From NCBI GenBank assembly GCA_037441705.1, contig JBBIRR010000016.1, positions 1-64,000 on the forward strand: a stretch of 64,000 nucleotides of DNA, read 5' to 3'. A program made the translations under genes and the position numbers. Positions 1-64,000 of the stretch are shown piece after piece. Below the pieces are notes generated by a model. That model searched no databases. It was not told the origin of the DNA and was given only the letters and a program-made list of their open reading frames with translations. Every line of letters begins with the position of its first letter. Within the stretch, counting starts at the first letter, position 1. This DNA comes from Ignavibacteriales bacterium. GTDB taxonomy: Bacteria > Bacteroidota > Ignavibacteria > UBA10030 > UBA6906.

Positions 1-20
1 ATCCTCGATTTCCCTCCCAC

Positions 21-58
21 AAAAAAACAAGCTACCCACCGTGTTGATGGGTAGCTTG
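21..58 (-). terminator. Rho-independent terminator of the alpha-glucan operon
   Basis: 11-bp stem CAAGCTACCCA(28-38)/TGGGTAGCTTG(48-58) followed on the minus strand by a T7 tract (A run 21-27), just downstream of the stop at 95. Confidence 0.85.
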
Positions 59-94
59 CATTCAGGCAGATGGACTCCACGTCCATCGGTGATC

Positions 95-1648
95 CTATTT
101 CATCAGCAGCATCTTCTTCGTCTCGGAAAACTTGCCCGCCTCGAGGCGATAGAAGTAGACACCGGAGGCAAGTCGGTCGCCTTCAAACAACGCGACATAG
201 TTGCCGCGGGTCTGCTCCTGATTGACCAACTCCGCAACCTCCTGACCGAGCAGGTTGAACACCTTCAACGTCACATGCACATCTTCCGGAATCGAGTAGC
301 TGATGCGTGTTGATGGGTTGAAGGGATTCGGATAGTTCTGCCGCAGTACGTACGCCGTCGGAATGCCGCGCACACCGACATCCTCGTTCACGTCGGTAAT
401 CCCGTACGGAGGAGTTTCGGCCGGCATCGGCACGTTCTTCTGCCAGATGTCGATCGGCGCAACATACGTCGCCGGCCAGGTATTGGGTGCAGTCGGTTGA
501 ATGTAGCGGCTGCGGTAGGGGTTCTGCACGCCGAGTCCACCGCCTTCGGTAACAGCGCCGCCGCCCTGATGGCGGTACTCATAGTTGTACATCAGCCCGT
601 AGTGTGTACGTCCCTTCACGAGGAAGGTCACCGTCCAGATACTGTCGGTGGGACCTTGCCGGGTCAGGCGCAGGGATGTTGTGAACGCGCCCTGGTTCGC
701 CCGCTGGTTGAATGCCCACGCATAATCCTGGAACAGGACATACAGGGTGTCACTGTTGGGCAGGAACGGATCAACGTAGCGCGTTGCCGGACCCATGTTG
801 ACGCGCAGCGTAACGCGGCACGTATCGGTCGTGTTGAGGAACAGTCCGAACCGATGGATGTTGCTGAAGTAGTTCGGGTCGGAGGAAACGTTGCCGCCCG
901 ATACGGGCACGACGTACTTGCGGTTGCCGTCGCCGCGGTTGTAGGGATGGTCGTACTGCACGCCGTCGAGATTGGTCCCGAATCCGGGGAAGCGCGTTTC
1001 CGCCGAGGCCGAATCGAGCTTCATGAAGTACTTGTAGTCAATCTCGTCGAACGACAACCAGTTGTACGGCATCGTTACCTGATACAGGCCCGACAACGGC
1101 GAGAGTGTCATTGCTGTGCCGCCCCAGTTATTGAAGCCGCCGCGTACCTGCACCGAATCGGTCGCCGGCACGAACCATCCGATCTGCGTCATCGCCCGCA
1201 TGTCGACCCGCCAGGTAATATTGCCGCTGACGGGCACACTGCACAGGCTATCGTAGTTGAACCATACGACCGGAAGGGTCTGGTTTCCCGCCTGAATCGT
1301 GTAGGTCCGATTGCTGCCGCCTTCCCAGTCAAGTCCGCCGCGATTCGGGGTCTTGAGGAACTTGTACTCGATCTGACGGCTGACCATCGTGTCGCCGAAG
1401 ACGATCTGCTTCTCGAAGATGCTGTCGATGGGCGCGAGGTCGCGGAGCGTGTCCCGCGAATTGCCCCAATCGTTGAAGCTGCCCGCCACACGCACGATGT
1501 CGCCGCTGTCGGGCAAGAAAATGCGTTCGCACATCTTGACGCTCATGTTGACACGGAACGTCACTCTGGTGTTCTGCGCCATCGTGATGCCGGTAAGCAT
1601 CAGAAGAAGCGTCACCAGGACGGAGCTTTTCAGCCACGTGTGCTTCAT
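95..1648 (-). CDS. Secreted multi-CBM (CBM20/CBM48-like) protein with T9SS type A C-terminal sorting domain
   Basis: Signal peptide; three related modules ([39 protein letters not shown]..); C-terminal [20 protein letters not shown]...[10 protein letters not shown]...KKMLLMK; SD AAGGAGG. Confidence 0.8.
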
Positions 1649-1768
1649 GCTAACCTCCTTGTGATTGTGAATGGGAACTGGTGTAAGCTACTGCGGTGAA
1701 TCCTGTTGTCGTGGTGGAAACCGATATGCTACCCTCCTTTCTTTTTTCTGTTAGACGTTGATCGTGAA

Positions 1769-2794
1769 TTAGAAAAGCATGGCGACGGCAAATTTATGAA
1801 CATTGCTCAGGCGCCCGAACTTCTCGAAGGCATAGTCGAACCGCACACTGAGGCCGGGCGTGACGGCGTAATTGACGCCTGCACCGAATGTGAGCTGCTC
1901 TTCGGAGTCTCGCACACCGATGCCTTTGTACCCAACTCGGAATGCCAGGATGCGTTCGATGGCAAGATACTCGGCTCCGATGTTGATGCTCTCCGTATTG
2001 TCGTTCGGATGATACGCATCCAGAGCAAACGTCAGCAGTTGGTTCTCGTCGTCGAGCAGCCGGTAGGCGAACCCGATACGCAGCGTTAGCGGCAAGTCGA
2101 AGTAGTCCGTGGCCAAACGTGCGTTGATATTCTGGTTCGAGCCGGCATTCCGCGACACACCAACCGGAATGAGCAGATCATCGCCGGTCATGTTCATCTT
2201 CGTGCCGAAATTGGAAATGCCGGCACCAAAGGTGAGTCCTTTGAACGGCGTCGAAAAGAGCGTACCGACATCCACGGCGAACCCGGTGGCGCTGGAGTTC
2301 CAGATGTATTCGTTGATGTATTTGACGTTGCCGCCGATCGAGAACCACTCGGTCAGGTTCTTGGCGTACGAAAGGCCGACCGCAAAACTGCCGGCGCTGA
2401 AGAATTGATTCGTTCCTTCCGGCTGAAGTTCGGTCGTCCGTTCCATCTCATCCATCGTCAACGACGTGAAGTTGACGCCGAACGTGCCGAGATCGCCAAT
2501 TGGAACAACCACGCCGCCATAGTTGAAATTGATATCGGCAATCCAGTTGGCATGGGCAAAAACCGCCTCCGTACGATACAGGCGGGCGATGCCGGCGGGG
2601 TTCCAGTACATTGCCGAGGCATCGCTGGCAATGGCAACAAATGCGCCCCCCATGCCCAGCGCACGCGCACCGACCGGGATGCTCAAAAACTTCCCGGCTG
2701 TTGTGCCCACCTTCGAGACCTGAGCAGAGACGGTAACTGGCGCGAGAACGCCGGCGAGGAGAATTCCTGCAAGGATGGTTCGTAGCGTCTTCAT
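1769..2794 (-). CDS. PorV/PorQ-family (UPF0164/FadL-like) outer-membrane beta-barrel
   Basis: FLSIPVGARALGMGGAFVA..DASAMYWNPAG motif, alternating beta-strands, terminal Phe; start moved to MKTLRT (2794) behind SD AAGGAGGA. Confidence 0.85.
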   Translation of the reverse strand: MKTLRTILAGILLAGVLAPVTVSAQVSKVGTTAGKFLSIPVGARALGMGGAFVAIASDASAMYWNPAGIARLYRTEAVFAHANWIADINFNYGGVVVPIGDLGTFGVNFTSLTMDEMERTTELQPEGTNQFFSAGSFAVGLSYAKNLTEWFSIGGNVKYINEYIWNSSATGFAVDVGTLFSTPFKGLTFGAGISNFGTKMNMTGDDLLIPVGVSRNAGSNQNINARLATDYFDLPLTLRIGFAYRLLDDENQLLTFALDAYHPNDNTESINIGAEYLAIERILAFRVGYKGIGVRDSEEQLTFGAGVNYAVTPGLSVRFDYAFEKFGRLSNVHKFAVAMLF

Positions 2795-2807
2795 GCGTTC
2801 ATCCTCC

Positions 2808-5800
2808 TTACTTGATAATGGCAAACTTGCCGACTTTCTCGCCGATCCCCGGCGCATCCACATGATAGATGTAGATGCCGTAGGCGACCTGGAGTTGATC
2901 ACGCGTCAGCACGTTCCACTCTGCGGTACCGTCCAGCAGCTCGCTGTCGTGATCGATGCGCGCCACCAATTCACCGCTGACGGTGTAGATGCGAATGGTA
3001 CAGCGCTGCGGCAGGTGTGTGAAATGTATGGACCGTTCCCCGCGACCGGTCGGGAACGGATTGCGCTCCTCCCATGTCGCCGCGGCAACGTACGGGTTGG
3101 GCACAACTTTGATCTTATCAAGCTCGGACTTTGCTTTGTGCTGATCGGTCCGCTGCGCTTTCGTGGTGAACTCGTACACATCATTCCGACTGAACGCCTT
3201 GTGCGTGACGATCGTGACCGTATCGCCCGCTTGATAGGGAGTGCGTGTCGAGTCAAACTGTGTGCGGAATGCCCAGCCCAGCGCCAGCGTATCGCCGTTG
3301 CGACGTTCCAGGAGAAAGATGTAATCGCTGATGCCGCCGGGGAAGTTGGGATCGTACGCCGCGCTGAAGATACCGGGACCGCCGGTCGGCTCAAGCTCCA
3401 GAAAGGCAAAGGGAACCTTTGCCCGAGTCTTGGGATCAATCACCGTGAAGTTTACCGGCACGGGCGGCACAACAATCATGTTGATGTCATCAATCGTAAA
3501 CTCCGTCGACGTGTCGGCGCCGACACTTCCCGAAAAGACGATCTGATAATCACGGGGCGGCCTCTTATCGGAGACCGTGCCCTCATGCCAGGGGGGCAGA
3601 ACAAACTTCCAGGCGTTCGAGCGGTTCACCCCGGAGCGCAATGTATCGACGCCGAAGCGCGTGTCGTTCTGCAGGATGATCTGCAAACCGTCCGCCACCG
3701 GATGATCGAGCGCGCCGGGATTTCGCCGCTGACCAATAAGCGTATCAGGATTTGTTGACGATTCGGTAATATCGGCCAGCGTGAAGGTTTTTGTTCGAAC
3801 GGTGTCCGGGTCGCCCGGTCTTCCGCGGTACGTCGTATCTTCGAACGTCACCCGATAGCGGTGGTTGTCACGAATCTTCCGTGGGTCAACGATGCGGAAG
3901 CCCACCTTCCCTGTGGCGCTGCCGGCAACCAGTGCCACCTCGCTGACCGAAGGCGGCAGATAACCGGCAACGGGAGCCTCGGGCACGATCACCGCGATCG
4001 ATCGCCCAAACTCCTTCACCTTCCCCGAAATCGGGTCAATGCTGATTTTGAGATTGCTTTCGGCCGGCGCGATGTTGAGCGGACGGTAGCCGCGATCGTA
4101 CGCACGCACGGCGTAGTAGTACTTTTGCCCCGCCTGAACCGACGTGTCCGTCCAGGTATGGTACAGGCCCGTGTCATCGCCCAGATAAAACTGCACGCCG
4201 TTGAATGCGATGGCCGAATCCACGCCGCGTATCCCGTTCACTAAATCGAACTGCGCGACAGGGCGAAGCCACGGCGCGGGATTGCCATACGCGTCGGTGA
4301 TCTTCTGCGCGTCCTGAAAAGCAGGATCTGTTGAACGGTAAATGCGGTAGCCTTCAAAGTCGCGCCCATTGGCGCCCGGAATTCCCGCGAGGAACCGGTC
4401 AACGGATTCCTCGGCAAGATCGTCCCAATACAGCGTCACTTGCGGACGGCCGCGTTCGTTGGTGGTTGCCACGGCTGTGACGGTTGGCTCGAGTGGTGCT
4501 TGCGCGAACTGATAGTCTTCCTCGTAGGCCAGCCGCGCGTAGGTCCGCTTTCGGAGCGCATCGGCTTTCGCGCCGGTGAAGTCGGCGTTGCCCGGACAGC
4601 GCACCGCATTGCCCATCACCACCGCGCAGGAGATGCGCTCGATCTGTCCCGCATTCAAAGGAAAGATGCCTGAAGAAACAAACAGGTCGAACTCTCCCGT
4701 GGGAATAAGTGCCGGATTGACGAACGAGCCGGGAATCATGAACTCTGCCCAGAAAAACACATCCGCCGTCTGGCTGAAGTTGATAGCCCCGGCAGGCAGA
4801 TACTGCACGTTCGTCAAACCAATCTGATCGGCTTCGGAGACGTCGGTCTTGTCGATGTTCGGTTCACCGGGAAACGGCGTTCCGACCCCCGACGTGGGTT
4901 TGCCGTCCCCTTCACCCGGATCGTGCGTGTCCGGTGCGCCGTCCAGTCCCACATCGTCGGTGAAGACGTTCCAGTCTCCGTCATCGTCAATCCCGTTGTT
5001 GCGGCTTTCATCCACCAGCTCATCAATGTTTTCGTCAATGCCGCCAACAACGAGTCCATCACGATCAATGTACTTCTTGCCGATGTCTTCAGACCCGACG
5101 TCGTAGAGAATCACGTTCGTGCCGGGAACGCGATAGCGACGATACGGATCGGAGGCTGCCGCATTGACCATCGCCTGCGTGACCGTCGGGAGGTTCGCTT
5201 CGCAGTTGCCGTCGTTATCAATGTTATCTTTGAATCGTCTGTTCAGGTCTTCAGTCCCGACTTGAATGAGATGAATGGACTGCTGCACGAACGAGCGATT
5301 GTTATTCGGCCAGAAGGTGGTATCGTTCTCCGGATTCGGCGGCCACCGGCCCCACACATCCGTCGCGGCAGCGTTGATCATCGCCTGCGTGACGACCGGG
5401 CTGTTCAGCTCGCCGTTGCTGTTGTTATCAATCCCATCGCCAAACCCAACGCCGCGCTGCTCGCCGAAGGGAATGTAGGTGGAATCTTCATCAATCAAAC
5501 CGTTATGGTTGTTGTCGATCTGATCGCCGGAGACTTCGACGGAAGTTCCGGGAAGCCGCGCCTCGAACAACGACGGCAGGACTTTCGGGCCCGAAGCATA
5601 CTCCGGGCTTTCGCCATCGTTGTCGATTCTATCCACGGCGTTGCCGGGAGTTTCCAGATACAGCGTTGCGGCGGCGCCCACGCATACACCCGCAAACGCA
5701 GGATTGGAACTGATGCCGTCGGAATCGAGAGAAAAGGCAACGTCCAGAATCAGATCGAAATTCGGCGCATCGTCCTGCGAATCGCCGTCCCCGCCGACAA

Positions 5801-6569
5801 AATCGGCAAGCCACAGCGTCACCGCAGTCTTCTTGATGTCCTTCGTTCCGTCGTTTTTGATTTCGTGAATGAAGAACACGGCGTCGGCAACCGAGGCTTG
5901 CGACCATTCGAGTGCGCGGTAGTCAATCAGCAACCCAAGGCCGCGGCGTGTGCGATCGGTAGTATCGGGCGTGTAGAGGAAGCGATTGTAATTATCATCG
6001 CCGACGCGAGCGAACAGTTCCTGGTCGGCGTTGAACTGATTCTTGCCGAAGAACCCGTTCCACTTGCCGCGCCAGCCGGGATCGTTGGCATCGGCAAGCT
6101 TATCGGGCCAGAAGTCAGGCCAGGTGGCCGGTTCATCACTCTTTGCAATTTTGCCCGAAGCAACATTGAAGTAGCCGGGAACCGGATTCATATTCCAATC
6201 GCCGCCTGTCGCCTGGTTCGTACGGAATGCCGGAAGATCAACGATACGCACCACGCGACCTGTATCATCTACCACCTCCGCACCGACAAACAACGCGAGC
6301 AGAGCAACGTACACACGATTGGTATTCTTCGGCCATTCATACGGCACGCCCTGCCCTGCACCGGTGCGCCCGGAGAAGCAAAAGTTGAAGACACTCGTAC
6401 GGAGATTGTTGCCGTCAATTTCGGTGCGGCGCCGAAGCGTCGGGTCAACCCGCTCACGGCTCGGCACGTGCTGCGCTTGCAGGTCCATCACTCCCACTCC
6501 GCACAGCATCGCTGCGACAAGAGACACAACGCCGACTGATCTCATGGTGGTCCTGACATTCAGATTCAT
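2808..6569 (-). CDS. Large secreted protein (1253 aa) with acidic Ca-binding-like repeats, Fn3-like region and T9SS-like C-terminal domain
   Basis: Signal peptide; DxIDN[DN]xxG motifs; DFEGYRIYRS...KYYYAVRAYD Fn3-like segment; tail IKVVPNPY...FTHLPQRCTIRIYTVSGELV...VAYGIYIYHV...KFAIIK. Confidence 0.75.
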   Translation of the reverse strand: MNLNVRTTMRSVGVVSLVAAMLCGVGVMDLQAQHVPSRERVDPTLRRRTEIDGNNLRTSVFNFCFSGRTGAGQGVPYEWPKNTNRVYVALLALFVGAEVVDDTGRVVRIVDLPAFRTNQATGGDWNMNPVPGYFNVASGKIAKSDEPATWPDFWPDKLADANDPGWRGKWNGFFGKNQFNADQELFARVGDDNYNRFLYTPDTTDRTRRGLGLLIDYRALEWSQASVADAVFFIHEIKNDGTKDIKKTAVTLWLADFVGGDGDSQDDAPNFDLILDVAFSLDSDGISSNPAFAGVCVGAAATLYLETPGNAVDRIDNDGESPEYASGPKVLPSLFEARLPGTSVEVSGDQIDNNHNGLIDEDSTYIPFGEQRGVGFGDGIDNNSNGELNSPVVTQAMINAAATDVWGRWPPNPENDTTFWPNNNRSFVQQSIHLIQVGTEDLNRRFKDNIDNDGNCEANLPTVTQAMVNAAASDPYRRYRVPGTNVILYDVGSEDIGKKYIDRDGLVVGGIDENIDELVDESRNNGIDDDGDWNVFTDDVGLDGAPDTHDPGEGDGKPTSGVGTPFPGEPNIDKTDVSEADQIGLTNVQYLPAGAINFSQTADVFFWAEFMIPGSFVNPALIPTGEFDLFVSSGIFPLNAGQIERISCAVVMGNAVRCPGNADFTGAKADALRKRTYARLAYEEDYQFAQAPLEPTVTAVATTNERGRPQVTLYWDDLAEESVDRFLAGIPGANGRDFEGYRIYRSTDPAFQDAQKITDAYGNPAPWLRPVAQFDLVNGIRGVDSAIAFNGVQFYLGDDTGLYHTWTDTSVQAGQKYYYAVRAYDRGYRPLNIAPAESNLKISIDPISGKVKEFGRSIAVIVPEAPVAGYLPPSVSEVALVAGSATGKVGFRIVDPRKIRDNHRYRVTFEDTTYRGRPGDPDTVRTKTFTLADITESSTNPDTLIGQRRNPGALDHPVADGLQIILQNDTRFGVDTLRSGVNRSNAWKFVLPPWHEGTVSDKRPPRDYQIVFSGSVGADTSTEFTIDDINMIVVPPVPVNFTVIDPKTRAKVPFAFLELEPTGGPGIFSAAYDPNFPGGISDYIFLLERRNGDTLALGWAFRTQFDSTRTPYQAGDTVTIVTHKAFSRNDVYEFTTKAQRTDQHKAKSELDKIKVVPNPYVAAATWEERNPFPTGRGERSIHFTHLPQRCTIRIYTVSGELVARIDHDSELLDGTAEWNVLTRDQLQVAYGIYIYHVDAPGIGEKVGKFAIIK

Positions 6570-6582
6570 ACGATCTCCTGAT

Positions 6583-9399
6583 TTAGAAACTCATCTCAAT
6601 ACCAAACTGGATCTGCCTCGGCTCGGAGTAGTAATCCGGCCGCAGCAGGTACTCCTCCAGCGTGTTCAACCGGTAGGCTCCGGAAAGCGCGCTGATGCCG
6701 AGCGAAGCAGGCGTGGCACTTGCCCGACCCGTTTCGCCGTACACCCTCACTTCATTCCGCCGGTCAAACAGATTGAAGACTTTGATAAAGACCGTGACGT
6801 TGACGGGATCGAGACGGAAGTTTTTGAAGGCTCGTACGTCAACGTTGTAGTTGGCCGGAAGCCTGCGTGTGTTGGTGGGACGGTACGCGTCGTTGCCGCG
6901 CGACTCGACCTGATTCAGCACGGGGGTGTAAGGCAGTCCCGAGCCGTACTGCCCGATCACAAACACACCCCAATCTTCTCGACTCAACCCTAACGAGAGA
7001 TTCGCCGTGTGGCGCTGATCCCAATCCAGCGGAGCAAGAACCACCCCCGAAACCACTGTGCCTCGGTCATTGGTAGCGTATCGTGCCTGATCGGCCTGCT
7101 TATCGGAGTTCACCCCCTCGGCCGTCTGGAACGTGTAGGAGAGGTTGAACGAAAGCAGCGTCGTAGGACGCTTGACGACTGAGATGGTAACGCCGCGTGA
7201 GTTTGCGTAATCCTTATTGATGAACTGCGTATAAAATACCGTAGCAGTTTCTCCTGTCGGATCAATCACAGGAATGGGCGCGCTGGTGGAGGTCCAGTCC
7301 CGCGTATCGCGATAGAATCCGGTGATGTCGAAGCTGATGTCGTCGGCGATTTGCTGCTGTAAGCCGAATTCATACATGATGGTCTTCTGCGCGTTGAGGT
7401 CGGCATTGCCAAACACGCCCTGCGTGCCGCTGGCAGTCGTGACCTTGAACTCGGGCCGCTGGTACAGGTCGCTGAACGACGGGAATTGCAGGAAATGTCC
7501 GTACGAGAAGTGTAGGACGCCTCGATCGGTGATCGGGTACGAGATGCCGAAGCGTGGACTGATGCTGGTCTTGGGCCGAGCTTTCTTATACCACCACGAA
7601 CGGCGCGCGGCAACAACGGCAGGGTCGCGCTGCTCGTCATCGGACTTCACGCCGTCATTGTTGAGGTCGACGCGATGTTCCTGCTTGAATGGATTGTAGA
7701 TGTTCGGGTCCTGCGGGTCGGTCAGCACATCTCCCCTCGAATTGAAGTAGTCGAACCGCACGCCGATGTTCACGATCATTTCCTCGTACTCCAACTTGTC
7801 CTGAACGTAGGCCGAGAACTCGATCGGCTGACGCGTATATTCCTGATAGAGCGAGCTGGTACGGTCGGGAATGGCGGGGATGGGCCTCCCCTGGGCATCC
7901 TGACCGTTGGTGACATCATATTCCTCGTAGTAAAGCCGATGCAACCTTACCTCGGCGCCGGCTTTCAGTTGGTGCAGCTGGCTGATCTGGTCGGTGTAGT
8001 CGAACTTCGCTCCGCGCGTTTCGGTGCTTCGTTTGAACTGATGATTGTTTGTGCCGACAATGCGGAATTTATAGGCGCCGGCATTCGCCTGCAGCACGTC
8101 GGGGTCAACAACGTAGCGCGGGTCTAAAGGATTGTCATACAGAAATTCTCTGAACTGTTTGTAGAGATAGTAGGCATTGAGTGTAAAGAACGATGTCGGC
8201 GTTACCGTCTGCGTCCACAGGCCGGTAAGATTATAGTTGCGATCGAACTTGCGGACGTCGCCGGTCGGGATCAGAAAGAAATCGTGATTGTAGTCGCGGA
8301 AGTCAATGGTGCTGCCGATGGCGCTCAGACTGATCTTCGTGCCGCCCCCAAGCTGCGCGGTGAGTTTCGCCTGCCCCGAGCGCCGAATGCGTCCGTTCAT
8401 GGGCATCGGCCTGTCCACGTATGTTCGTGAAAGCAGGTTGCCCGACGCGTCGAAGGTTGCCGAATTGCCGGGCAACGGCGTGCCGTCGGGATTGATGATG
8501 TTGTTGCCGTACAACCAGCCGTTCGAGCGAAAATATCTCCCCGACAGATAGAACGTGAACGGCGAGCCGGGGATCGGGCCGCTTAAACTTCCCTCGATGT
8601 TGTGGTTGGCAAAGATGTTGCGATCCTTTGAGTTGAAGAAAATGCCATCGTCCTTCGCGAAGTAGTCGCCCGTGTACGTCGAAAGATTTCCTGCGAAGCG
8701 CTGCTCGCCGTCTTTGGTGATGATGTTGACGATACCGGACATCGCCTGTCCGTACTCTGCGTTGAACGTCCCGCTGATCACCTGCAGCTCCTGCACGGCG
8801 TTGTTGTCCACCTGCACCGCCTGGCTGTTGTCGAAGGCGTCAGTGATGGAAACGCCGTCCACCCAGTAGGCAACCTCGCTTGTTCGCCCGCCGCGAATAT
8901 GAATACCGCCGTCGCGATCTTGAGTGATTCCCGCCTGCAAGGTAAGCACCTCGGAGACTTCCGACACGGGCAGCGACTTGATGGTGCTTGCATCAACGCG
9001 GGCTTCGGTCGAAGTTAAATCCTTACGCACAATCGGCCGCTCTGCCGTCACCACAACCTCTTCAGCCTGCACAGCCTCCGGCGCGAGCTGGATGTTCTGT
9101 GTTGTCGTCAGATCAACGTTGACCACGACGCCGGTGACGGATTTTCTGCTGTAGCCAACGGAGCTGACAACAAGCGTGTAGGTACCGGGCGGAACGTTGA
9201 GAATCACGTAGTAGCCGTCGATGTTGGTGGCCGCGCCCAACGAGGTTCCTTGCACCACCACCGAAGCACCGACTAACGCCTCGCCGGTTTGGCTATCTTT
9301 GACTTCGCCGGCAATCTTTCCGGTCGTTCCCGACCATGCGGCAGCCGCGCACACCAGCACGGCAGCAAGCAATGCAGTGACACGGAGGGTTGCTGTCAT
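6583..9399 (-). CDS. TonB-dependent receptor with N-terminal carboxypeptidase-regulatory-like domain
   Basis: GKIAGEVKDSQTGEALVGASV N-domain; plug IHIRGGRTSEVAYWVDG..ISGTFNAEYG; barrel SPRFGISYPI; terminal Phe. Confidence 0.92.
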   Translation of the reverse strand: MTATLRVTALLAAVLVCAAAAWSGTTGKIAGEVKDSQTGEALVGASVVVQGTSLGAATNIDGYYVILNVPPGTYTLVVSSVGYSRKSVTGVVVNVDLTTTQNIQLAPEAVQAEEVVVTAERPIVRKDLTSTEARVDASTIKSLPVSEVSEVLTLQAGITQDRDGGIHIRGGRTSEVAYWVDGVSITDAFDNSQAVQVDNNAVQELQVISGTFNAEYGQAMSGIVNIITKDGEQRFAGNLSTYTGDYFAKDDGIFFNSKDRNIFANHNIEGSLSGPIPGSPFTFYLSGRYFRSNGWLYGNNIINPDGTPLPGNSATFDASGNLLSRTYVDRPMPMNGRIRRSGQAKLTAQLGGGTKISLSAIGSTIDFRDYNHDFFLIPTGDVRKFDRNYNLTGLWTQTVTPTSFFTLNAYYLYKQFREFLYDNPLDPRYVVDPDVLQANAGAYKFRIVGTNNHQFKRSTETRGAKFDYTDQISQLHQLKAGAEVRLHRLYYEEYDVTNGQDAQGRPIPAIPDRTSSLYQEYTRQPIEFSAYVQDKLEYEEMIVNIGVRFDYFNSRGDVLTDPQDPNIYNPFKQEHRVDLNNDGVKSDDEQRDPAVVAARRSWWYKKARPKTSISPRFGISYPITDRGVLHFSYGHFLQFPSFSDLYQRPEFKVTTASGTQGVFGNADLNAQKTIMYEFGLQQQIADDISFDITGFYRDTRDWTSTSAPIPVIDPTGETATVFYTQFINKDYANSRGVTISVVKRPTTLLSFNLSYTFQTAEGVNSDKQADQARYATNDRGTVVSGVVLAPLDWDQRHTANLSLGLSREDWGVFVIGQYGSGLPYTPVLNQVESRGNDAYRPTNTRRLPANYNVDVRAFKNFRLDPVNVTVFIKVFNLFDRRNEVRVYGETGRASATPASLGISALSGAYRLNTLEEYLLRPDYYSEPRQIQFGIEMSF

Positions 9400-11087
9400 A
9401 GCGATCTACCTCTTGCTTGAGATTCTGTATGGATGACGATATTCGCCAGAACATCTGAGTTGACGGTGATCGAAGCACGAGACCGAAGATGCCCCACCGC
9501 CGATCGAAATGCCTGCCGCCGACGTTCCTGCGCGAGAACGGCAACGATGTCGCTGCGCGCCTCGTCGAATGATTTCGGTCGGCCCCGCCTGCGCTCCAAC
9601 ACCTTGAACACTGCCCAGTAGGGATCGACGCGCTCAGGTCCCAAGATCTCTCCCACCGAAGCCGCAAAAAACTTTTCTCCCATCGGACCGAACGCCGCCT
9701 GTGTTCCAAAGCCTAACTCGCCGCCCCGTTGTGCGGCCCAGAGACGGATGGAACGCCTTCGCGCAAGCTCTCCAAAGTCCGCTCCGGCCGAAAGCTGTGC
9801 TCTGATCTGTCGCGCTTCCTCTTCCGTCCGCACGAGGATCTCGGCAACATTCACTTCCGGAGGATAGGCAAGATGAGCCTTGTTCGCCTGATACACCGAA
9901 TCCAGAAGTCGCGCATCCCATCCGCTGCTGCCTACGGTATCCTGCACCGAGTCCGCCCATCGGCGCAGGAGAAAACGCTCCCGAACGCTGGCAAGCTGTG
10001 CCTGCACCGCCGAGTCTTTCTCAAGTCCTTCTGCTCGTGCACGCTCCAACAGCACTTCACGCGTCGCAAGGCCGATAGCATAGTCCTTTACGTCATCCTC
10101 GGAATGAACGCGGCGCCGTTGTTTCTCCGTCGTCCATGCGGCGCGTTCCACGAAGTCACGTACCGTCCACAAGCCGCGTGATGTGTGCATGAACTTCATC
10201 GCAGAAATATCCTCCGGCCCCGACCGCGGTTCGCTCAGCGGCACTTCATTGCGAGCCAGCAGCGTCCAGTGTGCAAACACGGTGCGCACCGCCTCGTCGT
10301 TAAACGTTGGGGCAAGACTCTGCACGATTTCGTCCGTCGCCTTGCGTACAAGGTGGTCAATCTTCTTTTCCTGAATTCTATCCGCTAACTTCTGCCGAAC
10401 CTTTGCGTAGTCGTACTCCGATGCAAGCGGCTGCACGATACGGGATTCGGGTTTTACGATAGCGTACCCGATCCGGAGTTTGATGGGATCGGAAATCGTT
10501 CCGACCGGCAGTGTGAACGCCGCCTCTTCAAGCGCAGCCTCCATCTCTCCCCATCCGAACTCACCGAGATATCCGCCGTTGGTTGCAAGGCCCGGATCTT
10601 CAAACACCTCACGCGCCAGGGACTCGAACGTTTCGCCGCTTTGCAGGCGGCGCTTCAATTCCCATGCGCCCTTCTTGGTCTTTGCATACAGATAGCGGGC
10701 AGTCACTCTGGTGTTGAACAGGCGAAACTCCTCCCGCGCCTCCTGCTCGCTTATCCTGATCGTATCAAAGCTGATGCGCCGTGCATAGGCGTCGAGCAAA
10801 GCCTGGCTCATCGCCACTTCCATCCTCCGACGATACACGGAGTCACGATCAAGGCCCTGTGCGGCAACATCGTTGAAGATGAGCCGTTCGTTGATCATGT
10901 TATCCAACACATCATGCCGCAGCTTGATATTGTCCCGCATGCCGCCCTGCCCCAGGAATTGTCCGTAGCGAGCTGCAAATTCGCTGACCGTTATCGGCTT
11001 GCCGTCAACCTCGGCGACGAATTGCTCGCGGCTGCATCCGCCGCCGAGTATCGCCGCCAGACCCACGACCAGCACCGCATGCTTCAT
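9396..11087 (-). CDS. Lipoprotein peptidyl-prolyl isomerase, two PpiC/parvulin domains (SurA/PrsA-like)
   Basis: Lipobox GGGC; VAEVDGKPITVSEF; two rotamase motifs FESLAREVFED..NGGYLG and FGELARRRS..RGGELG; 4-bp overlaps with both neighbours. Confidence 0.85.
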   Translation of the reverse strand: MKHAVLVVGLAAILGGGCSREQFVAEVDGKPITVSEFAARYGQFLGQGGMRDNIKLRHDVLDNMINERLIFNDVAAQGLDRDSVYRRRMEVAMSQALLDAYARRISFDTIRISEQEAREEFRLFNTRVTARYLYAKTKKGAWELKRRLQSGETFESLAREVFEDPGLATNGGYLGEFGWGEMEAALEEAAFTLPVGTISDPIKLRIGYAIVKPESRIVQPLASEYDYAKVRQKLADRIQEKKIDHLVRKATDEIVQSLAPTFNDEAVRTVFAHWTLLARNEVPLSEPRSGPEDISAMKFMHTSRGLWTVRDFVERAAWTTEKQRRRVHSEDDVKDYAIGLATREVLLERARAEGLEKDSAVQAQLASVRERFLLRRWADSVQDTVGSSGWDARLLDSVYQANKAHLAYPPEVNVAEILVRTEEEARQIRAQLSAGADFGELARRRSIRLWAAQRGGELGFGTQAAFGPMGEKFFAASVGEILGPERVDPYWAVFKVLERRRGRPKSFDEARSDIVAVLAQERRRQAFRSAVGHLRSRASITVNSDVLANIVIHTESQARGRSL

Positions 11088-12946
11088 CGCTTCGCTTCCG
11101 CCCGCAGGATGACTCCCGATTTTCCTTGCAGCGTAAGGCTAAGCGCCTTGCTGCCCGCCGTGAACGGCGTCGCGTCGAACACGTTCTTCCACTGCAGCGC
11201 TGCACGTTCGTCAGTCAGAGGAACGGATATCTGCCGGCGCGAGCTTGAGTTGTTCAGAACCACAAGCACCCGATCCTCACCGTACGAGCGAGCATAGGCG
11301 ATGATGTCCCGCGCATCGTCGGCAAGAACCTTCGTGATGTCGCCGAGCTTCAGCGCATCGCTGTCGCGACGGATCTTGATGCATTTGGCGTAATGCGCGA
11401 AGAGGTCGGCGTTGAATCCGTTCGTGTCATCGGGCCGCGGCAAGCCGAACGGATGATGCGACTCGTTCTCGTACGTCATGTCGGCCCACAGCATCGGCTT
11501 GCGATCGTCGGGGTCGTCGGCTCCCCACATGCCGGCCTCATCGCCGTAATACACCGTTGGCGCGCCTACGTAGGTCATCTGGAACATCACCATCAGTTTT
11601 TGTGTCTGCAGCTCGGCAGCATTCGGCTTCCGCACCAGATAGTCCTTATTGTTGGCAACGCTGGTCTCCGCGCCGTCGTATCGAGCGTCGGCGTTCACAA
11701 TTTGCGAACCGAGACGGTCGGTATCGTGACTGCCGAGGAGGTTCATCAGCACATAATTCACCTCCGGTCGGTACTCCGCCCGAAGGCTATCGAGGCGATG
11801 GAAAAACTGGCTGGCAGTGATCTTTCTCGCCTTCGCTTTGAAGAAGTAGCCGCATTCACGCGCAAAGCGGTAGTTCATCACGGCGTCGAATGCATCGCCC
11901 GCAAGCCATGGAGCGGCGTTGTACATTCTTTCGTTCGCGTAATCTTCCCACCAGACTTCGCCCACGAGATACGCTTCCGGATTGATCGTACGCACCCACG
12001 TCCGAAACTCGCGCCAGAACGGAAGCGCGACCATGTCCGCCACGTCCAGGCGCCATCCGTCAACGCCATCGGAGGGGTCACCGTCGCCATTGGGGTCCAT
12101 CCAGCGCCTCACGACGGCATGAATGTGTGCCCGCACCGGTTCTACCAAACCGTTTTCGTCTTCGCGCAGTTCGGGCAGCTCGCGTACTCCGTACCATCCT
12201 GCGTACTCGAACTCGTTCTTCGCTGTCGCCGGATCATCAAATTGCTCGATGATGAACCAGTCCTTGTACTTCGATGCCTTCCCGTTCTTGCGAACATCCT
12301 CGAACGCCCAGAACGTCATGCCGACATGATTGAACACACCGTCAATGACGACGCGTATCCCCCGCCGATGCGCCTCGCGGACGAGCGTGAGAAAGAGTCT
12401 GTCGGCGGATGTCCACTGCCACGTTTCAGGGTTTGCCGGATCTTCGCTCTGCCAGATGCGTCGGTCCCCTTCTGGGTCGGGTCCGAAATTATTGTCGATG
12501 TGGTGATACATCGTTGCATCGTACTTGTGGAGGGAAGGCGACTCGAAGAGAGGATTGAAGTAGAGGGCGTTAACGCCGAGCTGCTGCAGGTAATCGAGCT
12601 TGTCGAGAACGCCCTGGAGGTCGCCGCCATACCGGCGCTGCTGCGCATTATAGTAGAAGCGCTTGCGGTTCTTTTCCTCCCACGGCTGAAGCTTGTACCA
12701 GTCGGCAGTCCAGGATGATACGCGCCATTCGGGAGGCTCTTCGTGAGGCCACGACCCGCGGATGTCGGCCACCGTGGGATCGTTGGATGGATCTCCGTTG
12801 CGGAAGCGCTCCGGAAAGATCTGATACCATACCGCCTCCTTTGCCCAGGCGGGGACGTCGTTGAAGCCCGGCGCTGACGCAAGCACGCGCGAACCCTGCG
12901 CAAGCAGTATCGCGACAAGAGGATATGTAATGAGAAGTCGTAGCAA
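11084..12946 (-). CDS. GH13 alpha-amylase/neopullulanase/cyclomaltodextrinase-type glycoside hydrolase, exported
   Basis: WYQIFPERFRNGD, YGGDLQG, DGVFNH; catalytic DGWRLDVA / GEVW / GSHDT; N-terminal signal peptide. Confidence 0.93.
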   Translation of the reverse strand: MLRLLITYPLVAILLAQGSRVLASAPGFNDVPAWAKEAVWYQIFPERFRNGDPSNDPTVADIRGSWPHEEPPEWRVSSWTADWYKLQPWEEKNRKRFYYNAQQRRYGGDLQGVLDKLDYLQQLGVNALYFNPLFESPSLHKYDATMYHHIDNNFGPDPEGDRRIWQSEDPANPETWQWTSADRLFLTLVREAHRRGIRVVIDGVFNHVGMTFWAFEDVRKNGKASKYKDWFIIEQFDDPATAKNEFEYAGWYGVRELPELREDENGLVEPVRAHIHAVVRRWMDPNGDGDPSDGVDGWRLDVADMVALPFWREFRTWVRTINPEAYLVGEVWWEDYANERMYNAAPWLAGDAFDAVMNYRFARECGYFFKAKARKITASQFFHRLDSLRAEYRPEVNYVLMNLLGSHDTDRLGSQIVNADARYDGAETSVANNKDYLVRKPNAAELQTQKLMVMFQMTYVGAPTVYYGDEAGMWGADDPDDRKPMLWADMTYENESHHPFGLPRPDDTNGFNADLFAHYAKCIKIRRDSDALKLGDITKVLADDARDIIAYARSYGEDRVLVVLNNSSSRRQISVPLTDERAALQWKNVFDATPFTAGSKALSLTLQGKSGVILRAEAKR

Positions 12947-12951
12947 GGGAA

Positions 12952-14025
12952 TCAGCTATTGGGTTCTCCCAATTCAATGCCGCCGTTAAGCTCGGATGTC
13001 GTGAACGCAGGCACTGCGCCACATGTTTTGCGTACGACAAGCTCCGGCAGAAAGGTCGAGAGCTGCGGCGGTGCATCCGGATTCTTCATCCTGTCCACCA
13101 GCATCTGCAGCGCGATAGTCCCCATCGTATGCATGGGCTGCCGCACCGTCGTGAGCTGCGCATGCTTGGCGAGTTCGATATCGTCGAAGCCGACGATCGC
13201 AATATCTTCGGGCACGCGGACGCCAAGCTCACGCGCGGCCTCCAATGCCCCGATGGCCTGCACGTCGCTGGCGATGAACACCGCGGTGACGCGGTCGTGC
13301 CCAACGTTGCGCCGCAAAATTTCCTTCATGGATTCGTATCCCGCGTCGCGGTTGAAGCCGTCCTGCTTTCCATTCGAGGAAATCACGACACGAGCCATGC
13401 TGAACGGAATGTTCTCCTCTTCCAGCGCCGCTTTGTATCCTTCGAGTCGTTCCCGCGCGGGCACAGTCTCCAGGCTCGCGTTGATCATGGCGATGTTGCG
13501 ATGCCCGAGACTGAGCAGATGGCGCGTTGCCTGCATCGCGCCTTCTTTGTTCTTCACCAGCAGCGAGTCGAAACGAGCGTGATATGCATCGACGATCACC
13601 AACGGGAGTTTCATCTCCTCAAACTTGTGAACGTAACTTTCGGGAAACGTCATCGAGAAGAACATCACGCCGTCCACGCGGCCGCCATGCAGCGAGCGGC
13701 GCAGATAGTACTCCACTTCCGAGGGATTGTTCACACCGTACAGAATCAGGTCAATGCCGTATTCGGCGGCTTTGTCCTGCACTCCCTGAAGCACTTCGAT
13801 GAAGAAGTAGTTGGTGAAGAACGGAATGATGGTGGAAACCGTGTTGGCTTTTCGCGAAGCGAGCCGCTGTGCATGGGCATGCGGCTGATAGTTGAGTCGT
13901 TTGGCAACCGCCAGAACCCGCTCGCGCGTCTTCGGTGACACGCTCGGGTGGTTGTTCAGACAACGAGAAACGGTACCAATACCTACACCGGCTTCCCGTG
14001 CAAGATCGTAAATGGTGATGCCCAT
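12952..14025 (-). CDS. LacI-family transcriptional regulator
   Basis: TIYDLAREAGVGIGTVSRCLN HTH; VPEDIAIVGFDD and LTTVRQP sugar-binding domain motifs. Confidence 0.95.
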   Translation of the reverse strand: MGITIYDLAREAGVGIGTVSRCLNNHPSVSPKTRERVLAVAKRLNYQPHAHAQRLASRKANTVSTIIPFFTNYFFIEVLQGVQDKAAEYGIDLILYGVNNPSEVEYYLRRSLHGGRVDGVMFFSMTFPESYVHKFEEMKLPLVIVDAYHARFDSLLVKNKEGAMQATRHLLSLGHRNIAMINASLETVPARERLEGYKAALEEENIPFSMARVVISSNGKQDGFNRDAGYESMKEILRRNVGHDRVTAVFIASDVQAIGALEAARELGVRVPEDIAIVGFDDIELAKHAQLTTVRQPMHTMGTIALQMLVDRMKNPDAPPQLSTFLPELVVRKTCGAVPAFTTSELNGGIELGEPNS

Positions 14026-14060
14026 CGGCGTGAATCAAGCGTAATAAACGGCAAGATCGT

Positions 14061-14074
14061 TGGAAGCGCTTCCA
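14061..14074. promoter_or_regulatory. LacI-type operator palindrome
   Basis: Perfect 14-bp palindrome TGGAAGCGCTTCCA with central CG, typical of LacI-family operators, immediately downstream of the -10 box of the lacI operon. Confidence 0.85.
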
Positions 14075-14075
14075 G

Positions 14076-14105
14076 AAGATAAGGTTAATTTTGAGACTTT
14101 GTCAA
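14076..14105 (-). promoter_or_regulatory. Sigma70-type promoter of the lacI-GH13-TBDR operon
   Basis: Minus strand TTGACA(14105-14100)-N18-TATCTT(14081-14076). Confidence 0.7.
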
Positions 14106-14552
14106 GTAATTTTTTCTGTCGTGCTCACTGGTGGGCGCAGAGGGCGACTTGTCCTTGGTCTTTGCGCTCATGGATTACTTGTGCAATGTCGGTTGTGGTT
14201 TGATCGGAATCTTCACGAGCGCAGACACTGTAATTCAGGCGGGACGGTCTTCCATCACGTTCGCTTCCACACACTTGCACATCAAGAAGCTCGAAGTTCC
14301 AACGCGCTTCACTTGCCGTGTCGTCCCGCGCGAGTTTGAACGTCTGAACCACTCCCGCATTCCATTCTATGTTTCAAGAACGACAGCTATCGCGCGGCAC
14401 TGCAAGAACTCGGCTTCTACCAACTTTCACCAACTTCCGAAAAGAGATCCGTCGCTCTTGGTTGTGTTTTTGTGGATGCGTTCATATATTTTTCGGGAGC
14501 GTACGCTCACTCTCACGGTCACAAGAAGCATTTCACAACACACCGCATCCCC

Positions 14553-15656
14553 ATGGCTGAAGTCGTTCTCGATCATGTTTCCAAAATCTACGACGGCAAG
14601 GTTACTGCTGTAAACGATGTCAACCTGACGATCAAGGACAAAGAATTCATTGTGCTGGTCGGACCGTCCGGTTGTGGCAAATCCACAGCCCTGCGGATGA
14701 TCGCAGGACTTGAAGAGATTAGCAAAGGAACGATCAGCATTGATGGGAAGGTCGTAAACGACGTGCCGCCGAAAGACCGGGACATTGCGATGGTCTTTCA
14801 GAACTATGCACTCTATCCTCACATGAGCGTGTATGAGAATCTCGCGTTCGGGTTGAAACTGAGGAAATACGCTAAGAGTGAGATCGACGGCCGCGTTCGC
14901 AACGCTGCAAGGATACTGGGCATCGAGCAGTTCCTCGACCGCAAGCCGAAGGCCCTCTCGGGAGGCCAGCGGCAGCGCGTTGCGCTCGGTCGAGCCATCG
15001 TCCGCCAGCCCAAGGTGTTCCTGTTCGACGAGCCGCTCAGCAACCTCGATGCAAACCTCCGCGTGCAAATGCGAACCGAAATCTCCCGCCTGCATCACCA
15101 ACTCCAGACAACGATGATCTATGTGACGCACGATCAGATCGAGGCGATGAGTATGGGTGATAGAATTGTGGTGATGAAAGACGGAATTGTTCAACAGGTG
15201 GACACGCCGTTGAACATCTACCACAACCCCGCTAACAGATTTGTCGCCGGCTTCATCGGCAGCCCGACGATGAATTTCATGCCCGGCACCATCGAGCAAA
15301 ACGGGACGCTGAAGTTTGTACAGGAACGGTCCAATCTTGCTCTGCCGCTGCTTGGCGAAACCGCGAAGAAGCTGCAGCCCCGCGTTCGTTCGCGCATCAC
15401 GCTCGGCATCCGACCTGAACACATCTATGCGGTAAGGCCTGCGGGCATCGAGACGGTCGCACCGGTCAAGGCTCATGTTGAAGTGGTCGAGCCGGTGGGC
15501 AACGAAATCTTTGTGTATTTCTCTACCGGCACCGACTCGCAGTATGTCGCGCGCGTGGCAACGGATACTCCCCCGGAGGTCGGGAAGCCTTTCGAGTTCT
15601 ATTTCGACACATCGAAACTGCACTTCTTTGATCAAGAAACCGAGCGTGCAATCTGA
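14553..15656 (+). CDS. Sugar ABC transporter ATP-binding protein (MalK/MsmX/UgpC family)
   Basis: Walker A GPSGCGKS, LSGGQRQRVALGR, DEPLSNLDA, FVAGFIGSP, C-terminal TOBE region; start at MAEVVL. Confidence 0.95.
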   Translation: MAEVVLDHVSKIYDGKVTAVNDVNLTIKDKEFIVLVGPSGCGKSTALRMIAGLEEISKGTISIDGKVVNDVPPKDRDIAMVFQNYALYPHMSVYENLAFGLKLRKYAKSEIDGRVRNAARILGIEQFLDRKPKALSGGQRQRVALGRAIVRQPKVFLFDEPLSNLDANLRVQMRTEISRLHHQLQTTMIYVTHDQIEAMSMGDRIVVMKDGIVQQVDTPLNIYHNPANRFVAGFIGSPTMNFMPGTIEQNGTLKFVQERSNLALPLLGETAKKLQPRVRSRITLGIRPEHIYAVRPAGIETVAPVKAHVEVVEPVGNEIFVYFSTGTDSQYVARVATDTPPEVGKPFEFYFDTSKLHFFDQETERAI

Positions 15657-15749
15657 CCGCGGGTGGCAATCCATCGAACGCCTCGCCGGGAGCCCTCACG
15701 CTCGTGGGATCCTTGCTCCATCTTTTCACTCATCATCGGGAGGTGACGC

Positions 15750-17354
15750 ATGTTTGGGACGCTGTCGTTGAAGGATGCACTGGTTATCGCCTTGTACTTT
15801 GTCGCGGTGTTTTCGATCGGATTCTACTTCTCGCGCCGCCGCAAAACCACGACCGAGTATTTTCTCGCAGGCCGACATGTCGGCTGGATCGCTATCGGGG
15901 CTTCGCTCTTTTCGACCAACATCTCGAGCGAGCATTTCTTGGGGCTTGCCGGAACGGGATCGAAATCGGGCTTAGCCGTCGGTCACTTTGAATGGCTTGC
16001 ATGCTTGATTGTGCTCCTTCTCGGGTGGGTGTTCACGCCGTTTTATTTGAAGACGGGCGTGTTCACGATGCCGGAGTTCCTCGAGCGACGGTACAACAGC
16101 GCTGCACGATGGTACCTCAGCGTCGTCTCGATCATCGCATACATCTTCACCAAAATTTCCATCTCGCTTTATGCCGGCGGCATCCTTCTCAAGGCGGTTG
16201 TCGGTTGGGATATGACGACCTCGGCTATTGTGATTGTGATTGCCACGGGGATTTACACGATCCTCGGCGGGCTTGCTGCTGTGATCTACACCGATCTCGT
16301 TCAAACGGGCGTATTGGTTCTCGGTTCCATGGCCCTGACCTGGATCGGTTTGCAAGAGGCCGGAGGATGGAGCGCGCTGGTTGCCGACACGCCTCCGGAG
16401 TTCTGGAGTATGTTCAAGCCGATGTCCGATCCCGACTTTCCCTGGACGGGAATCGTGTTCGGCGCGCCTATCCTCGGCATCTGGTATTGGTGCACCGACC
16501 AGTACATCGTGCAGCGGGTGTTGAGCGCAAAGAATCTCGACCACGCCCGCGGCGGAGCAATCTTCGCCGGCTTCCTGAAAATCCTCCCCGTCTTCATTCT
16601 CGTCCTGCCCGGCATCATTGCACTGAAGCTTTCCGATGGGAATGTTTCGGGTGATAAGGCGTACGCGTGGATGGTAACGACGTTTCTGCCTTCCGGCGTG
16701 CGCGGGCTTGTCGTGGCCGGACTGCTCGCAGCCCTCATGTCCTCGCTTAGCGGGATGTTCAACTCCACATCAACTCTGCTGACCATCGACATTTTCAAGC
16801 GCCTCCGACCCGATGCTGATGATAGCACGCTCGTGGCGTTTGGCCGCATTACGACCGGTGTGATGGTAGTCCTGGGGTTGGCCTGGATTCCTTTTATCGG
16901 GCTATTGAGCGACGAACGAATGTATGTCTATCTTCAGAGTGTTCAGGCGTATGTCTCCCCTCCTATCGCTGCGTGTTTTCTGTTCGGCCTATTTTGGAAT
17001 CGCGTGAACGGCAAGGGGGCGGTTGCCTCGTTGCTCACCGGACTGGTTTTAGGGGCGTTCCGCTTCATTGTCGAGATTCAGGCAAAGACCGGTTCGGTGG
17101 AGAATGAATTCCTCCTCTACGTCGCATCAGTAAACTTCCTGCATTATGCGGTGTTCCTCTTTCTCGTATCGTCTGCGGTGCTGGTGGGTGTTAGCCTCGC
17201 GACGGAGGCGCCCGACCGCCGAGCACTTCAGCATCTGACGTTCTCCGAGGCGGGAGATATTCATCTTGAAAAAGGAAAATACCACGTTGTCAACGTGCTG
17301 GCTTCGGTTGTGCTCGTTGTGATTCTGTTCAGCTTGTGGTGGACGTTCCGATGA
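15750..17354 (+). CDS. Sodium:solute symporter (SGLT-like sugar transporter)
   Basis: YFLAGR, ASLFSTNISSEHFLGLAG, TMPEFLERRY, WYWCTDQYIVQRVL motifs; many TM helices; SD GGGAGG. Confidence 0.93.
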   Translation: MFGTLSLKDALVIALYFVAVFSIGFYFSRRRKTTTEYFLAGRHVGWIAIGASLFSTNISSEHFLGLAGTGSKSGLAVGHFEWLACLIVLLLGWVFTPFYLKTGVFTMPEFLERRYNSAARWYLSVVSIIAYIFTKISISLYAGGILLKAVVGWDMTTSAIVIVIATGIYTILGGLAAVIYTDLVQTGVLVLGSMALTWIGLQEAGGWSALVADTPPEFWSMFKPMSDPDFPWTGIVFGAPILGIWYWCTDQYIVQRVLSAKNLDHARGGAIFAGFLKILPVFILVLPGIIALKLSDGNVSGDKAYAWMVTTFLPSGVRGLVVAGLLAALMSSLSGMFNSTSTLLTIDIFKRLRPDADDSTLVAFGRITTGVMVVLGLAWIPFIGLLSDERMYVYLQSVQAYVSPPIAACFLFGLFWNRVNGKGAVASLLTGLVLGAFRFIVEIQAKTGSVENEFLLYVASVNFLHYAVFLFLVSSAVLVGVSLATEAPDRRALQHLTFSEAGDIHLEKGKYHVVNVLASVVLVVILFSLWWTFR

Positions 17355-19612
17355 AATCATTATCCGTAATCGTTCGAGAGATACCAATGACTCCTGTACG
17401 CATCTGGCATTGCATCCTTTGCGTCACGATGCTGGCGCATCTGCTCGCGCAGCCTGTTTTCGCGCAAGCGCTCAAGAAACTTACTGTGGATGATGTGAGC
17501 AATCCTGCCCTGACGCGGGCATTTTCCACGCCCAGCACGTGGTGGTTGAACAACAATACAGCATATGTTCTGGATGCGGCGCGTCCAGATTCTACGCGCG
17601 CGCTGGAGCGACTCGACCCACGCTCGGGCAAGCGCTCCGTCGTTTTGCGCTACTCCGATGGGGTTGATGAACTCCGCCGCATCTACGGCGAAGGGACGCC
17701 ACCTTCACTGCCCAAAGCGCCCTCTTCGGTCAGTCCTGACGGACGCTACTGCCTGTACATGATCCAGAACGATATTTTTCTTATGGATCTGCGTGAACGA
17801 AAGATGGAACGCGTCACCGCAACAGAGGCAAAGGAACAAGCTGTCACATTCTCTCCCGACGGACGCAAGCTTGCCTTCGTCCGCAACAACGACATGTTTT
17901 TGTACGACATTCAAACACACAGTGAGAAACGGCTGACGACTGATGGCAACGACTCGACGCTTAACGGGAAGCCCTCCTGGGTGTACTGGGAAGAAGTGTT
18001 CGGCCGCAACGACATTGCCTACTGGTGGTCGCCGGATGCACAGTCCATCGCTTACCTTCATACGGACGAGTCCGGTGTGAGCATCCAGCATTACGTGGAC
18101 ATTACCCCGTGGACGCCGACCGTTACAACGCAGCGTTATCCGAAAGTCGGCGAGAAGAATCCTGCCGTCCGCGTTGGCATCGTTGACCTGACGACGCTCA
18201 AGACCGTGTGGGCCGGCATCGAGCCGCAGGCGTACGAGTACATTGTCCGCGTGGACTGGCTGCCGACAAGCTCGCAGATGTGTATTCGCACGATGAATCG
18301 TCTTCAAACCGAACTTGATTTCTATCTCGTCGAGCGTGCGACGGGAGCAGCGCGCTTTATCATGAAGGACGTCAATGCAGGCTGGGTCAATATCTCCGAC
18401 GATCTGTATTTTATGAAGGATGGCAAACACTTCATCACTGCTTCCGAGCGCGACGGATATGCCCATCTCTATCGCTTTACGCTCGATGGGAAGCTCGTCA
18501 ATCAAATAACGAAAGGAAATTGGGCGCTCAGTTCATCGGCAACCGTCTACTGGGTGCGGAGAGCAATCGCCGGCGTCGATGAAAGCAACAACCTGCTCTA
18601 TTTCACCGCCCTCGAAAAAGCCTCCACGGAGCGACATCTCTACCGAATCTCCTTCGACGGAAGCGGCATGACGAGGCTAACCAAACAGGATGGCAGCCAC
18701 TTCATCTCGATGAGTCCGGACACGCGATACTACTTCGATCGCTTCTCCAATGTGAGCACACCGCCGTCTCTCATCCTGTACGGAACACGCAGTGAGCAAA
18801 CCGTGACGATCGCTCCGTCGTCGTATGCGGGACTGCGAGAATTCGAATTTGTTACACCTGAGTTGTTCACGATACCTGCACGCGATGGGTTCCCCTTGCC
18901 CGCTTCGCTCCTGAAGCCGAAAGAACTTGAGCCAGGAAAGAAATATCCCGTGATCGTCTATGTGTATGGCGGCCCGTCGGCGCCGACGATTGCAAACGCG
19001 TTTACCTCCGGATTGCTCTGGGAAAACGTGTTGGTCGCATCGGGCTTCCTCGTGCTGAAGATTGATAATCGGGCGGCCACAGGTATTAGCAAGAATCTTG
19101 AAAATCTTCTCCTCTATCGGACGCCCGGCGAGGTGGAGCTGAACGATCTGGTAGATGGAGTTCGATGGATGAAGCAGAAGCCCTTTGTCGACCCCGACCG
19201 CTTCGGTATCTACGGATGGAGCGGAGGCGGAACGAATACACTCCTTGCTATGACTCGATCGCAGGAGTTCAAAGCGGGCATCGCCGGCGCAGGTGTTACC
19301 GACTTTCGGCTGTACGATACAAAGTGGGCCGAAGCCATGATGAAAACAGAGAAGGAGAACAAAGGAGGCTACGAGGCAGTTTCGCTGATGAAGTTTGCCA
19401 AAGACCTCCACGGCAAACTGATGCTCATCCACGGCACGCACGATGACAACGTGCATATCCAGAACACGTTTCAGTTTATCCAGGAACTGATCAAGGCAGA
19501 CAAGCTGTTCGAGCTTGCCGTCTATCCCTTGCGCGGCCACGGATTTCAAGATGCGGCCGCCCGACGCCATCTGAACAAGACAATGTTGGATTTTTGGAAA
19601 AGGAATCTCTAG
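17351..19612 (+). CDS. Dipeptidyl peptidase IV-like S9B serine peptidase
   Basis: WVYWEEVF, YPKVGEKNP, VYGGPS, GWSGGG nucleophile, HGTHDDNVH, C-terminal His; start is 17351 (ATGA overlap) or 17387. Confidence 0.92.
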   Translation: MKSLSVIVREIPMTPVRIWHCILCVTMLAHLLAQPVFAQALKKLTVDDVSNPALTRAFSTPSTWWLNNNTAYVLDAARPDSTRALERLDPRSGKRSVVLRYSDGVDELRRIYGEGTPPSLPKAPSSVSPDGRYCLYMIQNDIFLMDLRERKMERVTATEAKEQAVTFSPDGRKLAFVRNNDMFLYDIQTHSEKRLTTDGNDSTLNGKPSWVYWEEVFGRNDIAYWWSPDAQSIAYLHTDESGVSIQHYVDITPWTPTVTTQRYPKVGEKNPAVRVGIVDLTTLKTVWAGIEPQAYEYIVRVDWLPTSSQMCIRTMNRLQTELDFYLVERATGAARFIMKDVNAGWVNISDDLYFMKDGKHFITASERDGYAHLYRFTLDGKLVNQITKGNWALSSSATVYWVRRAIAGVDESNNLLYFTALEKASTERHLYRISFDGSGMTRLTKQDGSHFISMSPDTRYYFDRFSNVSTPPSLILYGTRSEQTVTIAPSSYAGLREFEFVTPELFTIPARDGFPLPASLLKPKELEPGKKYPVIVYVYGGPSAPTIANAFTSGLLWENVLVASGFLVLKIDNRAATGISKNLENLLLYRTPGEVELNDLVDGVRWMKQKPFVDPDRFGIYGWSGGGTNTLLAMTRSQEFKAGIAGAGVTDFRLYDTKWAEAMMKTEKENKGGYEAVSLMKFAKDLHGKLMLIHGTHDDNVHIQNTFQFIQELIKADKLFELAVYPLRGHGFQDAAARRHLNKTMLDFWKRNL

Positions 19613-19932
19613 AAATCCGTATCACTTCCCTGCTCTTCCCGCGACCGACTGGTTGCACAAACATCTCTTTCGTTCCATATCTTCGGAGACGCCAGGTATG
19701 TGCCTGCAACGCCTGGCGTCATCGTAGCCCTCGTTTCTCTGCAGGTTTCTTTCAGATATAACCAAACACGTCCGCCGGGTTCGGCCCAAAACCCGGTTGC
19801 GGCTTGGTGAAGTGCCGAAACAAGCCATTCCCCGAAGGAAAAATTTTCCCCCACCAAAAAATACCCTGTTCGCGGTATGCGCCAGTGTGCTTCAGAGACT
19901 ATATTGGCATTGAAGCTTAAAGGAGAATCCCC

Positions 19933-20082
19933 ATGCGAGTCAAATGTGTTCCAGCCACCCTTCCAAGAAGCGAGCAGATCTTAATGAGTTTGGTTTTGGA
20001 TTTGGAAGTCGGCATGCAGGCGTGGGCCACGACGGTCAAGAGCGCATTGCTCTGCGAGGAGATAACCCTTTGCAAGCAATAG
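19933..20082 (+). CDS. Possible 49-aa small protein
   Basis: ATG 19933 preceded by AAGGAGA; open to TAG 20080-20082; no recognisable motif; too short to appear in the ORF track. Confidence 0.3.
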   Translation: MRVKCVPATLPRSEQILMSLVLDLEVGMQAWATTVKSALLCEEITLCKQ

Positions 20083-20187
20083 TCAAGAAAGGAGTTGCAC
20101 CGACGGCAGTGAGTGTGGGCAGGGTTTTGGGTGCCGTCGGTGCCCGATTGTTCACGACGGCAACCAATTGCGTCAGGTAGGACAGCT

Positions 20188-20433
20188 ATGATACGCAATG
20201 AACCACTCGGACAGAACAAACGGAAAGACGTCCGAGCCAAAGCCTCTCCGACGGCTCAGCAGATGGGCGTGAAGAAACGAGTTCGGTTCGTGTACAACGG
20301 CAATTCCAGCCTCACGGTAACCGGCATCGTCTCCGGGAAGCGGTACACGTTCACGAGGCCGGGGGATATTGTGGAGGTTGACGAGCGAGATCGCAACATG
20401 CTGTTGGCAATGCCGAGCTTGAAAGAGCTCTAA
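20188..20433 (+). CDS. Small hypothetical protein (81 aa)
   Basis: Globular-looking beta-rich segment FVYNGNSSLTVTGIVSGKRYTFTRPGDIVEVDERD; ATG 20188 after AGGA. Confidence 0.6.
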   Translation: MIRNEPLGQNKRKDVRAKASPTAQQMGVKKRVRFVYNGNSSLTVTGIVSGKRYTFTRPGDIVEVDERDRNMLLAMPSLKEL

Positions 20434-20442
20434 ACAGCTCTC

Positions 20443-20676
20443 ATGAACCAGAAAGGACGGACGGCGATGAGCGACTTTGATTCAGCACAGGAAAAGAAGA
20501 GAGGAAAGGTAACGCGCCTCGTACCGCTGTTGGCTCTCGCCGGGTTTTCTGCCATCGTACTCGGCGGCAGGCTTCTTATGCGTGATCGGCGACAGGCTTG
20601 GCAGCGCAGGCAGGGCGCGTTTGAGCCGGCCGAGGAGTTCCGCAGATACGATACGGAGGATTTACTCCTGTCGTAA
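20443..20676 (+). CDS. Small single-TM hypothetical protein
   Basis: One hydrophobic segment LVPLLALAGFSAIVLGG flanked by basic residues; alternative start MSDFD behind AAAGGA. Confidence 0.55.
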   Translation: MNQKGRTAMSDFDSAQEKKRGKVTRLVPLLALAGFSAIVLGGRLLMRDRRQAWQRRQGAFEPAEEFRRYDTEDLLLS

Positions 20677-20679
20677 GCT

Positions 20680-21735
20680 TCACCGTGCAGCGCGCTCGAC
20701 AACGCGAAGCGAGCGATCCAGTTGCTGGCGTGTAAGCGCCTGATGGATGGGAAGCTCCAGCAACTGTTGTGAGAGGCCTTTTGTTCGTTTGAGCCTGTCG
20801 TCGAAAGGCGATTCGGGCCAGCCGGCGCCCGGAAGTGTGCCGTTGTCGAACAACTCTTGCCGCAGGCTATCCCGCTTTCCGTTCTTCACCAGGAAAGGGA
20901 AACTGTAGGGGGTGCAGCCATCGGGCAATTCAGCGTGTAGCGGTTCGAACACATTCCCCGCTGGGAATCGGTCCTTCACATAATTGAAATTCTCCCGCCG
21001 CCTTTCCACGACTTTCTCCACGTCAACAAATTTCAACCGCCACTCGGTGAACGCGGAAAGCATCTTCACATGCAGGACCTGCCGCGGCATACTCCAGTCC
21101 ATATACCCAACGGGGTCAGGACGAACGAGATGCAGCGGGTCGGCACCGGCTGTGAGACGCACGTACACATACTTCGCACGCTGGCCAATGTACTTCTGTA
21201 CCGAGAAACAGCTTCGCACACGCCACTCGTAGTTCGGTCGGAAATCGCCGTAAGGCTCGGCTAAGCGGAGCAATCCCCCTTCCGAATAGAGAAACATCTT
21301 CCGCATGCTGAACACCGCAAAATCACCGTACGTGCCGAGCAATTTTCCTTCGTGCCTAGCTCCAACGCTTAGCGCGCAGTCCTCGATGAGTAAGATATTC
21401 CTGCTTTGCGTCAGCTCGCGCATTTCGCGGAGGCAATAAGGAAAGCCGAAGTAGTGTACATGAAAAACCACGGCAGTCTTGTCGTCGATGAGGCGCTCCA
21501 CCTCTCGCACATCAAACACACACTTGTCGAAAACTTCGTAAAACTTTACCTCGTAGCCCGCTGCGAGCGCTGTGCGGTAGAGTTTTGCCGGTAGATATGC
21601 AGGAAGGATGATATTGGGCGACGCAATATTCTTCCGGCGGGCGATGTACATCAGAACATCTTTCATCGCGTTGCTGGCATTGGCATACAGATACGAGGAG
21701 CCGCCGAGTGACTGCAGATACTGCTGGAAGGTCAT
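20680..21735 (-). CDS. DegT/DnrJ/EryC1/StrS-family PLP-dependent aminotransferase-like protein
   Basis: VHYFGFP, LIEDCALSVG, GTYGDFAVFSMRK (PLP Lys), LLELPIHQ. Confidence 0.8.
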   Translation of the reverse strand: MTFQQYLQSLGGSSYLYANASNAMKDVLMYIARRKNIASPNIILPAYLPAKLYRTALAAGYEVKFYEVFDKCVFDVREVERLIDDKTAVVFHVHYFGFPYCLREMRELTQSRNILLIEDCALSVGARHEGKLLGTYGDFAVFSMRKMFLYSEGGLLRLAEPYGDFRPNYEWRVRSCFSVQKYIGQRAKYVYVRLTAGADPLHLVRPDPVGYMDWSMPRQVLHVKMLSAFTEWRLKFVDVEKVVERRRENFNYVKDRFPAGNVFEPLHAELPDGCTPYSFPFLVKNGKRDSLRQELFDNGTLPGAGWPESPFDDRLKRTKGLSQQLLELPIHQALTRQQLDRSLRVVERAAR

Positions 21736-21764
21736 GGAGGACGCTGGTTGCGCAATGTGGATGA

Positions 21765-23087
21765 CTATTGGTGACCGTTGGCTTTGCCGTTAAACTTGGG
21801 ACGAACGTTGGTCGCGCGCTCCGGGGCCTTTGCCTTCATCAGGCCGTCGGAGAGATTCTGCTTCAGCCGTCCGATAATATGCTTCGCCATGGCCTGCGAA
21901 AGCACGCCGCGCTCTTTCGCCACGGTGCGGAGCAGCAGCCATTCCTTGCCACTGCGACGTCGCAGCGATCGGACGAGCAGGTCAAACTTGTGGCGCACTT
22001 CGGGCTTGAAGGAATGAGGGTTGTACATCAAGATCGTCCAGTTCGGAACATCCCGCGCATCAAGCTCATATTTGTACGGTTCGGTGCCGCGCATGAAGTC
22101 GCATACCTTCTTTCCCATCTTGACGGCTTCCTCCATGCAGAACGCCGTCAGCACTCTGCCGGGCGAATACTTGAACACCTCGCTTCTGTTGGCATTGCCC
22201 GTCAGGTAAACGGCAAGATCATCCCTGAACACGAAGCAGTACAATGTAGCGGCGCGTTTGCCATTGGCGTTCATGAACGCGAGATACAACCAGCCGCGCT
22301 GCGCGAACAACTGCGCTACCTCACGATGGAAGCGGGCAATCCCTGAATCGGCAAAGACACCGCTGTGCCCGTCGTTCCGCCACTTCGCTTGATGTAGAAG
22401 GATAAACTCCTCCATGCCGCGCGGCACGTCCTCCGGACGGGTCACGACTTCGTAAGTGACGGTGAAGTTCTTGTGGAGGTTTCTCTGACGCCGTCGGATC
22501 TCGCGCCTGTTGTCGATTTTGAATGAGGCGAGTGTTTCTTCCCATGTCTCCTTCAGCAGCGTCCGCGGACAATACTCGCTGATGAAGTGTTTGCCCTGAA
22601 AACCTTGCTGCTGCAACGCATCATACAGCACGTGATGGTTCGGCAGCCGATCCGTACATTCCTGAAGGTCAATCACATCAAAGAGGTCGGGATGCTGTGC
22701 CAGATGTGCGGCTACTGCCCGGGCACATTCTTCTTCTCTTCCGCGCTCAAAGAGGACGTCGAGGTAATCGGACGGACCGGTGCCGAGAAATGCCAGACGT
22801 TTGTACGGCACAATACCAACCGCACGAATGCGTTCGACATAAAACGGCGCAATGCCTACAGGCCTCTCGCCTTCGTGCAGCACGACCAGATGAAGTGCAG
22901 CAGCCGGATTCGTCTCGCCAAAGTGTTTCCACCAGGTCCGCTGCCACTCATACGATTGGAATACCGAGGCATCGGCACGCTCCAGTACCATATTCCACGT
23001 CGGCTCGAGAGCATCGAATGCCGTCGGCTCACTTACGACGGTGAGCCTCAGCGTCGTTGGAGATATCGCTTCGTGAAGTGTTTGCAT
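21765..23087 (-). CDS. GNAT-family N-acetyltransferase (CelD/BcsL-like)
   Basis: VFQSYEWQRTWW, GIAPF, SDYLD, YSPGRVL, DFMRGTEPYK motifs; start 23087 or 23111. Confidence 0.85.
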   Translation of the reverse strand: MQTLHEAISPTTLRLTVVSEPTAFDALEPTWNMVLERADASVFQSYEWQRTWWKHFGETNPAAALHLVVLHEGERPVGIAPFYVERIRAVGIVPYKRLAFLGTGPSDYLDVLFERGREEECARAVAAHLAQHPDLFDVIDLQECTDRLPNHHVLYDALQQQGFQGKHFISEYCPRTLLKETWEETLASFKIDNRREIRRRQRNLHKNFTVTYEVVTRPEDVPRGMEEFILLHQAKWRNDGHSGVFADSGIARFHREVAQLFAQRGWLYLAFMNANGKRAATLYCFVFRDDLAVYLTGNANRSEVFKYSPGRVLTAFCMEEAVKMGKKVCDFMRGTEPYKYELDARDVPNWTILMYNPHSFKPEVRHKFDLLVRSLRRRSGKEWLLLRTVAKERGVLSQAMAKHIIGRLKQNLSDGLMKAKAPERATNVRPKFNGKANGHQ

Positions 23088-23107
23088 GTTCCCCTCTGTC
23101 GGCGCGA

Positions 23108-23896
23108 TCATACCCGGCCGTTGACCGGCAGTTCGTCTTGAAACCTGTTCCGTCTGCCGAACAACTTCTTGGTCACCCCGACCATCCACATGAAGGCTTT
23201 TTTTCCACCCGAAAGTATCCATCGCATGTACATCGGGTCGGCATTGTCAAGAACAATCATGCGCCGAATTTCATAGAGATCGGCATAGAAATCCAGCGGA
23301 CCGGAATGTGTGGCGAACGCGCAGTCGTACCCCGCATCACGCACAGCCTGCTTGACTCGCTGGTCCACATCCCCGTATGGATACACCAATGCTTCTGCAC
23401 GTTTCCCGACGATTTCCTCAACCGCTTCCTTCGACCGCACAAGTTCGATGGTCAGTTCCTCATTGTCCAGGTGCGGCAGGGACTTGTGCCGATACGAGTG
23501 TGAGGCAAATTCGATCCCATAATCGGCCATCTCGCGAATGTGGTGCCGTTCCATCAACGACGTGGGAGCGATCCCTTTTCGTTGATCCCATTCGTTGGTG
23601 CGAACGGATGGGTCCGCCACAAGCGATATGAGCGCCGTGAATCCAAACTCTTGCAGTATCGGAAAAGCAATCTGATAATTATTCAAATAACCGTCATCGA
23701 ACGTCAGGAGAACGGGCTTGTGACTCGCGTCCGTGGTACCACGCACCAGGTCCCCAATGCGCGGCGTCGAGAATCCATGATCTGCCATGTACTGCAACTG
23801 GCGACGAAACGTTGACGCGCTGACGATGAACTCCGACGGTCCAAACGTCCCGTCCTCGCATATCTGATGATACATCAAGACCGGTATAACTTTCAT
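23108..23896 (-). CDS. Polysaccharide deacetylase (CE4/NodB)
   Basis: IPVLMYHQI, LTFDDGY, SHSYRH, YPYG motifs. Confidence 0.92.
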   Translation of the reverse strand: MKVIPVLMYHQICEDGTFGPSEFIVSASTFRRQLQYMADHGFSTPRIGDLVRGTTDASHKPVLLTFDDGYLNNYQIAFPILQEFGFTALISLVADPSVRTNEWDQRKGIAPTSLMERHHIREMADYGIEFASHSYRHKSLPHLDNEELTIELVRSKEAVEEIVGKRAEALVYPYGDVDQRVKQAVRDAGYDCAFATHSGPLDFYADLYEIRRMIVLDNADPMYMRWILSGGKKAFMWMVGVTKKLFGRRNRFQDELPVNGRV

Positions 23897-24115
23897 TCGA
23901 TCCCCCTTTTCTGGATTTGTGGTACGAGCAGAGTCAGGCTGCCTTCCGAACCGCGCGAGCGACTCGAACGACGGACGTGTGCCCTGTATGGGGGAATCAA
24001 ATCTCCTATGCTCGAAGAATGCGGAGCCGGTTGGGGCTGCATTCGGGCCCGAGCACATAGAACACTACACGTAGTGGCCGCTGGATGCAAGGGGAAGACC
24101 AATGTTGTGCATCCT

Positions 24116-25264
24116 TTACTGGGATACTGCCACCGGCGCCCCAGTCTTCATCATCATAATAAAATTGCTGAACAAATAGTCGCTATCATGTGGACCGGGG
24201 GAGGCTTCCGGGTGGTATTGTACCGAAAAGATGGGCAGGTGTTTATGCCGAAATCCTTCGTTTGTTCCGTCATTAAGATTCACATGGGTTACTTCCAGGG
24301 TCGCACTATCTAACGTTGCAGGATCCACCGCAAAGCCGTGGTTCTGCGATGTGATCTCGATTTTCTGCGTGAGAAGATTCTTGACAGGATGGTTGCCGCC
24401 GCGATGACCGAACTTGAGTTTGAACGTCCGCGCGTTAAACGCAAGCGCAAGAAGTTGGTGCCCAAGACAAATGCCGAAGATCGGCGTCTTGCCGATGAGG
24501 CGCTTGAGATTCTCGATGGCCGTCCTGACTGCCGCCGGATCACCGGGTCCGTTGGATACAAAAACGCCATCCGGTTGCAGGGCAAGGACTTCATCGGCGG
24601 GATACAACGCCGGCACCACCGTCACGTCGCATCCATAGCTGGTCAGCCGTCGCATGATGTTCTGCTTGATGCCGCAGTCATATGCTACCACTTTGTAGCG
24701 CTTTCCATTGGTCGCCCCGTTGACCAACGGCTTGAGCATGAACGGCGTTTTGTCCACATCATCCCACTTGTACGGCTCTTTGCAGGAGACGACATGCGTT
24801 AGGTCGAGACCGAGCATCTCAGGCGCTCCGCGGACCTTCATGAGCAGCCGATCATCATCCAGATCCAGAGTCGAAAGAATGCCTCGCATGGCTCCTTCTG
24901 TGCGAAGCATTTTGGTGATCATGCGTGTATCGAGGCCCTGCACGGCAACGATGTTGTGACGCTTCAGCCATGCGCCGAGGCTTTCCGTAGCCCTGAAGTT
25001 GCTGGGGAAGTCGAGGTACTCGCGCACGATCACACCAGCCACTTGGGGTCTGGACGACTCGACATCGTCGCCGTTGATCCCATAGTTCCCAATGAGGGGA
25101 TACGTCATGGTCACGATCTGGCCGGCGTAGGAAGGGTCGGTGAAGATTTCCTGATATCCGGAGAGACTGGTGTTGAAGACAACCTCGCCTGCTGTCTCAC
25201 CTTCTGCTCCGAAGGATTCGCCGGTGAGGACAACACCGTTTTCGAACGCGAGCTTTGCTTTCAT
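24116..25264 (-). CDS. carA: Carbamoyl-phosphate synthase small subunit
   Basis: [50 protein letters not shown]. Confidence 0.97.
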
Positions 25265-25272
25265 GGTGGCTC

Positions 25273-25301
25273 AATATAGCAAAGTCACATCACGGATACA
25301 A
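25273..25301 (-). promoter_or_regulatory. Sigma70-type promoter of carA (near-leaderless)
   Basis: TTGTAT-N17-TATATT; the -10 box ends 8 nt before the ATG; no SD. Confidence 0.5.
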
Positions 25302-25362
25302 GAATGTTCATCACATCGGGCAGACTCTCGGCCAGAAGACGGATGCTCTGGAAATACCTGAA

Positions 25363-26418
25363 TTATCGCCGAAATCCGAAGACCGCCGGTCCAAGCTGCG
25401 CCGTAAAGGTTTTGCGTAACGCGCCTGCGTTTGTATAAATCTTCACATTACCATCACCGGCAAATTCTCGCACATCGGAAACATACACTTCACGCGCAAC
25501 GTCGTCATACCCAAGCCCGTAAAATGTGCCGCTGATGAAGTTCAGCGTGACCGCCTTTGACCCGGCAGCGATGCGATGCACAGGCCCGCCAAAGAAACTT
25601 CCCCGCGTGACGCCGAGCAGGTAGGCATATCCATCGGAGGCGATAAGGATTGATCCCCAAAGATTCTCACTAAAGGAAACAGAGTCGACTTTTGCGAGTG
25701 ACGAAGGATCCAGAATGAAAACCTTTCCGCCGATGGTCGCACTCCCCGAGCAGGCAACCCATACCTTCCCGTCTGCGGCCACGGCGGCTCCCGTGGGCCC
25801 GTGGGAAAGCGCGATCGTCCCGAGCGGCTGCAGCGTTGTCGCATCCACAACCGTCACGGTGCTATCGCTCCCATAGCCGGAGTTGCAAATAAACACCCGG
25901 TTCCCGCTCAGGGCCATCCCCTGCGGGTTCGCGCCGACAGCAATCGAGTCTATCAGCGCCAACGAATTCAGGTTCAGCACGTAGACCGAATTGCTGAACA
26001 GCCGGGTCACATACAAGCGGCTCCTCACCGAATCAATAAGCAGGTCGTGCACCGCCGAACCCGGAAATGTCACCTCCAATTCTTTTCGGTGGGTCGCAAG
26101 ATTCATGACAATGAGGTTCCGTGAACCGCTCATCACGATGTATGCTTTGCCGTTGTAGAACTTCATGTCATCGCCGAGGCTGCCGAGCGAGGAGCCCCCG
26201 TTCGCCGCTTCGTACACATTGCGATACACCGTGTCTCGTTCGACATCATATACCGTAAGTCGAGCGCCCGTCGGATCGTTGAAATTTCCCTCGTTCAATA
26301 CGTAGACCGCCTTCACCACGGGCGGCACAATAAGACCGTCGGGAGGAGTTGATGGATCGTTCTTACACCCCATCACTCCGAACAGCATCGCGGTGAGAAT
26401 CAATACACGGTGTTTCAT
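25363..26418 (-). CDS. BtuG/YncE-like beta-propeller surface lipoprotein (probable cobalamin-binding)
   Basis: Lipobox VMGC; VYVLNEGNF motif; repeated 'IAVGANPQGM' blades; directly downstream of the riboswitch-controlled TBDR. Confidence 0.8.
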   Translation of the reverse strand: MKHRVLILTAMLFGVMGCKNDPSTPPDGLIVPPVVKAVYVLNEGNFNDPTGARLTVYDVERDTVYRNVYEAANGGSSLGSLGDDMKFYNGKAYIVMSGSRNLIVMNLATHRKELEVTFPGSAVHDLLIDSVRSRLYVTRLFSNSVYVLNLNSLALIDSIAVGANPQGMALSGNRVFICNSGYGSDSTVTVVDATTLQPLGTIALSHGPTGAAVAADGKVWVACSGSATIGGKVFILDPSSLAKVDSVSFSENLWGSILIASDGYAYLLGVTRGSFFGGPVHRIAAGSKAVTLNFISGTFYGLGYDDVAREVYVSDVREFAGDGNVKIYTNAGALRKTFTAQLGPAVFGFRR

Positions 26419-26447
26419 GGTACCTCCTGAAAGATGTTGAGAGATGA

Positions 26448-28553
26448 TCATAACTCGACTCCCAGCGTGGCGCGATATGACCGCAACGGCATCGGATATG
26501 CAGGCACACTCTGGTAGTCGTTGTTCAACAGATTGTTCACTTCCACTCGAAGCAGCAACGAAACATCCGTTATGCGCATTCGGACATTGAGGTTTGCGTC
26601 TGCAATTGTGTAGGAAGGAAGAAAACTACGATTGTCCTCGCTCGTGAACCGGAACCCGACATACGATGCAGCCACCGCTGCCTCGAGCTCTCGAACGAAC
26701 GATCCTTCGAACTCATGCCGGAAAGCAATGCTATAGTGGGCTTGCTCTTGCGGTACGTAGATGAGATAGGCGTTCGCATTTGGATCGCCGGGTGAATCTG
26801 GCTGCGTCTTGCGCGCTGCGAGCGATGTGTAGCTCATTCCAAAAGTCAAGCGTTCATCGAGCGTCGTCCATTTGTACGCCACCTCAACGCCCCTGGAGCG
26901 AACGCTACGCAGATTCTTCGGCATGACGGTAAAGCTGCCCGCGGGAACCCACACAATTCGATTCCTCATAGCAATATCGAAGTACGTGCACTGAAGATGA
27001 TGTGTTCCGGCAAGAGAAAGCCTCACATCCATGCCGACGTCAATGCTCGTCGAACGCTCGGGTTGCAGATGCGGATTGCCGATACCGCCACCGCCTGCAT
27101 AGAACAATTCGTTGAACGTCGGCGCCCGGAAATTCCTGCTGACGCTGGCACGAAGGCTCATCTGGATCACTCCGCCCACTTCCTGGAATGAAATCACGGT
27201 TCCAAGCTGCGGACTCCAGCTTGTGATAATCTCCCCTTCCGTCCTGACTGCATCATATCTGAGTGCAGGATAGAGGAGCATGTTCCGCACGATTGGGCCT
27301 TCTGTCCCAACCTGCTGCTGCAGGGCGGCGTACCCTGCGTAGGATATGCGGCGCACATCCGACCCCAGAAAGTTGCCGACGCCTGTTGTTCGCGAAAACT
27401 CACTGCCCAGCGCTATGCGCGTCCTGTCGCTCAGGGCGAAATCCATCGTCGGCTCGAGACGAACATCGGTTGTCTTGTAGAAGTTGTCTAACGGCGTCCC
27501 CCCCACAAGAAAGGCCCTGTCCTCGTACCGCTGATAGGAGTGATGAAATTGAAATCCAATACGGTAGTGGAATCGCGGCGCATCGTCCGAAGGCGGAGAG
27601 CGGAACGCAGCCTGCAGGAGATGATCCTCATCCTTTTGGCGCGCAACGCTGAAGCTTGCCGGACCGACAACCGGTCCGCCCACCCCGCGTTCGGCGCTGA
27701 ACGTCCTGCCGCACACCCACAACTGCACGGCATCATTCACGAGGAAGTCGGACTGGACGGTGGCGAGGCGACTCCTGAAGTCGGCGTTCTGTCGGGTAAG
27801 CTCGATCTGCTCACTTCCGTTCCGGAAGAGGAACGGGAAATTTTCATCCCCCTTCTCTTCCCGAAACGCTGCGCGAACACCGACACCGTCCGTCACCTCA
27901 CCGCTGCCGGAAACCCAATACCTCCGATAGCCGAACGAACCGATATCGCTTGCAGCACGAACACTCAACTCACGCGTTACGGGACTCAACACAGCATTGA
28001 CCACACCTGCAACTGCATCGGCACCAAAGCTTGCGGACTGACCGCCGCGCACAACCTCCAGCCGGTCAAGCTCATCGGCGGCAATCAGACCGAGATCGAC
28101 GAGGCCGTTTTGCACATTGCTCACGCGCATTCCGTTTATGAGCACGACAGTATGCTCGGCGCCCAATCCGCGCTGAGCAATCGTTTTCAATCCCGACCAT
28201 CCGCCATAGTCTTTGACAAACAGGCCGGGAAGCGGACCGAGTAGATCGGCCAGCGACACGGCGTTCATTTGACCTAACTCGGCCTTGCTCAGAACCGTAA
28301 CGGGTGATGCTGAGAGCGCGGCAGTTTGAGGCAGCCGTGTTGCTGTGACAAGAATCTCCTGCAGAGAATACGCCCGCATCGCTGCCGAATCCGGACCGTC
28401 GGCCGTTTCAACGCGCGAAGAGTCGCCGCACCACGAAGGCACCTCGTGGGCGTACGCCGCAAACGATAGCATGACGAGCAGAGCGAGATATGTGCGATAG
28501 AGAGTAAGCAACAAAAAACCCCGTCTTTCGCGGGAAAGACGGGGCATGCACAC
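26448..28553 (-). CDS. btuB: TonB-dependent cobalamin receptor (BtuB-like); true start uncertain (28547 or 28514)
   Basis: EILVTATR TonB-box region; plug RGLGAEHTVVLINGM..EVVRGGQSASFGADAVAGVVN; FRAPTFNELFY; follows a cobalamin riboswitch. Confidence 0.85.
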   Translation of the reverse strand: MCMPRLSRERRGFLLLTLYRTYLALLVMLSFAAYAHEVPSWCGDSSRVETADGPDSAAMRAYSLQEILVTATRLPQTAALSASPVTVLSKAELGQMNAVSLADLLGPLPGLFVKDYGGWSGLKTIAQRGLGAEHTVVLINGMRVSNVQNGLVDLGLIAADELDRLEVVRGGQSASFGADAVAGVVNAVLSPVTRELSVRAASDIGSFGYRRYWVSGSGEVTDGVGVRAAFREEKGDENFPFLFRNGSEQIELTRQNADFRSRLATVQSDFLVNDAVQLWVCGRTFSAERGVGGPVVGPASFSVARQKDEDHLLQAAFRSPPSDDAPRFHYRIGFQFHHSYQRYEDRAFLVGGTPLDNFYKTTDVRLEPTMDFALSDRTRIALGSEFSRTTGVGNFLGSDVRRISYAGYAALQQQVGTEGPIVRNMLLYPALRYDAVRTEGEIITSWSPQLGTVISFQEVGGVIQMSLRASVSRNFRAPTFNELFYAGGGGIGNPHLQPERSTSIDVGMDVRLSLAGTHHLQCTYFDIAMRNRIVWVPAGSFTVMPKNLRSVRSRGVEVAYKWTTLDERLTFGMSYTSLAARKTQPDSPGDPNANAYLIYVPQEQAHYSIAFRHEFEGSFVRELEAAVAASYVGFRFTSEDNRSFLPSYTIADANLNVRMRITDVSLLLRVEVNNLLNNDYQSVPAYPMPLRSYRATLGVEL
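28513..28544 (-). terminator. Intrinsic terminator in the riboswitch expression platform
   Basis: Minus strand CCCCGTCTTT-CCCGCG-AAAGACGGGG followed by TTTTTT. Confidence 0.75.
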
Positions 28554-28607
28554 TCTGGAGTGATGATCCGTTCTCTTCCCGCGAAGAGTTGTTAGGACTT
28601 AGACTTT

Positions 28608-28797
28608 GGCAGGTCTCCTGGCTTACGGCCGGTTGTTGCATTGCCTGCCTTCCCACTGCGATTGACGCGCAGCAGTGGCAGACAAACGTGTGCCGATTAC
28701 AGTTGCGGGGCAGCTTCCGCTTTGTCCGCTCGAAGCAGACGCACGGAATTCCCTCTTGCAGTCCGTCCCGACTTCTCGAGACGAACACCAAAGCCTG
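28608..28797 (-). ncRNA. Cobalamin riboswitch
   Basis: Minus strand conserved elements AAGAGGGAA, GCCCCGCAACTGTAA, GCCACTG, GGGAAGG and B12-box AAGCCAGGAGACCTGCC upstream of btuB. Confidence 0.95.
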
Positions 28798-28825
28798 GTA
28801 TGAGAAAGAGCAAAACGCTGGACAC

Positions 28826-28854
28826 AATATATCTTATTGATGAGGCGAAGTCAA
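28826..28854 (-). promoter_or_regulatory. Sigma70-type promoter of riboswitch-btuB-btuG
   Basis: TTGACT-N17-TATATT about 30 nt upstream of the aptamer. Confidence 0.7.
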
Positions 28855-28869
28855 GCCCCAACATTTTCT

Positions 28870-28898
28870 TTGTCATTTTTCTTTGAATGGTTTATATT
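28870..28898 (+). promoter_or_regulatory. Sigma70-type promoter of deoC
   Basis: TTGTCA-N17-TATATT, back-to-back with the btuB promoter. Confidence 0.65.
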
Positions 28899-28963
28899 AG
28901 GTCAGTCTCGCCCGCAGCATAGCGCTTGAACCACCAACGCGTACATCGAAACGGTATTCATGC

Positions 28964-29854
28964 ATGACCCGCGAAACGGTTGACCGCATCATCAATGAGA
29001 TCCTTCAGGAAAAACTGAAGTCCCACGCAGGGCATCTTTGCTGTAAGGATGGCGTCTGTTCGGATAACCTCTGTGTCGTTCACAACAAGGAGGGTGTTCG
29101 CGCTATTGTGAATGGCGGTGCCGAGCGCATCACCGCCGGCATCGGCATCGAGAAGGCAGGAGGCATCGAGCCGGACCTTGCACGCCTGATCGACCACACG
29201 CTGCTGAAACCGGAAGCGACGATGAGCGACATCGAAAAGCTGTGCGATGAGGCGCGTAAGTACGGCTTCGCAAGCGTCTGCATCAACCCCAGCTATGTGC
29301 CGCTGTGCGCAAAACTTCTGCGCGGCACAGGCGTCAAGGTCTGTACGGTCATCGGCTTCCCTCTCGGCGCTACGCTTACGGCAGTCAAGGCATTTGAGAC
29401 CGAGCATGTCATCCGCGACGGCGCTCAGGAGGTGGACATGGTGATCAACGTCGGCATGCTGAAATCCGGCCAGTACGAGTTCGTCGAAAACGACATCTTC
29501 GCTGTTGTGAGTACAGCCCGACGCTACCGCGTTCTCACGAAGGTTATCCTCGAAACCGGTTTGTTGACGGACGAGGAGAAGGTAAAGGCATGCATCCTTG
29601 CGAAGCGCGCGGGCGCCGACTTCGTGAAGACGTCCACCGGATTCGGCAAAGGAGGCGCCACCGTTGGCGATATTGCTTTAATGCGAAGAGTAGTTGGATC
29701 GGCCATGGGCGTCAAGGCTTCGGGAGGCGTCCGCACACGCGAAGATGCGCTTGCCATGGTGGCACATGGTGCCGACCGTATCGGGGCAAGTGCAAGCGTC
29801 AAGATCGTAAGTCCCGAGCCGAACTTAGAACCTGCAACCGCGAAGGGTTACTGA
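28964..29854 (+). CDS. deoC: Deoxyribose-phosphate aldolase with ~70-aa N-terminal extension
   Basis: [54 protein letters not shown]. Confidence 0.96.
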
Positions 29855-29857
29855 CCG

Positions 29858-30307
29858 ATGCGAGGGGTTCTTCTCTTCATCGGCCTCCTTGCGGTAGGTG
29901 GATGCGGTACTTCCACCGAAAGCGACAGGCGATGGCTGCAGTTGCCGGCCGATTCTGCCGCCCGTCCTCCGGAGCCGGGATTCGAAACACGTACCGACAC
30001 CGTTGCGGCACAGCAGCAAAAAGAATCGGCGGGTCTCGGAACGTCCCAGAAGGTGACAGGAGCGCGCTACGCAGTGCAGATAGGATCGTTCCGAGTCCAG
30101 CGCAATGCAATTAGAACGCTTGCACAAGCGCGACAGCGGTTTCAGCAACCGGTGGTGAACGACTACAACAGTGCCCGCCGGCGCTACCAGATACGCATTG
30201 GGTTCTTCCTCACGCGTGAAGAGGCGGAAGTTTTCCGCGCTAAGATCATCAACGAATTTCCACAGGAATACGGAGACGCATGGGTCGTACGCATTCCATC
30301 GCGATAG
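29858..30307 (+). CDS. SPOR-domain lipoprotein
   Basis: Lipobox VGGC; YAVQIGSF...YQIRIGFFLTREEAE...YGDAWVV. Confidence 0.8.
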   Translation: MRGVLLFIGLLAVGGCGTSTESDRRWLQLPADSAARPPEPGFETRTDTVAAQQQKESAGLGTSQKVTGARYAVQIGSFRVQRNAIRTLAQARQRFQQPVVNDYNSARRRYQIRIGFFLTREEAEVFRAKIINEFPQEYGDAWVVRIPSR

Positions 30308-30816
30308 AAGCTGCCGCGTTGATGCTCGTCATCGGTCTCACGATGGCAGGATGCGGCAGCACGAAAAAAGCGCAGCATTCCGAAGCATCATCGGAAGCTT
30401 CTGCGTTAGAGGAGTATGAAGCTGAATTTCAACCGTCGGATTACGATGTGGATGTCGCTGCGGTGTTTTCCGAACTCAGGAAAGAAAAAGAAAAGGAACC
30501 GCCTCCGGCAGAAGCCGGTTCGACAGTTGAGGCTCCGATCTTGGTTCCCGGCTATCGCGTGCAGTTGTTTGCAACGACCGATATTGATGAAGCAAATAGT
30601 CAGAAGGCGATGGCCCAAGCCGCTTTCCCCAACGAATGGTTCTACATCGATTACGACCCGCCGACCTACAAGCTGCGCGCCGGTAACTTCCTGTCGCGCA
30701 CCGACGCCGAGGCCTTCGCCCAAGCGCTTCAGTCCAGCGGCTACTCCGACGCCTGGGTGGTTCCCGATCGCGTGCAGAAGAATGCACCCCCACGCCGCGC
30801 AAAAAGTCCGGAATGA
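30280..30816 (+). CDS. SPOR-domain lipoprotein
   Basis: Lipobox MAGC; GYRVQLF...YKLRAGNFLSRTDAE...YSDAWVVPD. Confidence 0.82.
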   Translation: MGRTHSIAIEAAALMLVIGLTMAGCGSTKKAQHSEASSEASALEEYEAEFQPSDYDVDVAAVFSELRKEKEKEPPPAEAGSTVEAPILVPGYRVQLFATTDIDEANSQKAMAQAAFPNEWFYIDYDPPTYKLRAGNFLSRTDAEAFAQALQSSGYSDAWVVPDRVQKNAPPRRAKSPE

Positions 30817-30834
30817 GCGTCCCATCCCGCCGAG

Positions 30835-32562
30835 TTAGCGGCCCGGGAGTTTCTTGAACGTTATCACCACACCTTCCACCGCCCACCGCGCCCTCACCTT
30901 TACCGTATCGGGATAAACCGCAAAACGTTCCGAGGGTTGAAAAGGATGGGGAGAGCCAAAGGAGTACGATCCGGAAGAATCCCGATCCCGATACGCATGC
31001 AATGTGTAGAACCCCTCCGGCAACTGTTCGACTTTGAGCTTACCCGGAGCGGAAAGACGAAACGTCTTCACCGTTGGTGTTTGGGTGCGCACGCTCGAAA
31101 CCGTCACCGCAATATCTCCACGCGTGTCTTCCTTCTCCTCATCCACTACCGTCCCCTCGATCGTGCCGGTGATTCTCAGATCGAGAGACTGAAACCGCAG
31201 GACCCAAACGGAGTCCTGATAGCCATTCCCCCACCTGTCGCGCACAGAATCCATAACCACCCTGATTGTGTACCATGAACGCGACGACAACGGTTGGCGC
31301 GGAGTGAGAATCACGCTGGATGCGGTGGGCCACGAAACGGAGGATGCTACAGGAGTCTTGAGGCTATCGAGAAGTGCAAGACCGTCGCTTGCGGCCATCT
31401 GATCTACCGGTTCCGAAAACCTGATCTCGAAGCTCTGCTCCAGCGGGATGTTCGTGATGCTGTCCCGAAGCCCTACAATTTGCAACGTAGGCTTTAGCGT
31501 ATCCCGGACGGCAATGCCGGTAAAATCATACCGCGCATTTGCCGGGTCGATCACATTGCCGGCGCGATCGCGGACGCCCTCGACCGAAAGCCGATACATC
31601 TTCCCGCTATCAATCGGAGCCGCCGTTAACACAATCGCCGCCGTCGAATCCCCTCGGTCTAACGACTGAAGCAACAACGGCACGGACTGGAGCGTGACCG
31701 TGTCTTGAACAGAAATGCGAGCTGTTGCAAATGAGGCCGTGTCGAGCGGCTCGCTGAACCGAACCTGGAGCTGCGAGTGCGTTAGAGGAGTCACTTTCGT
31801 CAGAAACGGCTTCGTTGTATCCTCGGTGAAAAGTCGGAACCATATGTCGGCGACGCGAGGCTGATCCGCCGTCAGCGTAACATCCGTCACGGCAACACCG
31901 ACCTGATCGGTCTGCCTGTCATAAATCAGATTGCGATACTCATCCCGCACGGCAAAGATTCTATATGTGTCGAAGCGGATATTGGAGAAAGAAAAGACGC
32001 CGTTTTTCCCAGTTTGCATGATGTAGTCGGGTTTGGAGCGGCTCGGATCAAGCGTGTCGGAATTGATGGTGCTCAGAGCGTATGCAAAGAGCATGATTCC
32101 TTCCGGCTTGTCGTCAAACACTCGTCCGGCGACGGCACCTTGATCAATACTGTCGCCTGTTGAGAACGCCAGCGTGAAGCCATGCGCCATCCTGTTGCGA
32201 GCACGCAGGTCAATGATGTCGGTGCCGACATTGACGACATAGGTGGTGTTCATCTTCAGCGGCTCGCCCAGATGAATCGTCACTTCCGTACCGCTCCAAT
32301 CGAACTCTAACTGGCCGACATACGGAGAGATGAAGATGGATTCCTCCACCGAACGGCGATCAACGTATTCGCTGAACTCGAGAACGATGCGATCGGTCGT
32401 GACACGGACAGCATTGGAATCCGGTTCCGTCCGGATGATTTCCGGCGGCACTGAGTCAACAGGACCGCCCGAAGGGGGCACCTGTCCTGCACAACCGATG
32501 AGCAGCAGAACACACAAAAGAAAGCGACTGCGGGTAACCAGAGTTTTCAGGGAATTGTTCAA
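30835..32562 (-). CDS. Ig-like (Big_5) domain lipoprotein
   Basis: LIGCAGQVPPSGGPVDSVPP start; repeated LEFSEYVD/VRFSEPLD/IRFSEPVD Ig modules. Confidence 0.8.
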   Translation of the reverse strand: MNNSLKTLVTRSRFLLCVLLLIGCAGQVPPSGGPVDSVPPEIIRTEPDSNAVRVTTDRIVLEFSEYVDRRSVEESIFISPYVGQLEFDWSGTEVTIHLGEPLKMNTTYVVNVGTDIIDLRARNRMAHGFTLAFSTGDSIDQGAVAGRVFDDKPEGIMLFAYALSTINSDTLDPSRSKPDYIMQTGKNGVFSFSNIRFDTYRIFAVRDEYRNLIYDRQTDQVGVAVTDVTLTADQPRVADIWFRLFTEDTTKPFLTKVTPLTHSQLQVRFSEPLDTASFATARISVQDTVTLQSVPLLLQSLDRGDSTAAIVLTAAPIDSGKMYRLSVEGVRDRAGNVIDPANARYDFTGIAVRDTLKPTLQIVGLRDSITNIPLEQSFEIRFSEPVDQMAASDGLALLDSLKTPVASSVSWPTASSVILTPRQPLSSRSWYTIRVVMDSVRDRWGNGYQDSVWVLRFQSLDLRITGTIEGTVVDEEKEDTRGDIAVTVSSVRTQTPTVKTFRLSAPGKLKVEQLPEGFYTLHAYRDRDSSGSYSFGSPHPFQPSERFAVYPDTVKVRARWAVEGVVITFKKLPGR

Positions 32563-32718
32563 GCGTCGGAACCTTTTGAGAGGGGGAACGGTTGTAAAGA
32601 GTGAAGACGGTAGTGCAGTTGGAACGGGGCACTCCGGAACAAGTGTTGAGGCTTACTCCTGATGGTGGGTGGTGATGAGCGAGACATTCCGGGGTTGCCC
32701 CGTTTGCGTTCATGCATT

Positions 32719-33744
32719 TCAGGTACTCTGATTACGTTGTTGCTCCGCCCGTTCCCGCCGAAACTTTCGCACGTTTGCCAAATGCTGTGTGTACGTCGTG
32801 GCGAACCAGTGCCCACCTTTCCCATCCGATACGAAAAAGTAGTAATTGTGATGCTCGGGATACAAAGCCGCAATGATGGAAGCCGCGCGCGGACTGCAGA
32901 TCGGACCCGGAGGCAATCCGTAGTTGCGATAGGTGTTGTACGGACTTTCGATCCGCAGGTCGTTATGGTAGATTCGTCGAGGCCCGTCTGGAATGATGAA
33001 TTGGATTGTCGGGTCTGCCTCTAACCGCATGCCTTTGCGCAAACGGTTGTGGTACACGCCCGAGATGGTAGCCCGTTCATCGTCGAAGAAGGCCTCGCCC
33101 TCAATTATTGAGGCAAGCGTCAGCACTTCATGGATCGTCATCTTCAGTTCAGCCGCGCGCTGCCGAAGAGAATCATTGAAAACCTTAAGCGTCTGCCCTA
33201 CGAGTCGTTCGATCACCTCTGCCTCATCCGTCTGCCAGTTGAAGAAGTACGTCTCCGGAAACAAGTACCCCTCGAGCGAGTTCGCCTCAACGCCGAGCGA
33301 GCGGGCAAATTCTGCATCGTTGATGAGAGACATGAACCGGGCCGAGTCAATCCCTATCGAGCGCGCGAGCAGCCGCGCATAGGCAGGGGCGCGTTTTCCT
33401 TCTCGCAGCGTCACTGAAAGCGGCACGATGTTTCTGCCCAGCCGCAGGCTGTTGTACAGATCCAAATTGGAGATCCCGCTGGCAAATTCGTATCTACCAA
33501 CCACCGCAACCGCTCCGCGTCGCAGGACTTTCACCACCAGCTCAAACATCCCCCGGTTTCGGATGATGCCCTCGTTCTCTAATCCATCCACCACCTCTTG
33601 CCATGTTTGCCCTTTGCTGACAACGAAGATTTTCCTTTCGGCGTCAGCAAATGTGTTCGGCCCATAGAAGATGTAGCCAAGGAGCGCCGCGCCGGCAACA
33701 ATGGCCGCCGCTACTATCACGATAAGAATCTTCGAAACCTTCAC
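32719..33744 (-). CDS. mltG: Endolytic transglycosylase MltG
   Basis: LEGYLFPETY, LTLASIIEGE, LEADPT, SPYNTYRNYGLPPGPI; GTG start at 33744 behind GAGGAG, overlapping the yfhO stop. Confidence 0.95.
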   Translation of the reverse strand: MKVSKILIVIVAAAIVAGAALLGYIFYGPNTFADAERKIFVVSKGQTWQEVVDGLENEGIIRNRGMFELVVKVLRRGAVAVVGRYEFASGISNLDLYNSLRLGRNIVPLSVTLREGKRAPAYARLLARSIGIDSARFMSLINDAEFARSLGVEANSLEGYLFPETYFFNWQTDEAEVIERLVGQTLKVFNDSLRQRAAELKMTIHEVLTLASIIEGEAFFDDERATISGVYHNRLRKGMRLEADPTIQFIIPDGPRRIYHNDLRIESPYNTYRNYGLPPGPICSPRAASIIAALYPEHHNYYFFVSDGKGGHWFATTYTQHLANVRKFRRERAEQQRNQST

Positions 33745-35984
33745 GTAGATTGTCTCCTCTTCATGACTGCCAGACCTACCCCCAGCAGCAACGCGCCGCA
33801 CGAGATAAGAAAGCCCCACAGAATCGTCGGGGATTCAAAGCGGAACTCCACCGTGTGACTTCCCGCGGGAACCACAACGGCCCGCTGGCAGTAGTTCGCC
33901 CGGTAGATGGTGGTTCGTACACCATCAATATACGCATTCCAGCCAGGATAGAACGTGTCCGAAAGTACAAGAATTCCTCCGGACGGCGTTGCCGCCGAGA
34001 TTTCGACGCGGTTTGTTCTATACTGCTCGACCGTTGCGGTTCCTTCACCGGTCGTGCTCGAGGCCAGGGTAAGGTTCTCGTGCAGGATAACCTCCCGCGT
34101 GGGATCGAAATCCTCCGACAGTAGGATTTGCTTGGCAATCTCAGGCGTTGCTGCCACACGAGGGCGCTCGACAAAATACGCGCGGGGCAGCACGTCAGGG
34201 TTCCGGTAGATGAACAACCGAGGTTTCCGCTCGAGCAGTTCCCAATCGTGCGCTGCGATCTCCCACGGCGAAATCACATACTTGACGTTGAAGAGATTCA
34301 TGATCTTACGAAACGAGGCCTGCGGAATCAATCGGCCTTCGGCAAGCGACGCGGTTTGCAGAATCAACCCGCCCCGATTCTGATCACCCCAAATATCAAC
34401 GACATAGTTGGGCGTAAGCTGTGCGTAGCCGTCCGCGCTGGAAAGTCCGTAGAGAACGTTGCTGCTCGGTTGGATGTACTCGCGCTGATCGATGTACGGT
34501 TGTAAGTCGCCCGACCACCCTCTTGCTGACGCGAACGCCGCCTTGTGAACCTCCGACGCACCCGGCGAAAAGATGCGGAACAGACTCGTATCCTGCTTCA
34601 AGCGCTGAACCGTCTTCGGCTCTTCACGCCACCGGTGCGCATCAACAATCGGATTCTGCCGCAATTGGAAGAACAAGAGGTCCGCAATCACGATCGTTAC
34701 GACGGCACCCCCCAGCGGTGAGATGACCAACTTGCTGCCCTCCGGTGCCCGGCGGCCGGCCAAGAGCCCGGTAGCGCCAAGCGCTGCAAGCACACACAAC
34801 GCCGCATCGACGACAAACAGGAAGCGCGTCGGAAACCTGAAGAACTTCATTCCAGGCACCGCGTAAAACGCCGCCTCATACACCGGCGTGTTCGGCCCGA
34901 GCACAAAGATATAGGCAACAACCGCAGTGAACGCAAAGAACCTGACATGCCATTGGTTCCACGATCGCACAACGGCAACAAGAGCGAGCAGGAATGTCAA
35001 CAACCCAACGTATCCGTAGTCCTCCCAGAAAATGCTGTCGCCGGTGTACGTCGCGTTGCTGATATCCCCGTTTGCCAGCGGATAGAAGAAGGTTTTGAAG
35101 TTGGCCGGATCGTAGGCGTAGCTTGCAGCATAGTCGAACGTTACGCCGCCTGCACGCTGCGTGAGACCGACAAGTTCGTACGTAGGAAGAAGCTGCACGG
35201 CGCTGAGTCCAACGCCGAACATCATCGCCAGAATAAACCAGAGCGCATACGGTTTCCATTGCAGAGTGGCAGGATCAGGCCTGGTGGTTGACTTCACCTT
35301 TCGATGCACGGTCCCGGCTTTTTCTTTGAATGAAAGAAGTCGGAACCCAACATAGCAGACGTAGACCAGGCCCGAGTAGTACGCGGTCTGCGTATGACCG
35401 GACAGATGCTGCAATCCAAACACACACCCCAACCAGAGAAGCTCCGACGGTGCGCGACGCCGGAACGCTCGCTCGATGACCAGCAAGCCAAACGGAAACC
35501 AGCAAACCGTCCCGACCATGCTGAGATGCTTGATGTGCGACACCATGAAGCCCGAATAGGCAAACGATAGAGCTGCAACAAGCGCGCCGGACATTCCCAC
35601 GTCAAGCTCACGAGCATAGAAGTACATGCCGAGCGCTGCCGTGATGAGCGTAAGCAGAATGACAAGATTGAGCGCGACATAGGGTGGAAGAAGGCCGAAC
35701 AGCAGCAGATTGAACGGATAGCACACACCTGCTTCTGCACGGGCAAGCAACGGAATCCCTCCGTAGATGTACGGCAACCACGTCGGCAGCTCTCCTTTCT
35801 TCAACGCCTCGCTGATGTAGTGCCGATACGGAAATCCCTCGTTCATAATGTCGCTGGTGAAAATATCATCCGTTATGACGAAGCCCTGCATCGTTGCAAG
35901 CTTCCAGTACGGAAGAAGAATCAGAAGTACGAGAAAGGCAACGGGTAGCAGCAGAGGATGCTTCTTCAGGAACGGGCGCACCAT
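33741..35984 (-). CDS. YfhO-family membrane protein (GT-C-like glycosyltransferase)
   Basis: GELPTWLPYIYGGIP, LSAVQLLPTYEL, FRFPTRF, LSDTFYPGWNAYIDG..VPAGSHTVEFRF; multiple TM helices. Confidence 0.85.
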   Translation of the reverse strand: MVRPFLKKHPLLLPVAFLVLLILLPYWKLATMQGFVITDDIFTSDIMNEGFPYRHYISEALKKGELPTWLPYIYGGIPLLARAEAGVCYPFNLLLFGLLPPYVALNLVILLTLITAALGMYFYARELDVGMSGALVAALSFAYSGFMVSHIKHLSMVGTVCWFPFGLLVIERAFRRRAPSELLWLGCVFGLQHLSGHTQTAYYSGLVYVCYVGFRLLSFKEKAGTVHRKVKSTTRPDPATLQWKPYALWFILAMMFGVGLSAVQLLPTYELVGLTQRAGGVTFDYAASYAYDPANFKTFFYPLANGDISNATYTGDSIFWEDYGYVGLLTFLLALVAVVRSWNQWHVRFFAFTAVVAYIFVLGPNTPVYEAAFYAVPGMKFFRFPTRFLFVVDAALCVLAALGATGLLAGRRAPEGSKLVISPLGGAVVTIVIADLLFFQLRQNPIVDAHRWREEPKTVQRLKQDTSLFRIFSPGASEVHKAAFASARGWSGDLQPYIDQREYIQPSSNVLYGLSSADGYAQLTPNYVVDIWGDQNRGGLILQTASLAEGRLIPQASFRKIMNLFNVKYVISPWEIAAHDWELLERKPRLFIYRNPDVLPRAYFVERPRVAATPEIAKQILLSEDFDPTREVILHENLTLASSTTGEGTATVEQYRTNRVEISAATPSGGILVLSDTFYPGWNAYIDGVRTTIYRANYCQRAVVVPAGSHTVEFRFESPTILWGFLISCGALLLGVGLAVMKRRQST

Positions 35985-36090
35985 CAACGCGAGCGGGTAG
36001 GATGCATGAATGCGGGAGAGCATGCACAGACTGCCGTCATCGCAGCAAGGGGACGGGAATGAGCCTCACGCAGATTGAGAACCGATCTCA

Positions 36091-37104
36091 TCAGGCAATC
36101 TCCAGATTCGCCACAGCGGGCACCTCGAAAACGGATGACTCGCCGCGCTGAAGTTTCAACCAACCGACATACGCAATCATTGCGCCGTTGTCCATGCAGT
36201 ACTCCATTTTGGGATAGAACAGACGAAGACCCAGACGTGCACACTCGTCCTTCATGCGGTTGCGGAGGCGACTGTTGGCCGAAACGCCGCCGGCAATCGT
36301 CACATCCTGTACGCCCATGAGACGCGCAGCGCGTATGGTTGTTTCGACCAACATATCAACGACTGCTTCCTGAAAGCTCGCGCAGATATCGGCAAGATGG
36401 TTTGGATCAATGACCGATGGATTTTCCAGCCAACCGTTGTTCCGCAAGTAATACAGGACGGAGGTCTTGATTCCGCTGAAGCTAAAATCAAAGCTTCCCT
36501 CATCCAACACAGCGCGGGGAAATCGAATGGCTTGCGGATTGCCTTGTGCCCCCAGCTTGTCGATCTTCGGGCCGCCGGGGTAGCCGAGGCCGAGCATCTT
36601 CGCCACCTTGTCGAACGCCTCGCCTGCGGCATCATCCCGCGTCTGGCCAAGTAAGTGGTGAACGAACGGCTCCGGAACGTGCACCAACATCGAGTGACCG
36701 CCGGAGACGATGAGCGAGAGGAAGGGGTACTCGGGCTTCTCCGCCATCAGAAAGTTGGAGTACAGGTGTCCCTCCATGTGGTTGACTGCAATGAACGGAA
36801 CGCCAAGCCCGTACGCCAGTGCTTTCGCGAAGTTCAAGCCGACCAGCAACGAGCCGACGAGGCCGGGACCCTGCGTTGCCGCTATCCCCTCGAGCTGTTC
36901 TTTTGTAACGCCGGCGCGTTGCAGCGCCTCCTCCACCACCTCGATAATCATCCGTTGATGGGCTCGCGAGGCAAGCTCCGGCACAACACCTCCGTATTTG
37001 CTGTGGACAAACTGCGAGGAGATGATGTTGGAGCGCACAACGCCGTCATCCACAACAGCGGCGGCCGTTTCATCGCATGATGTTTCAATGCCGAGAACGA
37101 GCAT
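36091..37104 (-). CDS. tsaD: tRNA N6-adenosine threonylcarbamoyltransferase
   Basis: LGIETSCDETAAAVV, GGVVPELASRAH, NHMEGH, DDAAGEAFDKVA, DNGAMIA. Confidence 0.97.
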   Translation of the reverse strand: MLVLGIETSCDETAAAVVDDGVVRSNIISSQFVHSKYGGVVPELASRAHQRMIIEVVEEALQRAGVTKEQLEGIAATQGPGLVGSLLVGLNFAKALAYGLGVPFIAVNHMEGHLYSNFLMAEKPEYPFLSLIVSGGHSMLVHVPEPFVHHLLGQTRDDAAGEAFDKVAKMLGLGYPGGPKIDKLGAQGNPQAIRFPRAVLDEGSFDFSFSGIKTSVLYYLRNNGWLENPSVIDPNHLADICASFQEAVVDMLVETTIRAARLMGVQDVTIAGGVSANSRLRNRMKDECARLGLRLFYPKMEYCMDNGAMIAYVGWLKLQRGESSVFEVPAVANLEIA

Positions 37105-37176
37105 GCACTCTTCACATGAATCTGCGAGGAACCGAAGCTATGGTACGGAAATGAGGAGTGAATTTCAAACGTGCCA

Positions 37177-37620
37177 TCAACTCCCCTCATCCAGCTTGAA
37201 GCGAACGCGCAGCACGCCGTTGTCATAGCTCGTGGAGATAATGCGGAATGTTCCAATCTCCTTTGTCGTCGTTACATGCTGTCCGATGCACGGACACGCA
37301 TCATACTCCCCGATGCGGATGATGCGAACGACATCGCCGGCCTGATCGGGGAGCCGACTCAGATCGAAGGAACACGCGGCATCGCTGCGCGAGAGAAGCT
37401 CCTCTCGTACGACGGCATTACTCTGAATCACCTCATTCACCCTGCGCTCCAGTTCCCGCACCTCCTCGTCCGTCAGATCTCGATCGAAGCGGTAGTCGCA
37501 CTTGGATTTTTTCTTCTCGAGATGCGTGCTGAAGGCGCGACCGCAGGTAAACATTCTCACCATCGTCTGGTTGAGAATGTGCTCGGCCGAGTGCATTCTC
37601 GGATCATAGTCTTTCGGCAT
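37177..37620 (-). CDS. Free-standing aminoacyl-tRNA editing protein (AlaX-S-like, tRNA_SAD domain)
   Basis: HSAEH (HxxxH) and CIGQH (CxxxH) Zn motifs, VRIIRIGEYD; 147 aa. Confidence 0.85.
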   Translation of the reverse strand: MPKDYDPRMHSAEHILNQTMVRMFTCGRAFSTHLEKKKSKCDYRFDRDLTDEEVRELERRVNEVIQSNAVVREELLSRSDAACSFDLSRLPDQAGDVVRIIRIGEYDACPCIGQHVTTTKEIGTFRIISTSYDNGVLRVRFKLDEGS

Positions 37621-37624
37621 CGTA

Positions 37625-40600
37625 CTACTTCTCTACCTTAATGGGGGTGTACGGCTCAAAGAAGGAAATCTTCGCCGCATCGACTGCGTGTTGATACTTC
37701 GGAAACTCCTTCTCAAAGAACGCGTTGATGGCATCGGCAACTTCCTTCAACCGATCAATCGTCTGATCGTACACAACGAGCTGGGTCTCCGTGGGAGCGT
37801 ACCAGGCCGAGCGGGCATAACTCAGCGCCGTGTTCAGTCTGCTCTGCAGCACGCTCGGATCCCATCGCCACCCTTGCACTTCCTTATCCACAAATAACTC
37901 ATTGAGCTTCTTGATCGAATCCTGCATTGCCTTGCCAAGGTCTTTCACCTTCTGCGCGGCAGAGTCGGTACGATCTTTCACGAGTCCTGCAATCTGCTCG
38001 ATTCTTTTTCTGGCGTCGCGGAGCCTGTCGGCGGCGTCGGTGGCAAGGCGTATCTTTCCGTAGAGTTTCTCCAACATCGCGGTTCGGGCCTCGATGTCGG
38101 CTGCAGTGTATGGAACGCGATGATCGAGCTTCACGTTGACTGTTGCCGAGTCACGGTGGCTTCCGTAGGTCACTCGCACGGTGTACGTCCCCGGTGGCAC
38201 GTCCCAACCTCCCGGCTCGGGCGCACCGGGTTCGGGTTTCGGTTGTGAAGGCATGCGTTCCACCTTCCGGTCGAGATTCCACTGCGTGCGGTTCAATCCC
38301 TTCTCCACTTTCACACGCAGGGTCCGAATGACCTCGCCTGCGCGGTTCATCACCTCAATCGTAACGCTGTCGGGAGCCGCCACCGAGTCTTTCCTGGCCT
38401 TTTCTGTTGCTTTCGCCGCGAGCTTCGCTTTTGCCGTATCCGGAGGGTTGACAAGAATCGAAAGCCGTGCGCCGGACGGCCGATTTTCTCCGGCAAATTC
38501 CGCATCGCCGGGAAAGAACATCCCGCCCGCACGGGGACCATACCATGCAAGCGTGGCTTCGGGAATCGGGAAAAGATGCAGCGGTTTGTTCAGCAGCGAG
38601 ATACCGTTGCGGGCAATTTGCCGCAGCGGACCGAGATCATCCAGCACATACACCGCGCGCCCGAATGTCCCCACGACAAGATCATGTTCCCGCGGATGAA
38701 TCACCATGTCCATCGTCGAAACCGTAGGATAGCCGTGCTTCCACTTTGTCCAGACCTTTCCGCCATCAACGCTCACATACAGACCGAATTCGGAGCCGAG
38801 AAACATCAGCTTCGGCTCGACCGGATCTTGAACGAACGAAAGCACGAATCCCCAGACCTGCTTCTCATCCGCAAGCCGTTCCCACGTCGTGCCGAAGTTC
38901 GTCGTGCGAAACAGGTACGGCGTCCAGTCGTTACGCCGATGATTGTCGAACATGACGAATGCCTCCGCCGCATTGTAGGACGACGGATGAATCTGCGGAA
39001 TCCACGTACTCTCCGGAACGCCCTTCACGTTACGGACGACATTCGTCCAGCTCGCGCCGCCGTCGGTCGTCACCTGAAGGTTGCCGTCGTCCGTTCCCAC
39101 CCAAATCACGCCCTGGCGGACGGGACTCGGTGCAATGGCGATGATGGTGCAGTGGTTTTCGGCAGTCGTCACGTCGTAGGTCAGGCCGCCGCTTTCCAGT
39201 TGCTTCTGCTTGGAGGTATCGTTGGTGGTGAGATCGGGAGAAATGATCTGCCACGAGTCGCCGCGGTTGGTACTCTTGTGCAAGAACTGACTGCCGTAAT
39301 AGATGGTCGTGGGACTGAACGGATCGTGCGCGATACCTGCGTTCCAGTTGAAGCGCAACTTCACGTTCGCAGGATGAGCAGGCCGGATGTACTTCGCGTC
39401 GCCTGTCAGCATATCCACACGGCTGAGGTTTCCGCCCTGCCACATGGAGTAGCAATAGCGTGGATTGCTTCGATCGGGAACGACATCAAACCCATCACCC
39501 CACCCAACATTTTGCCACTCTGCGTTGACAATGCCGCCCCAGTGATAGGCGTAGGCGGGTCCGCACCACGAGCCGTTATCCTGCAATCCGCCGTAGACGC
39601 GGTACGGCGTTTCCAGATCAACGTTGATGTGATAGAATTGTCCAAGCGGGAGATTCTCGATGAAGCGCCACGTTCTTCCGCGATCGCGAGAGATTGCCGC
39701 GCCGCCGTCGTTTCCGTTGATCAGAAAGTTCGGATTATCGGGATGAACATACAGCGCGTGGTGATCGCCGTGCACGGCGCTCCATCCGATGAATGTCTCG
39801 AACGTCTTGCCCGCATCGATGCTGACAGAGACTTCCGTGTACAGATTGTAGAGGCGATCTTCGTTTTGTGGGTCGGCAACGATTTCACCATAGTAGAAGG
39901 GGCGATTGCCGATGTTCGTATCGGCGACTTTCTTCCACGAGAATCCTCCGTCATCCGAGCGATAAAGCGCGTTCTTTTCCGACTCGATGAGCGCATACAC
40001 GCGATCGGGATTGCTCGGCGCAATCGCCAGGCCGATGCGGCCGAGGTTGCCTTTCGGCAAGCCTTCTTCGTGCGTCAGTTTTTTCCATGACGTTCCGCCA
40101 TCGAACGTCACGTACAACCCCGATCCGGCCCCGCCCGACCTGAAGAACCAGGGCCAGCGGCGGTATTCCCACATCGCAGCAAACAGTTTGTTGGGATTTG
40201 TCGGATCCATCACGAGGTCCGCGCAGCCTGTTTTTTCATTCACATACAAAACCTTCTGCCACGATTGTCCGCCGTTGGTGGTTTTGAAGACGCCGCGTTC
40301 GGGATTCTCGCCCCAGGCTGCCCCGAGCGCCGCAACGTACGCGACGTGTGGATTCTGCGGATCGAGAATCAGCCGATGGATGTTCCGTGTGTTGTCAAGA
40401 CCGAGATGCTTCCACGTCTTTCCTCCGTCGAGCGTTTTGTACACGCCGTTGCCGTTGGTCTGACTGTTGCGCGGATTCCCTTCGCCCGTTCCCACCCACA
40501 CAATATCCGGCGTACGCTGATCGATCGCCACAGCGCCGATGGACGCGACAGCAAGTGTATCGAACACCGGCGTCCAGCTCACGCCGCCGCTCTCGGACTT

Positions 40601-40828
40601 CCACAACCCGCCCGATGCGCTGCCGATGTAGATGACGTTCGGATTTCGCCGTACCACGTCGATTGCCGTTACGCGGCCGCTCATGCCGGCAGGACCAATG
40701 CTGCGGAACTTGAGGTTCTTGAGCTTCTCCATGTCAAGCGGTTGAGCAGCCGCAGTCGTTGAAGCAACGAGAGAGAAGCATAGAACGAAGTGAAGACAAA
40801 GAGAGAACCGGCTGTTCACAATCCTCAT
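37625..40828 (-). CDS. VPS10/sortilin-like BNR-repeat beta-propeller protein (secreted)
   Basis: FRSIGPAGMSGRVTAI; many SxDGGxxW Asp-boxes; signal peptide from MRIVNS behind AGAGGAG. Confidence 0.85.
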   Translation of the reverse strand: MRIVNSRFSLCLHFVLCFSLVASTTAAAQPLDMEKLKNLKFRSIGPAGMSGRVTAIDVVRRNPNVIYIGSASGGLWKSESGGVSWTPVFDTLAVASIGAVAIDQRTPDIVWVGTGEGNPRNSQTNGNGVYKTLDGGKTWKHLGLDNTRNIHRLILDPQNPHVAYVAALGAAWGENPERGVFKTTNGGQSWQKVLYVNEKTGCADLVMDPTNPNKLFAAMWEYRRWPWFFRSGGAGSGLYVTFDGGTSWKKLTHEEGLPKGNLGRIGLAIAPSNPDRVYALIESEKNALYRSDDGGFSWKKVADTNIGNRPFYYGEIVADPQNEDRLYNLYTEVSVSIDAGKTFETFIGWSAVHGDHHALYVHPDNPNFLINGNDGGAAISRDRGRTWRFIENLPLGQFYHINVDLETPYRVYGGLQDNGSWCGPAYAYHWGGIVNAEWQNVGWGDGFDVVPDRSNPRYCYSMWQGGNLSRVDMLTGDAKYIRPAHPANVKLRFNWNAGIAHDPFSPTTIYYGSQFLHKSTNRGDSWQIISPDLTTNDTSKQKQLESGGLTYDVTTAENHCTIIAIAPSPVRQGVIWVGTDDGNLQVTTDGGASWTNVVRNVKGVPESTWIPQIHPSSYNAAEAFVMFDNHRRNDWTPYLFRTTNFGTTWERLADEKQVWGFVLSFVQDPVEPKLMFLGSEFGLYVSVDGGKVWTKWKHGYPTVSTMDMVIHPREHDLVVGTFGRAVYVLDDLGPLRQIARNGISLLNKPLHLFPIPEATLAWYGPRAGGMFFPGDAEFAGENRPSGARLSILVNPPDTAKAKLAAKATEKARKDSVAAPDSVTIEVMNRAGEVIRTLRVKVEKGLNRTQWNLDRKVERMPSQPKPEPGAPEPGGWDVPPGTYTVRVTYGSHRDSATVNVKLDHRVPYTAADIEARTAMLEKLYGKIRLATDAADRLRDARKRIEQIAGLVKDRTDSAAQKVKDLGKAMQDSIKKLNELFVDKEVQGWRWDPSVLQSRLNTALSYARSAWYAPTETQLVVYDQTIDRLKEVADAINAFFEKEFPKYQHAVDAAKISFFEPYTPIKVEK

Positions 40829-40980
40829 GATAACTCCTCTTGATGAGTGTTGATGGAAGGTCTGAAGACGGCAATTCGTACTTGTGCTTCCGAGAGAGTC
40901 GAAAGGCGGAAGAAACTTACGAAGGGTTGCAGGAAGATGCAAGAGCAAACGTCTTCTCAGGTCGACGCAGAGAGGACACC

Positions 40981-43689
40981 TCAGTAGATGTCTCTCGCAC
41001 TTTCCTGTTTCGTCACTTTGATGTCTTGAAGCTGAGGAGCCTTCAACCGAATCTCGAGTCGGTAGTTGCGATACGGGCCGGTCGGCACCCAGTTGAAATT
41101 CATCTCCCAGCAATGCAAGTCCCTGTACACACTCACCTGCGGCGCAGCAAACTGCTTGGTCACGAGATCGTAGTTGGTGCTTGCCGAGATTTTCCAGAAT
41201 TCCGTGAGATTGAAGCTTAACGCCGCCGCAATGTTCGCCTGGCGCAGCTTCACGCGCGGGTCGTGCTGCGACTGGGAGAAGTTGTAGGAAAGCTCCAGGT
41301 TCCAGGGGATACTGAAGTCCGGCAGCGGCTCATCGTACAGTTGCCGCGTTCCCGAGACGCGCCGCAGCGAGTCTTCGGCGGTGTGTGTCGGCCCAGCGGA
41401 CGTCTTTTTCTTCTCGCCGCTCAGCGCCGTCGAAAGGCTGATGCTGAAGCTGGTCAGTTGTGCAAGCTGCCCCGTTTCGTTGATCAGAAATTTGTTGACG
41501 CGCCGTCCCACCTGAGGCTGCAGCGGATCAGGCTCGAACTTGTAGAGGTTGAAGCTCATTCCGCCGCTGATGTTGAGCAGCGTGCCGATGTTCGTTCGAT
41601 AGCCGACACCAATCTCATCGAACTTGAGACTATCGCGGGCAAAATTGTAGCCGGCACGAACGTCAAAGTTCAGCAACTGAAACTTGTTCTCCTGGCCGGC
41701 CGAATCCGTGCCTTCCGTTTTCATCTCGATCACGTTGCCGATACTCAACCCAATAGCCTGACGTTCCTCGCCCGGCGCGCCCCCGAAAATCTCGCGTTCA
41801 AAAAAACTATACTTCTGGACTCGACCAAACTGATCGGTATAGCGGCCGTAGTAGCCGTAGGAGGGCTTTGAAAAATCCGGTTGGTAGGTGTACGAAAGAA
41901 CCGGCGTAACCTGATGGCGAATGCCTTTGATGCCGAGGATGTTGGGTTGAACAATCCCGTAAAACTTCGTGCTTGCCGCAACGCCCAGATCGAAATAGCG
42001 AACGGCGTTGAAGCCCTTCACTTCTTCATCACGTATTTGATACGTTGTATCGAGCAGACCTCCGGTCGGATCATCACGCCTTCTGTCCTTGGTAACCACC
42101 TTGCGGATACTCTGCACAAGCGAACGACGAATACTCCTGTCATACCACTTCTCGGTGTAGTTGAAGAACGGCGTGATCGTGAAGTAGCCCAGCTTGGGCG
42201 ACGCGTTTACGGCAAGCGCATGCTGCACACCGCGGCGCTCGTCAATGCGACGGAAGCCCGTGCTATCGGCTTTGTACGCGTCACGGCGATTTGAGAGCTG
42301 ACCGTTGTACGTGTATCCGATTAACTCAAACCACGCCAGCGAGGAGCTGCCTTCCGAGGACTTCTTGCTGCGAAAGGGAAAGCTCTGCGCGCGACTGAAG
42401 CTGATATTCGGCAACCCGTCGCTGATCTCTAACTCGCCGGGGCGCGGCTGGAGGCTTTGCTTCCGACTGACATTGATGGTAAGACTGTTCGGCGTTCCTT
42501 CCCAGGATTTGGTCAGCGTCGCGTTGGAGTAGATTTCCTGCCGCAACAGGTCATTCAACTGGTAGCTCACGTTCTGATAGTATGATGATCCGCTCGTGAA
42601 TGTGAAATCCACGACCAGCCGCGTTGTGGGATTGAACTCCTGATTGTGCCCGAGATGGATGTTGAAGACTTTTTGGGATGAGAATGCCGGATCGCCGCGC
42701 TCACCCGAAAGGGTTTTGGCGAGCGAAGCGCTGATGCTTCCGGTGAAGTTATAGCGGAGCGCGTAGCGGTAGTCGCCATACAGCACCCAGCTTCCTTTCG
42801 TGTAGCCATCCGCTCGCACGCTCAGGTCCATGTAATCGTTCATCGCCCAGTAATACCCGAAGTGCAGCAGATAGCGTCCGCGCCCGCTCTGACCGTAGGC
42901 CGGCGAGATGAAGCCCGAACGTCGGCCGCGCTGTGCCGGAAACACGCCGAACGGCAAGGCAAACACCGGCACATCCGAAACGTACAAATACACCGGCCGT
43001 CCGACAATCTGATCCTGAAGGACGATCTTCATCTCGGGACTGGCAAAGTAATAATGCGGATGTTCGGCGTCGCAGGTCGTGTACTTGCCATCGGCAACGA
43101 AGAGAACATCCGTCGAGACCTTTTTGATTTCCTCGCCGCGATAGTACCCTTGCTCGATCTCGGTCCTGCCGACTTGTACCTTCCCCTTTTTTGTTTTGAA
43201 ATTGTAGGCGATTTTCACGCCACGATAGGTCTCAGGGCCATCAATCAGATCGGGCGCGCCGCGCAATCCCGTCCCCGAGGTATCCGACGAATCGGGCACA
43301 CCAACCGCGTTGAGAATGGAGGTGTTCCAGTTGATGTCGATCAGCTCGGCTTTCAGTCCAAGGTCACGATACTTGATGTCACCCTTCCCGTACAGAAACA
43401 TCGTCTTGGAGCTGAGAGAATAAACGATCGAGTCGGATGCGCTGTACACGACGATCGAGTCGATGCCCGAAGGAGACTCCCGCGCCTTGAGTGTGTCGGT
43501 CTTGGCCGTATCTGCCAGCGTCGTATCGGCAGCAAGGGCGAGAGTGTCCGGCTTGAGAGGAATCGGCTGCGGGGAATCACGCACTTGTGCCTTCATGCTG
43601 CCGGAAGCCGAAGCGACAACAAGGATCGTGAAGAATAGTCGGAAAGCCCCCCGTCGCAGCGGAAGGTTCCTCAAGCCTTCACCTTTCAT
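40981..43689 (-). CDS. lptD: LPS-assembly protein LptD (Bacteroidota type)
   Basis: YNFKTKKG, YTTCDAEHPHYYF, RRSGFISPAYG, YRDLHCWEMNFNW..LQDIK. Confidence 0.85.
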   Translation of the reverse strand: MKGEGLRNLPLRRGAFRLFFTILVVASASGSMKAQVRDSPQPIPLKPDTLALAADTTLADTAKTDTLKARESPSGIDSIVVYSASDSIVYSLSSKTMFLYGKGDIKYRDLGLKAELIDINWNTSILNAVGVPDSSDTSGTGLRGAPDLIDGPETYRGVKIAYNFKTKKGKVQVGRTEIEQGYYRGEEIKKVSTDVLFVADGKYTTCDAEHPHYYFASPEMKIVLQDQIVGRPVYLYVSDVPVFALPFGVFPAQRGRRSGFISPAYGQSGRGRYLLHFGYYWAMNDYMDLSVRADGYTKGSWVLYGDYRYALRYNFTGSISASLAKTLSGERGDPAFSSQKVFNIHLGHNQEFNPTTRLVVDFTFTSGSSYYQNVSYQLNDLLRQEIYSNATLTKSWEGTPNSLTINVSRKQSLQPRPGELEISDGLPNISFSRAQSFPFRSKKSSEGSSSLAWFELIGYTYNGQLSNRRDAYKADSTGFRRIDERRGVQHALAVNASPKLGYFTITPFFNYTEKWYDRSIRRSLVQSIRKVVTKDRRRDDPTGGLLDTTYQIRDEEVKGFNAVRYFDLGVAASTKFYGIVQPNILGIKGIRHQVTPVLSYTYQPDFSKPSYGYYGRYTDQFGRVQKYSFFEREIFGGAPGEERQAIGLSIGNVIEMKTEGTDSAGQENKFQLLNFDVRAGYNFARDSLKFDEIGVGYRTNIGTLLNISGGMSFNLYKFEPDPLQPQVGRRVNKFLINETGQLAQLTSFSISLSTALSGEKKKTSAGPTHTAEDSLRRVSGTRQLYDEPLPDFSIPWNLELSYNFSQSQHDPRVKLRQANIAAALSFNLTEFWKISASTNYDLVTKQFAAPQVSVYRDLHCWEMNFNWVPTGPYRNYRLEIRLKAPQLQDIKVTKQESARDIY

Positions 43690-43737
43690 TCGTGGTGATG
43701 CGTTGACACATTGCACTACGATGATCTCCGGTCTCTC

Positions 43738-45060
43738 TCAGCGTTTGCGCGAACGCCACCAAGCAAGCAGGCGTTCGCGAATCTTCTTCTCAGCTCCATG
43801 TTCCGTCGGACGGTAATAGACCCTCGCTTGCAGCCCATCCGGTAAATACTGTTGTTCGACGAAGTGACCATCAAAGTCGTGGCTGTACTTGTAGCCGCTG
43901 CCGTAGCCGAGATTGTCCATCAGACGAGTCGGCGCATTGCGCAGATGCAGGGGCACGGGTTCATTCGGCTTGTTCTTCACATCGGCCATCGCTTCGTTGA
44001 TTGCGATGTAGGAAGCGTTGCTCTTCGGACACGAGGCAAGATAGGTTGCTGTTTGGGCAAGAACAATCCTTGCCTCCGGCATTCCGATAGCGTGAACGGC
44101 GGTGAAGCAAGACGTGGCAAGTGTAAGGGCGTACGGATCGGCGTTCCCAATGTCTTCCGAAGCGAGAATCACCATGCGCCGTGCGATAAACAACGGGTCC
44201 TCGCCGCCTTCGAGCATTCTGGCAAGCCAGTACACCGCAGCATCCGGGTCACTGCCGCGCACGCTCTTGATGAATGCCGAGATAAGACTGTAATGTTCCT
44301 CTCCGCCTTTGTCGTACTTAACGTATTTTCGTTGGAACGCCTCTTCGATTTCTTTCTTTGTCACAATACGACGACCGCTCGCGTCCGGCGTCGTCAGTCC
44401 AGCAGCGGTCTCAACTCCATTGAGCATGATGCGTGCATCGCCGGCAGAAAGGAGAAACAGGTAATCTCGGTCTTGCACCTCGACCTTCAGGGCGCGCAGT
44501 ATCTCATCTTTGTGCAGCGCTCCCTCCAGTACGCGATCAAGGTCTGCGTTGCTGAGCGGTTCCAGGACATACACCCGCGTGCGGGAAAGCAGCGGGGCAA
44601 TGACTTCGAACGAGGGATTCTCCGTCGTGGCTCCGATGAGGATGATGACACCTTCTTCGACGGAATGCAGCAGCGCATCTTGCTGTGCCTTGTTGAAACG
44701 ATGGATCTCGTCAATGAAGAGAATCGTTCGTTTGCCCAGGCGTTTCCTGTTGCGAGCGGCATGCTCCATCACCTCGCGCACCTCTTTCACGCCCGACGCA
44801 ACGGCGTTCAGTTGAAAGAACGCAGCCTTCGTGTGGTGAGCAACAATGCGTGCCAGTGTCGTTTTGCCGCTTCCCGGCGGACCCCAGAAGATCATTGACG
44901 GTACGCTGTCACTTTCGATCAGCGTGCGCAACGGCTTTCCTTCGCCCAGCAGATGGTTCTGCCCCACAAACTCGTCCAGCGTGTGCGGACGTACCCGCTC
45001 GGCCAGAGGAACGTGTGATGATGGTGGGGTTTCGTGAGGTGTGGGTTCGAAAAGTTCCAT
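43738..45060 (-). CDS. rarA: Replication-associated recombination protein A (MgsA)
   Basis: PLAERVRP, WGPPGSGKTT, FIDEIHRFNKAQQD, ISAFIKSVRGSDPDAA, VPLHLRNAPT. Confidence 0.96.
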   Translation of the reverse strand: MELFEPTPHETPPSSHVPLAERVRPHTLDEFVGQNHLLGEGKPLRTLIESDSVPSMIFWGPPGSGKTTLARIVAHHTKAAFFQLNAVASGVKEVREVMEHAARNRKRLGKRTILFIDEIHRFNKAQQDALLHSVEEGVIILIGATTENPSFEVIAPLLSRTRVYVLEPLSNADLDRVLEGALHKDEILRALKVEVQDRDYLFLLSAGDARIMLNGVETAAGLTTPDASGRRIVTKKEIEEAFQRKYVKYDKGGEEHYSLISAFIKSVRGSDPDAAVYWLARMLEGGEDPLFIARRMVILASEDIGNADPYALTLATSCFTAVHAIGMPEARIVLAQTATYLASCPKSNASYIAINEAMADVKNKPNEPVPLHLRNAPTRLMDNLGYGSGYKYSHDFDGHFVEQQYLPDGLQARVYYRPTEHGAEKKIRERLLAWWRSRKR

Positions 45061-45062
45061 GG

Positions 45063-45134
45063 TTTGCGAATTGCGGATTTCGAACGTGTGATTGCGGAGC
45101 TTACTCCGCAACGAGGACGTCGCAATCCGCAATT
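45063..45134. repeat. Degenerate heptamer repeats forming nested inverted repeats
   Basis: AATTGCGGATT(45069-45079)/AATCCGCAATT(45124-45134) enclosing TTGCGGAG-CTTA-CTCCGCAA(45092-45111). Confidence 0.6.
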
Positions 45135-45153
45135 ATCAGAACATCACAAGGCG

Positions 45154-45495
45154 TCACTTCCGATTCACCTTGTAGACTGTTTCTCCTTCGCGGATCATCC
45201 CATACTTTTCGCGAGCAACTTTTTCTATTGCGCGGGGATCGCCTTCCAACGCCTTCACTTCTGCCTGCAGGCGTTGCTGCTCCAGCTCTGCCCGGCGGAT
45301 TTTCTCCTGAAGCTCGGCTCGTTGCTGCAGGAGACGAACATGCGTGAGGATGCCGTGCGAACCGAACAGCAGGTACAGCACCACCGTGGCCGCAAGTCCC
45401 AACCGAACCATGAAGCGTTTGTTCTTCAAAAGCTTCACCATGCGGTCGCGCAGCCGGGATCGCTTTTTCTCTCTCCGGTAGAAGGGGCCATCCAT
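45154..45495 (-). CDS. ftsB: Septum formation initiator (FtsB/DivIC family)
   Basis: Single TM, LFGSHG, coiled coil, IEKVAREKYGMIREGETVY. Confidence 0.85.
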   Translation of the reverse strand: MDGPFYRREKKRSRLRDRMVKLLKNKRFMVRLGLAATVVLYLLFGSHGILTHVRLLQQRAELQEKIRRAELEQQRLQAEVKALEGDPRAIEKVAREKYGMIREGETVYKVNRK

Positions 45496-45563
45496 GACGC
45501 AACAAATGTAGCAATTATTCGAAGGGCATGCAAACACCGGCATGGACATCCCCCACAAACACC

Positions 45564-45592
45564 AAAGCCGAATCCGTAGAGAATTCGGCTTT
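45564..45592 (-). terminator. Probable terminator hairpin
   Basis: AAAGCCGAAT...ATTCGGCTTT inverted repeat just downstream of the stop at 45615. Confidence 0.55.
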
Positions 45593-45614
45593 GGCGTGGA
45601 AGCGGCTGAAACGC

Positions 45615-46757
45615 CTATCGCACCGTCGCTTTTGGCGGCAGCGCTACGGGGCGGAAACTCGTGTCCGCCGGGTTGGAGACACCATCACGAATAGTGTTCA
45701 CGAACGTAACCGCTTGAGTGGCGCCGTTGATGTCGTACACGTACCACTGGTTGCCGGCAACACCGGTTCGGATCCGATCCTCACGAATCAAACCCGCGGA
45801 AGTGTACACCCGCACGATCGCGTTGGAGGAATCCGACATGTAATGACTCCCCGTCGTGTTGCGATTGGAGTAGTCGTGAATCTTGTAGCGCAAAGTGCCA
45901 GGGAAGAACCGATAGATCGTGATCGTTTCCGGGCCGTACGAAGTCACGTCATCCACATCCAGATACGCAATGGTATCGCCGTTGGCAAAACGGACAACGC
46001 GGTTGGCATAGTACACGTGGTAACGAGGTCTGCCGGCGGTGGTTGTGCTGTCGCCTGTGAGATGGGAATCAAGATCGGACGGTTTCGCACCCCAGTTCAG
46101 CACAATACGCATCTGGCCAGCAGGTACCGGTTCGGTGACCGTGGTGGTCAATTGCGTTGCCGTTGTGTCGTTCACAGTGGCTCCGGAGACCAGAGGAATG
46201 CGACCCTGAGCGTAGATGGCATACACGTACGTGCCGATGGGCAGCGTGATGGTAAAGCGACCGCTGTTATCGGTAGTCAATGCCGGAAAACGATATCCGG
46301 TCGTATCGTTGTTCGTTCCCAGGAAGAACTGAACAGTTGCTCCGGAAATTGGAGACCCCGTGCGGGCATCGTTGACGACGCCGTTGATTCGCTGAGCGGC
46401 GAGAACCGTCGTCCCAACGTTGACCGACGTCTGTCCGGTCTGAATGTTCACCGACACATAGGACGTCGGATAGGTCGCGGCCGAAATGACGCCTGTGTAT
46501 CGTCCGGCAGCGGAGACATTGGCCTGCCACTGTCCTGCTGCGTTGCTGGTCGCCGTTGCAGCCGGCGTTCCGGTCGTGGTCACCCCGGCAAACAATTGTA
46601 CCGTCGCATTGGCGATCGCTTGTCCGCCGAATGTCTGCACGACGCCCGAGACAACGATGCCGCCTGCCGGTGTTGTTCCGCCGTCATCTTTCTTGCACGA
46701 GGTTATTCCGACAGAAAGAATGAGTGCCGCGCACAGGATGGAAAAGTACTGCTTCAT
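45615..46757 (-). CDS. Lipoprotein with two carboxypeptidase-regulatory-like domains and a YfaP-like C-terminal domain
   Basis: Lipobox ITSC-KKDD; GVVxxxxGxxIxxATVQ modules twice; RIVLNWG..DLDSHL...LDVDDVTSYGPETITI. Confidence 0.75.
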   Translation of the reverse strand: MKQYFSILCAALILSVGITSCKKDDGGTTPAGGIVVSGVVQTFGGQAIANATVQLFAGVTTTGTPAATATSNAAGQWQANVSAAGRYTGVISAATYPTSYVSVNIQTGQTSVNVGTTVLAAQRINGVVNDARTGSPISGATVQFFLGTNNDTTGYRFPALTTDNSGRFTITLPIGTYVYAIYAQGRIPLVSGATVNDTTATQLTTTVTEPVPAGQMRIVLNWGAKPSDLDSHLTGDSTTTAGRPRYHVYYANRVVRFANGDTIAYLDVDDVTSYGPETITIYRFFPGTLRYKIHDYSNRNTTGSHYMSDSSNAIVRVYTSAGLIREDRIRTGVAGNQWYVYDINGATQAVTFVNTIRDGVSNPADTSFRPVALPPKATVR

Positions 46758-47040
46758 GATAATCTCCCCTTTTTGAGCTGGATGAGTGAAATGGTTTTGG
46801 GGCAATTCTGGTTGCCTTGCGCGCCATGAGTATACGAACTCCATCGGCAAGAAGCAAGTGAAAGAAGCACATTGTTGTTGCCGACAAGGATTCAACGAGA
46901 GAAGAAAGGCCGGACTTCGGAGGAGTTCGATGCTTGCATCGGTCGAGGCGACAAACAGTCATGAACTCCGCATCGAGTTCTATTACTGTGTTGAATTACT
47001 CAACAGACATGGCCCCGAACAATCAATGATCCGTGGCGTC

Positions 47041-48177
47041 TCAGCGTCGGTACCACGGTTGAGCAGGATCGTACGAAGTGCGCAGCCGTCTCTTCTCCGA
47101 TGAACGCTCAAGCGCAAGCTGGATGAGACGATCAAGAAGTTCCGAGTAGCTGATCCCCGACGCCTCCCACAACTTCGGGTACATGCTGATGGAGGTGAAG
47201 CCGGGAATGGTGTTGACCTCGTTCAGGAAGATGCGGTTCGTATTTTTTACAACGAAGAAATCGACACGCGCCATGCCGGCCGCGTCGAGTGTCGTGAATG
47301 CTTTCCCTGCGAGCTGCTGCAATTTCTTCACAACTCTCGCCGGAAGTTTTGCAGGAATGATGGCTTGAGATTTTCCATCCACATACTTGGCGTCGTAGTC
47401 GTAGAACTCATTCGACGGAACAATTTCTCCCGGCACGCTTGCCATCGGATCGTCATTGCCGAGGACGCTCACTTCAATTTCCCGCGCGTTCCTGACACCC
47501 TGTTCAACAAGTATCTTCCGATCATACTCTGCAGCGAGAGCCAGCCCTCGAATCAACTCTTCTCGATTGTGCGCCTTGGTGATGCCGACACTTGAGCCGG
47601 TATTGGCAGGCTTGACAAACACGGGGTAGCGCAGTGCCTTCTCGACCGCAGCCACAACTTTCTTCGGGTCAGCGGCGCAGACTTTCGAGAGAAACCACAC
47701 GTGCTTGACAACGGGGAGACCCGCCTGCTTGTGCAGTTGCTTCTGGATCACTTTATCCATCCCCACCGCAGAAGCAAGCACGCCCGCTCCCACGTAAGGA
47801 ATGTTTGCCAGCTCCAGCAGTCCCTGCAGCGTACCGTCTTCGCCGTATGTGCCGTGAACAACCGGGAAGATCACATCGACAGTCATCTCTGGGTGAACTT
47901 CACCGTTGAGGGACACCAACGCTTTGCGTGTCGGCTCCGGAAGGAGAAATCGTTCAAGCTCGGGGCGAATTTCCGCTCCGGATTTGAGCATGCTCAGCGC
48001 CTCCGGCGAACTGACCCAACGCCCGTCCTTGGCGATGCCGATGGGCACAACGTCGTACTTCTTCTTGTCAAGAGCTTCTATGATGGATGTGGCAGAGACG
48101 AGCGACACTTCATGCTCGCCGGAGCGACCGCCGAAGATGACGCCGACGCGAAGTTTACTCTGGGATTGCTGGGTCAC
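47041..48177 (-). CDS. ddl: D-alanine--D-alanine ligase
   Basis: GVIFGGRSGEHEVSL, HGTYGEDGTLQG, VKPANTGSSVG, FYDYDAKY, NEVNTIPGFT; probable GTG start 48177. Confidence 0.96.
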   Translation of the reverse strand: MTQQSQSKLRVGVIFGGRSGEHEVSLVSATSIIEALDKKKYDVVPIGIAKDGRWVSSPEALSMLKSGAEIRPELERFLLPEPTRKALVSLNGEVHPEMTVDVIFPVVHGTYGEDGTLQGLLELANIPYVGAGVLASAVGMDKVIQKQLHKQAGLPVVKHVWFLSKVCAADPKKVVAAVEKALRYPVFVKPANTGSSVGITKAHNREELIRGLALAAEYDRKILVEQGVRNAREIEVSVLGNDDPMASVPGEIVPSNEFYDYDAKYVDGKSQAIIPAKLPARVVKKLQQLAGKAFTTLDAAGMARVDFFVVKNTNRIFLNEVNTIPGFTSISMYPKLWEASGISYSELLDRLIQLALERSSEKRRLRTSYDPAQPWYRR

Positions 48178-48182
48178 GGCCG

Positions 48183-48298
48183 TGGATTGGTTGTAATGGA
48201 GTGTTGGAGTGGTGGAGCGATGGAGTTTCGCGGTGATGGAGTCATAAGTATTGGAGTATTGGAGTATTGGAGTATTGGTGGAATGATGGATTGTTGGA
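48183..48298. repeat. Degenerate 8-bp tandem repeat (TGGAGT[AG]T)n
   Basis: Three perfect TGGAGTAT units at 48252-48275 plus degenerate copies filling the aldolase-ddl spacer. Confidence 0.75.
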
Positions 48299-49054
48299 TC
48301 AGGGGATTCCAAGCTCCTGAAGTTTCTGTGAGATGTACTGACGCAGCTCGGACTCCGTGAGTTCGGCGGCGGGCGCGTCGGGAATTTCGCAGGCAATCTT
48401 TGTTGAGAAGTCCTTGCCGTAGCTTTGCACGCTCACCCGGCGCAGCTTCTCGAGCTGCTCTTCCGTCAAGCTGCGGGCGCCGCCGAGAAGCGTTGCAACG
48501 AAGGTGATATGCGCGGCGTGTTCCACCTTTTCCATCTTGTAATACGCTTCATAGAGATCGCCGCCATACGTCACGACGCCGTGATTGGCTAAGAGAACCG
48601 CATCGCTGTTGCTCACAAACGGCGCAAGCGACGCGGCCACCTCGCCCGTCGAGGGCGTCGCATAATCTGCCAGCGGGATTGCACCGAGGCCGACGATCAC
48701 TTCGGGAAACGTACATTGGTCAAGGGCAATTCGGGCAGTGGCAAAGCCGGTCGCGTACGTCGGATGGGCGTGAACGACTGCCTGCACATCCGGACGCTTG
48801 CCGTAGATGAACAGATGCATGCCCAATTCCGTCGAAGGTCTCCCCGTCCCGGCCACCTGTGTGCCCTCCGGCGTCACCTCCACCAGATCATGTTCGCCAA
48901 CATCCCCCTTGTTGATGCCGGAACGCGTGGCGAGTATGTTGCCGTTCTCTAAGCGGACGCTGACGTTTCCGTCTGTCGCCGTCACCATCCCCCGCGCATA
49001 CAGGCGACGGCAGACATCAACAATCTGTCGAACAACTTCGAGACGATGACGCAT
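48299..49054 (-). CDS. Class II aldolase/adducin-family protein (FucA-like) with C-terminal extension
   Basis: DGNVSVR, PSTELGMH, AVVHAHP, LLANHGV zinc-binding motifs. Confidence 0.9.
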   Translation of the reverse strand: MRHRLEVVRQIVDVCRRLYARGMVTATDGNVSVRLENGNILATRSGINKGDVGEHDLVEVTPEGTQVAGTGRPSTELGMHLFIYGKRPDVQAVVHAHPTYATGFATARIALDQCTFPEVIVGLGAIPLADYATPSTGEVAASLAPFVSNSDAVLLANHGVVTYGGDLYEAYYKMEKVEHAAHITFVATLLGGARSLTEEQLEKLRRVSVQSYGKDFSTKIACEIPDAPAAELTESELRQYISQKLQELGIP

Positions 49055-49173
49055 GGTTTCTTGGCGAACACAGGGGTTGTTTCTTGAAAAAAAGAAAATC
49101 AATTCCTCCCCAAGAATCAATCAACCGGAACGCGGTCACGCTCTGCCGCGCTCAGCCGTACGGTAGAAATTCT

Positions 49174-49201
49174 CGGCTTGCCGTCAGCCGACGGCAAGCC
49201 G
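49174..49201. terminator. Strong hairpin (possible terminator or mRNA-stabilising stem)
   Basis: Perfect 12-bp stem CGGCTTGCCGTC-AGCC-GACGGCAAGCCG; weak U tract. Confidence 0.45.
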
Positions 49202-49303
49202 GAGTGAAGGAGTGGAAAATGGGTTATCCGAGGGACTATACCTGCGGAGGATCTCCACAAGGTCCGTGTTTTCCTCGAGGGAGCAGATTTGCATAGCTTC
49301 GGC

Positions 49304-51391
49304 TTACCGAAGAACAACAATCTTGCGCGTGATCGACGCGGACTTCGGCTCATCCAACCCTAATGCATCAAGCCTCATGAAATACACTCCGCTCGCCAAT
49401 CCTTCCGCATTCCACGATCTGGTGTAGACGCCCGCCGGAAGGTCCTCCGAAACGAGACGACCAACCTCGCGCCCTAACGCATCGAACACCGTTAGAGACA
49501 CCGACGCCCGCGTGGGAAGACTGAAGGACACGGTTGTCGAGGGATTGAACGGGTTGGGATAGTTCTGGCTTAAAGTAAACTCCGCCGGCAAGACGGACTC
49601 CTCCTGTGCAGATGTAATCTGCGAAAGCGGTCGTCGCCATACAGCAGCTCCATATGTTCCTGCATAAAGATGCGTCCCCCATACTGTCAGCGACAAAACA
49701 TCAATGACGGGCAGGCTGGCGCTGATGTCGATCCAGTTCGCACCGTTGTCAAAAGAACGAAACACATATCCTGCGGTGCCTGCGAAGAGGTAGCCACCGT
49801 AAGCGGCAAGTGACCAGACGTACGTACTGGTCAGGCCAGTGTTGACCGGAACCCAGCTTCCCCCATTGTTGGACGAGCGAAACACGCCGCTGCCGTAGGT
49901 TCCTGCAAACAGATTGCTGTCGAGGACAACAAGGGCATTGACGTTTGGGTCGGTCAGTCCAGCATTCACCTGCGACCAATTCGCACCATTGTTGGTGGAA
50001 CGAAACACGCCTCCACCCTGTGTTCCCACGAAGACGTCTGAACCGAGGACGGCCATCGTGGTCACACTCAGGTTCGTTAACCCTGTGTTCACTTCGGTCC
50101 AGCTCGATCCGTTGTTTGTGGAGCGAAAGACGCCGCCGCCATACGACCCGGCAAAGACAGTGGCGCCCGAAGTAGCGAAGGCCCAGATATTGAGATTTGT
50201 CAATCCGGTGTTTGACACAGTCCAGCTCGTTCCGTTGTTGGTCGACCGATACACGCCTCCACCCCACGTTCCTGCCAGGATGTTGCTTCCCGCAAATGCA
50301 AACGCGCGAACATAGAGAATGCTGATACCTGTATTGATTTCGGTCCACGAGCTGCCGTTATCGGTTGAACGAAATGCACCGCGCCCCCACGTGCCCGCAA
50401 AGAGGTTCGACCCCGATGATGCCAGCACGCGGACGTCGGTGTTAGTCAAACCCGTATTCACTTCGCTCCAGCTCGCACCACTGTTCGTGGAAACGAAGAT
50501 GCCACCTGCATTGGTGCCGGCGAAGAGATTAGCGCCGAAGACACTCAGGGCAATCACGTTTACATCTCGAAGTCCCGTGTTCACCTGCGTCCAGCTTGAT
50601 CCGTTGTTGGTCGAGCGAAAAACACCCCCATAATATGTCCCCGCGAAGATGTTCCCACCTGACGCAGCAAACACCATGACATATGGATAGGTCAATCCAT
50701 TATTTGACGATGCCCAGCTTGAACCATTGTCCGTCGAGATAAACACACCTCCGTTCCACGTCCCAGCAAAGATGTTCGAACCGACAACAGCGAGAGAGCG
50801 GACATCAGAGGTGGTCAGACCGTTGTTGGCCGCTGCCCAGTTTGTGCCGTCGTTGGTGGAACGAAAGACTCCGCCGCCATACGTGGCAGCAAAAAGGTCC
50901 GTTCCCGCAACAGCCAGAGCCAGAACATTTGTGTTAGTTAAGCCTGTGCTGACCGACGTCCAACTCGTGCCGCCGTCGGTCGAACGAAAGACGCCGCCGC
51001 CGAAGGTTGCAGCAAACAGGTTCGCACCCGATACAACAACGTCGCGGACATCTCGGACGGTAAGTCCTGTGCTTACGTCGGTCCAACTGCCGCCGTTGTT
51101 CGTGGAGCGGAATAAGCCATTAGCACTTCCTGCAAAAAGAGCAGTACCGGAAGCCTCAAGGGTGTTGACGAGAGGGCTCGTCAGACCCGTATTGACTTGC
51201 TGCCAGCTTGCTCCATTGTTGGAAGAAACAAACACACCTGCTCCACTGGAAGCAGCAAACAGATTGTCCCCAATCGACGCGAACGAATATACAAATCCGC
51301 CGGTGGGCCCGCTGGTTTGTAACCACTGGCCGTATGCTCCGCTCTGAACGAGCATAAGGAAAAAAAGGACGAGGAAACGTTGTGGAGCCAT
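49304..51391 (-). CDS. T9SS type A cargo with tandem ~42-aa Asp-box beta-propeller repeats
   Basis: Signal peptide; about 13 repeats LFAGTxGGGVFRSTNNGxSWTxVNTGLT; [16 protein letters not shown]...LASGVYF. Confidence 0.85.
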   Translation of the reverse strand: MAPQRFLVLFFLMLVQSGAYGQWLQTSGPTGGFVYSFASIGDNLFAASSGAGVFVSSNNGASWQQVNTGLTSPLVNTLEASGTALFAGSANGLFRSTNNGGSWTDVSTGLTVRDVRDVVVSGANLFAATFGGGVFRSTDGGTSWTSVSTGLTNTNVLALAVAGTDLFAATYGGGVFRSTNDGTNWAAANNGLTTSDVRSLAVVGSNIFAGTWNGGVFISTDNGSSWASSNNGLTYPYVMVFAASGGNIFAGTYYGGVFRSTNNGSSWTQVNTGLRDVNVIALSVFGANLFAGTNAGGIFVSTNSGASWSEVNTGLTNTDVRVLASSGSNLFAGTWGRGAFRSTDNGSSWTEINTGISILYVRAFAFAGSNILAGTWGGGVYRSTNNGTSWTVSNTGLTNLNIWAFATSGATVFAGSYGGGVFRSTNNGSSWTEVNTGLTNLSVTTMAVLGSDVFVGTQGGGVFRSTNNGANWSQVNAGLTDPNVNALVVLDSNLFAGTYGSGVFRSSNNGGSWVPVNTGLTSTYVWSLAAYGGYLFAGTAGYVFRSFDNGANWIDISASLPVIDVLSLTVWGTHLYAGTYGAAVWRRPLSQITSAQEESVLPAEFTLSQNYPNPFNPSTTVSFSLPTRASVSLTVFDALGREVGRLVSEDLPAGVYTRSWNAEGLASGVYFMRLDALGLDEPKSASITRKIVVLR

Positions 51392-51610
51392 CGTACTATC
51401 CTCCTTTTTGGGTGGTTGAATGTGGTTGTAGATTGTTGATGGTGGCTTGTATCGAAGGCAATCGAAAAAGAATCGGCGAGAGCTGTGACACTGAGGAAAC
51501 GGCAGGAAACAATGCAGAACAGAGCATGTGTTTCATCCCGAGATGGCAAGGGAAAGAACTGAAAAAGTATTACGCTGCGTTCAAAGGCAGAGAGCTATGA
51601 ATCGCGACAA

Positions 51611-51639
51611 AATATAGCGCGAGGGATTGAGTTTGTCAA
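51611..51639 (-). promoter_or_regulatory. Sigma70-type promoter of the repeat T9SS cargo
   Basis: TTGACA-N17-TATATT. Confidence 0.7.
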
Positions 51640-51725
51640 GATGCTCGCTGCCGGCGGCGAAAACACTGCAATCGGGTTTCACAATATGCGTCAAACGGGG
51701 CGAGAGAGAGCGTACGGTATGCTCA

Positions 51726-52238
51726 TTAATTCAGGAGAGGAACCACAATTTTCTCCAATTCCTCAAGACTCAATTCCTCCACTTTCATTGCCACAAGTTC
51801 GCCTTTTCTGTTGTAGACGAACGTTGCCGGAAGGGCCCCACTCCACTGCGGATGGACGGCGTTGATGAATGCTTCATCGCTGCCGGATTTTTTGATGTAC
51901 GAGGGCGCATGCAGGTTCATTTTCTTCAAGAACGTACGAACGCGTTGGGTTGTTCTTGCATCGTCATCGTCAACAGAAATGAAAATGAGTTCAAGCCCGC
52001 GTGGGGCGTACATCTGCTGAAGTTTGACGAGATGCGGAAACTCCTCCACGCACGGTTTGCACCACGTTGCCCAGAGGTTCAGCACCAACACGCGCCCCTG
52101 CGCCTGCCGACGAAGCGCTGAGATTCCTGTCTCATCTATCGGAAGCAGAACGGGAGAGCTCTGCCCTCCCGTTGCCTGTGCGACTGCGTGAGCGCCAAGC
52201 GCCCATAGCAGAATAACTGATGCAAGGCCTCGCCGCAT
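51726..52238 (-). CDS. TlpA-family thiol:disulfide oxidoreductase
   Basis: Signal peptide; NLWATWCKPC; GALPATF. Confidence 0.9.
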   Translation of the reverse strand: MRRGLASVILLWALGAHAVAQATGGQSSPVLLPIDETGISALRRQAQGRVLVLNLWATWCKPCVEEFPHLVKLQQMYAPRGLELIFISVDDDDARTTQRVRTFLKKMNLHAPSYIKKSGSDEAFINAVHPQWSGALPATFVYNRKGELVAMKVEELSLEELEKIVVPLLN

Positions 52239-52843
52239 TAGCTTTCCTTCTTCACGCGCTTAATTGTGCAGCCGAATGCCTTCGTCTCCGTTCGCGCCAC
52301 AGCCTTCCCTGCAAGCAGAGCATCCAGCGCCTCGCGCAGATCATGGGTCGTGATCTTCGACGGATTCCGCGAATCATCAATGCGGCCGTGATACAGCACG
52401 GTTGCTTTCCCGTCCAGGACAAAAACCTCCGGCGTCACCTGTGCACCGTAAGCATCTGCGACAACGTTGTTCCAATCCTTCAGAACGGGAAACTTGAACC
52501 CGTTCTTTGCCGCGTGCTCTTTGATCTCCTCTACATCCTCTTGTTTATTAGAGTTGATGCCGACAAAGGCAACCTGCTTCGGAAAGTAGTCGTTGTACAA
52601 TGCGGCCATCCGTTCGTTGTAGTCGTTGGAGATGGGACACTGCGTAGCGATGAACATCACTACCGTATATTTGCTGGAGAGAAAGTCGTCCAGCGAGTAT
52701 TCCTTTCCTTCCACATCCTTGAGTGTAAACGACGGCGCGGGCTTTCCGACTTCGGCAGGTGGTGCCGCCGCTGTGACGAGGTGAGAAAACGCCATCAACC
52801 CACCGACGAGAATTGCTGCTGCACCGGCAAGGTAGTTCTTCAT
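52238..52843 (-). CDS. Exported thioredoxin-fold redoxin (AhpC/TSA family)
   Basis: VGKPAPSFTLKD, QCPIS, YGAQVTPEVF, YHGRIDD, AFGCTIK. Confidence 0.88.
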   Translation of the reverse strand: MKNYLAGAAAILVGGLMAFSHLVTAAAPPAEVGKPAPSFTLKDVEGKEYSLDDFLSSKYTVVMFIATQCPISNDYNERMAALYNDYFPKQVAFVGINSNKQEDVEEIKEHAAKNGFKFPVLKDWNNVVADAYGAQVTPEVFVLDGKATVLYHGRIDDSRNPSKITTHDLREALDALLAGKAVARTETKAFGCTIKRVKKES

Positions 52844-53889
52844 CGCTGTTCCTCCTTCTGTAATGATTTTGTTGTTTTGGGATGATGTCCATGCGATTGC
52901 CCTTTGACCCACTCCTCGGCAATTTGGACTGCGTTCGTCGCAGCGCCTTTCCGAAGGTTGTCGGACACAATCCATAACGCAAGACCATGTTCGACAGTTT
53001 CATCACGGCGAATTCTGCCGACAAACACTTCGTCTCTCTCCCATGCGTGGATCGGCATCGGGTAGAGCGCACGCTCGGGGTCGTCCTGCACGATGACGCC
53101 GGGTGCGCGACGCAGCGTCTCACGAACCTCATCCAGTTCAAAGGGATTCTCGAACTCAACGCTGACCGCTTCGCTGTGGCCGCCGTAGACCGGCACGCGC
53201 ACACATGTTGGGTGGACTTTGATCGAGTCGTCTTCCATGATCTTCTTTGTTTCATGCATCATCTTGTGCTCTTCCTTCGTGTACCCATCGGGCAGGAAGA
53301 TATCCACCTGCGGCAGAACGTTCATGGCAATGGGATGAGGGAATTTCATCTCCGCCACACGTTCCTTCTTCAGCTCACGCTCAAGTTGATCAAGACCTCG
53401 CTGCCCGGCACCGGTGACCGATTGATACGTCGCTACGACAATCCTCTTGATTCTCCATCCGTCGTGCAGCGGCTTAAGCGCAACCACCATCTGAATCGTC
53501 GAACAATTCGGATTGGCAATGATGCCTTTGTGATGAAAGATCCTCCGGCGGTTGACTTCGGGTACAACGAGCGGGACGTTCGGGTCCATTCTGAACGCGC
53601 TGCTGTTGTCGATAACCAGCGCACCTGCCCCGACGGCATGCGGAGCAAACTCTCGACTCACAGCAGCGCCGGCTGAGAACAGGGCAATCTCCACACCCGT
53701 AAACGACCGCTCGTGCAATGTCTCGACGCGATGAATCTTTCCGTTGAATTCGATCTCCTTCCCCGCCGAGCGTTCCGACGCAAGAAACTTGATATTGCCT
53801 ACAGGAAACTTCCGTTCCTGAAGCACCTGGATCATTTTTCGCCCGACCAAACCGGTCGCGCCAACAACGGCAACATTATACACGCGCAT
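52840..53889 (-). CDS. asd: Aspartate-semialdehyde dehydrogenase
   Basis: VAVVGATGLVG, IDNSSAFRM, IIANPNCSTIQ, DNLRKGAATNAVQIAE. Confidence 0.97.
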   Translation of the reverse strand: MRVYNVAVVGATGLVGRKMIQVLQERKFPVGNIKFLASERSAGKEIEFNGKIHRVETLHERSFTGVEIALFSAGAAVSREFAPHAVGAGALVIDNSSAFRMDPNVPLVVPEVNRRRIFHHKGIIANPNCSTIQMVVALKPLHDGWRIKRIVVATYQSVTGAGQRGLDQLERELKKERVAEMKFPHPIAMNVLPQVDIFLPDGYTKEEHKMMHETKKIMEDDSIKVHPTCVRVPVYGGHSEAVSVEFENPFELDEVRETLRRAPGVIVQDDPERALYPMPIHAWERDEVFVGRIRRDETVEHGLALWIVSDNLRKGAATNAVQIAEEWVKGQSHGHHPKTTKSLQKEEQR

Positions 53890-53906
53890 GACACACTCCA
53901 CGATGC

Positions 53907-55166
53907 TTAGAGTAAATCCTCAAGAGTCTCTCGCTGTCGAATCACGGTTGCCGTCTTGCCGTTCACCAGCACTTCGGCAGGGCGACGGCGGGCATTGTAG
54001 TTGGATGAAAGTGCATAGCCGTATGCACCGGCGACGAGAATCGCAAGATAGTCGCCCGGCTGTGTGCGAGGCATGTCTCGATCCAGCGCGAAGAAATCCC
54101 CGGTCTCGCAGCACGGACCGACAATATCTACCGTTTCGGTCTGACGCTCGTGTATCTCCGCCGGCACAATTTGATGATAGGCCTGATACAGACTCGGCCG
54201 GATCAGGTCGTTCATTCCTCCGTCAACAATCAGGAAAATCTTTTCCTCGGTTTGTTTTCGAAAGAGTACTTTCACCACAAGCGCTCCGGCTTCCGCAACG
54301 ATCGAGCGGCCCGGCTGAAAGAGAATTCGGCAGCCGGTGTGCTTCAAGATCGGCAGGACGCGCTTAAGGATCCTCGGCCCATCGGCAACTTCCTCTGGTG
54401 ACTCTGTGAGCGCAGAGTGCTGTACGATCCCCTGATACCGTACCCCAAACCCTCCGCCGAAATCAATCTCGTCGATCGCTATGCCCTGCGCGCGAAAATC
54501 TGAAACGAGAGCGCGAAGCCTCTCTGCCGCTTCCACAAACGGTTCGACGTGAGTGATCTGCGAGCCGAGATGGCTGTGAATGCCGCGAAGCTCGATGCTC
54601 GGAAATCGACGTGCCTCCCTCATCACCTCCAGAACACGAGGGGGAGCCATCCCGAACTTATCGTGCTTTCTACTCGTGGCGATGTAGTCGTGGGCCCCGG
54701 CATCAATATCGAGATTCACCCTCATCAGTACGCGCGCAGTTGTGCCGAGCCGACCTGCCACCGCATTGATGTGCTCCAGCTCTTGCTCGGACTCAACCTC
54801 AAACACCCTAACATTTTTCTCGAGCGCGTACGCAATTTCATCTTCCGTCTTGCCAACACCGCTGAACGTGATCTGCTCCGGTGAGAATCCGGCATGCAGC
54901 GCCAGAAACAATTCTCCTTGCGAAGCGACATCCGCTCCCAGACCTTGCTCGGCAATCAGCTTCAATACCGCGCGATTGTTGTTCGCCTTCACCGCGTAGG
55001 TGAGCAGATGGTTGGTGTCGGCGAGCGCACGTTTCAAGGCAGCACAGTTCTGGACAATTGTATCGGCACTGTAAACGTACAACGGCGTGCCGTATTGCTC
55101 CGCAAGCGTGCGCAGCGACATCTGTTCACACAGCAGGTGGTTCTGGCGGTAGTGAAACGCAGGCAT
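53907..55166 (-). CDS. lysA: Diaminopimelate decarboxylase
   Basis: YGTPLYVY, YAVKAN, HSHLGSQI, DFGGGFG, GPCCETGD, GAYGYALSSNYN. Confidence 0.95.
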   Translation of the reverse strand: MPAFHYRQNHLLCEQMSLRTLAEQYGTPLYVYSADTIVQNCAALKRALADTNHLLTYAVKANNNRAVLKLIAEQGLGADVASQGELFLALHAGFSPEQITFSGVGKTEDEIAYALEKNVRVFEVESEQELEHINAVAGRLGTTARVLMRVNLDIDAGAHDYIATSRKHDKFGMAPPRVLEVMREARRFPSIELRGIHSHLGSQITHVEPFVEAAERLRALVSDFRAQGIAIDEIDFGGGFGVRYQGIVQHSALTESPEEVADGPRILKRVLPILKHTGCRILFQPGRSIVAEAGALVVKVLFRKQTEEKIFLIVDGGMNDLIRPSLYQAYHQIVPAEIHERQTETVDIVGPCCETGDFFALDRDMPRTQPGDYLAILVAGAYGYALSSNYNARRRPAEVLVNGKTATVIRQRETLEDLL

Positions 55167-56623
55167 CACCCCCACGCTGTTTCTGAATAGGAATGCTGCG
55201 GCGCGGCGGCGGACCACTCGAACGGTCTGAAATATCGCTCGTAGGAGATTTCAAACCCCTTGGCCCGAAACGCCCCCGTCTCAAGGTCCTGCACGTATTG
55301 GCCGCGAAATTCTCGCTGCGCGATCATGTGGAGTGTCTGCAGGAATGCATCAATGTCGGATTCGTTGGTGTAGCAACCAAAGCTGGCGCGAACCATCCCC
55401 GGAAATGTCGCGGCATCCGTACTCACGACGCCGCACCCGCTATCTCGTGCGTGCTCGGCATCCACGTTCAGCAGCCGCTTCACATACGGTTGCGCGCAAA
55501 AATATCCCGTGCGAACGCCGATTCCTCCTTCCGCACCGAGAATGGCGCCAACCAATCCCGGATGCATACCATCAAGGTTGAACGCGATCACGCCGACTTT
55601 GTCGTCGAGCTTCTCGGTCGGACCGTAGAAATGAATGCCGGGAATCTCTTTCATTCTGGCGAGAGTGTACTCAAGGAGTTTCCGTTCATGCTCGGCAACG
55701 GCCTCCATCCCGACGCGCTTCATCATGCACAACGCTTCCGCAAGCGCGATGCCTCCGACGACGTTAGGACTTCCCGCTTCGTCGCGATGCGGCACGGGAT
55801 TCCATTCCACATCATTCAGCGTCACGATCGCAGCCACACCGCCGCCGACGCTATCAGGCTCGCCGTCCCGGAAGAAGTCCATCGGTCCGATGAGTACGCC
55901 TGTGCCGAACGGCGCGTAAATCTTGTGCGCGGAAAAAGCGAGAAAATCAATGTGCCCAGGGTCGTCGTCGGGCAGCATGTGCACAGGCCGATGAGCAACC
56001 AATTGCGCAGCGTCCACGAAAATCTTTGCACCAACGGCGTGCGCCCGTTCCGCAATGTCATGAATAGGTGAACAGATGCCGGTAATGTTGGAAGCTCCGC
56101 TTACCGCAACAAGCCTGGCACGTCCGGCATACCGGCGCAACGTTTCCTCCATCTCATCCAGGTCAAGATAGCCGCCGTCCCGGATGCCGACATGAACGAC
56201 ACGCGCAGCTTTCCGCCACGGCAGATCGTTCGAATGATGTTCGATGCCCGTCGTGATCACGACGTCATCCTCCGCGAAGTTGAAGCGGCGCGCAAGCTTG
56301 TTGATACACTCGGTCGTATTCTTGAGGAAGATGACGACATTCGTCTCCAGGTCTGCGCCCACGAAGCGGCCGCACACGGCATGGGCGCTGTCGTACAGTT
56401 GCGTGGCGATCTGCGATTTGAAGCCCGTTCCTCGATGCACGCCCGAGTACCAGGGCATGAACTCCTCGATGCGCTGTAACACCCGCCTGAAGGCCGGCGT
56501 GCTCGCCGCGTTGTCCAGAAACACGTACGGGCGCTCCGTCCCGTCCAGGACCGGGACGAGCGTGTCGATGCCGACGATTTCGTTGCGGAAACCGTCGAGA
56601 CGCAGAGTCTGCGCGTGGCTCAT
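55166..56623 (-). CDS. Class V PLP-dependent enzyme (cysteine desulfurase-like)
   Basis: FLDNAAST, EHHSNDLPW, VDAAQ, AFSAHKIY (PLP Lys), VRTGYFCA. Confidence 0.88.
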   Translation of the reverse strand: MSHAQTLRLDGFRNEIVGIDTLVPVLDGTERPYVFLDNAASTPAFRRVLQRIEEFMPWYSGVHRGTGFKSQIATQLYDSAHAVCGRFVGADLETNVVIFLKNTTECINKLARRFNFAEDDVVITTGIEHHSNDLPWRKAARVVHVGIRDGGYLDLDEMEETLRRYAGRARLVAVSGASNITGICSPIHDIAERAHAVGAKIFVDAAQLVAHRPVHMLPDDDPGHIDFLAFSAHKIYAPFGTGVLIGPMDFFRDGEPDSVGGGVAAIVTLNDVEWNPVPHRDEAGSPNVVGGIALAEALCMMKRVGMEAVAEHERKLLEYTLARMKEIPGIHFYGPTEKLDDKVGVIAFNLDGMHPGLVGAILGAEGGIGVRTGYFCAQPYVKRLLNVDAEHARDSGCGVVSTDAATFPGMVRASFGCYTNESDIDAFLQTLHMIAQREFRGQYVQDLETGAFRAKGFEISYERYFRPFEWSAAAPQHSYSETAWG

Positions 56624-56712
56624 GGTATTCACTCCTCACCAACGTTAAGGGTGATGTGTTCGCTGCAATGTCAATGAACGATGCCTGCCGCTTCCATCCA
56701 CGAGCACGACGT

Positions 56713-57615
56713 TCAGCCGCGCGGGTGGAATGTCCGGTGTACCTCTTTCAGATACTCCCGGTCAACATGCGTGTAGATTTGTGTCGTGCCGATATCGGCG
56801 TGCCCGAGCATCTCCTGCACGGCTCGCAAATCGGCTCCGCCCTCCAGCAGGTGCGTCGCAAACGAATGCCGCAACGTATGCGGATGCACGTCGCGTTCGA
56901 TGCCCGCCTGCCGCGCGTAGCGCTGCACAAGATTCCAGACGGCGTTGCGCGACAATGGCCCGCCGCGCGCGTTCAGAAACAACGTGTCGCCCGAGACTGC
57001 GCTGCGGGCGATCTGCGGTCTGCACTCTCTTCTATATCGCTCGATCCAGCGTAACGCTGAGCCGCCAATCGGCACAACTCGCTCCTTGGATCCCTTCCCA
57101 AAAACACGCACAAGTCCCTCGTCGGGTAACACATTGTGCTGCTTCAGTCCGATGACTTCCGACACCCGCAAACCGCATGCGTACATCGTCTCTAACACCG
57201 CCCGATCTCTCAGCCAGAGATTCTTCCTGTCACCTTCACGCTCGGACGCCTGATTGAGCATTGCCTCCACTTCCGGCTGCGTCAGGACGTCGGGCAGACT
57301 ACGCTGCAATCTCGGCGCGTCGATTACTTCGGTTGGGTCAGCTTTCAAGACGCCGTCGGTTAAGAGGAACCGATGGAATCCTTTGATCGCCGAAAGCGCT
57401 CGCGTCACCGAACGGGCCGACAACCCCTGCTCGCGCAGCGACGCGAGAAACTCCGCTGCGTGAGACTGGCGTATTGCTCGTACGCTTCGAACGTTTCTCC
57501 GTTCAAGAAAAGCAAGGTAGCGCTGAATATCAAGCCGATACGATGCAATCGTGTTGCGCGAAGCGTTCTTTTCCAGGGCAAGAAACCGGAGGTAGTCCTG
57601 ACAATGCTCGTTCAT
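56713..57615 (-). CDS. xerD: Site-specific tyrosine recombinase XerD
   Basis: GLRVSE, GKGSKERVVP, HPHTLRHSFATHLLEGGADLRAVQEMLGH..TTQIYTH..FHPR. Confidence 0.93.
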   Translation of the reverse strand: MNEHCQDYLRFLALEKNASRNTIASYRLDIQRYLAFLERRNVRSVRAIRQSHAAEFLASLREQGLSARSVTRALSAIKGFHRFLLTDGVLKADPTEVIDAPRLQRSLPDVLTQPEVEAMLNQASEREGDRKNLWLRDRAVLETMYACGLRVSEVIGLKQHNVLPDEGLVRVFGKGSKERVVPIGGSALRWIERYRRECRPQIARSAVSGDTLFLNARGGPLSRNAVWNLVQRYARQAGIERDVHPHTLRHSFATHLLEGGADLRAVQEMLGHADIGTTQIYTHVDREYLKEVHRTFHPRG

Positions 57616-59999
57616 TGATTGTCGATCGCCTTGATGGTTCGTGACAGACGCTCGTCCGGTACAGGACGGGCCGGCTCATCGTCACGCGGTATTTCTTTTT
57701 CCCGAGGCAGCTGCGCATCGTCTTCCGTCATTGCCGATGCCGTCGTTTTGCTCTCCTTGCGCTCCTCCTCTTTGTCCATCTCAGGATACTTGACCCGACT
57801 GTGGTACACGCCGACAAGAACATTCAGAAACGCTTTCTTGATCTTGGTGAGATCTTTCAGAGTCAACGGGCATTCATCTAACTCCCCTTCTTCAAACCGC
57901 TTCTTGATGAGATCGTCTATCATCGCCTCGAGTTTTTGGGGGGATGGATCATCCAATGATCGGGCTGCCGCCTCGATCGAGTCGGCAAGCATCAGAATGC
58001 CGGTTTCTTTGGTTTGCGGTTTCGGACCCGGGTAGCGATAGTCCTGCTCGTTGATTTCGTCGATCTTGGTTTCGTCATCCGAATTCTGCGCCATCGCCAG
58101 AGCTTTGTGGTAGAAGAAGTCGATCAGCGTCGTGCCATGATGCTGGGGGATAAAGGCGACAACCTCTTCGGGCAGATTGTACTCACGCGCGAGGGCGATC
58201 CCCTTCTTGACGTGATTTTGAATGATGAGCGAACTCATGCGCGGCGCAAGCTTCTCGTGCCGGTTCCGGGAGCCTTTCTGGTTCTCGACAAAGTACGTCG
58301 GCTTTTCGATCTTGCCGATGTCGTGGAAATACGCGCCCACGCGGGCAAGCACTTCGTTTGCCCCGACCGCTGCCGCGGCGGCCTCGGCAAGATTGGCCAT
58401 CGTCATGCTGTGATGATAGGTGCCGGGAGCCTTCTCCGACAACATCTTCAACAGCGGATGATGAAACTGACCGAGTTCGATCAACGTGAGATCGGTCGTC
58501 ACTTTGAAATATCGTTCGAAGAAGATGAGCAGTCCGAACGTGAGGACGGGAGAGATGAGCGAGTTTGCCAGTGCGAACGTCAACTCCTCCACCAGGGTGC
58601 CCACCTCCTCGATACGCTCCAGCCCGAGAGCAATGATCGTGATGGCATAGCCCAGGAAGATAAAGCCAAAGGAGCGGATGATCTGCGAGCGGTTCCGAAT
58701 ATCCCGCACGGTGTACACGCCGAGCGCGCCCGCAACAAGTGCCGCCAGCGCAACCGTGTAGTCATTGCCCCAAACGCCGCCGACCAGATACGCCGTCACC
58801 ATCGTGCCGTACAATCCCACACGCGAGTCGAAGATGATCGTAAGCAACATCGATGCAGCCGGAACGGCAATCAGGTACTCCAACGGTGCGGCGACATTGA
58901 GCACCCGCGTGAGGTACGCGAAGAAACACTCCATCAGGATCAACAAGGCGATCAACGCGAGACGGCGGTTGTTCCCGAAAATTCGCTTGCGAAACAGCCA
59001 GAGGTAGATCACGAACGGCGTCAGCACAATACCCACGTGGAGAAATGTCCCGACCATTTGCAGCGGTCCGACGGCAACGGAACCGCGCTCGTGTCTCGCT
59101 TTGCGCAGCGAATCAATTTTCTGCTTGATCTCCGGTGTAATTCGCTCGTTCTTGCCGATGATGCGATCGCCCTCCTGCACAAACCCCGCCGTCCGGGGCA
59201 CAGACTCAATGGCGACCTGCAGCGCACGCTCGGTCGCCCCCGCGTTGTACTTCACGTTCGGCAACAAATGAACGAGGGCGATCTTGCGGGCGACTTCGAG
59301 CGTATCGTTCATTCCTGCATAGTGGGCCAAGAGATCGCGTTCCATACGCGCTGCGGCCTCTTCTTCATCGAGAAATGTGTCAAGGGGAAGGATTTCCTCC
59401 ACCGTTCCTTTGCGCAATGCCACCTCGCGTCGGGGCAGCGTTTTCTTCTCTACATCGAGAATCCCCTGATCGAGGCAACTCCGCATCGAAGTCTCGATCA
59501 CTTCCTGCATTGCTGTCAGCGCCTCGCTCGAGAGGCTTGCAAGCGCCTTCCACTCGTGCTCATGAAATCTCAACTCCACCTGCTCGAGAAGCCGGGCTGC
59601 GCGCGCCGAATCTGCCGGGCTGTTCGATGCTCGGTACCGGGCCTGTGCGCGCAGGGCCTCCTGCAATCGGGCAAAGAACGTTCTCAACTGCTCGACCTGC
59701 TGTTCGGTCCGGGTTCCGTTGCGCTCGAACACGGGATAGGCACGCGCCTTAGCTTCCTGCACATCGCGCTGGTATTCGGCCGGATCACGAAGGATGGGAA
59801 ACGAAAACGGAGCGTACAAATCGTTCTGAGGCCAGAGGCCCCCCACCCGATATTCGGCCTCAATGGCTTCGCCGCGCGGGAAGAGCAGGCCGACAAGAAC
59901 CACCAGCCCGAGTGCGAGCGTTAGCTTCGTGGCAAGTTCGCGCGACAAACGCAGGCCGCGCAGGTACGCCCACATCCTATGCTGTTTCTCCTCTGGCAT
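57612..59999 (-). CDS. 7TM-HD (HDIG) family phosphohydrolase, PgpH-like
   Basis: N-terminal TM, large extracytoplasmic domain, multi-TM block, APGTYHHS, YFHDIGK, HHGT, MLADSIEAA. Confidence 0.92.
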   Translation of the reverse strand: MPEEKQHRMWAYLRGLRLSRELATKLTLALGLVVLVGLLFPRGEAIEAEYRVGGLWPQNDLYAPFSFPILRDPAEYQRDVQEAKARAYPVFERNGTRTEQQVEQLRTFFARLQEALRAQARYRASNSPADSARAARLLEQVELRFHEHEWKALASLSSEALTAMQEVIETSMRSCLDQGILDVEKKTLPRREVALRKGTVEEILPLDTFLDEEEAAARMERDLLAHYAGMNDTLEVARKIALVHLLPNVKYNAGATERALQVAIESVPRTAGFVQEGDRIIGKNERITPEIKQKIDSLRKARHERGSVAVGPLQMVGTFLHVGIVLTPFVIYLWLFRKRIFGNNRRLALIALLILMECFFAYLTRVLNVAAPLEYLIAVPAASMLLTIIFDSRVGLYGTMVTAYLVGGVWGNDYTVALAALVAGALGVYTVRDIRNRSQIIRSFGFIFLGYAITIIALGLERIEEVGTLVEELTFALANSLISPVLTFGLLIFFERYFKVTTDLTLIELGQFHHPLLKMLSEKAPGTYHHSMTMANLAEAAAAAVGANEVLARVGAYFHDIGKIEKPTYFVENQKGSRNRHEKLAPRMSSLIIQNHVKKGIALAREYNLPEEVVAFIPQHHGTTLIDFFYHKALAMAQNSDDETKIDEINEQDYRYPGPKPQTKETGILMLADSIEAAARSLDDPSPQKLEAMIDDLIKKRFEEGELDECPLTLKDLTKIKKAFLNVLVGVYHSRVKYPEMDKEEERKESKTTASAMTEDDAQLPREKEIPRDDEPARPVPDERLSRTIKAIDNQ

Positions 60000-60121
60000 C
60001 GACGTGTTGGGAAGAATTTCTTGGAGAAATATCAGAAGATTGATGTAGAGAAGCAACGCAGGAAAGCAAAACGCCTCACCCGAGTCACGGATGAGGCGTC
60101 GTGCAGCAACACTCACCACGC

Positions 60122-60523
60122 TCAGTTATTCTTCGCTCCCTGATCAATCCATGTCGCAATGGTCTTTATCTCATCGCCGGTGAGCCAGACGGCCTTCCCC
60201 TCCTGAATCTTCTTCTTCGAGTTCAACGGCATCCGATCGCCGAACGGCGGGTTCTCGCTCAACTTCTGAATCAACAGACTCTCGGCGGACTTCCCCGGCT
60301 TGAAGGGAACGCCGTGCTTCCCCCCTTGCGCAATCTGATCGTACGAATCCATGCTCAGCTCGCTCGGATTGAAATTGTCTTCCGCATGGCACGGAAGACA
60401 TTTTGCTTTGATGATGGGAAAGACATCGTTCTTAAACGACACCGTTGTCTTCTTTTCCCCCTGTGCAAATGTAATCACACCCACAGCAACAAGAGCGAAG
60501 ATGAAACCACCGAGACGTTTCAT
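60122..60523 (-). CDS. Exported monoheme cytochrome c (planctomycete-cytochrome-like domain)
   Basis: Signal peptide; VSFKNDVFPII..CLPCH; PGKSAESLL..RMP..WIDQGA. Confidence 0.88.
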   Translation of the reverse strand: MKRLGGFIFALVAVGVITFAQGEKKTTVSFKNDVFPIIKAKCLPCHAEDNFNPSELSMDSYDQIAQGGKHGVPFKPGKSAESLLIQKLSENPPFGDRMPLNSKKKIQEGKAVWLTGDEIKTIATWIDQGAKNN

Positions 60524-60593
60524 GTATTCTCCTCTGATTGTTCAGACTTGCTACCGCAGAATATAACCATCTTTCCACAGAAATGGTTGCAGG

Positions 60594-61307
60594 CTAATTG
60601 TTCAGCGCGCCTTGCCTGATCCAATCCCTTATAAGTTGAATAGAAGCCGACGGCAATGCCGAACCACCCAGCGGCATGCGGTTGCCGCACGTTGAACCTT
60701 CGAGCCGCTTGACGAGAACGCTGTTGTTCGCATCGCCGGGTAGGACACGCTTCTGGCCCTGACACGAACCAACCGAAGCGTTTTGATTCACCAACTGTCC
60801 ATAGCTCACGCCTGCTTCCAGCGAAAAGGGTGCGCCGCCGCCGGGGTGACATCCGGCGTTGACGCAGTTGTTCGTGAAGATCGGTTGAACCTGATTTGCA
60901 AATGAAACGAGTGTGGCCGTTACCCTTATTTCGATCTCGATTTCATTCTCTTCATGCAGCGGCGCATCGGGGAATGAATCATGCGTGTCGGAATCTTTCA
61001 CCTTCACGCTTGTTATGCCCGAGACACTCCCGCTCGCCGCCTGGATCACAAGTGTCCCCGTTCCATCCGCATTGTTGGTGAGCGTCGCCGTCGCCAGCAA
61101 GGGATCGGGTTGGCGGCTGATGCTGTACGGAGGATTTCCCCCGCTGATGGTGACTGTGGCCTGGCCACCCGGATTGAGCGTCACCGAAAACGTGGATGCC
61201 ACGAGGGCAGGTCGTCCAATCGCATCTCCCAAATCCTTACAGCTCTGTCCCAGAAGTACGAGCGCAGCGAGCGCAACAATCACGACAAGAACTCTTTTGG
61301 CCATCAT
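60594..61307 (-). CDS. Lipoprotein with Ig-like domain and C-terminal cytochrome c domain (atypical CX4CH)
   Basis: Lipobox GQSC; VSFANQVQPIF..CVNAGCH; PGDANNSVL..RMP..WIRQGA. Confidence 0.8.
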   Translation of the reverse strand: MMAKRVLVVIVALAALVLLGQSCKDLGDAIGRPALVASTFSVTLNPGGQATVTISGGNPPYSISRQPDPLLATATLTNNADGTGTLVIQAASGSVSGITSVKVKDSDTHDSFPDAPLHEENEIEIEIRVTATLVSFANQVQPIFTNNCVNAGCHPGGGAPFSLEAGVSYGQLVNQNASVGSCQGQKRVLPGDANNSVLVKRLEGSTCGNRMPLGGSALPSASIQLIRDWIRQGALNN

Positions 61308-61319
61308 TTCAGTCTCCTC

Positions 61320-62447
61320 CTACAGATAGAAATGAATGAGAAGATTGAACTCATCGTTGGAGATGTTCGTCGGGTCTTCACGATTGATCCGGTACAGTGG
61401 ACGAACCTCTACCCCGCTGATGGGGAAAAATTCCAGGCCAACGCTGTAGCGCGAGATGGACCCGGTCTTGAGGTCAATGTCCGGGTCGGCAAACTCGTAC
61501 ATAAATTTAAGATCAACACCCGATGCCACCACAACATCGGCTTCCACGAGCGAGACAAGACCTGTGACTGTCGCGCCGCCCGCCTTGTTCTTGATCCAAT
61601 CTACTTCGCCGAACACGGTGATGTCCTTGTAGCTAAACGACCCGAGCGCCCCGAACACCGTCAGGCGCGAACCTGCGCCCAGCTCTTTCGTGAACACGTT
61701 GCCGCCTACACCCAGATGCATATCGTCCGACAGTTTGAAGATGCCGTCGGCCCGCCCGAGCAGGGCCTTGTTCTTCGAAACGCCGGCGCCGAAACCGTCC
61801 GCGGCGTTGTACACACCGCCCAGAATGTTCACGGGACCGGGACTGAACCCGAGTTCCGCTCCGGTTAGCTCGGCGCGACCGCTTTCGGGGTTGAAGCCTG
61901 TCCGATCGCGAATGAATGTACGATGATCATCCAATCGCGTTCCGTAGTTGGGAAGGAATTTGCCAATCTTGATGTAGCCGTTGCCCGGAAGCAGATTGAG
62001 TATGCCGAAGATTTCAAATCCCGAGTAGATCCCCTTATCAAGATAGATGTTCACTTTCTTCGCGAGACGGAAGTTGAGATACACATCTCCCTGCATCTGG
62101 AAGAAGGCGTTGTTGGTTGTGGAGGATGTGCCCGCACCTCCACCCGCCGTATCGGGAATCTGTTGAGCATAGAACAGCGTGCGGAAATCTGCCCCAACCG
62201 AAACGAAGTCATTGAGCTTGGTGGAGAAATCATCCAGACTGAACTCATCCGACCAGGTTGGCACGGGTAGCGTCTCGCGTCCATACTGCTGACCGAATGC
62301 CTGCCGCATCCCGCCACCTGCTGGATTGACGTGACACGACTGACACTTGGCGCCCGTACGACTGGCGAAACGGGGCAAGCCGTATGCATGCTCAATCAGA
62401 ACACAGCAGAGGAGCATGAAGACAGAACGAAACAAGAGCTTCTTCAT
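61320..62447 (-). CDS. Cytochrome c-porin fusion (Cyc2-like outer-membrane protein)
   Basis: Signal peptide then LPRFASRTGAKCQSCH; remainder amphipathic beta-strands ending LIHFYL. Confidence 0.7.
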   Translation of the reverse strand: MKKLLFRSVFMLLCCVLIEHAYGLPRFASRTGAKCQSCHVNPAGGGMRQAFGQQYGRETLPVPTWSDEFSLDDFSTKLNDFVSVGADFRTLFYAQQIPDTAGGGAGTSSTTNNAFFQMQGDVYLNFRLAKKVNIYLDKGIYSGFEIFGILNLLPGNGYIKIGKFLPNYGTRLDDHRTFIRDRTGFNPESGRAELTGAELGFSPGPVNILGGVYNAADGFGAGVSKNKALLGRADGIFKLSDDMHLGVGGNVFTKELGAGSRLTVFGALGSFSYKDITVFGEVDWIKNKAGGATVTGLVSLVEADVVVASGVDLKFMYEFADPDIDLKTGSISRYSVGLEFFPISGVEVRPLYRINREDPTNISNDEFNLLIHFYL

Positions 62448-62525
62448 AAGGGGACTCCTTGTGTTGGTGATATGTTAGCAGCCGATGAAAGGATTCGGGC
62501 GAATGCAACCTTGTCAAGGTGAGGC

Positions 62526-62554
62526 AATATAGCAAGTGCAGCGGAGGGAGTCAA
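62526..62554 (-). promoter_or_regulatory. Sigma70-type promoter of the cytochrome-porin operon
   Basis: TTGACT-N17-TATATT with TGn extension. Confidence 0.7.
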
Positions 62555-62669
62555 CAACGTACAAGCGAGGCGCGCTGCTTGACATGAAAAGGCGCTACGC
62601 CTCGCTTCTTTCTTTACGGTGTGTCAGAGAGAGGTACTCGCAACACGGTACTCACGGGCCACGCGGGGG

Positions 62670-63386
62670 TTATTTCCCGGAGGAAACCAGAAGCACGAGC
62701 AAAAGGACTGCCGACGCTATGCCTACAATGACCAGTCCAGACTCCCTCCAAACACTACCCGCAGTGCGCTGAGTTGGATTCACTTCACCAAAGTAGACAA
62801 TATCATCTAAAGGAATGACCAATACACTCTCTTCGACCTGCAAAGCAAGCGCAACATTACGCGGAAGTGCTGTCCCCGCCAGACTCATCCTCCACAGCTT
62901 CTCCATCTCATAGGGTGTTCCGTTCACGCTTTCCATGCGCATCTTCGAAAGCTTATCGAGCGGGGCTTCTAAGGATCGGCTCAAATCGGCCGTCTGCAAT
63001 CGAACCGTGCCGTTTCCAAAGCCACGAAAGATGTACGGCACGGGGGTGGTCGTCTGCGTCAGGAAAACCGAATCTCCGAAATTGGGAAGCGCAATCGTAC
63101 CGTCAAGCGATTCGGTAAACATTTTATACCTCGCTGCATACGTTGCCGGCTCGAGGTGCACATACGACTTGATGGAACCCACAAAGACAGTAGAATCCAT
63201 GAGCACAACCCTGACGAAGGAACCTAGTTTAAGGTTGGAGACCGTGTCTTTAGGCAATGGAATCCTATCGAGACCTATCTCAATCACCTCACCAATTGTA
63301 GGAGCACAACCGCTGGACGCAACAAGAGAGTAGATGATGATACCAACTCCAAAGACAACACACACAACAGAAAATCGTTTTTGCAT
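62670..63386 (-). CDS. Hypothetical membrane-anchored protein (N-terminal signal/lipobox-like, C-terminal TM)
   Basis: SD AGGAGGAGG before MQKRFS; SSGC; C-terminal hydrophobic helix; paralogous to the next ORF. Confidence 0.75.
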   Translation of the reverse strand: MQKRFSVVCVVFGVGIIIYSLVASSGCAPTIGEVIEIGLDRIPLPKDTVSNLKLGSFVRVVLMDSTVFVGSIKSYVHLEPATYAARYKMFTESLDGTIALPNFGDSVFLTQTTTPVPYIFRGFGNGTVRLQTADLSRSLEAPLDKLSKMRMESVNGTPYEMEKLWRMSLAGTALPRNVALALQVEESVLVIPLDDIVYFGEVNPTQRTAGSVWRESGLVIVGIASAVLLLVLLVSSGK

Positions 63387-63579
63387 GCCTCCTCCTGATG
63401 AAGAAATTACGCGTGTAATAAGCAAAATGGAGAAAGGGTTGAATTCGAAAAGGTCAATCGTTCATCCATCGTACGGAATGACATTACAATGGCTTGCACA
63501 TGTCCGGGAGTTATTGTCGAGGTCGTTCCTCATTTCCCGTTCGCATCGGAATTGGATGAACATAACTTTGAGAGGGGGC

Positions 63580-64000
63580 TCATTTCCGGTCATAGAGCAC
63601 AATCGCGAGAATCAACGCCCCCAAAGCGATCGTCAAGACGATTTCTGCCACGCCAACCGCTACCCAGCCCCCAGCCCCAAGTTTTGGATTTCTCTGCTGA
63701 AGGAAACGAACATCATCAATCGCAAGAGTCTCTGCCCGCGCTTCCGTCTGCACAACAAACCCGACATTGTGCGGAAGCGGAAAAGACTCTCGCTTCAGAG
63801 TCATCCTCCATAGCTTTTCGACGTCATAGGGTGTTCCGGTGACGCTTTCCATGCGCGCAGTCAAAAGCCTTTCGAACGCGACGCTCCTCCAATACTTCAA
63901 ATCGGCTGACTGCAATCGAACCGTGCCATTTCCAAAGCCACGAAAGATGTAGAGCCTGCGAACGTCCTTCTGAGTCAGGAAAACCGAATCTCCGATTCTC
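63580..64000 (-). CDS. Hypothetical protein, 5'-truncated by window edge; paralog of 62670-63386
   Basis: Frame stays open to the window end: GDSVFLTQ..YIFRGFGNGTVRLQSADL..RMESVTGTPY..EKLWRM. Confidence 0.75.
   Translation of the reverse strand, partial: RIGDSVFLTQKDVRRLYIFRGFGNGTVRLQSADLKYWRSVAFERLLTARMESVTGTPYDVEKLWRMTLKRESFPLPHNVGFVVQTEARAETLAIDDVRFLQQRNPKLGAGGWVAVGVAEIVLTIALGALILAIVLYDRK

Follow-up and report, generated by a model that had tools for sequence, protein, structure and literature searches.

The SusC/SusD pair currently guides the reading of glycan foraging across the FCB superphylum, and PUL databases rest on this tandem according to the accessible part of PMC5753385. In Ignavibacteriales gene clusters, however, susCD was found to be scarce by a metagenome study, and the text available to us names no replacement (PMC10576277). 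The locus described here, which lies in a window of 64,000 nt (the whole stretch of DNA that was analysed), raises the question directly: how would an α-glucan operon with a TonB-dependent receptor (TBDR) and no SusD capture its substrate? An earlier note on this DNA had proposed that the protein in the SusD position is exported by the T9SS and held on the surface by its own PorV-like barrel. No description of such a trio of TBDR, large surface protein and barrel was found in the literature searched, subscription journals and supplements being outside its coverage.

Gene content and control of the operon

ORF and profile analysis of the window located seven co-directional genes, all on the minus strand and at the positions given by the earlier note (Table 1). 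They encode the set claimed there: LacI, GH13, parvulin protein, TBDR, a 1253-aa protein (BIG), a barrel and a CBM cargo. Intergenic distances are −4 to 13 nt, with the exception of 120 nt ahead of the last gene. The reading as one unit, with a promoter and LacI operator at the start and a terminator at the end, agrees with the features found at 14061-14105 and with a strong terminator at 27-59. Neither scan as a whole showed enrichment (promoters, 5 found and 5.5 expected from shuffles; terminators, 13 found and 14.7 expected), and both sites are credible because of their position, the palindrome and the conservation of the palindrome, not because of scan enrichment.

Table 1. Features of the operon and its surroundings, with positions in the window.
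Feature	Position	Strand	Basis
Intrinsic terminator	27..59	-	14-bp stem, 5-nt loop, T run
CBM protein, 517 aa (three CBM20-like modules, type A T9SS CTD)	95..1648	-	weak CBM_20/48/53 matches; Por_Secre_tail
PorV/PorQ-family outer-membrane barrel, 342 aa from internal Met	1769..2797	-	NF033709, 222.5 bits (cut-off 90)
BIG, 1253-aa ORF	2808-6569	-	no Pfam family at E ≤ 0.01
BIG CTD, residues ~1143-1253, PorZ-like T9SS CTD, distinct subclass	2811..3143	-	VIA and profiles
BIG beta-rich region, residues ~865-1142	3144..3977	-	DSSP of model
BIG Fn3-type domain, residues ~689-864	3978..4505	-	VIA Z 8.6-9.3, ~95 residues aligned, model 636-811
BIG galactose-mutarotase-like beta-supersandwich, residues ~54-690	4500..6410	-	model and VIA matches
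BIG signal peptide, residues ~1-32, ending ...LQA before QH	6474..6569	-	translation and ortholog consensus; no lipobox
TBDR, 938 aa	6583..9399	-	CarboxypepD_reg N-terminal domain, plug, barrel
SurA-N and two parvulin domains	9396..11087	-	profile matches; lipobox-like LGGGC
GH13 enzyme with signal peptide and Malt_amylase_C	11084..12946	-	Pfam Alpha-amylase, 188 bits
LacI-family repressor, 357 aa	12952..14025	-	Pfam LacI and Peripla_BP_3
Perfect 14-bp palindrome TGGAAGCGCTTCCA	14061..14074	.	directly after promoter-like site
Promoter-like TTGACA-18 nt-TATCTT	14076..14105	-	10/12 matches; no other such site directly upstream of LacI
MalK-type ABC ATPase (ABC_tran, OB_MalK, TOBE_2)	14472..15656	+	divergent from operon

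The palindrome is a probable LacI operator. Only two exact copies of it occur in the 3.83-Mb genome, and the second precedes an amylase operon of GH13, GH13-CTD and GH57-CBM20 genes. All 19 related loci having LacI carry, upstream of it, a copy with no more than 3 mismatches, the background being 0.026 per 370 nt. An HTH_LacI domain, a periplasmic-binding-protein fold and the conserved palindrome in its own promoter place the regulator in the LacI family, and it is related to the NCBIfam RbsR, CcpA and PurR models at scores below all their equivalog cut-offs.

The GH13 enzyme is neopullulanase/cyclomaltodextrinase-like, with NCBIfam matches to maltodextrin glucosidase and cyclomaltodextrinase below their cut-offs. 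It carries no T9SS tail and is probably periplasmic. With GH13 and LacI in the operon, the locus shows the co-located CAZymes and dedicated regulator of SusC/SusD-type PULs; among 25 related loci flanked by 9 kb or more on each side, GH13 is present in 17 and LacI in 13. The next protein, previously described as a parvulin lipoprotein, is a parvulin by profile (two domains and SurA-N), and only a putative lipoprotein, by a lipobox-like LGGGC in its sequence. It would act as a locus-specific periplasmic chaperone/PPIase.

The product of the last gene proved to be the triple-CBM T9SS cargo that had been claimed. In its model (pLDDT 90.2), residues 25-132 have the CBM20 fold by VIA-align (8x8k, Z 12.1, rmsd 1.9; 2vn7, Z 12.1), and Pfam CBM_20 matches this module partially with 23.5 bits (cut-off 23.3). 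Modules 2 and 3 are tied to module 1 by internal similarity only (z 10.6 for 1 vs 2 and 4.6 for 1 vs 3). Residues 431-517 match T9SS CTDs in structure, again by VIA-align, and the tail exceeds the cut-offs of both TIGR04183 (43.4 bits, cut-off 23) and PF18962 (33.7, cut-off 27), as type A cargo does. A PDB sequence search returned a T9SS tail (8glj_D, E 5e-4), a glucoamylase starch-binding domain (E 0.12) and nothing else. Sequence and model suggest a secreted starch-binding protein.

The α-glucan role proposed earlier is strengthened because the locus combines a CBM20 fold with GH13 and shares its operator with a second amylase operon, and the neighbouring MalK-type ATPase, probably the inner-membrane import step, was counted in its favour. 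A peptide or siderophore substrate was rejected given GH13, CBM20 and the amylase regulon. A 415-aa minus-strand ORF at 14427-15674 was also rejected as a gene, being the antisense shadow of the MalK gene; when used as a tblastn query, it detected a conserved stretch at the MalK position in close relatives (loci L029-L031 and L046).

The claim that the locus holds no SusD-like protein agrees with the profile search, in which none of the seven proteins had a SusD-family match at E ≤ 0.01. In the whole genome, PF07980 gave one match, on contig C34 beside the one true SusC, and PF14322 and PF12771 gave none. Five other genomes carrying the trio have 0, 0, 1, 1 and 2 SusD matches, and SprA is present in all five. 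The TBDR itself falls outside the SusC/RagA subfamily, since it reaches 87.2 bits on TIGR04056 (cut-off 368.25) over the N-terminal model positions 1-208 only, compared with 562.6 bits for the true SusC. Of the six other trio receptors in the genome, five reach 51-76 bits and the sixth has no match.

The 1253-aa protein and the adjacent barrel

At least 1900 homologues of BIG were found at E ≤ 1e-5, none of them named. The PDB sequence search gave no relative, the best profile match being the Fn3-like 3mpc at E 0.017. Foldseek with whole multi-domain models of BIG and the CBM protein returned generic tandem Ig/Fn3 arrays only (TM < 0.2), and domain-level folds were assigned by VIA-align instead. 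The BIG model (pLDDT 82.6) is almost all beta, so a SusD-like fold is ruled out.

The beta-supersandwich matches 9ju0 (Z 17.9, 253 aligned, rmsd 3.2), 1lf6 (Z 17.5) and 1ulv (Z 17.3), followed by GH94/GH65 N-domains (Z 14-16.7) and aldose 1-epimerases (Z 11-12). Aligned ranges suggest that it is interrupted by an insert of ~270 residues with Asp/Asn-rich, DxDxDG-like repeats. Many Trp residues in this region are invariant in the ortholog alignment, together with invariant D columns. The fold is common to non-catalytic N-domains of glycosidases and phosphorylases and to mutarotases, and by itself reveals no ligand.

Since the top structural matches belong to glucoamylase, glucodextranase, dextran dextrinase and GH94/GH65 phosphorylase domains, with the epimerases behind them, BIG might be read as an enzyme and not a binding partner, namely a new α-glucan-active hydrolase, lyase, transglycosylase or epimerase with the supersandwich as its scaffold. 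The ~280 residues lying outside the domain-level fold comparison (~865-1142) leave some room for this. However, the matched parts are the non-catalytic N-domains of GH15/GH65/GH94-type enzymes, the almost all-beta model contains no (α/α)6 or TIM-barrel, and neither Pfam nor NCBIfam places a CAZy-type family on BIG. In addition, its paralogues share the last 740 residues and differ at the N-terminus beside different CAZymes, as would be expected of a specificity module more than of a catalytic core. An enzymatic BIG is thus very improbable. In line with the earlier note, BIG does not have a SusD fold, and no catalytic domain was recognised in the domains matched.

The last domain of BIG aligns with the PorZ CTD (5m11_A 684-776) at Z 11.7, rmsd 2.1, over 88 residues with 28% identity. 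TIGR04183 and PF18962 do not match this tail at E ≤ 0.01; the only profile match is the NCBIfam PorZ C-terminus (E 5e-4). With an HMM of the BIG CTD, eight proteins of the genome score 133-173 bits and the next best 33.5. The tail of the genome's own PorZ aligns to model positions 12-122, compared with only ~50-120 for most ordinary type A tails. Judging from modelled fold and context, BIG export would depend on the T9SS.

The barrel most likely starts at an internal Met, and its overlap with BIG thereby vanishes. It lies below the equivalog cut-offs of PorV proper (NF033710, 72.9 vs 250) and PorQ proper (NF033711, 90.6 vs 220). Housekeeping PorU, PorV, PorQ, PorZ and SprA are encoded elsewhere in the genome, PorV (256) on contig C19 and PorQ (256) on C11. 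Seven of the eight proteins with a BIG-type CTD are encoded in a locus that also contains a PorV-family paralogue.

Complex modelling had been proposed for TBDR, BIG and barrel; the run covered the BIG CTD with the barrel and predicted that part of the assembly. The pair reached an ipSAE of 0.91 in three runs, while the best of three controls, which lacked the housekeeping PorV and PorQ as barrel alternatives, gave 0.00. Contact agreement was at least 93% and partner pLDDT at least 78. Of 157 solved complexes, 116 attain the score mark used, compared with 2 of 215 mismatched pairs, and a high CTD-barrel score may reflect likeness to solved PorV-type barrels with bound CTDs. The prediction supports the barrel as the cognate partner of the BIG CTD, with PorZ-PorQ-type binding.

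Another function of the barrel can be envisaged from its weak matches to BamG (E 1.8e-6), FadL/Toluene_X and UPF0164: a BamG-like or FadL-like helper, either an assembly factor or an auxiliary channel for the TBDR, with no T9SS-type anchor and with the last domain of BIG as a mere Ig-like module. The Bacteroidota BAM complex includes a PorV-like subunit according to the accessible text of PMC12578637, and one paralogous locus of the genome (C18) carries an extra FadL-like barrel. Nevertheless, the 222.5 bits on the PorV/PorQ family model are far above the 27.3 bits for BamG, the BIG tail is placed on the barrel with a score that the controls do not approach, and the barrel count of the genome follows that of BIG-type tails. 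A helper role is therefore improbable, and the cognate-partner reading is retained below.

Conservation of the trio

The conservation of the triad, for which a neighbourhood survey had been suggested, was clear. The survey took in 67 related loci of several FCB lineages, each gene being scored only where the contig extends far enough. The TBDR lies directly upstream of BIG in 63/63 and the barrel directly downstream in 56/56, with the CBM protein present in 48/48 and a parvulin/PPIase gene upstream of the TBDR in 54/54. Six further copies of the trio occur in this genome beside other CAZymes. Paralogous loci from 18 other genomes, sampled from the best-scoring matches, have TBDR and barrel in 20 of 20 cases, 19 of them in the order TBDR-BIG-barrel and one as TBDR-barrel-BIG. 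A further exception is a BIG-like paralogue on contig C6 of this genome, which has no nearby barrel gene. A search with just the profile of this CTD subclass yields 5918 protein clusters at E ≤ 1e-10.

All three proteins of the trio diversify together. Across 27 trios, r is 0.96 for TBDR and BIG, 0.94 for TBDR and barrel and 0.89 for BIG and barrel (reached by 0 of 2000 permutations each). For the seven trios within the genome, the values are 0.89, 0.81 and 0.77 (1, 14 and 9 of 2000 permutations, respectively). Relatedness inflates these correlations.

Could BIG still be an ordinary T9SS cargo, either released or lipid-anchored in a PorU-dependent way, with the barrel as a dedicated shuttle at the translocon and the TBDR importing alone, like the SusD-less TBDRs of Proteobacteria? 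The barrel does belong to the PorV/PorQ family, PorV is described as a shuttle in the available part of PMC10947112, an ordinary type A cargo is encoded in the same locus, and this analysis gave no evidence for placing BIG on the TBDR. Against this, the BIG tail belongs to a subclass of its own, which is like the uncleaved tail of PorZ and unlike ordinary type A tails, and the genome already has a housekeeping PorV. Moreover, BIG always follows the TBDR and is tightly correlated with it over the 27 trios and within the genome, which is unexpected of a free cargo. We consider the cargo explanation unlikely, although less so than the helper and enzyme readings.

Proposed mechanism and relation to known systems

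The favoured reading, which supports the interpretation of the earlier note and which we consider probable on balance, is a LacI-controlled operon for the capture and import of α-glucans (starch/maltodextrin), with TBDR, BIG and barrel as its outer-membrane core. An inducer would free LacI from the palindrome here and at the second operon, with its T9SS-secreted GH13 and GH57-CBM20 amylases. BIG would cross the inner membrane by Sec, perhaps chaperoned by the parvulin protein of the operon, and, given its PorZ-like CTD, would pass the outer membrane via the genome-encoded T9SS translocon SprA. Its CTD would stay uncleaved on the co-encoded barrel, as that of PorZ on PorQ, tethering BIG to the cell surface; this step is supported in silico by the fold and the complex prediction, and by the one-to-one pairing and co-diversification of the two partners within the genome and beyond it, respectively.

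BIG presumably sits on or beside the TBDR and would bind glycan, its Trp-rich supersandwich taking up malto-oligosaccharides and passing them to the adjacent receptor. Gene order, coupling and co-diversification suggest that it does the job of SusD and perhaps that of SusE/F too. The triple-CBM20 protein may keep starch at the surface, while the periplasmic GH13 would trim imported oligosaccharides and a MalK-powered ABC system would bring them into the cell. With other N-terminal domains, the same trio could serve other glycans in this genome and in non-Bacteroidia FCB lineages.

A more far-reaching reading is put forward tentatively, as possible rather than probable. In it, the TBDR would make up a single stable outer-membrane machine together with BIG and the PorQ-like barrel, with a T9SS-delivered, barrel-tethered, SusD-analogous cap opening and closing over the receptor. 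In most non-Bacteroidia FCB bacteria, the machinery for glycan capture would then be built by the T9SS and not by lipoprotein export, and SusC/SusD finders would miss thousands of PULs. If the trio is the replacement, it can serve as a marker in searches for carbohydrate-utilisation loci of Ignavibacteria, Rhodothermales, Calditrichia, Marinimicrobia, Fidelibacterota and KSB1. PorV-family barrels would then act in nutrient uptake as well as in secretion, and the trio would represent a second, independent way to place a substrate-binding protein on a TonB-dependent transporter.

As in SusC/SusD (RagA/RagB), with the starch system of B. thetaiotaomicron as archetype, the gene of a TBDR with CarboxypepD_reg and plug domains directly precedes that of a surface partner, within a regulated locus that holds GH13 and starch-binding proteins, and the module is multiplied across the genome with different CAZymes. 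The receptor differs by standing outside the SusC/RagA subfamily, and the partner is a large, all-beta, non-lipidated protein with a T9SS-type tail, whereas SusD is an all-helical lipoprotein. The trio also has an obligatory third component in the PorV/PorQ-family barrel. The regulators of SusC/SusD PULs are SusR, hybrid two-component systems or ECF sigma factors; here it is LacI.

In the T9SS attachment complex of Porphyromonas gingivalis, the CTDs of PorU and PorZ stay uncleaved and the barrel PorQ anchors PorZ, as set out in the accessible part of PMC10947112. The BIG tail matches the PorZ tail best and the barrel matches the PorV/PorQ family model, so that PorZ-PorQ and PorU-PorV provide the likeness of a surface protein with an uncleaved CTD signal anchored by a PorV-family barrel, retention being a prediction in the case of BIG. 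BIG is nevertheless no PorZ, as the genome has its own PorZ, PorQ, PorU and PorV, and the BIG-barrel pair is multiplied beside TBDRs in catabolic loci instead of serving secretion itself.

PorZ-PorQ is a closer precedent than SprB/SprF, which the earlier note had named. The principle of a co-encoded, cargo-specific barrel for surface anchorage does carry over from SprB-SprF of Flavobacterium johnsoniae (available text of PMC9143113), where a type B CTD is paired with a PorP/SprF-like barrel. Here, however, PorP_SprF is only a weak match in one paralogue, the BIG tail is type A/PorZ-like and not type B, and the pair is coupled to a TBDR and glycan catabolism.

SusE and SusF are accessory surface proteins that capture substrate for a TonB-dependent transporter. 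The same likeness holds for BtuG with BtuB, as far as the accessible part of 10.1101/2025.07.01.662609 describes it. SusE/F and BtuG are lipoproteins that use the Bacteroidota lipoprotein export route, whereas the anchor of BIG would be the barrel and its export route the T9SS.

Gene order and conservation of the locus

Positions 27-14105 form a single co-directional unit on the minus strand, and all the components listed in the earlier note were found in it: LacI, GH13, a parvulin protein, a TonB-dependent receptor (TBDR), a 1253-aa protein (hereafter BIG), a PorV/PorQ-family barrel and a CBM cargo protein. The genes overlap by 4 nt or are separated by 5-13 nt, with 120 nt before the last gene only. 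Since consensus scans for promoters and terminators, taken whole, showed no enrichment over shuffled sequences, weight was placed on the position of these elements and on the palindrome TGGAAGCGCTTCCA directly after the promoter-like site. A 415-aa minus-strand ORF (14427-15674) was considered as upstream gene and rejected as an antisense shadow of the MalK gene.

Features of the operon and the divergent MalK gene
Feature	Position	Strand	Remarks
MalK-type ABC ATPase	14472-15656	+	ABC_tran, OB_MalK, TOBE_2; divergent from LacI operon
Promoter-like TTGACA-18-TATCTT	14105..14076	-	
Perfect palindrome	14061-14074		
LacI	12952-14025	-	
GH13	11084-12946	-	signal peptide, Malt_amylase_C
Parvulin protein	9396-11087	-	SurA-N, double parvulin; lipobox-like LGGGC
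TBDR	6583-9399	-	938 aa; CarboxypepD_reg, plug, barrel
BIG	2808-6569	-	1253 aa, mature ~1220 aa; no Pfam family
PorV/PorQ-family barrel	1769-2797	-	NF033709 222.5 bits, cut-off 90; start most likely an internal Met
CBM protein, 517 aa	95-1648	-	weak CBM_20/48/53 matches; ordinary T9SS type A tail
Terminator, 14-bp stem	59..27	-	at the unit's end

In a pattern scan with a single genome for each species, 621 relatives were confirmed among 630 candidate stretches, and the best 80 relatives yielded 67 loci, labelled by their depositors as Ignavibacteria, Melioribacteraceae, Rhodothermales, Calditrichia, Neomarinimicrobiota, Fidelibacterota, a KSB1 bin and others. Orthologous loci L047 and L026 are labelled as cultured species (Melioribacter roseus, Ignavibacterium album). 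Counting only loci whose contig reaches far enough, the TBDR lies directly upstream of BIG in 63/63 and the barrel directly downstream in 56/56, so that the proposed triad of TBDR, large protein and PorV-like barrel proved to be conserved. The parvulin protein precedes the TBDR in 54/54 loci and a CBM protein occurs within 4 kb in 48/48, and GH13 is present in 17 and LacI in 13 of the 25 loci whose flanks both extend 9 kb or more. Some related genomes have a second BIG and barrel, or a second LacI and TBDR, adjoining the alpha-glucan locus (L067:140-3353; L085:17298-21164; L087:19510-20571), and trios thus occur in tandem.

Predicted fold of BIG and the place of SusC/SusD

At least 1900 homologues of BIG were obtained at E ≤ 1e-5 among 7998 candidates scored. 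All are unnamed or "hypothetical" and lack a precomputed Pfam domain; the names available among them are of Ignavibacteria, Bacteroidota and Marinimicrobia MAGs. Residues 54-1253, modelled with 70 orthologues (pLDDT 82.6, pTM 0.69; model residue 1 is BIG residue 54), gave a nearly all-beta structure. In a Foldseek-independent structure search, model residues 1 to ~640-790 correspond to a galactose-mutarotase-like supersandwich, with Z scores of 17.9 against the N-domain of dextran dextrinase 9ju0 (253 aligned, rmsd 3.2), 17.5 for that of bacterial glucoamylase 1lf6, 17.3 for that of glucodextranase 1ulv and 14-16.7 for the corresponding domains of GH94/GH65 phosphorylases. Just ~250 of the first ~640 model residues align, and therefore the Asp/Asn-rich repeat region at ~260-530, in part of low pLDDT, is read as an insert. 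The first search also matched model residues 1090-1200 to the PorZ C-terminal domain (5m11_A 684-776; Z 11.7, rmsd 2.1, 88 aligned, 28% identity), and a second structure search placed an Fn3 domain at model residues 636-811 (Z 8.6-9.3). Seven Trp are invariant in the first 200 residues. No catalytic domain was recognised, residues ~865-1142 being compared only within the whole model. With this predicted architecture BIG is not SusD-like, in line with the earlier expectation of another fold.

None of the trio receptors attains the SusC model (TIGR04056). The SusD/RagB search likewise agreed with the proposed SusD-less locus: there is no match in it, and the sole SusD_RagB match of the genome adjoins its sole true SusC (L092, C34:6729-10979; TIGR04056 562.6 bits). 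Thus, one classical pair coexists with seven or eight trios. Among five carrier genomes of other lineages, SprA was found in 5/5, with 0, 0, 1, 1 and 2 SusD matches. Of published statements, two come nearest to the trio: PUL prediction in PULDB starts from the susCD tandem (PMC5753385), and a study of Ignavibacteriales gene clusters scarcely detected susCD in them (PMC10576277). Passages of the Caldithrix genome paper name only cofactor receptors (PMC5317091).

Tail-barrel pairing and paralogous trios

A tail HMM was built from the C-terminal 125 residues of BIG and of its seven paralogues. In this genome, which encodes SprA, those eight proteins score 133-173 bits and the next best 33.5. Most ordinary type A tails align to the second half of the HMM alone, and the genome's own PorZ (C5:92783-95059; NF052228 336.6 bits, cut-off 260) matches over positions 12-122. 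PorV-family paralogues above the cut-off number 11: one is PorV proper beside PorU, one is PorQ proper, and seven sit in the loci of 7/8 BIG-type proteins.

The complex of barrel residues 26-342 with the last 115 residues of BIG was predicted in three runs with three controls. The ipSAE was 0.91 in 3/3 runs versus 0.00 for the best control, housekeeping barrels being outside the comparison, with contact agreement of at least 93% and partner pLDDT of at least 78. The same mark is attained by 116/157 solved complexes and 2/215 mismatched pairs; since related complexes are already solved, the pass shows likeness at least. The predicted interface joins a conserved N-terminal segment of the barrel to conserved motifs of the tail. 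PorZ-PorQ is a close published precedent: the PorU and PorZ tails are uncleaved, and the barrel PorQ anchors PorZ on the surface and is proposed as its collector at the translocon (PMC10947112).

On C46, two tandem PorV-family barrels with no TBDR beside them (L021:6327-9843) adjoin a protein of 514 aa that matches the BIG-type tail weakly and over its full length, and that also weakly matches an F510_1955-type glycosylhydrolase (67.8 bits, cut-off 175). Pairs of barrel and tail may thus also occur away from uptake loci.

The TBDR-BIG-barrel order recurs on five other contigs of this genome, and a further contig, C7, carries the trio rearranged. The neighbours are a sugar ABC transporter and a parvulin protein on C42; LacI, a CBM9 T9SS protein, GH94 and a GH144-type enzyme with T9SS tail on C21; KduI, DUF4861 and GH88 on C18; and none noted on C20 and C5. 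An eighth BIG-like gene (C6) is convergent to the adjoining TBDR, with no gene for a barrel in the vicinity. In the uronate-type C18 locus, an extra 505-aa FadL/Toluene_X-like barrel directly follows the PorV-like one (L017:15019-16536), and the paralogues on C20 (L015:9861-13331) and C6 (L019:11986-15396) carry 8 extra residues after the tail, the last being Phe (...QFLDNF, ...ERVDGF).

Pairwise distances of the three proteins are correlated over 27 trios (r 0.96, 0.94 and 0.89; 0/2000 permutations each) and within this genome's seven (r 0.89, 0.81 and 0.77; 1/2000, 14/2000 and 9/2000 permutations, respectively). As these seven come from one genome, species history is ruled out as the cause. 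Loci sampled from 18 other genomes, taken from the best-scoring matches and so biased to strong ones, contain TBDR and barrel in 20/20 cases and the same order in 19/20.

At E ≤ 1e-12, the tail profile matches 159/301 sampled genomes of the phylum, including 7/7 of this organism's family and almost every one of its class, where ~10 or more copies are often found (at most 14 candidates scored per genome). Three large families are nearly devoid of matches (0/63, 1/22 and 1/16 genomes). Among 1.84 billion cluster representatives, 17333 match at E ≤ 0.001, of which 5918 remain at E ≤ 1e-10 and 240 at E ≤ 1e-30; many of the matching proteins are fragments. The best matches (P0122, P0123, P0137) are ~2200-2400 aa long and match the middle of the tail domain in part, 12-15 times in tandem; they are repeat proteins, unlike BIG.

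Probable LacI regulon, substrate and proposed mechanism

The 3.83-Mb genome contains two exact copies of TGGAAGCGCTTCCA. The second (C11:10639; L091:6640-6653) lies just 5' of an amylase operon (L091, genes 6656-13749) encoding GH13, GH13 with T9SS tail, and GH57 with CBM20 and CBM48. This operon probably belongs to the same LacI regulon as the first. Of the related loci with LacI, 19/19 have a copy with up to 3 mismatches in the 350 nt upstream of this gene, against a background rate of 0.026 per 370 nt.

The last gene's product was modelled with pLDDT 90.2. Its residues 25-132 have a predicted CBM20 fold, matching the STBD1 CBM20 with maltotetraose (8x8k; Z 12.1, rmsd 1.9, 92 aligned) and glucoamylase (2vn7; Z 12.1), and residues 431-517 form a T9SS tail (PorU 6za2, Z 9.9; NucA substrate 8glk_D, Z 8.9). 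Modules 1 and 2 are alike (z 10.6, 0/200 shuffles), and the likeness of module 3 to module 1 is weaker (z 4.6). The two-site operator, its conservation, the CBM20 fold and the adjoining MalK together mark this as an alpha-glucan regulon.

In the best-supported reading, which we consider somewhat probable, T9SS would export BIG, the PorZ-like tail would stay on the private PorQ-like barrel, and the tethered supersandwich would capture malto-oligosaccharides for the adjoining TBDR, presumably in contact with it. Outside the cell, starch would be handled by the triple-CBM20 protein together with the second operon's T9SS amylases, and a periplasmic GH13 and a MalK-driven importer would carry out later steps. 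Full-text literature searches outside subscription journals and supplements found no description of the trio.

The paralogous C42 locus encodes a sugar-binding protein and two permeases, with no ATPase gene among the ORFs scanned there; hence, the MalK-type ATPase may serve the C42 locus. Downstream of the MalK gene, at 15750-19612 (+), lie the genes for a DPP IV/S9 peptidase and for a sodium:solute symporter (SSF, 297 bits).
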